Shown: positions 1-64,000 of the stretch, piece by piece | How the letters are laid out: each line of letters starts with the position of its first letter | Numbering within the stretch: position 1 is the stretch's first letter | Source: Octopus bimaculoides | Taxonomy: Eukaryota | Length of the DNA: 64,000 bases | Assembly: GCF_001194135.2 (NCBI RefSeq) | Contig: NC_068999.1 | Span: forward strand, 33,357,925 to 33,421,924 | Reading direction: 5' to 3' | Made by a program: the position numbers and the translations under genes | The notes under the pieces: model-generated | Databases searched by the model: none | What the model was told of the DNA's origin: nothing | What the model saw: the letters and a program-made list of their open reading frames with translations, nothing else

Positions 1-105
1 TATATAAAAATCATTTTAACAGGAAGTGCATGACTACCATGTCTCGACTGCATGATACTATACATACATACACATATATGTATATTTATATATTTGCATA
101 TATAT

Positions 106-258
106 ATGGCGTTAGGAAGGGCATCCAGCTGTAGAAACTCTGCCAAATCAGACTGGAGCCTGGTGTTGCCATCCGGTTTCACCAGTCCTCAGTCAAATCG
201 TCCAACCCATGCTAGCATGGAAAGCGGACGTTAAACGATGATGATGATGATGATGATA
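106..258 (+). mobile_element. RTE-LINE 3' tail / derived short repeat (family D)
   Basis: ggcgttaggaagggcatccagctgtagaaac...ggacgttaaac(gat)n. The same sequence recurs near 10440, 16030, 21600, 30831, 51915, 56940 and 60130. Confidence 0.75.
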
Positions 259-462
259 TATGCATACATATATATGTATATATATATAGATTTGTATACA
301 TATATACATACATATATGTATATATATGTATGTATATATAGATTTGTATACATGCATATATGTATATATATATATATGCATATATATGTATATGTATATA
401 TACATACATATATATGTCTGTATATATTTGTAAATATATATATATACACACACAATACGAAT

Positions 463-855
463 AGGCGTAGGAGTGACTGTGTGGTAAGTAGCTTGCTTAT
501 GAACCACATGGCTCCGGATTCAATCCTACTGCGTGGCACATTGGGCATGAGTCTTCTACTATAGCCTCGGGCCGACCAAAGACTTGTGAGTGGATTTGGT
601 AGACGGAAACTGAAAGAAGCCTGTTGTATGATGATGTGTGTGTGTTTGTGTGTCTGTGTTTGTCCCCCCAACATCGCTTTACAACCGATGCTGGTGTGTT
701 TATATCCCTATAACTTAGTGGTTCAGCGAAAGAGACCGATAGAATAAGTTCTAGGCTTACAGAGAATAAGTCCTGGAGTCGATTTACTCGACTAAAGGCG
801 GTGCTCCAGCATGGCCACAGTCAAATGACTGAAACAAATAAAAGAGTAAAAGAGT
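463..855 (+). mobile_element. tRNA-derived SINE, family A (full length)
   Basis: tRNA-like head (ggctgtgtggtaag...ggttcagtccc-type A/B boxes), central microsatellite, gatagaataagtact core and ccagcatggcc(a/g)cagtc...gaaac tail. More than 15 copies in the window. Confidence 0.85.
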
Positions 856-876
856 ATTTTTACATATATGTAGCTG

Positions 877-918
<42 letters not shown>

Positions 919-1134
919 GTGTGTGTGTATATTGACTAGCACATACATTTCCTCAATTCTCAACCAATTTTCACCAAACTTTATATACACATTATGTCCC
1001 AAGGATGATCATGCACTATAACATTTTGCCTAGAGCTCCTGGGTAAATGGACAAACTGGGAAAAACGGTGATTTACATGGGTTTTTCTCTAATTCCTTGT
1101 ATGTACATAGTTGTTTGTATGTAGGGTCTTCCAT

Positions 1135-1560
1135 ACTTTTTTAATGTATATGGTCGTATATTGGCATTAGAGAATTTATATTTTAATGGTTTTCACATTT
1201 TTTGATTTATCATTTATTTATATGTTGTAATTGTTTTATTACTTTCCATGTTTTTTATGTGTATTTGTGTGTGTCTGAGTGTTTTGTTTAGCGTATATTA
1301 TAAAAGTGAATGGATTTTGTCTATTTATTTATTTTGACTGTTTTACATTCTTTTTTAATCTATATGGTCGTATATTTGCATTACAGAATATTTTTTTTAA
1401 TTGTTTTCACATTTTTTGATTTATTATTTATTTATATGTTGTAATTATGTATTCTTACTTATATTTTTTTTATATGTGTATTGGTGTGTATTGTTTGAGT
1501 GTTCTGGTTAGAGAATATTATAAAAGTGAAAGGATTTTGTCTATTTATTTCGACTGTCCA
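1135..1560. repeat. Imperfect ~210-bp tandem duplication
   Basis: tatatggtcgtatatt...tataaaagtgaa(t/a)ggattttgtctatttattt occurs twice head-to-tail. Confidence 0.8.
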
Positions 1561-2056
1561 CCTGTGACTGTGATTGAATTGACTAGGAAGACTCTACATG
1601 ATGAATATCCAATACCAAACAGTCTTAACCTCCATATTTAAACTGCATTAATCTTTGGCAAGCTTATCTTTACCTATTCTGAGTTACTTGAAAGGTGATG
1701 TTCCTTTCCCTTTCTTCTATTTGTTGATACTTTTGTTTACCTACCAATGTATCGTTTCACTTTAAGGATGCTTATTTATCCAGCCATTATGATTTTTCGA
1801 CTTGTCCATTGTTTCAAATATATTTTAGCATTGTAGTTCTAGCCTTATGATTCGTCCCAAAGAGTTATGCTCCCACTAGCAAAAGCTATACATATCTTTC
1901 AGAAAGCTCCATACCAATTTAACTTTATGTAGCATTCGCTGTTAGTTTATGTGCAGGCTATCTGAGAAGACAGAATGGGGCTTTTGTTAGCTAATAATAA
2001 AATCGATATTGACTTGGTACACTAAAACCCATTTTCCTTTTCCAGACAGTACAAGC

Positions 2057-2260
2057 ATGCCACCTAAAAAGAGAGCACACATTGGCAGAAAGTCTTCTAC
2101 AGTGGCAAGGCAGCAGTACTGGCAGGTTAAGGGAAACTGATGATCAGAGGTCCTGAAGACTGTTGAAAAGAGCTGCCACTGCTAGAGCTGCCACTGCTAG
2201 AGCTGCCACTGCTAGAGCTGCAGCTACTTCAGCACAGTATGAAACCTATTGAGTGCATGC
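2057..2260 (+). pseudogene. Degenerate basic N-terminus resembling a Helitron Rep/Hel ORF start
   Basis: tttccAG then ATG: MPPKKRAHIGRKSSTVARQQ, then with a frameshift TDDQRS*RLLKRAATARAATARAATARA (15-bp repeat x3). Resembles the R/A-rich starts of animal Helitron ORFs; no Rep or helicase motifs seen. Confidence 0.35.
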
Positions 2261-2363
2261 TATGCGTATCCTGCTCACTTTTACCATTATTACAACTTCG
2301 CAATTATCTGTCTGCCTTACAACATGACATCTTTTTACTGCGAACTACTAAAGATTCAAAGCA

Positions 2364-2419
2364 ATATTCATGAACTGAAGTCAAACTCTTCATATTCATG
2401 AACTGAAGTCAAACTCTTC
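2364..2419. repeat. Perfect 28-bp tandem duplication
   Basis: atattcatgaactgaagtcaaactcttc x2. Confidence 0.9.
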
Positions 2420-3445
2420 ATGTCTTCATTTTATGTTACTTGAAGTCAATTTTAGAGTGGTCATACACTGTAAGCACGTAGCAAATACATCCTTTAGCTC
2501 CACTTTTACAAGTAGGTATTATACTGCTATTTTTGAACATACCAATCATACTTCTCTCCCAAAAAATAGCTCTATTTGGTGTTGAATAAAATAAACTTGC
2601 AGAGAGGAAGTTTCAATGTCTTCCTTCAATTTCCTTACACCATTTATGTGGCTGTTTCTGACAAGAGATTTCGCTTTCATGTAAAACAACTATATTTTGT
2701 AGTCATTATCCGTAATCTACTCCCAAAACACTTCAGTAGCACTACTTTGTATCGCTCGCAAACTTATATGATCTATGATCATTAAAGTGCAACAGCCTCC
2801 GCAATAAGCAGCCTTCAATTTGGTTTTCCATTCCTAGGTTAATTGGAAACATAGATTGCTGTGCTACTCATAAACCTTCATGATAATTCAATTATTTGGT
2901 GGAAAAAATACTACCAAAGCAACTTAAACTGCCCAAAGGATGAGTGTGTTTGCTAGTATCTATACATATATATATATATATANNNNNNNNNNNNNNNNNN
3001 NNNNNNNNNNNNNNNNNNNNNNNNNNNNNNNNNNNNNNNNNNNNNNNNNNNNNNNNNNNNNNNNNNNNNNNNNNNNNNNNNNNNNNNNNNNNNNNNNNNN
3101 NNNNNNNNNNNNNNNNNNNNNNNNNNNNNNNNNNNNNNNNNNNNNNNNNNNNNNNNNNNNNNNNNNNNNNNNNNNNNNNNNNNNNNNNNNNNNNNNNNNN
3201 NNNNNNNNNNNNNNNNNNNNNNNNNNNNNNNNNNNNNNNNNNNNNNNNNNNNNNNNNNNNNNNNNNNNNNNNNNNNNNNNNNNNNNNNNNNNNNNNNNNN
3301 NNNNNNNNNNNNNNNNNNNNNNNNNNNNNNNNNNNNNNNNNNNNNNNNNNNNNNNNNNNNNNNNNNNNNNNNNNNNNNNNNNNNNNNNNNNNNNNNNNNN
3401 NNNNNNNNNNNNNNNNNNNNNNNNNNNNNNNNNNNCACACACACA

Positions 3446-3490
<45 letters not shown>

Positions 3491-4123
3491 ACATATATAT
3501 ATTTCAAGATGGTGTCTTGCTGATAGCAAGTGTTTTCACTTCATCCTGGAAATCTTTAAGAAAATGGCATAGAAAATCGTCAATACATCATGGTAACCAG
3601 TCTTTGTTCTATTGTGAGGTAATAATTAATACACTCTATGAAAACATTGAAACACTAAATAGATAGAATTTTCATAGAAAAGTGAAATTACAAAGTTTTT
3701 GCGTTTGTTTTCATAAGAACTCATATATTACCCATGTGTGGCAAAACCCCAGTAAATAATCAGATGAAGGAATGAAACTTCTCTACTTACACGGTAAAAA
3801 ATCCAATTCTCTTACTGAATAAGTGGAGGAAAAAACGTATGTATACAATTTTTTTTTTGTCTTTTTGTTATTACAATCTTTCGAAAGCCGACAATTGTGG
3901 TATAAGCAACTTTGTTTTCACTAACCAACTTCTCACGCAACATTATTTTCTTATACATAAACAGATCTCTTGAAAGCCCAAAATCGAAGTAAGAACGACT
4001 TTGTTTACACTAACCAACTCCTTACACAGCATTATTTTCATATATACAAACAGAAAGGTGTCTCATTTCCCGGAAAACAGTAATTGATTATGTAATTATT
4101 ATTTAGTTAACCAATTAACTACA

Positions 4124-4171
<48 letters not shown>

Positions 4172-4649
4172 CATATACATATATATATATCTTTTTAGTC
4201 TCTGCACTTGAAATTAATTTTTCAATCAACTGAAATATTATGAAGAGAAGTAAATTCCGTTTTTCTTTATATTTATGATCCCAAAACATATAAGTCTCTC
4301 CACTCTTATACCCTTTGATTGATTGATTAATTTCTCAATTCTTCTCTCTCTCTGTAGCACCCCTTACACTCTCTATCTCACGCACACACAAAAACACACG
4401 CTCTCCTGCTCTCTCTCTTTTGCTCCCTCTCACTCTCGCTCTCTCCCTACATACCTATCTGTTGGTCATGTGTGTTTATGAGAATATGTCTATAGAAAGA
4501 TTATAGATATATACTCAAAGTCACACAGATCTCTTGATTGACTAATCTGTCAATTCCTCTCTCTCCCTGTAGACCCCCCCCAACTTTCTACCATGTGCAC
4601 ACACACTCACACATGTATGCACACTCTCTCTCTCTCTCCCTGTATACTT

Positions 4650-6190
4650 ATCTGTTGAACATGCCAGCACTGATGGCCCTATCACCATCAATATCAACAC
4701 CAAACAGGACAAAAGAGCAAAGAAAGAGGTAAAAAATAATGATAAAAGGAAAAGGGATGATGAGAAATGTAAAAACAAAGCAAAAAACGAAAGTGAGCCC
4801 CTAAGTAAAACAAGAACGTCAGACAGTCAATACACAAAGGCACAAACAGTTAGGAAGTGCACACAAGTGTGTAAATTCTTCATGTGCAGTGAGTGCTGGC
4901 ATGGACATGATGGTTCAAACTGCTACTTCCTGCATCTGAAACCATACAACAGGCAGAAAAAGAAGCAAAAACCTCCCTCCAAAAGACAAAGGAAGACTCC
5001 AAATGGGAAAAAGTCATGCATCAAGGCTAAAATATGCCGATGTAGTGTGCACTGCCTGCGAAAAAAGCAATGCTTTTGAGATGCCATGATAAGGTTTGCA
5101 GCTGAACAAAAATCTTTTTTATGCATAACTCAAAAGATTTGTGCAACAGCTAATCTGGCTTCATCAATTCCAGAGTCAAAGCCATCCCCACCAACATGCA
5201 AGGCTGCCACAGCCAATGGATCCAGGGCGGACACCACTGGTATCAGCACAGAAGCCACACCAGTATACTTCATAAATTTAAGAGGACTGTTATAACTCAA
5301 TAACATAACTAAAATTACCTTCCCGAGAGACCTTGTGACATGCAACCAAGCCTTATGCATAACACTCACTGAAACGCACCTAAAACCTGACACTGCAGAT
5401 ACACTGGCCCAGAAGGGATTCCAATTCCTGAATCAAAATCAGTACGTGGTCTGAACATCAACATGAGTAATGATGCATCTTTCCAAGTGCACATTACCAA
5501 GTTGGCAACAAAATGCAGATGTCTAGCTGGATGGATCCTTAGAACTTTAAAAACAAGAGAAAAGGAAACCATGATGGTCCTCTAGAGGACTTTCATTCTC
5601 AGCCATCTGGATTACTGCTCCCAACTGTGGTCACCAAACGATGTAAAATTACCAACAGAACTTGAAGCGATCCAGCAAAGGTACATGAAGAAGATTGATG
5701 CAATGCAGCATATCAGTTTCTGGGAGAGACTGAAAGAGTTAAGATTCTCTTTCCTGGAATGAAGGTGGGAAAGATATGCAGTAATATACATCTGGAAAAT
5801 CCTAGAAAAACTTGTGCCAAACTTTGGCATTGTCAGTTACATAAACAGCAGGATAGGGCACCACTGCATAATATCAAAAACCCCAACATTGCCATCTGGA
5901 TACAGAACCAGATACTGCAACAGCTTGGATTCAAAGGCTCACAGCTCTTTAATACTCTTCCACAAAGCTTGAAAGACTCGCATGGAGTGGATGTAGGCTT
6001 TTTCAAAACAAAATTGGATCTCCTTCTGTCAGGAGTTCTAGATGAACCTACCTCAAGGCAAGAAACACAGATGAGGGTAGCAATGTCAAACTCCCTCATC
6101 CACACATTGGAAGAGGTTTAGTGAAAGGGTAGCAAAGTAAACAGCAGTGTCCCAGCATGGCCGCAGTTCTTGGACTGAAATTGAAAAAAA
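4650..6190 (+). mobile_element. CR1/L2-group LINE, internally deleted (ORF1 CCCH region, APE start, ORF2 C-terminus, 3' tail)
   Basis: ORF1-like CKFFMCSECWHGHDGSNCYFLH. APE motifs FINLRGL and LTETHL near 5270-5390. Abrupt jump to the post-RT region LDYCSQLWSP..ELEAIQ..WERLKEL..RYAVIYIWKILE. A-rich end near 6190. Confidence 0.8.
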
Positions 6191-6459
6191 ATGTGTGTGT
6201 GTGTGTGTGTGTAATGAATTTATAGTAAAGGAGAACAGAGATTTATATCCAGTTTTATTCAGCAGTTAACTACTTCTTTTCATTTCTGCACCTACACGTT
6301 TCTGCAGCAGCTAATGCACAAGCAAAATTGACATTTTTACGTTCGCATTTTGTTAATTGCCTTTTTTTATACACTCACTGAGGTTAGCCAGCATTAATAA
6401 CTGGTAAAAGCAACTACAGTACCGACTTGGATTCTGAAATTTGTCTTTTATATATTTGT

Positions 6460-6730
6460 GTGTGTGTGTGTGTATGTGTGTGTGTGTGTCTGTGTGTGTG
6501 TGTGTGTGTGTGTGTTTCCTTGTGTCTATGTTTGTCCCCCACCACCATTTGACAACCAGTGTTGGTTTACGTCCCTGTAACTTAGCAGTTTGGCAAAAAA
6601 GACTGAAAAAATAAGCACCAGGCTTAAAAAACAAAATATAAGTACTAGAGTTGATGTATTTGACTAAAATTTCTTCAAGGCAGTGCTCCAGCATGGTCGC
6701 AGTCTAATGATGGAAACGAGTAATATAAAA
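6460..6730 (+). mobile_element. SINE family A, 3' half
   Basis: gtgtctatgtttgtcccc..gacaacc..aataagcacc..ccagcatggtcgcagtc. Confidence 0.75.
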
Positions 6731-7835
6731 GAAGACACCAGTCAAGCACTGGTGTCAATTCTTCTATCTTTTTTTCCATGTTGTCTTATTTTCTCTCTCT
6801 CTTTCTTCACATACATTCTCTCTCTCCCTTTCTCTCTCTTTCTTTAATTTTACACTGTAACTATAACTGGTTGTTTAACTTGAGGCCTGTCCTGTTCAAG
6901 TAAACCTATTACCAAAAGTATTCAGATTTTGACCGTTTAATCATAGTGTATCTAAAACTACTCCAGTGTGTTTGTTCTATTTTTCTTCTTAAAATATTAT
7001 GGTAAAATTTCAGGAAGGTTTTAGCTGCTGTCTCTAGAAGGCAAACTGACAGTACAGATCCTCCCTTGTAGGCTATAAAAACACTATTTTTACTTTATGG
7101 CATCATCAATATTTCTATCACAAAGCTCCTAACCCACATTGTTGATATAAACTGACTTTCAAATAAGCAAATATCTAAATAAATAGATCATATCATGTGA
7201 TTCTGGACTATTGCTTTGTCTAAACACTTGAGACAATCAGTTTGGTCTTTAACGACACTTTTCAACCAGCCAAACTATCTGATTCCCAATCAATAAGTTC
7301 TACTAATCAATAATGAACTAATTGATGCTTAATGATAGTTCACATGAAATGCCAGACAATTTAATTCCTGGAAATAATTAGTCTTAAAAGTACAAATATT
7401 CTGATCCTTTTTGAAGATTGAGATCTTCAACATTCTAGTCAGTAGGTTTATTCCCAATACTCTGAATATCTGGAGTGTTGTCTATCAACATCTCAACAAC
7501 ACTCTGACAACAAACATCAATTGTAGTCAAAAAGAGATGCATTATTGGGGAACTAATCCAGCATGGCTTTGTTAATAAATATATTGTGGGCACAAGTATA
7601 AGCATGGGCCCAGGAACAGGGGGTGCAAGCACACTCCCTAGAATTTTTGTGGGGCGTAAAATCAAAATTTACACTTCTACTTACTTTTCTCAGGTTTAGA
7701 AAACAGTGAGTAAAAAGTAGTTTGAAGTTAGGTTTCTTCTCAAAGTACAAAGAACAAAAATGGATAAAAAGACCTTGTTTGTTAAGAATTCTGGACCTGG
7801 GTTTGCACCCACTAAGCAAATTTCATTCCTGAGCC

Positions 7836-8210
7836 AATGGGTGTAGGTGTGTGGTACGAAATTTGCTTCCCAACCACATGGTTCCATGTTCAGTCCCATT
7901 GTGTGGCACAGCACCTTGGGCAACAGTCTTCTTCTTTAGCTCTGAGGTGACCAAAACCCTGTGAGTGGATTTGGTAGATGAAAACTTTTTTAGTTTGGAG
8001 TTAATTGTTACCAGCCACCTGGTTGGTAGCAAGGTTATGAAGGAAAGCATCTTGTTTTGTTCAGCATCAATACTGCTAAGTTACAGGGATGTAAACAAAC
8101 AAGGGCTGGTTGTCAAGCAGTGGTGGAGGACAAACACAAACATGACCAGCTTATTTTATTTTGTATCCATTTATGTCTTGTAACTTAGAAGTTCACCAAA
8201 TAGAAGTTGA
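7836..8210 (+). mobile_element. SINE family A, degenerate
   Basis: tRNA-like head aaccacatggttccatgttcagtccc..gtgagtggatttggtagatg. Confidence 0.7.
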
Positions 8211-8610
8211 TAGAATTAGTACTACGGTGAATATAATTGATTAAACACCTGGATGTAGTGCACTAGCAAGGCTACAATCCAATGACTTAACATAGTAAAA
8301 CAATTAAAACAATGCACTTTAACCTATAAATATGAATAATGTAAATTATAGAAACTAATTAATTAATTAGTTCTTTATTGAATAAATAAAACATAATTAT
8401 CAAGAATTTGTACTCAGAATTTCATTTTGGATTTTTCTCGTTTTTTTGAGCTATGATTTTATTTTTCCATGGCTCATATACTTATGTCATGTCATACGCC
8501 AACTATATCTTGTAGCACATCACTCTGCATCCTTTGCTATAAATTTTGGCATGCCTAGCTAAATTTTCTAAGAAACCTAGTTACCATGGTGACATACCAA
8601 TGGTTTAGAC

Positions 8611-8951
8611 CAGTGGTTCTCAACTGGGGTCCATATGGCCCCTGAAGGTTCATACAAGATTTTTGGGGTCCACGTAAATTGAGGATCCACGATAGTATTT
8701 TAACAGCCCTTAAAAAAATTTTGCTTTAGGTGTGTGTATGTATTGGTATGTATTGTGAGAAACAGCTAGGTTTCTTTCTCTAACATTTTACATCGTTCAA
8801 CCTACACAAATTAATGTGCGAAAAACAATATAGGAATTTTGGAAAAAGGTATCTACAAATCTAGTTTTTAAACATCGAAGAGCTATGGGGTCCACCAGAA
8901 TAAAACAGTAATCAAAGGGATCCATTCATAAAAAATGGTTGAGAAACCCTG
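8611..8951. mobile_element. hAT-type MITE
   Basis: TIRs CAGTGGTTCTCAAC / GTTGAGAAACCCTG with 8-bp TSD gtttagac / ctttagac (7/8 match). Confidence 0.85.
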
Positions 8952-9082
8952 CTTTAGACGAATTGAACCAATAAAAGACCCTCTAAATGATTGCTTGACC
9001 TTCTAGAAATAACAGCCAGATCACTCTCAAATAACACCTTCCTATCTTAAAAATGGAACTACATTGAATAATGTAGTTCTAG

Positions 9083-9490
9083 GTAGGCACAGGCATGGCT
9101 GTGTGGTAAGAAGCTTGCTTCTCAACCACATGGTTCTGGGTTCAGTCCTGTTGCATGGCACCTTGGGCAAGTATCTTCTACTATAGCTTTGGGCCAACCA
9201 AAACCTTGTGAGTGGTTTTGATAGATGGAAACTGAAAGAGGCCCATTGTATATGTGTGTGTGTATATATGAATGTATGTACTAGTGTGTGTGTCTGTGTT
9301 CGTCCTCTCTTCTACTGCTTGACAACTAGTGTTGGTGTGTTTATGTCCCTGTAACTTGGCGGTTCAGCAAAAGAGACCAATAGAATAAGTACCAGACCTT
9401 ACAAAAATAGTACTGGGGTTGATTCATTCGACTAAAATGGTGATGTCCCAGCATGGCTGCAGTCTAATGATTGAAACAAGCAAAAAATAA
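9083..9490 (+). mobile_element. SINE family A (full length)
   Basis: Head, microsatellite, core and tail as in 463-855. Confidence 0.85.
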
Positions 9491-9883
9491 ACAATACTAT
9501 TTTCTGAATAAAAAGATGAACTGGCTGCAAAAAGGAATCCAATCTGCTTGGTCTGGACTGACAACATTAGAGAAAAAAATATTTAAAGCAAAAATATAGA
9601 TAGGTAGATAGACAGGAGGAGGAAGAGAGAGAGAGTATTTGTGTGTGTGTGCGTGTGTGGGTCCCAATGGATTTTGAAAATGCTTAAATTACCGTTGACA
9701 CATTTTCTTCTTTTTCTTCCTTCAGCTAATTATTTCTAATTTGGTTTCTATTGATTTCTAGAAGACATGTGAGAACTATTCCACACTGAGTTTCTAACCA
9801 TTTCTCCGAGAACTGTCAACAGTATTTCTAACTAAACATCTTTGTGAGGCAGTTAGAAACATTCTATACGGTTGCTATATATA

Positions 9884-11370
9884 TCCTGTTATACAGAATG
9901 TTCTGTCTGATTTTTCAGAATTTATTTAAAAGTGCAATCATTATATTTAATACTGCATACTTAATCATCTATATAATTTCTTTCACTTTCTATCATTTTT
10001 CTCCATCTAATTGTAAGTTTTGAATGTCTACTGACTATGCTTTTCTCTATTTAAATGATTTTGCAAAGAGGAATTTAGATGGAGCTAGGTCTGAATAATA
10101 TGGAGTGTGTGGCATTTTCCCCCATTTGAATGATTTTTAGATCATTTTTCGTGGCTTGTACAGTGTGAGGTCAAGCATTATCTTGATGAAAGGGAAACTC
10201 CAGCTATTCATTAAGGCAGGGTGCTTTCTATCCGAAGCAATATTCAAATGGGGAAGCTACCATTAGTAATTATTTGATTTTGCCCTAAAAGTTCATAATC
10301 AATAATTCCTTTCATATCCTACCAAACACTCAATAGAATGTTCTTTGAGTGAAGCCCTCCTTGTGAATGTGGCTCAAGTTTTTAATTTAAGATTAGTCAT
10401 CATTGCTGTCACTTTTGCCATCACCATTGTCATCACCATCATCATCATTATTAATACTTGTGTTCCATGCTGGCATGGACTGGATGGTTTGACAGGATCT
10501 GATGTGCTCAAGGATTGCATTGTGCTCCAAGGTCTGTTTTGGCATGGTTTCTACAACTGGGTACCCTTCCTAATGCCAATCACTTTATAGTATGGACTGG
10601 GTGCTTTTTTTATGCCATCTGGTCCTATGCAGCTCACTGAACTACAAATTTGGGGATAGGGGTCAGCTTCATGCTTAGTGGATGAAAGTTTTGAACTATG
10701 AGAAGTGGGGGTAGCAGAGCAGATTATTGCAGAGGATCTGCATAGCTACTCACATCTGGTAGGGAAGCCATGCACTTAATATTGCAGTAAAGTTTCCATT
10801 TCTCATCTCCAGCCATGACTTTATTTAAAAATGGTGCTTGGAGTTTATTTGTATCGAACAGTTCACAGCCCTGAAGTTTTTGCTGATGATTTGTTATTGA
10901 AAGAGCATGAAAACCCCATTTTCCCAATGTTGAAACCTAATATTCATAATACTAACATTAAATTCAGTAGAAAGCTCTCTCATTGTCACATTGGGACATC
11001 TTGCAATTGTTGCCTCTGGCATTTTGTCATCCAGTTCAGAGAATGTTGTTACCTAGGATTATCAACCAAATTTCAGTTGCCATATCTGAATTTTTCAAAC
11101 TACATCTGCAAAGTCTTTCATTCACTGCATCTGGGCCATAATTCTTTTTTTGAACAGTGTTGGCTAAAGCATGCAACAAATATGTTCTTTGCTTATTTGC
11201 TGGGTTTTTCAAATAGAAAATTAATGTATCAAGATATGGTTGTTGCATTATGGGAACTGTTCATGAAATGATTATGCATCAGTGACTGCCACCAATAGTT
11301 ACAGGTTTTGCAAAAACAGGTTTTAACAAGTTCAAACTTGTAGTCGGACAGAACTTTCTGTTCTACCTGA
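9884..11370 (-). mobile_element. Mariner relic with degenerate TIRs, interrupted by a family D insertion
   Basis: TA-flanked ~28-bp inverted ends (20/28 identity). Minus-strand motifs FLNKVMAGDEKW (10724-10927) and HQDNA/PH..HTPYYSDLAPS (~10050-10250). Confidence 0.8.
10440..10700 (-). mobile_element. RTE 3' tail repeat (family D) nested in mariner
   Basis: catcatcatt..ccatgctggcatgg..ggatggtttgac..cccttcctaatgccaatcac. Confidence 0.7.
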
Positions 11371-11622
11371 TATCATCTTTATTATTGTTTCAATGTTGAC
11401 TTTCCTATGCTTCCATGGGTTGGATAGAGTTCATTGAGGCAGATTTTTCTATGGTTGGATGCCCTTCCTATCACCAACCCTTATCTGTTTCCATGCAAGG
11501 TAACATTTCTCCATGGCCAGATATAGTTTTAGTCAATATTAGAAAATGAATGACACTGCTTTTATGACACTAACACTCATTTACAAGTATCACACTATGT
11601 CAAAACAGGAAGACATAAGCAA

Positions 11623-11700
<78 letters not shown>

Positions 11701-12489
11701 CTTTCAGTTTGTGTCTACTAAATCCACTCACAAGCATTTAGCCAGCTTGGGGCTATAGATGAAGATACTTGCCCAGGGTGCCACACAGTGGGACTGAACC
11801 TAAAAACCATGTGGTTGGATAAACACTAGTACATTCTGGTTTCAGACCTCACTAGGGGTTGTCTTTGTATTTTACTGATGCAACACCTGTCACTCAAGTC
11901 GTGGCTTCAATTCACTCCTTATACTACCTACTCTGATAATGTGATGGCTTGATTCCAAACTTTGGTAAAATCAGTAGAGTTGTACACAAAGTCTCATGTA
12001 GTATTTTGTAATATCTCTTTGCATTGGAGTCGACTCTGTTCTATTTTTCTGGTGTTAATAAAATGAAACACCAGTCATTTACTGAAGTCAGTATTATTGA
12101 CTGTACTCCTTTTCCTACCTGTTAGGGGCCCTGTTAGAAATCATTATTTTTATTTGTAGTAGTTGTTATTATGTTAATTTCATGAGCAGGTTGTTCCATT
12201 GATCAGATCAACTAGAACACTTGTCATTGTAACTGATGGAGTGCCAGTTATTATTTGGAGAGTAGAATGGCAATGATCAACTTTAGAAGGATTTGAACTT
12301 AGAACTTATGTGTTCTTTGGTTGTCCCTGTCTCTCTGAAGTAGTTAACTTCCTAATATCTTTCTGAAAGACATTATTATTGATATTATTATTACCATATG
12401 TGTTTATACCATGAGCATCATAGGTTGGTAGTAACTTACTGATGCATTCATGTAGTTATTCTTTGTGTATGTGTGTTCCTTTCATTCTT

Positions 12490-12945
12490 TTGGACCAATC
12501 AAATATTGGAGTTGATGTAAGATTGGTTACGCTAGAAATATCTGTCTCTGTCACTGCCTTTTAAACCCCAACCTGGTCCTTGTTTGCTTTTGGTAGATTT
12601 CATTCTGTTGCAACCTTTCGAGTCAAGTCTCCAATATCAAGTTTACTCCCGTCATTCCTCCTACCACTCCTTCCCATCCTCCTACTGCTCTCAGGGACCC
12701 TGAAAAGAGTCACAAATGTTGCTCTTCTTCTGACTAAGTCATTAGAAAAAGTTTTTTAATGAAAGAATTTTCTCTTCATTTAACAGAATTGATTTAGCTG
12801 CCTCTTTTCTGCAACTAAGATGGTTCTGTAAGAATTCCAGCAGATGAATTCAACTCCACACAGGCAACTCTCAAACTGCCATCCTCAGTATTATCTCCAT
12901 GTACATATACAAAATTCCTATTTCTAGCAATGTCCCTTCATTATA
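12490..12945. repeat. Left arm of ~450-bp inverted repeat (partner 14120-14580)
   Basis: ttttaaaccccaacctggtccttgtttgcttttgg..gcaactaagatggttctgtaagaattccagcag..aatgtcccttcattata is reverse-complementary to 14120-14580. Confidence 0.85.
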
Positions 12946-13559
12946 CTGCTTCACCTCAAAATTTCTAACTGACATTAGAAACAATTATTATACTTTGATC
13001 CTTTTAGCTTCTCTTTCAAACATTGTTTTGTTCATCCAACCACCTTTATGTTGCCGTCTTAAAAAGCTAGATACACACTTGTCATATACCTGTGTTTGTT
13101 TCAGTCAGTTTTTTTCTCAGGTGTAAGCCTTCTGCTAAACTTGGAAATCATTACAAATCCAAATACATAAGTTAAATATAATAAAAACTAAAAGCTAAAA
13201 AAAAAAGAAGCCTACCAACCAATCATTTGATTAATTAACTGATTGCTCCTACTTGGATAATTTGATAGATCAATAGATTGATTACTTTAATTCTTTGTTT
13301 GGACTAGAATCTATCTGATTAATCAAAGGGTGAGGAAAATTAAATAAGAAAAGACTTAAGGCCACAGCATGAAAACTTGTTGGCAGAAATCAACAGGAGT
13401 GGACATGTTGTGAACAGCTGATAAAAGACAGAGCTGTCAGTTGGCTAAACCTGTTCAAATAGAGACACTGGGTACTTCACACAATACTAGATATCACACA
13501 CACACACAAATGAACTACACACATACAATCACTCTCATGCTCTCTCCACAGGTATGAAT

Positions 13560-13601
<42 letters not shown>

Positions 13602-14119
13602 GTGTATGTATCGGTAACTCTGACAACACCCAAATGCACATGTTAACTTCATTTAAAACTTATTTCACAGTAAGCGCTGTGATGATGATACTGTCAATAA
13701 AGTCTCAGGTGCCACACCAGACATTATTCTTTGTTTATCCAATGTTGATTTCTTTGTTCAAAGAAGGATACCATCCACAATTTTCCTGTGATCTTTTATC
13801 CTTTACTGGTTTCAGTCATTAGACTGTGGCCATGCTGGGGCACTACCTTAAAGAATCTTTAGTTGAAGAAATCAGCTCCAGTGCTTAATTTTATATAAAG
13901 CCTGCTACTTATTCTATTGGTCTCTATTGCTGNNNNNNNNNNATTTTATATAAAGCCTGCTACTTATTCTATTGGTCTCTATTGCTGAACCGTGTGTGTG
14001 TGTGTGTGTGTGTGTGTGGTATGCTTGTGTCCTTGTCTTGGCCTCATGTTGTTGTTGTAAAGGAGCATCACAGTCATTCAAACAGGAGAAGGAAGTCCTT
14101 CCTGCATTACATTATTTCA

Positions 14120-14580
14120 ATATAATGAAGGGACATTACTAGGAATAGCCATTTTGTATATGTACATGGAGATAACATTGAGGCTGGTAGTTTGAGAGTT
14201 TTGTTGCCTGCGTGGAGTTAAATTTATCTGCTGGAGTTCTTACAGAACCATCTTAGTTGCAGAAAGGTGGCAGCTAAATTGATTCTTTCAAATGAAGAAT
14301 GAAAATTCTTTTATCATTTTTACTTATTTATTTTAATGGCTTAGTCAGAGGGTGACTCTTTCCAGGGTCTCTGAGTGGAGTAAGAGGAATGAAGGAGTAG
14401 TAGGAGGGAGGGAATGGTAGGGGAAATAAGAGGAGTAAACCTGATATTGGAGATTTGACCTGAAGGGTTGCAACAGAATGGAATCTGCCAAAAGCAAACA
14501 AGGACCAGGCTGGGGTTTAAAATGCAATGAGAGAGATACAAACTTCTGGTGTAACCAATCTTTCTTGTGAAATCAGGCTT
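14120..14580. repeat. Right arm of ~450-bp inverted repeat (partner 12490-12945)
   Basis: tataatgaagggacatt..ctgctggagttcttacagaaccatcttagttgc..ccaaaagcaaacaaggaccaggctggggtttaaaa. Confidence 0.85.
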
Positions 14581-14619
14581 TGAAACAACACCAGATAAAA
14601 ATGCAAAAAATATAAGTAC

Positions 14620-15015
14620 AAGCATGGTTGTGTGGTTGAGAAGCTCACTTTGCAACCATGTGGTTTTGGGTTCAGTCCCACTACATGGTACTTTGGGAAA
14701 GTACCTTGGGCAAGTACCTTGGGCAAGTACCTTGGGCAAGTACCTTGGGCAAGTGTCTATAGCCCTGAATTGACCAATGTTTAGCAAGTAAATTTGGTTT
14801 ATGGGAACTGTGTGGAACTCTATCGTTGTGTGTGCGTGCATGTGTTTATGCTTGTCCCCCTCCACTGTTTGACAACAGTTGTAGTTTGTTTATGTCACCA
14901 TAACTTTGTGGTTCAGCAAAAGTGACTGATAGAATAAGTACCAGAAATAAGAAAATAAGTAAAACCTTCAAGGTGGTGCTCTAGCATGGCCGCAGCCCAA
15001 TGACTAAGATAAATA
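14620..15015 (+). mobile_element. SINE family A with internal 13-bp tandem expansion
   Basis: (aagtaccttgggc)x4 at ~14699-14750 inside the tRNA-related head. Confidence 0.8.
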
Positions 15016-16006
15016 AAAGATATATGAGTTAACCAGGAAACCTATATGTTTTTGCTTGACCTATTGGGAAAAACTGCTAAATCTCCCTCAAATCTTTTAA
15101 AAAAATGAGGACATGTTGGATAATGTAATGGTAGATAGAATATTTGTTTAAAAGATGGTATTATCATGGCTGGAATAGCTTTGAATCACAAATCTATTCC
15201 ATAGCTGATGATCTGAAACTGAATAAAAACAACAGTGAAAAACTAAACTCTCAGAGCTGACCATCTCTACTTAAAAAAATGCTAATATCAAGGACAGCTT
15301 TATGTTACTGTGTCATGAGCCAGACATACAAGTAACATTTACCATTATTATCAAGAGGAACGTCAAATTTGACAGCCAACAAGAATCTCTATCAATAATT
15401 CTGTTTAGAAAGTTTGATTTGGTAAATTATTGGCAATATTTGGTTTCCTGATTTAATTATCGTTATTGAAGTTTTGCATTGTAATTTTTGTTTGGTTTGC
15501 TATTTTTGTTAATTAAAATGTTTCTTTAACATTTATCTGAATTCACATCAATATATCTATCCGGTTAATATGCTGTAGTGGAAGGCAAGGTCAGGAGACA
15601 AGACTCTATTTCTTCAGTTGTTCACTCATTCTTGCTGTGCTCTACTTCATTATATATCCATGAACATATGTATATTTTTCTTGTCTCTCATTTCAGCTTT
15701 GGTTAAATTAGACTTTGTTGATGAGGCCTAATAAGATAAAAACATGTCTAGAGTTATTACTGTACCACTATATACTCCTACCCCACTCTCATACACAAGT
15801 CTTTTACTTGTTTCAGTCACTGGACTGTGGTCATGCTGAGATTTGCTCTTACTACTTATTTATTTTTTTTGTTTTTGTTTTTTAAAGTCTGGTATTTATT
15901 CTATTGGTTTCTTTTCCTGAACTGCAAAATTACAGGACATAAACAAACCAACACTGGTTGTCATATGGTAGTGGTACAAACACAAAGATACACACACACA
16001 CATATG

Positions 16007-16029
<23 letters not shown>

Positions 16030-16039
<10 letters not shown>

Positions 16040-16830
16040 CATCATCATTTAACATGTGTTCTCTATGCTGACATGGGTTGGATGGTTTGATAGGAGCTGG
16101 CAAGCCAGTGGACTGCACCAAGCTTGACTGTCTGTTTTGGCATGGTTTTTACATCAGGATGCCCTTCCTAATGCCAACCACTTTAAAGAGTTTACTGGGT
16201 TCTCTTAATGTAGAGCTGGTACTGGTGAGGTCTGTTTTAGAATGGTTTCTACAGCTGGATGACCTTCCTAACACCAACCACTTTACAAAGTGGACTGAGT
16301 GCTTTTCTTATGTGGCACCATCACTAAATAATTTGTAAGACAAAGATCCTTTGAGAGGTGGGGTGGTATTGGAGGAGGTGGCTTTGTGCCAGGTGATGAG
16401 AGGTTAGAGTATGACAGAGAGACACAAACAGGTGTTTTACTGCAGAGGAGGTACACGGTTATCCCATTCTGAGGGAGAGAGTGACAGAGAAGGTGGCAAT
16501 ATGCCAGGGCATACTCTCAAGGTACAGGGATGATAATGTATATGGAATGGTAGAGCAATGGTGAGGGTGCATGAATAGGGAGTTCATGTGAATGGAAAAA
16601 GGAGCTGAGCAGATGCAGTGACTGGTGAAACCTTAATATAGAGTGGGGACAACAGGGTAGCAATGATACAGTTGGCAAGGAGGATTGGATTGGGCTACAG
16701 GAGTTGGGAGGGAGAGTTAAAGCATAGAGGAAATGTGAGGAAGAGGAGATGGGGGAGATATAGTCTGGTTTATTGAGGTAGGGTGTGTGAAAACTTAATA
16801 TCACATGTGCGTGGGACATGCAGTGCTCTC
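16030..16830 (-). mobile_element. RTE LINE 3' UTR fragment ending in the family D tail
   Basis: Purine-rich segment followed, on the minus strand, by aaagtggttggtgttaggaaggtcatccagctgtagaaac..catgtcagcat..gttaaatgatgatg. Confidence 0.6.
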
Positions 16831-17001
16831 AGAACTCACTTTCACTGAGGTGGGTGGGCCTTCTCAAGAACCATATATATATATATATATACATAATTAA
16901 GGGATCAGCAAACATTTGCTTCAGCACATACCATTATTAATTGTTGATTTATAAATAAATTAATAAATTGATAAACCNNNNNNNNNNNNNNNNNNNNNNN
17001 N

Positions 17002-17049
<48 letters not shown>

Positions 17050-17405
17050 GAATGTATATATAGCTTCTTAACCACGCAGCCATGCCTTCACCATTAAATT
17101 ATGGAAATATGTGGTAGCATGGATAATTAAACTTGTCACATATAAAGATATATTAGCTATAAAAATTTGTTCACAGTTTGAAGACTTGACAGATCATTCT
17201 ATAGTTTGAGAGATCATATTTCACTAAATCTCCCACACATTTAGTTATCTGAATTGCATGATTCCAACCATTAAAACGTAGTACATGTGGCTGATAACAA
17301 CATTCAATACATGAGATATGATACATTATCTGTCATATGTGCTTAAATCTTAGTCAGATTCTGTATTTAGAGCAGTCTGACCAACATTGACGGTAGGGAA
17401 TCACC

Positions 17406-17527
17406 CAGGGGCGTATATTCTGGGTATGTGCTGCACACCCATTGAAAATAGCAACTTTGTTATAAATACTAATCTTCCTCATTTCTTTAATCCCAAATCT
17501 TAATGGAAAACTTTTGTTATACGCCTG
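17406..17527. mobile_element. Small MITE (possible PIF/Harbinger-type ends)
   Basis: CAGGGGCGTATA ... TATACGCCTG inverted ends. Confidence 0.5.
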
Positions 17528-17913
17528 TTTGAAATTTGGTGGCGTTGGGTGTGGCAGCACACCCAATACAACAACCACCATATGCAACTGGATTCACCCT
17601 CCCTGTTTCTTGTTCATTTCTTCTCTCTCTTCCACCTTCATACCTTTCTTCCTTTTACTTGTTTCAGTCGTCTGCCAGAGGCCATGTTGGGGCACTGCCT
17701 TGAAGGATTTTAGTTGAACAAATCAACCCCAGGACTGTTTGTTTAAAGTCTAATACTTATTCTTTCAGTATATTTTGCTGAACCACTAAGCTATGGGAAC
17801 ATAAACACACCAATACCAGTCGTCAAGCAGTGGTTGGGGCCAAACACACACACACACACATACATATGTGATCTGAACGAAAAAGCACACTCTAAGATGC
17901 AGAGCAGTATAAA

Positions 17914-18133
17914 TTAAGATTGGGGAAGGCCGGTTTATAGGATTACATTAGGTTTCCTGTCCATAAAGGGTTTAGCTTTATGGTGTATTGTCAGATCTCA
18001 AAACCTGTTGGCCCATATTTTTAAGAAGTCTTGGGCCAACAGGTTTTTGGGATCTGACGATATGCCATAAAGCTAAACCCTTTATGGACGGGAGACCTAA
18101 GGTAATGCCATAAACTGGCCTTCCCAATTTTAA
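17914..18133. repeat. Fold-back element / MITE, ~105-bp arms
   Basis: gtccataaagggtttagctttatgg..tcagatctcaaaacctgttggccca versus tgggccaacaggtttttgggatctga..ccataaagctaaaccctttatggac, with a 16-nt loop. Confidence 0.9.
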
Positions 18134-18947
18134 TGTATATATGCGATGGGCTTCGTTAAGTTTCTGTCTATCAAATTCACTCAGAAGGCTTTAGTTGGCC
18201 AGAGGCTGTAGTAGAAGATACTTGCCCAAGGTGCCATGCGTGGGACTAAACCCAGAACCCTGTGATTAGTAAGCAAGGTTCTTACCACACAGCCATGCCT
18301 GCACCTATACTAGGACCCTTTCAAACCAAATTTCTCTGTCCCTATTTAATCACTCTCCATATTTCATTTTCACTCTATGTATCGAACTCCTCATCCACTG
18401 CTAACAATATTTTTGTTTTTCTCAACTCTGTTGAAGGCCAAGGACCTATAACTTTAGACTTTCTATGTTTCACATCAGTCAAAATTATCAACATTTCATC
18501 AACTCTCTTTTGTCTGTAAGCATATTTAATATTTCTCTGAAGAAACTCAATTTAATAGATGAGTGTTATCAGGAAATAGTCAGTCTATCAGGATTTCCAT
18601 TCATGTAAAAGTTTCTTCACATCTGCTCTACTTATCTAATGAACTGCGAATCATATGTAAAATATTTTCAGTTACAAAATGTTGCTTTTGATCTGAATGA
18701 GCTCTGGGATTAATCACACCATTCACCATTATCATGTGTGAATGTAGCTATGGTTGTGTACTTGAGAAATTGGTTTACAACTATACGCTCACAATACCAT
18801 TGTGATCTAATGTGGTAGTCTGAATGAGTGTCTTCTATCAGGGCTTCAAGTTGACTGATACCTTGTGATTGAAATTTCATAGATTACAGCTATGCAGAGG
18901 CATGTTGTGCAGTGTATGTGTGTGTGCGTGCATATATTTACTGGTAG

Positions 18948-19265
18948 CGAAGGTGTGTGGCTTAGTGGTTAAGGCATTTAGCTCATGATTGTAAGGTCAT
19001 CAGTTCGACTCCAGGCAGCAAGTTGTGTGTCCTTGAGCAAGACACTTTATTACACATTGCTCCAGTCCACTCAGCTGGCAAAAATGCGTTGTACCTGTAA
19101 TTCAGAGAGCCAGTCTTGTCACTTTCTGTATCACGCTGAATCTCCCTGGGAACTGTTAAGAGTATGCATGTCTGTGGAGTACTCAACCACCATTAATTTC
19201 ACAAGTAAGCTGTTCCAATGATTGGAGCAACTGGAACCCTATTCATCATAACCTACAGATTGCCA
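18948..19265 (+). mobile_element. tRNA-derived SINE, family C
   Basis: gtggcttagtggttaagg..agttcgactcc (A/B boxes), ccttgagcaagacact, cagtccactcagctgg core. Other copies near 28825, 54895 and 58940. Confidence 0.8.
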
Positions 19266-19590
19266 GTTTATTTACTGCTAATGAAGCCATTAGATAAATA
19301 AAGATTAATAAAATAAACAACATTAATAAAATAATAAAATTTCAAGCTTAAGGCTTGAAATTTGGGGGTAGGAGGCTAGTTGATTTTATTGACCCCAGTG
19401 CTCAACTGGTACTTATTTTATCAACCATGAAGGGGCAGAATTTGAGAATTTAGAAATCAATAAAGTAATACCAGACTGAAATAAATACTAAGGATTGATG
19501 TGATTAACAACACTTGATGCCAGTGCCTCAGCATGGCTGAGTATAATGGCTGAATCTAGTAGAAAAAGCAACAACTAAAGAATATATATA

Positions 19591-20785
19591 CAGGGTGCGA
19601 GGGGTATTTGAATAAACATTTGTGCAATTAGTCCTGATAATGATTTTTTAAGCAAATTATTCTATGAAACCGCCTTTGGCTTTGATGACTTCTTCAATGC
19701 GGGATCAAATCCGCTGGCATGCTGACACTATATGATCCTTATTCATTTCGGACATCACCTGGACAATGGCGGCCTTCAGTGAAGTTATGGTATTATGAGG
19801 ATGACGATTAGTCAACTTTTCAACAGTGCTCCACATGTAGTAGTCCATGGGGTTCAAATCTGACAAGTTTGGTGGCCACATATTGGGTGTTACATAATTG
19901 TAAGGATTGTCTGACAACCATTCTTGGATGACTAAGGCCTTGTGAGAAGGTGCTGAGTCTTGTTGAAACACGTATGGCTTTCCATTGGATACTTCCTTAA
20001 TCTGGAGTTTGATAACAGTTTCCAGTACCTCAATGTATCCAGCAGCATTAATTCTAAGACCCTGTGGAAAAAAGTGGGGAGGCATCACATGACCTTCACT
20101 ACTCACCACACTTAAAACCATCACAGTTGCTGGAAATTTCGTGTGCCTCACTCTGCACATCACCACTTGTCATTTCTTCTCTTAGACTTTTGATCCTGGT
20201 CAAAGTTTTTTCGTCAGAGAAAAACCAAAGCATGCCTTGTTCTTGAGGGTTTTTCACTTTGTTAAGTGACTGTTTTGAACAGATGAAATGGTTTTCCTGT
20301 GTCTTTGCAGACACGAATTGGCCTTTCCTCATTACATAGGACTTGTATTGAATGTCATGATGTACCACAGTTCTGATAGTACGCTCTGACATCCAGAGTT
20401 CTTTAGCAATGTACCTCATTGATCTTCTGGAGTATTCACCAATAATGTTCTGAACATGTCATATAAATTCCAGTGTCCTTTTAGTGTCTGAGCATTGTGA
20501 ATGATTTTTTTCTCTTTGATACAGATGAAACATTACCACCACATGCCTCCAATTCCAACCAAATTTTGTGTACAAATGATCTTGCAACATTTAGAAAGTT
20601 GCTAATTTCTAAATCACTGTGGTTTGCATGTATAGCAACTATTACTGCATGTCTTTTCATTTCTTGAGTTACCATGATCCATGATATTTTGAAAGGGTTA
20701 TCTGAAGAAAAAAAATGATACTTTAAATAATTTGAAGGTGTAATGAACTAAAAACAAAATGTCCTCAAATACCCCTCACATGCTG
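19591..20785 (-). mobile_element. Full-length IS630-Tc1-mariner DD37D (maT) transposon, frameshifted
   Basis: TA-flanked TIRs CAGGGTGCGAGGGGTATTTGA / TCAAATACCCCTCACATGCTG. Transposase in three pieces (20481-20675, 20099-20419, 19705-20166) with WFFSDEK, FQQDSAPSH and WPPNLSDLNPMD; 37 residues between the 2nd and 3rd Asp. Confidence 0.93.
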
Positions 20786-20799
20786 TATGTGTGTGTGTG

Positions 20800-20851
<52 letters not shown>

Positions 20852-20946
20852 NNNNNNNNNNNNNNNNNNNNNNNNNNNNNNNNNNNNNNNNNNNNNNNNN
20901 NNNNNNNNNNNNNNNNNNNNNNNNNNNNNNNNNNNNNNNNNNNNNN

Positions 20947-20993
<47 letters not shown>

Positions 20994-21258
20994 TGACAGA
21001 AAGAGAGAGGGAAGGAGAGGAAGGTTAACATTGGTCAGGATTGACTATGTATCTGCACGCAGAAAGTTTCTTGCTGAGATGCAGGTGTAGAGAAGTTGTT
21101 TTTTTTTTTAATGGAAAAGCCAACAATTGTCCAGGCACCAAATCTCTCTCCTTCATACTGTCCCACTCTCTCTTCTAAAATTTGAGTGGCCATGTAGCTA
21201 CTCTACAATATGAAAACTGTTCTACTCTGGCCTTTTCTCCTCTTTTCTCTTACTTTAA

Positions 21259-21478
21259 CCCTTTAGCAATTAAACTGGCCATATCCAGCCCAAATGTTCT
21301 ATCTGTTTTATGTTCAAACCAGCTAGATCCAGCCTCTCATATCTACCCTACAATGTCAATCTAACAATAAACTATCACATCATTGAAACGTTGAAGCTAC
21401 AAGATACTTCATGATTAATTCAAAACTATGTGAATTAACAAGCATTGCATTTGACAGATTAATATGAATGCTAAAGGT
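21259..21478. mobile_element. piggyBac-like MITE
   Basis: TTAA|CCCTTTAGCA ... TGCTAAAGGT|TTAA. Second copy at 53001-53220. Confidence 0.8.
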
Positions 21479-22022
21479 TTAATCCCCTATCTCTTAGCAC
21501 AAAGCTGCCTCTTTTGGGTTCATAGTCTTGTAAGGTGCATGGTGATCTCACCAGTGCTAGTGACGTAGAAAAAAACACCTAGTGCACACTGTGAAGTGGT
21601 TGGCATTAGGAAGGACATCCAGCGATAGGAATCAAGCCAAAAGTTGACAGTTGAACATGATTCAGTTCTTAGACCTGTCAGATCCTGTCAAACCATCAAA
21701 TCCATGCCAGTATGGAATATGGACATTTAATAATGGTGATGATGATGATAATGATGAAAATATGTATTAAGAGACAAAGAGAGTACCTGTATATGGTTAC
21801 TCTATCAGTTAAAAATAACAGTCAAATTTCGCAAATTTCTCCCTACTTTTTTTAAAAAAGAAAGATTAATTGGATAATGTTGTTAATAGATAATTTTTAA
21901 AAAATGGTATAGTCACAACTGGAACATCTTTGATCATGGATTGGCATGATCAAGGTTGACCTGGTGCTAAACAACACATTAGAGTAATTTTGTGATTATT
22001 CAGGGTTAAAAGGAACATTAAT

Positions 22023-22053
<31 letters not shown>

Positions 22054-22109
22054 CACTCATAAATTGAACCTCTACTCTGTTGTCTGTTGTTGATATTTCA
22101 TGTATTTGA

Positions 22110-22325
22110 TGGTGGTGAGCTGGTAGAATTGTTACAGCGCCTGGCAAAATGCTCAGCAGTATTTTGTCCATCTTCTGAGTTTAAATTCTGCCAAAGTCGA
22201 CTTTGCCTTTCATCCTTTCGTGGTCAGTGAAATAAGTACCCATTGAGCACTGGGGTTAATATAATCAACTTACCCCCCCCTCTCCCAAAATTGCTGGCCT
22301 TGTGCCAAAACTTGAAGCCAATATT
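22110..22325 (+). mobile_element. tRNA-derived SINE, family B
   Basis: ggtgagctggtagaattg..gagtttaaattctgcc head and gactttgcctttcatcctttcg..aataagtacc..cactgggg core. Copies near 24510, 26750, 38020, 42940, 47030(-), 56720(-) and 57500(-). Confidence 0.8.
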
Positions 22326-22446
22326 TCATGTCCCTTTAGACATTACTCTTCTATTCCCTTAGTGTTGCATATATTCCATTGCCATTCTAAGACACTTTTT
22401 TAAGAAGAACAGACATATCTACACTCTCCCTCCACTCACACATGTA

Positions 22447-22477
<31 letters not shown>

Positions 22478-23254
22478 GACATGCGACATACACACATACA
22501 TGCTTATATACATACACACAAATTATGACTATAATGCTGTCTCACATCTCTCTGTCAATTTGAACACCTACTCATTTTGTTCTTCCTACATTTAATTTAT
22601 TATTCCAATTGATTTATGATTGTAACAACCTCTGCCATTGAATTTTTCCTTTCATTCAAAACCCAGACAAATTAAACAAACCACATTTTATATATTTCTA
22701 CTGAACATTGGGCTATAAGCATCGTGTCTGTAATAATTTTCTTTAATTCAATGCTACCATCTTTTATCTTCTACTTGTTTCAGTCATGAGACTGCAGCCA
22801 TGCTGGGGCACTGCGTTGAAGAATTTTAGTTGAATAAATCAACCCCAGCGTTTTAGTTTTAAAAGCCTGGTACTTATTCTATCAGTCTCTTTTGCCTAAT
22901 GGCTAAATTACAGAGATGTAAACACATTGACACTAGTGGTGGTGGGGGACAAACAAAGACACACACATACATGCAGACACACATAGAGTGCGTTTGAAAA
23001 ATCCTCATGAATGGATGAAAGTGCTAAATGAATTACCCAAAATTCTGACTGCTTCCTTTTTCTTAATATATATATACATACATGCGTACAATAGATATAT
23101 ATATCGAGGTTATGAGAGGTATTGGTGTCAAGAAGACCCAAAGGTGTCAGGTAATGCTGAGTAAGTGCTATGGACAGACTATAGTTAACCTCCAGGTTTG
23201 ATAATGATACGAATGAGGAGCCTAACGTAGGTCGTGTATTAGCATGCACCTATA

Positions 23255-23660
23255 TAAAAATTAACAGAATGAGATAAAAATAATCCAAGGCTGTGAAAGA
23301 TTTAGGAACATTTATAAAGAAAAGTGGAGGAATGAAAACAGACATCTGTTTCCATTTCTATACTTCACTCTGTATTTCATATCTTCTCTATAATAACTAT
23401 TACTTAAACATTTTCTCGCACAGTCTCTGATGAAGGGATATATAAAACATCCTGGAAACAGCTGTAAGACCTTCTTCTCTTTATAAATGTTCTGAAAACT
23501 ATTCACAGCCTTGAATTTTNNNNNNNNNNNNNNNNNNNNNNNNNNNNNNNNNNNNNNNNNNNNNNNNNNNNNNNNNNNNNNNNNNNNNNNNNNNNNNNNN
23601 NNNNNNNNNNNNNNNNNNNNNNNNNNNNNNNNNNNNNNNNNNNTCATTCTGTTAATATAT
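23255..23660. mobile_element. Penelope-like terminal region with inverted partial repeat
   Basis: aattaacagaatga..ccaaggctgtgaaagatttaggaacatttataaaga (23260-23325) is the reverse complement of tctctttataaatgttctgaaaactattcacagccttg..tcattctgttaat (23471-23656, spans a gap). Encloses a hammerhead motif. Confidence 0.65.
23423..23470 (+). ncRNA. Minimal type I hammerhead ribozyme motif
   Basis: GTCT-CTGATGA-AGGGAT atataaaac ATCCTG-GAAA-C AGCT G-TA-AGAC. Stem I GTCT/AGAC, intact core, palindromic CAGCTG stem III, GUA cleavage triplet. Confidence 0.8.
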
Positions 23661-24509
23661 ATATATATATTTATATATATATTTATATAAATATATATAC
23701 ATACATACATACATACACACATACATATATACAATAGGCTTCTTTTCAGTTTCTCTCTACCAATTCCACTCAAGGCTTTGGTCAGTTTGAGGCCATATTA
23801 GAAGACACTTGCCCAATGTGTCTGAACCCAGAGCCATGTGGTTGGAAAGGAAGCTTCTGACCACACAGCCACACCTGCGCCTGCTATCATTATCACCATT
23901 TAAAATACTCAAACATTTAAAAATTATGTGCTACTGGTTTTTCCCCAAACTGTTTGCTTACTTGATTGCTTATGTCTCTCTCTCTCTCTATCTAACATGC
24001 TATCTCACAAACTACTGAAGCTTGCAAGTGTTTGCTTGATTGCTTGCATATACATCTGACAAACTACAGCAAGGAAGAAGGTTCAATTTTATATCAACAA
24101 TTGCTAAACGAAATTAAATTGAGAATTTTCATTTTGGCTTTTTGAAATTTTTTAATTTTTTATTTCAAACAAGTTTTCTTGATATTACAGAAATGGTTGA
24201 GCTCTATTCGGCATGTCTTTTTATTAGATAAGCTATGAGTTTATGAACAATGAAATCAGTTATTTGATAAAGGAGATGCAATAGAAATACTTTCCACACA
24301 CATAGAGGAATATAGCTAGAAAATTCCTTTCATGTTTTAGTAGTTGAGAAGTTAGTATTGGTGGTTATAAAAGTTAGTCTTGTAATTTATTGTAGGTTTA
24401 TAGTATTAATGGTTATAGCAGTTAATATTGGTGGTTGTGGTTGTTAGGATTGAGGACTCTAGCAAGCATTGGCAGTGGTTATGATATTGAACATTAGGGC
24501 TATAGTAGG

Positions 24510-25010
24510 GTGGTGAGCTAGTAGAGGTGCTATTTCACCAGGTAAAATGCTTAGTGCATTTTGTCCGTCTTCATGTTCTGCCTTCAAATTCCATTGAGGT
24601 CACCTTTGTACTTCATCTTTTTGGAATTGATAAAATTAGTGCCAGTTGAACATTGGGGCTGATGTAATTGACTTACTCTCTCCCCTAAAATTGATGGCCT
24701 TGAGCCAAAATTTGAAAGTGGATTTGGTAGATGGAACCTGAAAAATGCCTGTCGTGTGTGTGTGTCTTTGTGTCTGTGTTTGTCCTCCACCACTACTTGA
24801 CATCCAGTGTTGGTTTGTTTACATCCTCATTATTTAGTGATTTTGGCAAAAGTGACTGATAGAAGTAGCAGGCTTAAAAAAAAAATGTCCAACTAAAAAT
24901 TCTTCAAGGCAGTGTCCCAGCATGGCCACAGTCTAATTATTGAAACAAGAAAAACATAAAACATCTGTGGTGCTCCAGCATGGCCACAGTCAAATGACTG
25001 AAACAAGAAT
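24510..25010 (+). mobile_element. SINE B fused to the 3' part of SINE A, with duplicated tail
   Basis: ccttgagccaaaatttgaa joins directly to agtggatttggtagatgg. The tail ccagcatggccacagtc occurs twice (~24920 and ~24980). Confidence 0.7.
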
Positions 25011-25758
25011 AAAAAAAAGCAAGAGAAAAAACAGGACTATATCATGATGCATGAAGCATACATAATGCATCTGAACACACACACACCACATATTTATACA
25101 GACTAATAACAGTTTTGGATTTGCCATGTTGCTAATAGAAAAAACAGTTAAATAAAAAAAATGATGTTTCCATTATTTGATTCAACCCCAGTAGGTAAGT
25201 TTTGTCTGAAAAGGGTTGGGGAGTTCAACACAACAAATTAAGGATTTTAAGTGTCCTCACTATGAACTGTACATTGTATTGTGGATTCTGTCTTGTCATA
25301 GTATGACTCAGTGAATTAGGGCAACTTCTTGGCATGTGACAGTATGAAGCCATTACCCTGTATTCTAGGCCAGTTATAAAAGTTGTAATATAGTTTTATC
25401 TGGCAGTATTTCATCTGCCGTTATGTTATGAGTTCAAATTCTGCCGAAGTCGATTAAAAAAAGTTGATGTAATTGACTTAATCCCCTTATCTGTCCTTGT
25501 TTGTCCTCTCTATGTTTAGCCCCCTGTGGGCTATAAAAGAAATATAGTTTTATCTTCAGAAACAATTTTGTACACACACAGAAAAAGATACACACATACA
25601 TGTATGCAGAATTTGTAAATTGCTTATTTTCACTTCAGCAGAAAGACACAAGTTTATTTATAGGTCTAATAGATGAGAATTTGTGATATTCATGCCTTTT
25701 TCAAAATCATTATTGATGTAAGTGAAGGAAGTTTTCAGCCAAACAGCCCCTTTGCCCT

Positions 25759-25994
25759 GACTACATTGTCACAAAATCTCTGTTGCTACGACTACATTGT
25801 TGCAAAATCTCTGTCACTATGACTGCACAGTAGCAAAATCTCTGTTGCTATGACTACATTGTAGCAAAATCTCTGTTACTATGGCTAAATTGTAATAAAA
25901 TCTCTGTTGCTCTGAGTACACTGTAGCAAAATCTCTGTTATCATGACTACACTGTAGCAAAACTTCTATTGCTATGACTACATTGTTGTAAAAT
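25759..25994. repeat. 31-bp minisatellite, ~7.5 units
   Basis: Consensus gcaaaatctctgttgctatgactacattgta. Confidence 0.9.
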
Positions 25995-26352
25995 TCCGAT
26001 TTCTACAAATACTCTTTACAAGAACTTACTCTGCTGTCATTGTACCCTTCTACTCAACCAAATCTTGAAATGTCAGGAATTATGCAAGGAATTCTAACTT
26101 TAGTCTGTTTCTGTGAGGAGTTAATCCAGAATCTTTTCATTACACTTTAGCAATACATTGACTTTGTTATTGTTTGTTTTTGTTCATAATTTGCCTTCTT
26201 GAAATGTCAGCTTGGCACAAGAATTATTCTTCAAGAGTTCTACAAGTGCAAAAACCCCATATTTTATAGAATCTCAAGTCTTTTGGTGTTTTACTGACAT
26301 TTCAACCTTTTTAATAATAAATGTTGAATGTCCTGGAGACTATCAGATGTGA

Positions 26353-26386
<34 letters not shown>

Positions 26387-26935
26387 ATATGTGATGGTAT
26401 GGTGAGAGTAATTAAGTGGTGTGTAGTACTACTAGTAGTAATAGTGTTGGTTGTGGTAGTGTGTGGTAGTTGTGTTCTATTCTTGTTGACACTTGTTAAA
26501 GTAGACATCATTTCTGAATATTCTTGTTGGTGTTGTAGTACCAATATTATGAAGATAGTGGTGTCTTGTGACTATTGTTGTTCCTGAGGTTCCAGTATAT
26601 TTTGTGGTATCTACAGAGATTGGGGTGTCTTTATGACCATTGTTGTTGAGGCTGTAGGGTATTTGCTGCCTTACCTTAGAAAATTTTTTATTATTTCATT
26701 GTTGTTTTTGTTGTTGTTGATATTCTTCTTCTTCTTCTTCTTCTTCTTCTTAAGGCAGTGAGATGGTAGAATTGCTAACATGCCGGGCCGGGTGGAATGT
26801 TTAGTGATATTTCATCCGTCTTTATGTTCTAAGTTCAAATTCTGCCAGTTGATAAAATAAGTACCAGTGAAACACTGGGGTCAATGTAATTTTGGGTCTT
26901 ATGCCCTTAGTAGAAAGGACTATTATTATTATTGA

Positions 26936-27128
26936 TTGAAAGAGCAGTGCATGCCATCAAAGTGATACTGGGGTAAAATATATGAAGCCCAGTATACCCA
27001 TAATGACTCCTCATCTGATAGGGGTATATCAGGCACATGCATCACAACCATATGTGCGCAACATGGTAATCTCATATCAAGGTAAACAGAGCATGACCTT
27101 GCAGGTGGGTCCCAGTTAGAATTTTCTT
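26936..27128 (-). mobile_element. TAA-associated repeat family X, 5'-truncated
   Basis: Reverse complement of 49480-49631 (aaaattctaactggg..gatgggtata..ttttaccccagt..gcactgctct), ending in an (ATT)n run. Confidence 0.8.
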
Positions 27129-27143
27129 ACCCTAACCCTAACC

Positions 27144-27760
27144 TCTTTCTCTACTTGCTCTCTTCATGTTTAGATGATCCTTTAGTTCATCCTCTGTCTA
27201 CTTCAGAATTCCAGTGCCTTGTTGAACCACTGCAACTGTACCATGAATTTATTGCCAAAATTATGTTTCTGGCATTCAACTTTGAATTCAGTATTTTTCT
27301 CAGTCACCACAAATGCTCTTTTGTTGTCTTTTCTTTCATATCTTTATGTTTAATAGCCTCTGCCTCAAGTATTCCCAGGTATTTATATCTAGATTCAAGT
27401 TCAATTGCCTTCATCATTTCATCACTTGACATACATATACTTTCTGTTCCGGCAAACTTTCCTCATCTCATCACCATCACAACACATTTTGAAAGTCTAA
27501 ACTCCATCTTGATATCATTTGAGAAAATATGCACAGAGTGGACTAGACTCTCCAGTTCTGTCTCACGTTTTGTGAACAACTTCAAATCAACCATAAATAA
27601 CAGGTGATTAAGCTTTCCATTGCCACTTCTCAGATCATACCCCAAATCTGTCTTCAGCAGTATTTCACTCAAAAGAATCATTCCCAGTACAAAGATTAGT
27701 GGGGATACATTGTTCCTCCAGAAGATTCCTCTCCTGCTGTTAATTCAGTTCTCTTTCTGC
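27144..27760 (-). mobile_element. Dong/R4-clade LINE RT fragment
   Basis: GKLNHLLFMVDLKLF..MEFRLSKC, then YKYLG-like (tataaatacctgggaata on the minus strand). Confidence 0.8.
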
Positions 27761-28244
27761 TACTCCATACATTTCCATAGTAGTAGTAGTAGTAGAAGCA
27801 ACAGCAGTAGTAGGTGTAAAGACTGTGAATTGACTATTGCTGTAGAATACAAAACCAATTGTTTTCAGGGCAATAATTGATATAACGAACTATATTACTC
27901 TGCTACAAAAGCAAGCTTTGTGTCTGAGTAATAAATTATTAAAAATTCATTAACAAAAATAATTAAAGTTAATTTGTTGTAATGCAAGAGCAACCCAATA
28001 GTTTGGATGATTGTGTGTTTTCAGATAGAATCATGAATTTTGAGGTGAATGCTTAGATTGCTCAGAAGCAGAGTTTTGATGCCACAAACAACTGTTATTC
28101 TTATTGGATTCTTGATCTTTCTTTAAGAAATTATTAGAACAGTTGTTGTTGATGATATTACATACATACTTATGTGTGTTTTGGTGATGATGGCTAAGAC
28201 GCACATGCACACGCACACAGACACACATGCACTTTAGGTTAATT

Positions 28245-28553
28245 AAAATATGTTTGTAACATATTTTAACTTCAAAAGGCAAATTCACTGCAGTTACCAT
28301 GGAAAAAAGTTCTCATTCATGGTAAAAGGTGTAAAAACTGTTCAGTGTCTCTCACTTGTTGACTCCTAGATGCATTTCAAGTTCTTTAGCCTTCCTCAGT
28401 AGGAGATACTGAAGAGAGACAACCTTCGGTGAGTCCATTAGTGGAAGACACTGAGCAGATAAGGTGTTTTACACCTTTCGCCGTAAGCAAGAATTTTTTG
28501 GTAACTGCTGTGAGTTTGCCTTTAAAAGTTCAAATATGTCATAAGCATATTTT
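28245..28553. mobile_element. Fold-back MITE immediately upstream of a FAIM-like exon
   Basis: aaaatatg..catattttaacttcaaaaggcaaattcactgcagttacc..aaaggtgtaaaa..cagtgtct versus agacactg..ttttacaccttt..ggtaactgctgtgagtttgcctttaaaagttcaaatatg..catatttt. Confidence 0.8.
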
Positions 28554-28647
28554 GACTAAAGTTTCTTTATTCCTCATCGCTGCTTACTGCTGATACTACT
28601 GCTTATATATATACATATAATTTAAACTTATTTGTTTCTTTTTCCAG

Positions 28648-28760
28648 CAAAAAATCTTCTTCCTTGCTCATCGAAGGGGATCAGTATATCCCTGAACAGC
28701 GATCCTGGGTCAGGTTATGGACTGTTAATTTAGATAATATTTTTTATTATATTAAATACC
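28648..28760 (+). CDS. FAIM: FAIM-like gene, internal coding exon (xKKSSSLLIEGDQYIPEQRSWVRLWTVNLDNIFYYIKY)
   Basis: Polypyrimidine tract tttgtttctttttccAG acceptor and C|GTGAGT donor. 113 nt, open in one frame (phase 2 in, phase 1 out). Aligns by eye with the FAIM linker and start of the C-terminal domain (human recalled as YTLEING..EDRSKTTNTWVLHMDGENFRIVL). Confidence 0.78.
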
Positions 28761-28824
28761 GTGAGTATGATCCTTTAACTACCTCTGTTAAGTTGTTTTC
28801 ATTATCATGTATATATTTCTTCTC

Positions 28825-29145
28825 CATGAAGGCATGTGGTTAAGCATTTAGAGCATTTGGCTCACAATCGTAAGGTCATAATTTTAATTCCCAATGGCAC
28901 ATTGTATCTTTGAGCAAGACACTGTATTTCTCATTGCTTCTGTCTACCCAGCTGGCAAAAATGAGTTGTACTTGTAGTTCAAAAGCCCAGCCTTGTCACA
29001 TTCTGTGTCATGCTGAATCTCTCTGAGAACTACATTAATGTTTGTGGAATGCTCAGCCACTTGCACATTAATTTCATCAGCAGGTTGTTCGGTTGATTGG
29101 ATCAACTAGAACACTCATTATCATAACTGATGAAGTGCCAGTTCT
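28825..29145 (+). mobile_element. SINE family C in a FAIM-like intron
   Basis: Same head, core and tail as 18948-19265. Confidence 0.75.
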
Positions 29146-30830
29146 AAAAGTTCTATTTCTTCTCTGTTACATGTCCACTATGTTTTGTTCTGTTTAATAT
29201 TTAATATATCATAACTATCCATTAGATCCTATTAAAAACTGGGTAGAGCATGACACTAAATAATTGACCATCATTAGTTATCCTATTGTAGTATCTCTGC
29301 TGTTATGTGTTTGTGACAAGCAGGCCAGACTACCTCACTCTCAGTTGATTGTCAGCCTAACATTGTTGTACATTTTATCACCTGACTGAAGCTGACTAAT
29401 GTAAATTAAATGGAATTGTAAATGAATCTGACTGAAATATACACAACAGATTATCATCAAGCATTATGACAAAGCACATATAAAAAATGTCCCAATGCAA
29501 ACAACATAATGAACAATGAAGCAAAGATTTTCACAACACAAATATTGAAGGTTGTGTAGAATGCTCCACTCTGGCAAAAACCTACATAACATTCAAAGTT
29601 CATAAGGAAAACTTTATATCCTATTCAAAATGCAAGTTCTTTAATCTTATGAAAAATGAACTGAAATAAACTTAGTTGTTATTGATTAACTGCAGATTGA
29701 ATAGATCTATGATCAAAGACACTCTAGATGTGACCATCTCACCTTATTTTCAGGTGTTAGTGTATCTAGGACTAAAAGTTAAATGTATCTTTCTCTTCAT
29801 TAACAAGGTAGAATGTGATTTGAGGGAGATTTGGTTGCCATTTTTTGAAGATTCAGTTACTTAGATGGTAACCAAACCTACATCATGGACTCAGTCTGTT
29901 GCTAAGTTCTTGTTTGAAAGATTGAATGAAGAAAAGAGGAATGATTGATGGAATGGAAGAATGAATTAATAAATGAATGAATAGAAAGAGGAATGGCTGA
30001 ATGAAGAAATGAACAAATAGAGGAATGAATGAATGGATGGAAAAATGAACGAATAATGGAATAGATGAATAAGCATATCCGTGCTTTGTATAAAACCAAA
30101 ATAGAGTTATTCACTTTCACCTTCTCACCCAGCTCTACCACTTGTCTGTTGTGTCTCACAGACTATCAGAACTATTGTTACTGTAAAGGTTGTTATTTGA
30201 TTTACTGTAGATCAATGAAGGAAACAGAAAAGTGGTATAATTCCAGTGAATTGCTCTGATGTTAATAATACCCAGTACAATATTCTGTTTTGTACCAAAT
30301 TCCACATTAATAAGCACTGCCAAAGTGGCTTTCAAAAACAACTAGTACAGTGCTAAGTTCTTTATCAAATCTACATTAATATACATTGTGAATATTTCAT
30401 TCCTTAATAAACAATGTTGTTTCACAGAAGTATTGTTGCATAGAAACTTAGCAGACATGTCTATAAGGATTTACTTGAATGATGCATATAGATTTATTGG
30501 ACATCTCTTTCGGGGTTTAGTGAATGGGTGTATAGGAAATTAGGATACAGTTCTATAGAGACAGAGCGACACTTCTGTAGGAACAGAGTGTTATCTGTTG
30601 AGTGTGAAGTCTATCTGGCTTATATGTTTGTCTGAGTGGTAGGCAATAAGGTGGATGGCCAATTTCCTGAATTTAGTGCTAAAAATGGGTATATATTTGG
30701 ATTTACAAATAAGAGAAAAGAATACTTAATCTAAATAGAAAAGTTTGCTCATTTGTTTGATGGTGCAGCTTCCCTCCACAGTGTCACTCTGAGTTTTGTG
30801 TTGTCTCTTCTTACAGAATCTTACTACTGT

Positions 30831-32645
30831 ATCATCATCATCATCGTTTAACGTCCGCTTTCCATGCTAGCATGGGTTGGACGACTTGACTGAGGACTGG
30901 TGAAACCGGATGGCAACACCAGGCTCCAATCTAAATTTGGCAGAGTTTCTACAGCTGGATGCCCTTCCAAACGCCAACCACTCAGAGAGTGTAGTAGGTG
31001 CTTTTACGTGTCACCTGCACGAAGGCCAGTCAGGCGATACTGGCAACGGCCACGCTCGAAATGGTGTCTTTTATGTGCCNNNNNNNNNNNNNNNNNNNNN
31101 NNNNNNNNNNNNNNNNNNNNNNNNNNNNNNNNNNNNNNNNNNNNNNNNNNNNNNNNNNNNNNNNNNNNNNNNNNNNNNNNNNNNNNNNNNNNNNNNNNNN
31201 NNNNNNNNNNNNNNNNNNNNNNNNNNNNNNNNNNNNNNNNNNNNNNNNNNNNNNNNNNNNNNNNNNNNNNNNNNNNNNNNNNNNNNNNNNNNNNNNNNNN
31301 NNNNNNNNNNNNNNNNNNNNNNNNNNNNNNNNNNNNNNNNNNNNNNNNNNNNNNNNNNNNNNNNNNNNNNNNNNNNNNNNNNNNNNNNNNNNNNNNNNNN
31401 NNNNNNNNNNNNNNNNNNNNNNNNNNNNNNNNNNNNNNNNNNNNNNNNNNNNNNNNNNNNNNNNNNNNNNNNNNNNNNNNNNNNNNNNNNNNNNNNNNNN
31501 NNNNNNNNNNNNNNNNNNNNNNNNNNNNNNNNNNNNNNNNNNNNNNNNNNNNNNNNNNNNNNNNNNNNNNNNNNNNNNNNNNNNNNNNNNNNNNNNNNNN
31601 NNNNNNNNNNNNNNNNNNNNNNNNNNNNNNNNNNNNNNNNNNNNNNNNNNNTGGCTTCATTCCTTGCGAGCTTACGTATGTCCTCAGCAGTTACAGCCCA
31701 TGTTTCACTGCCATGTAGCATGGCTGTTCGTACACATGTGTCATACAGTCTGCCTTTTACTCTGAGTGAGAGTCCCTTTGTCGCCAGCAGGAGTAAGAGC
31801 TCTCTAAACTTTGCCCAGGCTATTCTTATTCTAGCAGCTACACTTTCAGTGCACCCACCCCCACTACTAACTTGGTCGCCCAGATAGCGGAAGCTATCGA
31901 CTACCTCTAGTTTTTCACCCTGGAATGAGATAGAAGTTGTTTCCTGTTTGTTTACAGTCTTTGTTGCACCTGAACATCTGCCACAAACAAAGACTAACTT
32001 CCTAGTTAACTTGCATTTGATGTTGCTGCACCTCTTATGTGTCCATAGCTTGCACCGGGTACATCTTATAGAGTTACTACATACTCCTTTTCTACATACT
32101 GAGCAGGGCCATCTACCTGAAGGGGTTTGTGTTTTATCTACCTTCCTACTTATTAGGATTTTGGTTTTAGCTAGGTTGACTCTAAGGCCCNNNNNNNNNN
32201 NNNNNNNNNNNNNNNNNNNNNNNNNNNNNNNNNNNNNNNNNNNNNNNNNNNNNNNNNNNNNNNNNNNNNNNNNNNNNNNNNNNNNNNNNNNNNNNNNNNN
32301 NNNNNNNNNNNNNNNNNNNNNNNNNNNNNNNNNNNNNNNNNNNNNNNGTGGACCCCCTACCTCTACCCGGAATTCATTGCTGTACTCATTTCCAACCCTC
32401 ACCTTACTGGCAGCATCTCTGTACATGGCTCGCACAGCTCTCACTAACCATTCTTCTATCCCAAGTTTCCTCATTGACCACCAGATAAGGGATCGGGGGA
32501 CCCTGTCAAAGGCTTTCTCCATGTCAACGAAAGCCAGGTACAGAGGTTTATCCTTGGCTAGGTATTTCTCCTGCAGCTGTCTTACTAGAAATAAGGCATC
32601 AGTAGTGCTTTTACCTGGCACGAACCCAAACTGCATCTCATCTAA
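30831..32645 (-). mobile_element. RTE-clade LINE, 5'-truncated, antisense in a FAIM-like intron
   Basis: QFGFVPGKSTTDA..AFVDMEKAFDRVPR, GLRVNLAKTK, FRYLGD, RIRIAWAKFREL..KGRLY..CVRTAMLHGSETW, with no stops in the sequenced segments. Family D 3' tail at 30831-31079. Confidence 0.93.
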
Positions 32646-32766
32646 ATTGTATATATTTACAAATATCCAAATACGTACATTCTAGTCTTAGTTATCTTAG
32701 CTTGCACAAATATATATAAAATGGTTAAAGAGAACTGATTTATAATTCCAGTAATTTCCATTTCAG

Positions 32767-32816
32767 ATTATGGCACTGGCTCAGTAAATTGTAATGGAGA
32801 TTTCCTTAAAACAATT
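32767..32816 (+). CDS. FAIM: FAIM-like gene, 50-nt coding exon (HYGTGSVNCNGDFLKTI)
   Basis: tttccatttcAG acceptor and ATT|GTAAGT donor. Phase 1 in and phase 0 out, matching both neighbouring exons. VxCNGxxLxT matches FAIM VWCNGKKLET. Confidence 0.85.
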
Positions 32817-33095
32817 GTAAGTGTTTGAAAATTCTTTTATTAATACCATCGTAACTTGTTGACCTTTAAAACTGAAGTTTCACAATCATTAAATGTTAAA
32901 ATATTATATTGCGTAACACATTAGATATTTGAAAAATGTTGATTATTACAAAGGAAGCCATAGTTGTGTAATTGAGAAGGTTGTTTCCCAATCTGTGGTC
33001 TTAGGTTCAGTTCCATTGCATGGCAGCTTGAGTAAGTGTCTTCCACTATAGCCCTTGTGAGTGTATTTGGTAGATGGAAACTGGAAGAAGCTTGT

Positions 33096-33132
<37 letters not shown>

Positions 33133-33135
<3 letters not shown>

Positions 33136-33540
33136 CGCAGGTGTGGCTGTGCGCTAAGAAGCTTATTTCCCAACCACATGGTTCCAGATTCAGTGCCATT
33201 GTATGGCACTATAATCTCGAGCTGAGCAAAGCCTTGTGAGTGGATTTGGTCGATGGAAACTGAAAGAAGCCCGTCAAATATATATATATATATATGTATG
33301 TATGTATATATATTTATGTGTGTGTGTATCTTTGTGTTTGTATTTGTCTCTCCCCACCATCACTTGACAACCAATGTGTGGTATGTTTTTGTCCCCATAA
33401 CTTAGCAGTTTGGCAAAAGAGACTGATAGAATAAGTACTAGGCTTACAAAGAATAAATCCTTGGATCGATTTCTTCTACTAAAACCCTTTAAGGTGGTGC
33501 TCTAGTATGACTGCAGTGAAATGACTAAACCATGTAAACG
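33133..33540 (+). mobile_element. SINE family A, flanked by partial copies at ~32960-33100 and ~33590-33775
   Basis: Full head, core and tail; clustered copies lie in the last intron of the FAIM-like gene. Confidence 0.8.
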
Positions 33541-34696
33541 AATATATATATATATATATATATATATGCATGTATATATGTATGCATTTGGGTTTGAGTC
33601 TGTCCCCCACCACTGCTTGACAAACAGTGTTGGTTCGTCAATGTTCATAACTTAGCGCTTTGACAAAAAGGACTGATAGAATAAGTACTAGGTCTCAAAA
33701 AATAATACTGGGGTCAATTTGTTTGACTAAACCCTGCAGGGCTTAGTCCAATGACTAAAATAAGTAAAAGATAAAAGTGTTAACGTTTTAGAGGTTAAAA
33801 TAAACATACAAATCATTACATGCTTACATTACTAGGTGATGATGATTCTGGTGGTGGTGGTGGTGGTGGTGATGAATATGATAGTGATAATTGTGATGAT
33901 AGTGATGATGATAGCAATGAAAATGGTTGTAGTGCTAAGGGTGATCATTAACAAGATGATTAACCTTCAGAAAAATACCTTGTCGTATCCTGTTACATTT
34001 GTATGAAAACGAATAAAGAAGTCTGTTGTGATTTTTTATAAACAAAATTTTATTCTTTTTGTACACAAAATCAACAAATATTGTTGTGACTAAGAATGAC
34101 AAAATGTCGAGAGAGTTTGAATGTTCTTGTTCTTGGTGTAATTGTAGTAGTAATTAAAAAGTTAGCTGCTGGTCATTGTGTTGCTGTTGTTGAACATGCA
34201 TTCTGGTTGTTGTCAACTTGGGTCAACAACTATCCACATTTGTTTGCCATCTGTCTGCCATCTCATCTCTATCAGCTCTCAATGCTCTCTCAAAGCTCTC
34301 TATCAAGTAGTCAAGGTGTGCCTAATTTATACTGATGGTAAGGTTCAGAAAGCAGCATGCCAAAAGATGAAATTGTCCACACAAAGACAACATTGTAAGA
34401 AACCATTATTATTATGATTTTTTAATCCTGCGCTACATGATGGGGAAGGTTATGACAATATTGTTGGTAGTGATGGTGGTGGTAGTGGTGGTGGTGGTGA
34501 TAATGATGTTTCTGGTGGTGGTGTTAGTGATAAATATGACTGTGATAATGTTGGTGACGGTTGTAGTGATTATAGTGATGATGATGATGACGATGATAAT
34601 GATGACGATGATAATGATGATGTGGATAAGTTTGACGGTGGTGATGACAACAGTAATGGTGCTTTAATTAATTGTTCTATTTTATCTAAATTTCAG

Positions 34697-34837
34697 AGTG
34701 GCTTCAGCAAGGAAGGACCTCAGACCATCTTTCTTATTGGCACCCATGAGGCCTGTATACAGACAGTAACCAATGGTGTTAACAAGTATGGCTGCGTTCA
34801 CACTCTCAAAGTCAATGGAGAGATTGTACCAGAATAG
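34697..34837 (+). CDS. FAIM: FAIM-like gene, terminal coding exon (SGFSKEGPQTIFLIGTHEACIQTVTNGVNKYGCVHTLKVNGEIVPE*)
   Basis: aatttcAG acceptor, phase 0, ends in TAG. Ungapped match to the FAIM C-terminus as recalled (GEFVDDGTETHFSIGNHDCYIKAVSSGKRKEGIIHTLIVDNREIPE), terminating at an equivalent position. Confidence 0.88.
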   Translation, partial: SGFSKEGPQTIFLIGTHEACIQTVTNGVNKYGCVHTLKVNGEIVPE

Positions 34838-36320
34838 AACAGGTGCTGTTCTTACTGCCTCTCTCTTGGAGAGAGAGAAAGTGAGAGCAGTGAGAAGGAA
34901 GGGTAGAAATGAAAATATTGCGAATGAAGGATGGGGAAGTAGACAAAGCAAAAGAAAAGACAGGGGGGAGTGGGGGGAGAGAGATATAAAAAAAAGAAGA
35001 GAATAACTAGAAAAGAGGAGCCTAAAAGAGACAGTGATAGAGAAAGAAGAATTAGACAAAAATTAAGTTAAGCATGAGTGAGTGAGAGAGACAATGAGTG
35101 AATGAAAGAGTGACAGAGAAAGCCTGAGAAAAAGTAAAACTGAAATGGTTAGAAAGATATGTGAGAGAGGGAATGATCAACAGATAGACCAGTAGGTAGA
35201 TAGACAAATGAACATGTGTATAGATGAATAGATAGACAGATGTAAAACCTGAAGCTGTCATTTGGAAGCTAGTTTTAAGAGTAACAATGGGAACATTTAG
35301 TGACTGGTAGGACTCAGTATTGAAAGTAGAATCAAATTTATAATATATGTCATGTTGATTGGGACTTCCAAGTTTTGCCTAAGGATTTATTCAATCAGAG
35401 GTTGAGCAAGCCATCAGGCAAGACTTAAAGTCTGACAGTGTGCAACAGAAAGACTGATAGGTACATAGATATTTAGTTACGTGTATAGATAAAGAGACAA
35501 ATTCTTAATAAAACCAAAAAAACAGATAAACAAATTGTATGNNNNNNNNNNNNNNNNNNNNNNNNNNNNNNNNNNNNNNNNNNNNNNNNNNNNNNNNNNN
35601 NNNNNNNNNNNNNNNNNNNNNNNNNNNNNNNNNNNNNNNNNNNNNNNNNNNNNNNNNNNNNNNNNNNNNNNNNNNNNNNNNNNNNNNNNNNNNNNNNNNN
35701 NNNNNNNNNNNNNNNNNNNNNNNNNNNNNNNNNNNNNNNNNNNNNNNNNNNNNNNNNNNNNNNNNNNNNNNNNNNNNNNNNNNNNNNNNNNNNNNNNNNN
35801 NNNNNNNNNNNNNNNNNNNNNNNNNNNNNNNNNNNNNNNNNNNNNNNNNNNNNNNNNNNNNNNNNNNNNNNNNNNNNNNNNNNNNNNNNNNNTATATATA
35901 TATATATATATATATGTGCATGTGTTACATATTTCGAATTGTGTTTGTGTGAGTCAGTACTTAGTGTCTCAATTTCGGTTTCCAGGAGACTCAGTAGCAA
36001 CTCACACATTCAGTTCTGAATGAATATTATTATTCTGCTCTATCTAACTATTTTTCTAATTTCTTTGCTAAATTTCATTTTGCACCAGTATGAGACCTCC
36101 ATTTACTTATATATGCAGATACACACACACATAATATATATATATGTAAGCATGTATATATACGCATTTGTGTGTATGTGTATGCATATGCACACATACA
36201 TACACACATGCTCACACACAAACACAAACACACACAGGGCCTGAAATGTTGCCAGTGACAAACCTTGAAAGATACAGACAACTTTACATATAATTTGAAT
36301 GTTAGTTCTGTGAAACTCTG

Positions 36321-36366
<46 letters not shown>

Positions 36367-37335
36367 TAGTTTTAGGGAAAATAACCAATTTTCAAGAACT
36401 CATCGATGAAAATCCACTATCACATATAGAAAAATTAATAATTAAAAGCACAATAAATGAGTATAATATAAAGTAAAGTANNNNNNNNNNNNNNNNNNNN
36501 NNNNNNNNNNNNNNNNNNNNNNNNNNNNNNNNNNNNNNNNNNNNNNNNNNNNNNNNNNNNNNNNNNNNNNNNNNNNNNNNNNNNNNNNNNNNNNNNNNNN
36601 NNNNNNNNNNNNNNNNNNNNNNNNNNNNNNNNNNNNNNNNNNNNNNNNNNNNNNNNNNNNNNNNNNNNNNNNNNNNNNNNNNNNNNNNNNNNNNNNNNNN
36701 NNNNNNNNNNNNNNNNNNNNNNNNNNNNNNNNNNNNNNNNNNNNNNNNNNNNNNNNNNNNNNNNNNNNNNNNNNNNNNNNNNNNNNNNNNNNNNNNNNNN
36801 NNNNNNNNNNNNNNNNNNNNNNNNNNNNNNNNNNNNNNNNNNNNNNNNNNNNNNNNNNNNNNNNNNNNNNNNNNNNNNNNNNNNNNNNNNNNNNNNNNNN
36901 NNNNNNNNNNNNNNNNNNNNNNNNNNNNNNNNNNNNNNNNNNNNNNNNNNNNNNNNNNNNNNNNNNNNNNNNNNNNNNNNNNNNNNNNNNNNNNNNNNNN
37001 NNNNNNNNNNNNNNNNNNNNNNNNNNNNNNNNNNNNNNNNNNNNNNNNNNNNNNNNNNNNNNNNNNNNNNNNNNNNNNNNNNNNNNNNNNNNNNNNNNNN
37101 NNNNNNNNNNNNNNNNNNNNNNNNNNNNNNNNNNNNNNNNNNNNNNNNNNNNNNNNNNNNNNNNNNNNNNNNNNNNNNNNNNNNNNNNNNNNNNNNNNNN
37201 NNNNNNNNNNNNNNNNNNNNNNNNNNNNNNNNNNNNNNNNNNNNNNNNNNNNNNNNNNNNNNNNNNNNNNNNNNNNNNNNNNNNNNNNNNNNNNNNNNNN
37301 NNNNNNNNNNNNNNNNNNNNNNNNNNNNNNNNNNN

Positions 37336-37379
<44 letters not shown>

Positions 37380-51425: not shown

Positions 51426-51826
51426 CGTAAGCAGTTGAGCATGACCCTTAGTGGCTGGTGATATGTGCATTTATGATCATGAGTGGAAGTTATGGGAGTA
51501 GCATCAGAGCCATGTGTTGAGAGGAATTCTTTGGGGTTTGGATAATTTACCTTTGGAAACATGGGTGTTTCATTCAACATCCTTAAACAACCCTTATTCA
51601 GGGACCTTTTGAGTGAGATGGGCTACTTGACCTGAAGAAAATTTTAACTGGGCTCCACCTGAAAGGTTATGCACTGTTAGTCTTGATATGAGATCACCAT
51701 GTTGCGCATACATGGTTGTGATTCATGTGCCTGGCGAACCCTTATCAGATGGGTAGTCATGATGGGTATAATGGGCTTCATATATTTTACCCCAGTGTTA
51801 CTTTGATGGCAAGCACTGCTCTCTCA
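51423..51826 (+). mobile_element. Repeat family X, 5'-truncated
   Basis: Homologous to 49250-49631, ends gcactgctctctc followed by a TAA run. Confidence 0.8.
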
Positions 51827-51914
51827 ATAAAAATAATAATAATGATGATGATGATGATGATGATGATGATAATAATAATAACAATAACAGTAATAATCAT
51901 CATTAGCATCATCA

Positions 51915-52700
51915 TCGTCATCATCATTTAACGTCCGCTTTCCATGCTAGCATGGGTTGGACGATTTGACTGAGGACTGGCAAGCCAGAAGGCTGAACCA
52001 GGCTCCAATCTGATCTGGCAGAGTTTCTACAGCTGGATGCCCTTCCTAACACCAACCACTCCGAGAGTGTAGTGGGTGCCTTTACGTGTCACCGGCACGA
52101 GTGCCAGTCACACGGTACTAGCAACAGCCATGCTCAAAAAGGTGTTTTTTATGTACCACCTGCACGGGAGCCAGTCCAGCGGCATTGGCAATGACCTTGC
52201 TCGAATGATTTTCTAACGTGCCACCAGCACAAGTGCTAGAAAGCGACACTGGTAATGATTATGCTCAAATAGTGCTATTTACGGGCCACTAGCATGGAAG
52301 CCAGACACCTGCTCTGGCAATGAACACGCTTGGACAATGCTGTTAGTGCTCCACTGGCACAGGTGCCAGTCATCGAGTACGGTTCAATTACGATTTCGAT
52401 TTCACTTGCCCCAACAGGTCAAGCAGAGTTTAGTGTCCAATGAAGGAGAGGTTGGCATGGGTGCCAGTCGTTGGATTCGGTTCGATTTCGATTTCAAATT
52501 TCAAATTTCAAATTCCAAATTCCAAATTCACTTGCCTTAATAGGTCTTTGCAAGAAGAGTTTTTAGTGTCCAATGAAGTAAAGATATGAATAAGTGAGCT
52601 GGCTACACTTCTGGCAGTGGTCACAGATTATGCTCTCACTTGCCTTGCCGGGTCTTCTCACGAACTGCATATTTCCAAAGGTCCCGGTCACTGGGAGGCT
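51915..52700 (-). mobile_element. RTE 3' UTR/tail (family D) with internal tandem units
   Basis: catcatttaacgtccgctttccatgctagcatgg.. plus gtgcca..gcac..gccagtc repeats and a ~110-bp duplication at 52380-52580. Confidence 0.8.
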
Positions 52701-53000
52701 ATTGTGAACAAGTTTTAGTATTATTCTGATCTTGACAGCAGAATATAGCCTTCACTGTCCTTGTGAAAGTAGAGATGAAAAAGTCACTACTATCTTATAT
52801 CTTATATGCTGAATGATGTAGGAAAATAGAATTGTTTAAATACTAAGTAATTTAGATACACACAAAAATAATATGAATGAATAGCAGACTGGTTATATAT
52901 CACATCAATTATGTATCAGTTATATATTTGATAAACATTTTGTGTGGATGACTCTCAAGAAGTACCAAGTGGCACCGAATAGTACCAAAAAATGGCTTAG

Positions 53001-53220
53001 TCCTTTAGCATTTAAACTGGCCTTATATTGTCCCAAATATTCTACCTTTTTCATGTTCAAAGTGGTCAGATCTGGCCTCTTACATCTACCCTACAGTATC
53101 ACTCTAAAAATAAAAATGACATCATCAAAATCTCAAAGCTACCAGATAATGCATAATTAATTCAAAACAATGTGAATAAATAAGCATTACATTTGATAGA
53201 ATAATTTGAATGTCAAACAG
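53001..53220. mobile_element. piggyBac-like MITE, second copy
   Basis: Homologous to 21259-21478, right end followed by TTAA. Confidence 0.7.
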
Positions 53221-54894
53221 TTAAGGAAGTACTTCTAAAAGTAACGTTTTGATTGGTTACTCTTTGGATGTTCGAAGCCTATTGAATTATGGTTCGAATC
53301 CTGAACAGGTTGAATGATGGCTTATACATACAAGATTGACTCATGGATGCGAGGCTCAGATTCATGTGTGGTTTGGTGGCATTCAAACCAGATTGCACTT
53401 AAATCTCTTTTGATGATGAATATTTCAATTAAAAAAAAGAGAGGTGACAGGTGGGTGGTGGTGGTGGTGGGAGGGGTAAATCAATTAACACATACAGAGT
53501 AACCTTGCTAGCAAATTTTGATTAATCAATTACTGGTACTTAATGTAGTACAGGACCAAATATCTTGCAAATTTAGGACTGGAAGTGGTCAGGATTTCTA
53601 TATTTTCCAGTTTTCTAGAAACTGGCCTAAATATATATACTTAAAATATAAGATGAACAATGTAAAAAGAAAAGAATTAAATTATATTCAAAAGATGCAA
53701 ATTAATGCATTTCTAAAGTAGGATCTGTTTGACATTTATTCATCTATTAAAATATCACATACTCTACTATGTACATTGCATAATGTTATATAATATGTAC
53801 ATAGTATAATGTTTACAAGATGAAAATTAAATGAAGTAAAATAAAGAACATGATTGTATTTAACTGATATAGGTATAAATTAATATGCTTCTGAAGCAGA
53901 GAAGTAAACAACAAAACTATTTTTAACACCATAAGCAAATTAACCAACATAAAAAACAGGGACTGTTTACTCAATACTGGGTACAGTATATTTCACAGTA
54001 TTCCTGGATTTCCGGTAAATGGATAAGCAATTCGCTGCTGTATAGAGAGTTTTAGCCATCTCAGCCAACAGAATATTTACAACCTGACATATCATGGGAA
54101 ATAACTCTACATATTTACTGCGATTGTCTCCTTTACACAGCTCGCACTACAGTAATGTAGTTTCTTAGGCTATGGATGAATAAACGTACGCGGACACATG
54201 TGTGTGTGTATATATATGGCTCTTACCCTTACACGCACACACACACACACATGTATATTGGCGAAATTCTGATTTAAGTCCCCCATAACTTTTATATTTT
54301 GGGGAATTTTCAGAAATTTTTTTGTGAATTTGTGTTCTACACACGGGAATTCATACGATTATGCAACAAAAAGAGAAAATAAAAATAATTTTATCCCCCA
54401 CCCCATAAATCCTAAAATTTCCATTCTATTGAAATTTATTTTTGAAATTGAAGTTTTTTTGCTTAAATACCCGCNNNNNNNNNNNNNNNNNNNNNNNNNN
54501 NNNNNNNNNNNNNNNNNNNNNNNNNNNNNNNNNNNNNNNNNNNNNNNNNNNNNNNNNNNNNNNNNNNNNNNNNNNNNNNNNNNNNNNNNNNNNNNNNNNN
54601 NNNNNNNNNNNNNNNNNNNNNNNNNNNNNNNNNNNNNNNNNNNNNNNNNNNNNNNNNNNNNNNNNNNNNNNNNNNNNNNNNNNNNNNNNNNNNNNNNNNN
54701 NNNNNNNNNNNNNNNNNNNNNNNNNNNNNNNNNNNNNNNNNNNNNNNNNNNNNNNNNNNNNNNNNNNNNNNNNNNNNNNNNNNNNNNNNNNNNNNNNNNN
54801 NNNNNNNNNNNNNNNNNNNNNNNNNNNNNNNNNNNNNNNNNNNNNNNNNNNNNNNNNNNNNNNNNNNNNNNNNNNNNNNNNNNNNNNNNNNNAT

Positions 54895-55210
54895 AGGATC
54901 ACGGTTTCGATTCCCAGACCGAGCGTTGTGAGCAAAAACACCTAAAGCTCCTTGAGGCTCCGGCAGGGGATGGTGGCGAACCCTGCTGTACTCTTCCACC
55001 ACAACTTTCTCTCACTCTTACTTCCTGTTTCTGTTGTGCCTGTAATTCAAAGGGTTCAGCCTTGTCACGCTGAATATCCCTGAGAACTACGTTAAGGGTA
55101 CACGTGTCTGTGGAGTGCTCAGCCACTTGCACATTAATTTCACGAGCAGGCTGTTCCGTTGATCAGATCAACTGGAACCCTCGATGTTGTAAGCGATGGA
55201 GTGCCAACAA
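54895..55210 (+). mobile_element. SINE family C variant
   Basis: ggtttcgattccc B-box, cagccttgtcac..ctgagaactacgttaagggtacacgtg..gatcaactggaaccctc. Confidence 0.75.
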
Positions 55211-56139
55211 AAAATACACACACACACACACATATATATACATATATGTATTTATACACAATCATATAAATAAAACAACTTCTATTTATGCATTTATTTT
55301 TTGTTAATTCATAATGAAATTCAATGAAGGCCTTAGGTATAATTATTGTTTTCAAATATTTTAATCATGTTTTCAGCAAGATTGTTCAGTAATGCTGACA
55401 CTAATTTTTACCATTTTCTTGAACTGATTCCATAAAGAATCAAATATATAACTGATACATAATTGATGTGATATATAACCAGTCTGCTAGTCATTCACAT
55501 TATTTTTGTGTGTCTCTGAAATAACGATTCCATCCTTATAGAACTCTATGAATTCAGCTGTGATTTCAATGTATTGCTTTCATTTGTAACTTAAACAAAT
55601 ATCATAAATTCAGCTTTGTCATAGATGCTCAATAGGGGAGTCTGGAATTTGTCTTTACCAAGACAAAATCTCAATATCATGAATTTGTAGAAAAAAACTT
55701 TTGACTAATTTGGTAGAATGAACAGGGGAATCATATTGGTATTACTAGTCTGGAAGGATGTAAAATTTGAGAATCAGTTGAATGTCAGAAAAGATGCCAT
55801 GTGGTATTTGGATGCATATTTTATATTTTAAGTTGAAAATGTCTCATGACCATAATAATATCAGATGGCTATGGTACTTGAATTATGATTAAGTACCACA
55901 CGAGTACAGTAATTATAATGAATTATTTAATGATTACTGTAATATGTGTTATTACACAGTCGTAGTAATTAAACTGTGAAACAAAATTAAAATTATTTTT
56001 TTGTCTTTGGTTAATAAGTGTTATTTTCTATTTGTTTCCATTTAGAAATCAAAGGAAATCACTACTCTTCCCTTCAAACTTTGCTTTTGTGACCTGGACA
56101 TCAATGTTTTGAAACTGACCTATTTTCCATTACATTTCA

Positions 56140-56350
56140 GTCAGATTTAGCACTGAATTGCTGAAGCAGAAGTATCGTTACAACAAATATTCTACTCAGT
56201 ACTACAAATTTGCTTGTCAGTTGCTTGACTGTAACCACTTGAGCAGGTCCCTTAGGGGCTGACAATATGTGCTTCTCAGATGATGAGTAGGAGTAGTGGG
56301 GGAGCATCATAGCTATGCATTGAGGGGGACTGCTTGGAGTTTGATATAAA
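56140..56350 (+). mobile_element. Repeat family X, degenerate internal fragment
   Basis: caaatattct..tttgcttgtcagttg..gctgacaatatgtgc..gtagtgggg. Confidence 0.7.
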
Positions 56351-58006
56351 TGTAACAAAAGCAAAGGAAATATTAACCATTTTTCATACTTTCTAGGAGT
56401 AAGTAAATAAAAAATAACAGTTGCTACCCAAGGACAAAAATTATGTTACACAGTATTATATTACTAAATAATCACAATAATTTGTACAAAGTATCATATG
56501 GCTCCAGTAATTACGTTATAACCAGATATCAGGTGATTACAATGACCATAGTAATTGTAATGAAGTGACAGCAAACCATAAAATCATCATCACTTTTAAT
56601 AGTTAAAGTAAGACAATTCCTCACTAACGAACCAGCAGTGAGATGAGGAGTGGATGGCAGGGGAAATGGAGACATAGTTGAACATGGTTACTGATGAGTT
56701 GTTGCATAAATAATCCTTTCTTCTATAGGTACAAAGTCTGAAATTTGGTGGGAGTGGGATGAGTCAATTACATCAACCCCAGTGGTCAACTGGTGCAAAT
56801 TTTATTGACTTTGAAAAAGATGAAAAGCAGAGTCAACCTTGGTGGAATTTAAACTCAGAAAGCAAAGAAGGATGGAATGCAAAGAAGCACCTTGCCTGGC
56901 ATGTTAACGGTTCTGCCAGCTCATTGCTTTATTTGTTATATATCATTATCGTTTAATGTCTGTTTTCAATGCTGGCATGGGTTGGACAGTTTGACATGGA
57001 GCTGGCTAGCAGGGAGCTGTCCAGACCCAAACTGTCTGTTGTGGCATGGTTTCTACAGCTGGATGCCCTTCCTAATGCCAATCACTTTATAGTATGGACT
57101 GGGTGCTTTTTACGTGTCACCATCATATTATATAAATAATATAAAAGTGGTTCATGGAGGGAAAGGGGACACACAGAACAGCAAAAATCCATGCAATAAC
57201 ATCTCTTCATTCTTGTTATGTTCTGGCAGATTTGAACATGAGGTTTCTCACCAAACTGTGAACACCCCACAAATTATTATCTGTTTAGCAGACATCAGCA
57301 CATAGTTTTCTTTTTGCCAATTCCTATAACCAAGAGCTCATGCTCTGGTGAGACTCATCAGTCCAGTGGCAGGGTAGCTTCAATGTGGTTGTAACACTGC
57401 AAAGTACCCTTACACTGGTGAATCAAGTGTATTATGAACACTACGTTGTCTAAAGGGAGGAGGTGTTCTCCAGTGGTGAAAAACAATAACTAACAAATAT
57501 TGGTTTCAAATTTTAGCACAAGGTCAGCAGTTTAAGGGGAGGGGCTAGGTTGATTACATTGACCTTAGTGCTTAATTGGTACTTATTTTATTGACCCTGC
57601 AAAGATGAAAGGCAAAGTCGACCCAGCAGCATTTGAACCAAGAATATATAGCTGGTCAGTGATGCTAAGCAGTTTGCCTGGCGTGCTAACAATTCTGCCA
57701 GCTTGCCATCCTGTAACTAACAAATATTTCCATTTATATCTGCTAGAGTGTTAAGAATGAACAATCATCATCATCATCATCATTTTTATATTCCATTCAC
57801 CATTTTTGCATGGGTTGGACAGGTTTCCTCCAGCATTCCATATCATACTACATGTTGCAATCATACATCATCTTTATGAGATTCATCATTTTGAGACCAC
57901 CACTTATCCTTTCTTCCTCAGTTTCCCCCTTTCATGGATTCCTTCCACTTGAACCACTTGACGCTTTTTTATTCAAATCTCTGTCTCTATATGCATCATA
58001 TGTTGA

Positions 58007-58365
58007 AGTAATATTTATCCCCACTTAAATGTGGATGTTCTGTCAGAACAAACTATATTGCAGTAGATACTATGAGAGAAACTCTCATATTGGCTTTTGG
58101 TGCAAAATGCATTCTTGTTTATAATGCTAGCGGAGAGATAAATCTCCATCTCTGAGACTACTAGATCACATAATTTCGACCTTCTTTGGTCTCATCAATG
58201 ATGGATACTTAACCACTAGAGATAGCGGTGACTCATCTCCTTGCCAGTGATAGTGCCAGATCAGGCACTGGTGCCGTGATTAGCCATTGAGCTTGTTAAT
58301 ACTGAGATGTAATATTTCTCCTCCCTTAAATGTGGATGTTCTGTTAAAACAAACTATACTGTTCT
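58007..58365 (-). mobile_element. ~301-bp unit bounded by direct repeats and containing a hammerhead-like motif (Penelope pLTR / retrozyme-like)
   Basis: gtaatattt..cttaaatgtggatgttctgt..aacaaactata at ~58007 and ~58308. Confidence 0.55.
58145..58205 (-). ncRNA. Type I hammerhead-like motif with a core substitution
   Basis: TCCATCA-TTGATGA-GACC aaagaa GGTC-GAAA-TTAT gtgatcta GTAGTC-TCAGAGATGGA. Perfect stem II and GUC triplet, but C3 replaced by T and a bulged stem I. Confidence 0.55.
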
Positions 58366-59299
58366 AACAGAACACCATGGTGGGCATAAACATTATCTCT
58401 CGATATTCATACTGCCTCTGTTGTTTATACATATGTTTAGTGTAGTCTTCTGCCTTTCATACTATATCTGATTATTCCAATATCCAGAACTTTTTTCAGT
58501 TCATTTGTGTTTCGTTGTTGATGCATGCAAACATTACACATCCAGTGGAGAATGCTTACCTCATTTCATTTTAACTGTTGCATTTAATGCCCACAGTTTG
58601 CTTCCATGTAACATCACACTTTATACATATATATCATACAGTCTGCCTTTCAATAAGAGAAAAAACTCACTTTGTGGCTAGCTTATGCAATTGCTCCCTA
58701 AACTGTTTTCATTCTGGCTATCAGACTTTTGGGCATTCACCTTCACTGCTAATTAGACCCTTTATGTAGGGTAGGTTATTAAGTACTTATAGTGAATCCT
58801 CTGAGCATTTGAAAGATTTTTTATCACAAGTGTTCTTGCAGTTAACTAGTCCTATACTTTAGTCACATATGAAGTCTTTTTCTCTCACCCCATCTATGAC
58901 CCCACTACACTTCATAGTTTATATTGGCTAGTTAGTCCACATGTCTCTGTAAGGAGCATATGGTCACTTACCTGATTTCCATGGTGTATATATTCCTCCC
59001 TGGATAGGATGCCAGTCCATCACAGCTGAGTGAACTGGAGTAATATGAAATGAAGTGCTTTGCTCAAGAACGCAATGCATCACCTGGTCCTGGAATTGAA
59101 ACTGCAATCTGACAATCATCAGTCCAACACCCTAACCACTAAAGTCATGCCTTATAGAATTCCTACATTCTCCTTTTCAAGTAAATGACAGTCAAATCCT
59201 TTCTTCTTTCCTGGCAAGTAAAACATTAATTTTTTCTGAGTTTACTTGGAGGCCTCTTGATTCTAGACTTTGATTCTAAGCTTGAGATTTCTTCTCTAA

Positions 59300-59620
59300 T
59301 TCTTTGACAGATTCAGCTACGAGAGGTAGGTGATTGGTAAACAAAAGTTCACACAGACAGTCAATCTTGACCTCCTTAGAAAAGTGGTCTATCTAAAAAA
59401 AATTGGCGCCTCAAAAAAAAAACAATATTGATTTCTCAATTTCTTGGGAAATACTATCTTCTGCCCCTTCTTACAGATATAATAATAAAATTTGTAGGTT
59501 ATGTTTGGAAGAAAGCTATAGCATAATCAGAATGAACGGAAATCTGATTAACACTAGGGATGAAAAAGTTTTTTCATGTAAACGCATAACTAAATTCTTT
59601 TTTTTATCAATCTTAAATAA
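59300..59620 (+). mobile_element. Penelope-like element, endonuclease C-terminus
   Basis: FSISWEILSSAPSYRYNNKICRLCLEESYSII..LINTRDE..SCKRITKF, followed by a long AT-rich tract. Confidence 0.8.
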
Positions 59621-60129
59621 TTCTTCACTCCCCCCCTTGTTTAGATTTATTTTTGGTGTTTTTTTTTTAAATGTTTCTATATATTATCTTTTTCTATGGA
59701 ATACGATTACTCATCACACCCTCTTTACATCACTGTACCTTACACTATCTTGATATACTTTTTTATTTAACTTTTCCTTTTAACAATTGCATGACCCACC
59801 ATATATTGGGTTAACACTTTAACTACCTCTCCCTACACCTCCATTAGTGTATAATATGCCTATAATTTTTGTATTTTATTTTATTTGCATAATGTGTCCT
59901 TTTAAACCCCCTCAACGTACCCATTCTAACTAATACTGTTTTATGTTACTTGTGACTCTACCTGATAATTAAATATATTTTACTGCTGATATATGCAAAC
60001 ACATATAGTACTTCTTGGTGTCTTACATGCCTACAACCATGAGTGCATATCTAGATATGGATCTTATATGTCATCTGTGTGTGCATATCTATTATTATTG
60101 TGTTTATTCACTATATGTTGCCGCTAACA

Positions 60130-60560
60130 TCATCATCATCATCATCGTTTAACGTCCACTTTCCATGCTAGCATGGGTTGGATAATTTGACTGAGGACTG
60201 GTGAACCAGATGGCTACACCAGGCTCCAATCTGATTTGGCAGAGTTTCTACAGCTGGATGCCCTTCCTAATGCCAACCACTCCGAGAGTGTAGTGGGTGC
60301 TTTTACATGCCACCGGCACGAAGGCCAGTCAGGAGGTACTGGCAACGGCCACGCTTGAAATGGTGTATTTTACGTGCCACCTGCACAGGAGCCAGTCCAG
60401 TAGTACTGGCAACGAACTCGCTCAAATGTGTTTTCACGTGCCAGGAAGGTGATGTTGGTAACGGTCACGCTCAAATGGTGCTATTTACGTGCCACCGGCA
60501 TGAAAGCCAGACAGCTGGTGTTCTGGCAACGATCACGCTCGGACGGTGCTCGAACGTATG
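60130..60560 (-). mobile_element. RTE 3' UTR/tail (family D) with ~65-bp tandem units
   Basis: Nearly identical to 30831-31079, with four gtgcca..actggcaacg..cgctc..aaatggtg units. Confidence 0.85.
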
Positions 60561-61981
60561 CACATATACATATATTTCGCATACACACACATATATATAC
60601 TACTATTTTTTTATGTGTGTGTACTTATATCTATATGCATGTGCCTTTTCTCTCTTTGCACCAGTATGACTATATATATTTATGACTATATATATTCCTT
60701 CCTTTATGTATACCCTAATCAAAAAACAACTAGAATTCCTATATCTATGTATACTAATGTGCAGATATGCCTCTACTAATGTATAAGTGAATATACTAAC
60801 AATTTTTTCCATATAAGATTTTTTTTATGACATTATGTATAAATTTTTTTGTATACTTATGTGTACCCCCATACTCATACCTTTTCTTATATTCATAATA
60901 CACAATACTCTGCTATTACTTGAATATTAATTACTAACCTAATACCACTATATATCCCTCTCACATTATGCCAAGCTAGTTCCTTACCTCATATTTTTAT
61001 CTATACTTAAGCATAGTTACTGTATAACCATACATATCTATACATATAAATTAAACCCTCTATTTCCTATATTTCATTCCCAGCTCACTTATCTTCTCTA
61101 CATTGTTATTTTCCCCTATTCTTAACGTGGCAATAATGAATCTCTGAGCGCTCTTTTTCCATCTTTATAGCCACAGCAAGTATTTACTATCTAAATTGTA
61201 AGACTAACAACTATTTTTTCTGTTTTTACTTATTTTTCTCCCTTATATCTAATACATACTAACGAATATTAGTTCTTATGCAAACACAAGTCCATTTTAT
61301 GCATCTTATTCTCTCTTTAACCTTTTTATTTACCTCTCTAACACTTGTTTATGTCAATAATCCAATAGCTCTTTATACACTATCTCCTCTAGATTAACCT
61401 CATTCTCATGTATTAAATTTTTTTAAAAACATACACCACACTAAGTATTGTTTCTAACTGTCAGGTCATATCTTAATTCAGATATAGCCATGCCTTTCCA
61501 TTGGACATTTCTATACAATCTTTCACCTACATGACTTATTTGGGATTAGAATTTCTTAATTTCCTTACTCATCTATAGAGGGAACATCTCTGAAGCCTCT
61601 TTTACTTATATTTTCAAATAACCGATACAGCCTAACTAGACTCACATCTCTTTTTCTCATAAGGTTAACTATGAATCTCCTAGATCCTATTCTGCTATAT
61701 CCTTTCTCAAGTCCTTTGTAGAAATTTTGTTTATTCTTCTTGCATTGAAGAGTATAGTGATATATAATTAATTTAATTTAAGCTAATTAATTCTATTCAA
61801 CCATGAATTTGCATGATGTTTATACCACTGTATGAAATGATTGTCTGCATGAATTAAAATTCACTTATATATTTTAACATCTCTTCTTCATTTTTGACAA
61901 TATTGTTGAGTTTTATGGGATTTCTTTCCATAAATTCATAACACACTATATACATAATATATATATATATATATATACATA

Positions 61982-62027
<46 letters not shown>

Positions 62028-62459
62028 TCTACCGTCGAGTTAAATGTTTTTAAGAGATAAATTTTGAAAACTGCATTCCCTCGCTTTCAGTAAATATGTT
62101 GCTTATTTTTTGGTAGTTTTTGACTTATTTAGTCCCTCGAAGCGTGAGGCATTACTACACAGTTAATGCCCTTTATATATAATTATATATATATATATAT
62201 GTAACATATGAAAGTACTAGTTTATTCAATATTGTAAAAATTCCAAATAATAAAACATGAAAATCAGACTAAGTTGGAATTTAATTGATTAATACACACA
62301 CACACCTTTTCTTTATTTGGCACTATGGCCATAACACAGAGAGGACAGCACAAGGACATACAAAACACCACAGTGGGGACAAAAACATAAAATGCACATC
62401 CAATGGAGCATTCTAGCTTCAGTTCTTTCTCATCTTCTCGACTCCTCTGCATTCAAAAC

Positions 62460-62720
62460 TCATGTATCACTACCAAACAGTTGCACAGTTCTAACACAAG
62501 TGTCATAAAATTTACCTTTTACTCTGAAAGAAAAGACCTTTGTTGCTAGCAGTGGCAGGAGGTACCTGAACCTTTCCCAACTTGTTCTTACCCAGGCTAC
62601 TATATTTTTGGAGCAACCACCTTCCCTACAAACAAACAAACAAAAGACATCATCTGCCTCTATGAATGAGCCATCTGGGCACTTAAGGGAATCAACTTCT
62701 GGTGTGTTCATAAAACTTAC
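62460..62720 (-). mobile_element. Old RTE fragment
   Basis: GGCSKNIVAWVRTSWERFRYLLPLLATKVFSFRVKGKFYDTCVRT, homologous to the 31650-31900 RTE segment. Confidence 0.85.
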
Positions 62721-63130
62721 TAATCTGGTGCATCTGTCACATATGAAGCCAACTTTCTCTCTTAGTCAGCCTGTGATTCCATTAAACCACTTCTGTGTCC
62801 ATAACTTATGCTGGGTCTAACATATGGAATATACATCTACTTTTCTTCACATTGAGTAGGGTCATTTCCCTGAAGATACCAAGGTCCTATTTTCCATTTT
62901 ACTAAAACTTTTCTACTTGCTTAGTTATCTTGAGGCATCATGATTCTAGGTTTAGAGTCAATGCCTGGAATTTCCTCTCTAATTCCCCTATAGATACATC
63001 CATGGGAACTAGATCATCAGCATATAGAAATTCCTGTAGACATACAGTTTAAAATTCTTCTGTGATAGCCAGTAGGACTACAGTGAATAGGCGAAGACTG
63101 AAGACTGTATCTTGATGTACTCCCACTTTC

Positions 63131-63184
<54 letters not shown>

Positions 63185-63384
63185 ACATACGTACATAGAG
63201 ATACTGAATGCATAACTGTGTGCTAATATTACATTTTTCACCAAGTTTATATATATTTTCACACACATATGTATAAGTATATAAATACACACACACATAT
63301 AGAGAGATATATTGATAAAACTTACTTGGAAAAGGATGCGTGGCGTTCAATCATATAATAATATATAAATATATGCATATATAT

Positions 63385-63770
63385 ACATACATATATGTAC
63401 ATACCTACATATATATGTATATATACATGCATATATGGGTACAGGTCATCAACAAACGTGGTCAGAATGGGAAACGAGAACATAAAAAACAAAAACATAG
63501 AAAACGAAATTTTTTCGGAACAACGAAAGGAAACAAAGAGAAACGAGACATGCAACATAAAGAACATTCCCTTCATCAGTTGTCCCCTGTTTTATCTACT
63601 GCATGTATCGTTTCTCTGTTTGTTTTTTTCGTTGTTCAAAAAAGTTCGTTTTCTATCTTTTTGTTTTTTATGTTCTCGTTTCTCATTCTGTCCACGTTTT
63701 TTTAATGTCCTGTACCCATATATGCATGTATATATACATATATATGTAGGTATGTACATATATGTATGTA
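63385..63770. repeat. Long fold-back (~170-bp arms, 45-nt loop)
   Basis: catgcatatatgggtacagg..aaacgtggtcagaatgggaaacgagaacataaaaaacaaaaa..gaaacgagacatgca versus tgcatgtatcgtttc..ttttgttttttatgttctcgtttctcattctgtccacgttt..cctgtacccatatatgcatg. Confidence 0.9.
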
Positions 63771-63809
63771 CGTATGCATATATATATATATATATGTATG
63801 TATATATGC

Positions 63810-63877
<68 letters not shown>

Positions 63878-64000
63878 TGAAAGAAATCGTGCTGAATATG
63901 ACAAAAACCCTGATAAGAAAGCAAAAATTCAGTTGTTTTAAACATATGTTTGAAATTTTGAAATACACACACACACATGTGCATATGATATTTAGTACAT

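What the first reader, a model, noticed from the sequence alone, without database searches (positions are those of the whole stretch)
28648..34837. Divergent FAIM-like gene invisible to the ORF track
Seen: three exons (113, 50 and 141 nt; introns 4006 and 1880 bp) with canonical GT-AG and matching phases. The last 77 aa align without gaps to human FAIM as recalled from memory, about one-third identical (W, VxCNG, GxxTxFxIGxH, GxxKxGxxHTLxV, PE). FAIM is an anti-apoptotic, anti-aggregation all-beta protein that is usually well conserved. This divergence and the loss of the VWCNG tryptophan suggest a fast-evolving paralog or lineage-specific duplicate (inference).
Basis: partly seen in the sequence, partly recalled or inferred. 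Interest (0 to 1): 0.75.

Follow-up and report, generated by a model that had tools for sequence, protein, structure and literature searches.

The report
Octopus half-FAIM gene, constant 3' exons
The three small exons are real and encode the single beta-sandwich domain of an octopus gene already annotated as "FAIM1-like", which belongs to an old, mollusc-wide, undescribed subfamily of FAIM that lacks the N-terminal domain.

Summary
Exons 28648-28760, 32767-32816 and 34697-34837 (+) have AG/GT flanks and join in frame to 100 codons plus a stop. The product hits Pfam FAIM1 (49.6 bits, cut-off 22) over the C-terminal half only. Its predicted structure matches the human FAIM C-terminal domain (TM 0.82).

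Both N gaps lie in intron 1, inside a retrotransposon insertion that the gap-free O. sinensis ortholog lacks. No coding sequence is affected.

The gene is not new. It is 100% identical to RefSeq Octopus bimaculoides LOC106870491, "fas apoptotic inhibitory molecule 1-like", with at least 34 isoforms.

The window holds only the constant 3' end of a gene of about 130 kb. Upstream of the window lie a basic leader exon (MSVVLTAFRNSK...) and seven alternative 24-nt cassette microexons.

The same leader-plus-C-terminal-domain architecture and exon structure occur in a chiton, bivalves, gastropods and other cephalopods. It is therefore an ancient molluscan lineage, not a cephalopod-specific duplicate. 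It is under purifying selection (dN/dS about 0.05 between Octopus species).

I could not determine whether Octopus also keeps a canonical two-domain FAIM. Function is inferred only.

The parts
28648..28760 (+). First constant exon (113 nt). Its first base C completes the codon begun in whichever upstream exon is spliced to it. It encodes KKSSSLLIEGDQYIPEQRSWVRLWTVNLDNIFYYIKY plus the first base of His, that is, the linker and roughly the first two strands of the FAIM-type beta-sandwich.
   Evidence: AG acceptor and GT donor. 100% match to RefSeq isoforms. Orthologous exons in O. sinensis L002 85409-85521 and Argonauta L001 21691-21803.
28761..32766 (+). Intron 1 (phase 1, inside the His codon). 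It contains both N gaps.
   Evidence: The same intron position and phase occur in the canonical FAIM genes of Branchiostoma and Ptychodera.
30831..32648 (-). Retrotransposon fragment inserted in intron 1. It includes a minus-strand ORF at 31071-32636 with an RVT_1 reverse-transcriptase domain. Both assembly gaps (31080-31651, 32191-32347) lie inside it.
   Evidence: ORF list. Pfam RVT_1, 33.9 bits. The segment is absent from the collinear O. sinensis intron.
32767..32816 (+). Second constant exon (50 nt): (H)YGTGSVNCNGDFLKTI. It carries the NG turn motif. Asn replaces the canonical Trp.
   Evidence: A 50-nt exon with phase-1 entry and phase-0 exit is present in all short-form genes examined and in the canonical FAIM of amphioxus and a hemichordate.
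32817..34696 (+). Intron 2 (phase 0).
   Evidence: It is partly collinear with O. sinensis.
34697..34837 (+). Last coding exon (141 nt including the TAG stop): SGFSKEGPQTIFLIGTHEACIQTVTNGVNKYGCVHTLKVNGEIVPE*. These are the last strands of the sandwich. The protein ends at the subfamily-typical VPE.
34838..35541 (+). Probable 3' UTR. It is 87-90% identical and collinear with O. sinensis, and a poly(A)-signal-like hexamer lies near 35507. The transcript end was not verified.
1..28647 (+). Distal part of the long intron between the cassette-microexon array (upstream of the window) and the first constant exon. It is collinear with O. sinensis L002 from about 61.5 to 85.4 kb and holds transposon remnants.
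3965..3988 (+). Cassette-like 24-nt element (cag|ATCTCTTGAAAGCCCAAAATCGAA|gtaagaac, reading SLESPKS). It has an intact polypyrimidine tract, AG and GT, and is the last copy of the tandem microexon repeat. It is in none of the isoforms read here, so it is either a rarely used cassette or a decaying one.
   Evidence: Approximate-match scans. The ortholog in O. sinensis is L002 63767-63790 (SLESQKS). It differs at 2 of 24 positions, about the same as the surrounding intron.

Best explanation
What it is. The finding is the constant 3' end (three exons, 100 codons) of Octopus bimaculoides LOC106870491, a gene of about 130 kb. Its products consist of three parts:
- a strongly basic 29-residue leader, MSVVLTAFRNSKTAKAKKEQLKKKKTKDR, with net charge +9;
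- zero to seven alternatively included 8-residue cassettes, each encoded by a 24-nt microexon (YAARQQL, QPKFYEE, SVESQQL, YVESQQL, FVESEQL, SVESEEL, SDESPQL);
- one FAIM-type eight-stranded beta-sandwich, equivalent to the C-terminal domain of canonical FAIM. There is no FAIM N-terminal domain.

Shown:
- the identity of the gene, its fold and its exon structure;
- membership of a mollusc-wide 'short FAIM-like' clade with a conserved leader;
- origin from a canonical FAIM gene at the DNA level, because both introns inside the domain are shared in position and phase;
- purifying selection;
- a tandemly duplicated cassette array in the O. sinensis ortholog. The O. bimaculoides array was inferred from protein isoforms only.

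Inferred mechanism (my estimate: about 25-30% for the specifics). The beta-sandwich is the client- or partner-binding module, as in FAIM, which binds receptors, XIAP and misfolded or ubiquitinated proteins. Without an N-terminal domain, and with the inter-domain contact Arg110 replaced, it cannot work through the NTD-CTD interaction that FAIM's anti-apoptotic activity requires. Instead it is positioned by the conserved hydrophobic-plus-polybasic leader, which would bind an acidic surface. That surface is most likely the inner membrane leaflet; nucleic acid or the nucleus is the alternative. In Octopus, the acidic and Gln-rich cassettes (0 to -2 charge each) set the length and net charge of the spacer between leader and domain. 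This would grade how far the domain reaches, or how strongly the leader binds.

The confidence of 0.8 refers to the identity, architecture and evolutionary placement, not to the inferred mechanism.
For: Gene identity and fold:
- Exons and frame.
- Pfam FAIM1, 49.6 bits, C-terminal half only.
- Ungapped match to the PDB FAIM C-terminal domains.
- AlphaFold model with pLDDT 86.7 and eight strands.
- Foldseek best hits 2KW1 (TM 0.82) and 2KD2 (TM 0.75), with the next hit at E = 0.39.
- 100% identity to RefSeq isoforms. X1 is XP_052830745.1 (185 aa), and isoform names run up to X34.
- Gene range 129.6 kb.

The short-form family:
- Short-form homologs in Liolophura, Solemya, Tegillarca, Potamilus, Littorina, Biomphalaria, Physella and Argonauta share the leader MSV[IV]L.A[CF][RK].S.
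- They share the same exon structure.
- The 50-nt exon and both intron phases are also found in canonical FAIM of Branchiostoma and Ptychodera.
- The short-versus-canonical split has 200/200 neighbour-joining bootstraps.
- dN/dS is 0.05.
- An intron-less Logan contig from another cephalopod (SRR24189503) encodes the leader joined directly to the domain, which indicates spliced mRNA.

Cassettes and charge:
- The O. sinensis locus has ten cassette exons about 2 kb apart. For six of them the 300-nt flanks are 73-85% identical to each other; the other four are 48-68%.
- The leader and cassettes get low confidence (pLDDT about 50) in the full-length model, consistent with a flexible region.
- Charge counts.
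- FAIM domain biology, including the role of E38, R110 and N123: review PMC6628066. All short forms have Y, S or G at the Arg110 position and keep Asn123 (alignment).
Against: - No experiment or expression data for this gene was available. The function rests on homology at about 33% identity to a domain whose own mechanism is unclear.
- The leader matches no Pfam family, and its helix is predicted with low confidence. Membrane versus nuclear targeting is a guess.
- Cys8, a possible lipidation site in other molluscs, is Phe in the octopods.
- The isoform multiplicity comes from RefSeq models built on short reads over near-identical 24-nt exons, so it may be inflated by ambiguous mapping.
- The leader and annotated cassette exons are outside the window. 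For O. bimaculoides I inferred them from proteins, not from DNA.
Confidence: 0.8

Rival explanations
1. It is the only FAIM gene of Octopus, and perhaps of molluscs: a fast-evolving ortholog of canonical FAIM that lost its N-terminal domain, not a paralog.
For: No canonical molluscan FAIM appeared in any search. However, the short-form searches may miss canonical proteins because of the query's divergence, and one search listed only 120 of 1018 hits. tblastn with canonical FAIMs found no second FAIM exon in the window or in the flanks of the Argonauta, O. sinensis, Littorina and Liolophura loci. No second PF06905 gene was called in the 10-kb flanks of the Solemya and Physella loci.
Against: Aplysia californica is reported to have two FAIM-domain genes (PMC9334734). 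The chiton Liolophura has a second PF06905 gene (126 aa) 10 kb downstream of its short-form gene. Canonical two-domain FAIM is retained at about 60% identity in other spiralians, the rotifers. The short forms make a cleanly separate clade.
Confidence: 0.2
2. It is a cephalopod-specific, recently duplicated and rapidly diverging FAIM copy.
For: Identity to human FAIM is low (about 33%) and the canonical Trp is lost.
Against: The same architecture, leader motif, C-terminal VPE stop and exon structure occur in a chiton, bivalves and gastropods. The Trp is missing across the subfamily. dN/dS is 0.05 within Octopus.
Confidence: 0.03
3. It is a decaying gene fragment or an annotation artefact, that is, a non-functional relic of a FAIM C-terminal half.
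For: There is no start codon in the window. The intron is full of transposons. The gene models are computational.
Against: The frame is open and the splice sites are intact in four cephalopods. There are 10 synonymous against 2 non-synonymous changes. The family is conserved across Mollusca. An mRNA-type contig exists in a relative. The fold is predicted with confidence.
Confidence: 0.02

Closest known systems
Canonical FAIM1 (FAIM-S/FAIM-L; Pfam PF06905; C-terminal-domain structures PDB 2KW1 and 2KD2)
   Same: It has the same eight-stranded beta-sandwich as the FAIM C-terminal domain (TM 0.82) and about 33% identity without gaps. Core residues are conserved: the Trp of strand 1, the DT..V.xNG turn, F..G.H, and G..H.L..G..PE. 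Both introns within the domain are identical in position and phase, including the 50-nt exon.
   Different: It has no N-terminal domain, so Pfam profile positions 1-81 are unmatched. The inter-domain contact residue Arg110 and the Trp of VWCNG are replaced. A conserved basic leader stands in place of the N-terminal domain. The protein stops right after PE. Divergence is much faster than in canonical FAIM, which is about 60% identical between rotifer and mammal.
Predicted 'FAIM1-like' or hypothetical short proteins of other molluscs (Liolophura sinensis XP_064614790.1, Littorina saxatilis, Solemya velum KAL5005332.1, Tegillarca, Potamilus, Biomphalaria, Physella, Argonauta hians)
   Same: They share the leader MSV[IV]L.A[CF][RK].S followed by a polybasic stretch, a short linker, one FAIM C-terminal domain ending in VPE (or VPD), and four coding exons with the same phases.
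   Different: Only the three Octopus species show the tandem array of 24-nt cassette microexons and dozens of isoforms. Argonauta has no cassette-like sequence in the corresponding intron. Octopods have Phe instead of Cys at leader position 8. None of these proteins has been studied, and literature searches found nothing.
Combinatorially spliced mini-exon regions, such as the acidic N-terminal variable region of fast skeletal troponin T or the variable exons of CD44 (from general knowledge, not tested here)
   Same: This is an analogy for the part of the gene upstream of the window. Several tiny in-phase cassette exons are included in many combinations, which changes the length and charge of a flexible segment next to a constant domain.
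   Different: The proteins are unrelated. Here the cassettes are young tandem duplicates (24 nt each; 27 nt for the first O. sinensis cassette) with 73-85% identical flanks among six of them. Their combinatorial use rests on RefSeq models only.

Membership tests
FAIM1 family (Pfam PF06905) | Match to the family HMM above the curated gathering score | tested here: met
   49.6 bits against a cut-off of 22, E = 5e-13, for the window-encoded 100 aa. The full isoform X1 scores 47.6 bits.
FAIM1 family (Pfam PF06905) | C-terminal domain fold: eight antiparallel strands in two sheets | tested here: met
   The AlphaFold2 model has pLDDT 86.7 and eight strands. Foldseek gives 2KW1 TM 0.82 with rmsd 2.1 A and 2KD2 TM 0.75, with no other hit below E = 0.39.
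FAIM1 family (Pfam PF06905) | Two-domain architecture: N-terminal domain plus C-terminal domain, about 180 aa | tested here: not met
   The HMM match covers profile positions 82-171 only. All isoforms consist of leader, cassettes and C-terminal domain. tblastn with canonical FAIMs finds no N-terminal-domain exon in the window or in L001/L002.
FAIM1 family (Pfam PF06905) | Inter-domain contact residues of the C-terminal domain (human Arg110, Asn123) needed for anti-apoptotic activity (PMC6628066) | tested here: not met
   The Arg110 position is Tyr in Octopus and Y, S or G in all short forms. Asn123 is kept (alignments; review read).
FAIM1 family (Pfam PF06905) | Shared gene structure within the C-terminal domain | tested here: met
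   The phase-1 intron lies in the codon aligned to amphioxus Glu116. The exon is 50 nt, and a phase-0 intron precedes GEFVDDG/SGFSKEG. This holds for Branchiostoma, Ptychodera, the chiton, Littorina, Argonauta and Octopus.
FAIM1 family (Pfam PF06905) | Anti-apoptotic or anti-aggregation activity | not testable with these tools
   This needs cell or in-vitro assays.
Molluscan short FAIM-like subfamily (defined here) | Conserved N-terminal leader MSV[IV]L.A[CF][RK].S followed by a polybasic stretch | tested here: met
   It is present in all O. bimaculoides RefSeq isoforms that contain the window's exons. The leader exon itself lies outside the window.
Molluscan short FAIM-like subfamily (defined here) | Four-coding-exon plan: leader of 80-86 nt; then 113-125, 50 and about 140 nt (141 nt including the stop codon in the cephalopods); product ending in VPE | tested here: met
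   Window exons are 113/50/141 nt. Argonauta has the same sizes. Liolophura and Littorina have 80, 122-125, 50 and about 140 nt (that script cut their last exon 3 nt before the stop).
Molluscan short FAIM-like subfamily (defined here) | Groups with the short forms, apart from canonical FAIM, in a tree of the domain | tested here: met
   The neighbour-joining (BLOSUM62) split has 200/200 bootstraps on 86 columns. No canonical molluscan sequence was available to include.

The most novel reading that the evidence does not exclude
In the genus Octopus, an ancient single-domain FAIM relative acquired a tandem array of duplicated 24-nt microexons. Seven are annotated in O. bimaculoides and ten in O. 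sinensis, and one further intact-looking copy lies in this window at 3965-3988. These are spliced combinatorially into dozens of isoforms. The result would be a graded series of spacer lengths and charges between a conserved basic targeting leader and the beta-sandwich. This would be a lineage-specific way of diversifying a stress or apoptosis adaptor. More broadly, the mollusc-wide short FAIM subfamily would be a functionally distinct, N-terminal-domain-independent branch of FAIM biology that nobody has described.
Probability: 0.4. Interest if true: 0.6.

Novelty: new variant of a known kind. Interest (0 to 1): 0.38.

Why it matters
FAIM is a conserved but mechanistically obscure protein, reported to counter apoptosis and protein aggregation. 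Its activity is thought to need contact between its two domains. A naturally occurring branch that keeps only the C-terminal domain, is conserved and is under selection would help separate two things: what that domain does on its own, and what the N-terminal domain adds. This branch has been retained since the common ancestor of the sampled molluscan classes and has its own conserved leader.

The Octopus-specific microexon array, if its combinatorial use is confirmed, would be a compact example of new isoform diversity arising by tandem duplication of tiny exons in cephalopods.

For the genome scan itself the result is mostly reassuring.

Tried and rejected
1. I looked for the leader and the annotated cassette exons in the window by six-frame regular expressions and by tblastn. 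They are absent. They lie upstream of the window, which starts roughly 1 kb past the position of the last O. sinensis cassette.

2. An attempt to fetch the O. bimaculoides locus DNA failed because the gene range of 129.6 kb is too long. I used the O. sinensis ortholog instead.

3. I searched for a canonical two-domain FAIM of Octopus with a canonical-FAIM profile. It gave 1018 hits, but only the top 120 are listed; the named ones are deuterostomes or rotifers.

4. I looked for a second FAIM gene next to the short-form gene. tblastn found none in the window, Argonauta, O. sinensis or Littorina sequences, and no second PF06905 gene is called in the Physella or Solemya flanks. Only the chiton has one, and just its last 17 codons were readable.

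5. There is no synteny between the genes downstream of the Physella locus (an ATG3-like and a KDM6-like gene) and the window.

6. Pfam scans of the leader and of the cassette region found nothing above threshold.

7. Literature searches for FAIM in cephalopods or molluscs found only the Aplysia immunome gene count.

8. dN/dS against Argonauta could not be computed because synonymous sites are saturated.
Full report
**Observation.** They measure 113, 50 and 141 nt. Each is preceded by a polypyrimidine tract and AG, and the first two are followed by GT. Joined, they read in one frame. The first base completes a codon from an upstream exon, and 100 codons then run to a TAG at 34835-34837.

The peptide scores 49.6 bits against Pfam FAIM1 (cut-off 22, E = 5e-13), but only over profile positions 82-171 of 172, the C-terminal half. 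It aligns without gaps to the solved FAIM C-terminal domains 2KW1 and 2KD2 (E about 3e-10). This is far beyond chance.

**Assembly gaps.** Both N runs lie in intron 1. They sit inside window 30831-32648, which carries a minus-strand ORF (31071-32636) with a reverse-transcriptase domain (RVT_1). In the gap-free O. sinensis ortholog the flanks of this segment abut at L002 87610-87613. That intron is 2.2 kb long and contains no extra exon. The gaps are therefore inside a species-specific retrotransposon insertion and do not bear on coding continuity. Only the stated intron length (4006 bp) is uncertain.

**The gene is already annotated, and the window holds only its 3' end.** The peptide is 100% identical to many RefSeq proteins of Octopus bimaculoides named 'fas apoptotic inhibitory molecule 1-like'. 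It is 98% identical to those of O. vulgaris and O. sinensis, and 68% identical to Argonauta hians. The gene is LOC106870491. Its longest product, X1 (XP_052830745.1), has 185 aa, isoform names reach X34, and the gene range is 129.6 kb.

All isoforms share three features:
- a 29-residue leader, MSVVLTAFRNSKTAKAKKEQLKKKKTKDR;
- a variable subset, always in the same order, of 8-residue cassettes (YAARQQL, QPKFYEE, SVESQQL, YVESQQL, FVESEQL, SVESEEL, SDESPQL);
- the 100 residues encoded in the window.

Neither the leader nor any annotated cassette is in the window. The window is collinear with O. sinensis from just downstream of that species' last cassette onward.

**The cassette array, read in the O. 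sinensis locus (L002).**
- The leader exon is followed by a 35-kb intron.
- Ten microexons follow, about 2 kb apart on average. Nine are 24 nt and the first is 27 nt.
- All enter in phase 2 and leave two bases into a codon, so the junction residue (R, S or Q) depends on the next exon.
- For six of the ten cassettes the 300-nt flanks are 73-85% identical to each other, which indicates tandem duplication. The other four are 48-68% identical.
- A 25-kb intron then leads to the constant exons.

Argonauta has the leader and the three constant exons (113/50/141 nt) but no cassette-like sequence. One further cassette-like copy lies in the window at 3965-3988, with an intact AG and GT. It has an ortholog in O. 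sinensis and is in none of the isoforms read here.

**Family.** A phmmer scan of 1.84 billion representatives found only 14 hits. The best hits outside the cephalopods were 131-aa proteins of a bivalve (Solemya) and a chiton (Liolophura), with the same architecture. A profile search added Tegillarca, Potamilus, Littorina, Biomphalaria, Physella and several unnamed transcript-derived proteins.

All of them start with MSV[IV]L.A[CF][RK].S followed by a polybasic stretch. All have one FAIM C-terminal domain and end at VPE (VPD in the two planorboid snails). The leader is better conserved than the domain. The four-coding-exon plan and the intron phases are the same in the chiton, Littorina, Argonauta and Octopus.

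The canonical FAIM genes of amphioxus and a hemichordate have the same 50-nt exon, with a phase-1 intron at the aligned codon and a phase-0 intron before GEFVDDG. The short form therefore arose from a FAIM gene by genomic duplication or remodelling, not by retroposition. In a neighbour-joining tree of the domain, short forms and canonical FAIMs separate in 200 of 200 bootstraps.

So is Arg110, one of the residues reported to mediate the NTD-CTD contact needed for FAIM's anti-apoptotic activity. Asn123 is kept (PMC6628066).

**Is it functional?**
- Between O. bimaculoides and O. sinensis the 300 coding nucleotides differ at 10 synonymous and 2 non-synonymous sites, giving dN/dS of about 0.05.
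- An intron-less 1.4-kb contig assembled from a public run (SRR24189503) encodes a 131-aa cephalopod ortholog, with the leader joined directly to the domain. This indicates spliced mRNA.
- AlphaFold2 predicts the domain with high confidence (pLDDT 86.7, eight strands). Foldseek returns only the two FAIM C-terminal-domain structures as significant matches, with TM 0.82 and 0.75.
- In the full-length model the leader and cassettes have pLDDT of about 50, so they are probably flexible.

**Mechanism (inference).** The domain is likely the binding module, by analogy with FAIM. Lacking the N-terminal domain and the contact arginine, it cannot use FAIM's inter-domain mechanism.

The leader is conserved and hydrophobic at its tip. 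It carries a net charge of +9 and, outside the octopods, a Cys at position 8. It looks like a targeting element for an acidic surface: membrane first, nucleus or nucleic acid second.

The Octopus cassettes carry 0 to -2 charge each. They sum to -5 in O. bimaculoides and -12 in O. sinensis. They would set spacer length and offset the leader's charge. None of this has been tested.

**What remains open.** I could not determine whether Octopus also has a canonical two-domain FAIM. The profile search listed only the top 120 of 1018 hits, and none is molluscan; the named ones are deuterostomes or rotifers. Indirect evidence favours paralogy in molluscs. Aplysia is reported to have two FAIM-domain genes (PMC9334734). 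The chiton has a second PF06905 gene 10 kb from its short-form gene.

No paper on this subfamily, or on FAIM in cephalopods, was found.

**Verdict.** The gene model already exists in RefSeq. Interest is moderate. It comes from the undescribed subfamily and from the Octopus microexon array, most of which lies outside the window.

Noticed in passing
window 3965-3988 (+); a degenerate partner copy at about 3876-3899: This is a 24-nt cassette-like microexon (SLESPKS) with an intact polypyrimidine tract, AG and GT. It is the last unit of the tandem repeat that carries the gene's alternative cassettes. An ortholog sits at O. sinensis L002 63767-63790. It is in none of the isoforms read here, and its divergence between the two species equals the intron background.
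   Followed up: partly
L002 (O. sinensis) 37.8-63.8 kb: Most repeat units (eight of the eleven, counting the last, unannotated one) hold a doublet. The used cassette (...aaacag|ATCT...GAG|gtaagaa) is paired with a second copy about 85-90 nt upstream. That copy has 'attacg' or a similar sequence instead of an AG acceptor and is apparently unspliced. O. bimaculoides cassette peptides (SVESQQL and the like) resemble this upstream copy type.
   Followed up: no
L003 (Liolophura sinensis) 34295-34348, minus strand: A second gene with a FAIM1 (PF06905) hit and a 126-aa product lies tail-to-tail 10 kb downstream of the chiton short-form gene. Only its last 17 codons (...LYMDDDIVAQHQFSEKN*) are in the fetched locus, so its type is unknown.
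   Followed up: partly
window 30831-32648 (-): A non-LTR-type retrotransposon fragment (RVT_1, plus a weak PHD-like Cys-rich stretch) is inserted in intron 1. It is present in O. bimaculoides and absent at the orthologous site in O. sinensis. Both assembly gaps fall inside it.
   Followed up: yes
window 19705-20419 (-); 50951-51580 (-); 47295-47855 (+): Other transposon remnants are present. There is a DDE_3 transposase-like ORF (just below the Pfam cut-off), a second RVT_1 fragment, and an ORF with no Pfam match. No other cellular gene was detected in the window.
   Followed up: partly
P0074 (Tegillarca granosa, 173 aa): This gene model contains two leader-like segments in tandem (MSVIFGAYHRMAKKKEIESKLKKKAQQQK... 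and then MSVILTACRHSKQKAVEKALKKRAEKQK...). That suggests a duplicated leader exon or a mis-joined model.
   Followed up: no
window-wide, next to most N gaps (e.g. 2892-3572, 35473-36023, 38335-39149, 41024-41877): The assembly gaps are flanked by TA/CA-type microsatellites, which produce long spurious 'YIYIYI' and 'CVCVCV' ORFs. They should be disregarded in any ORF track.
   Followed up: no
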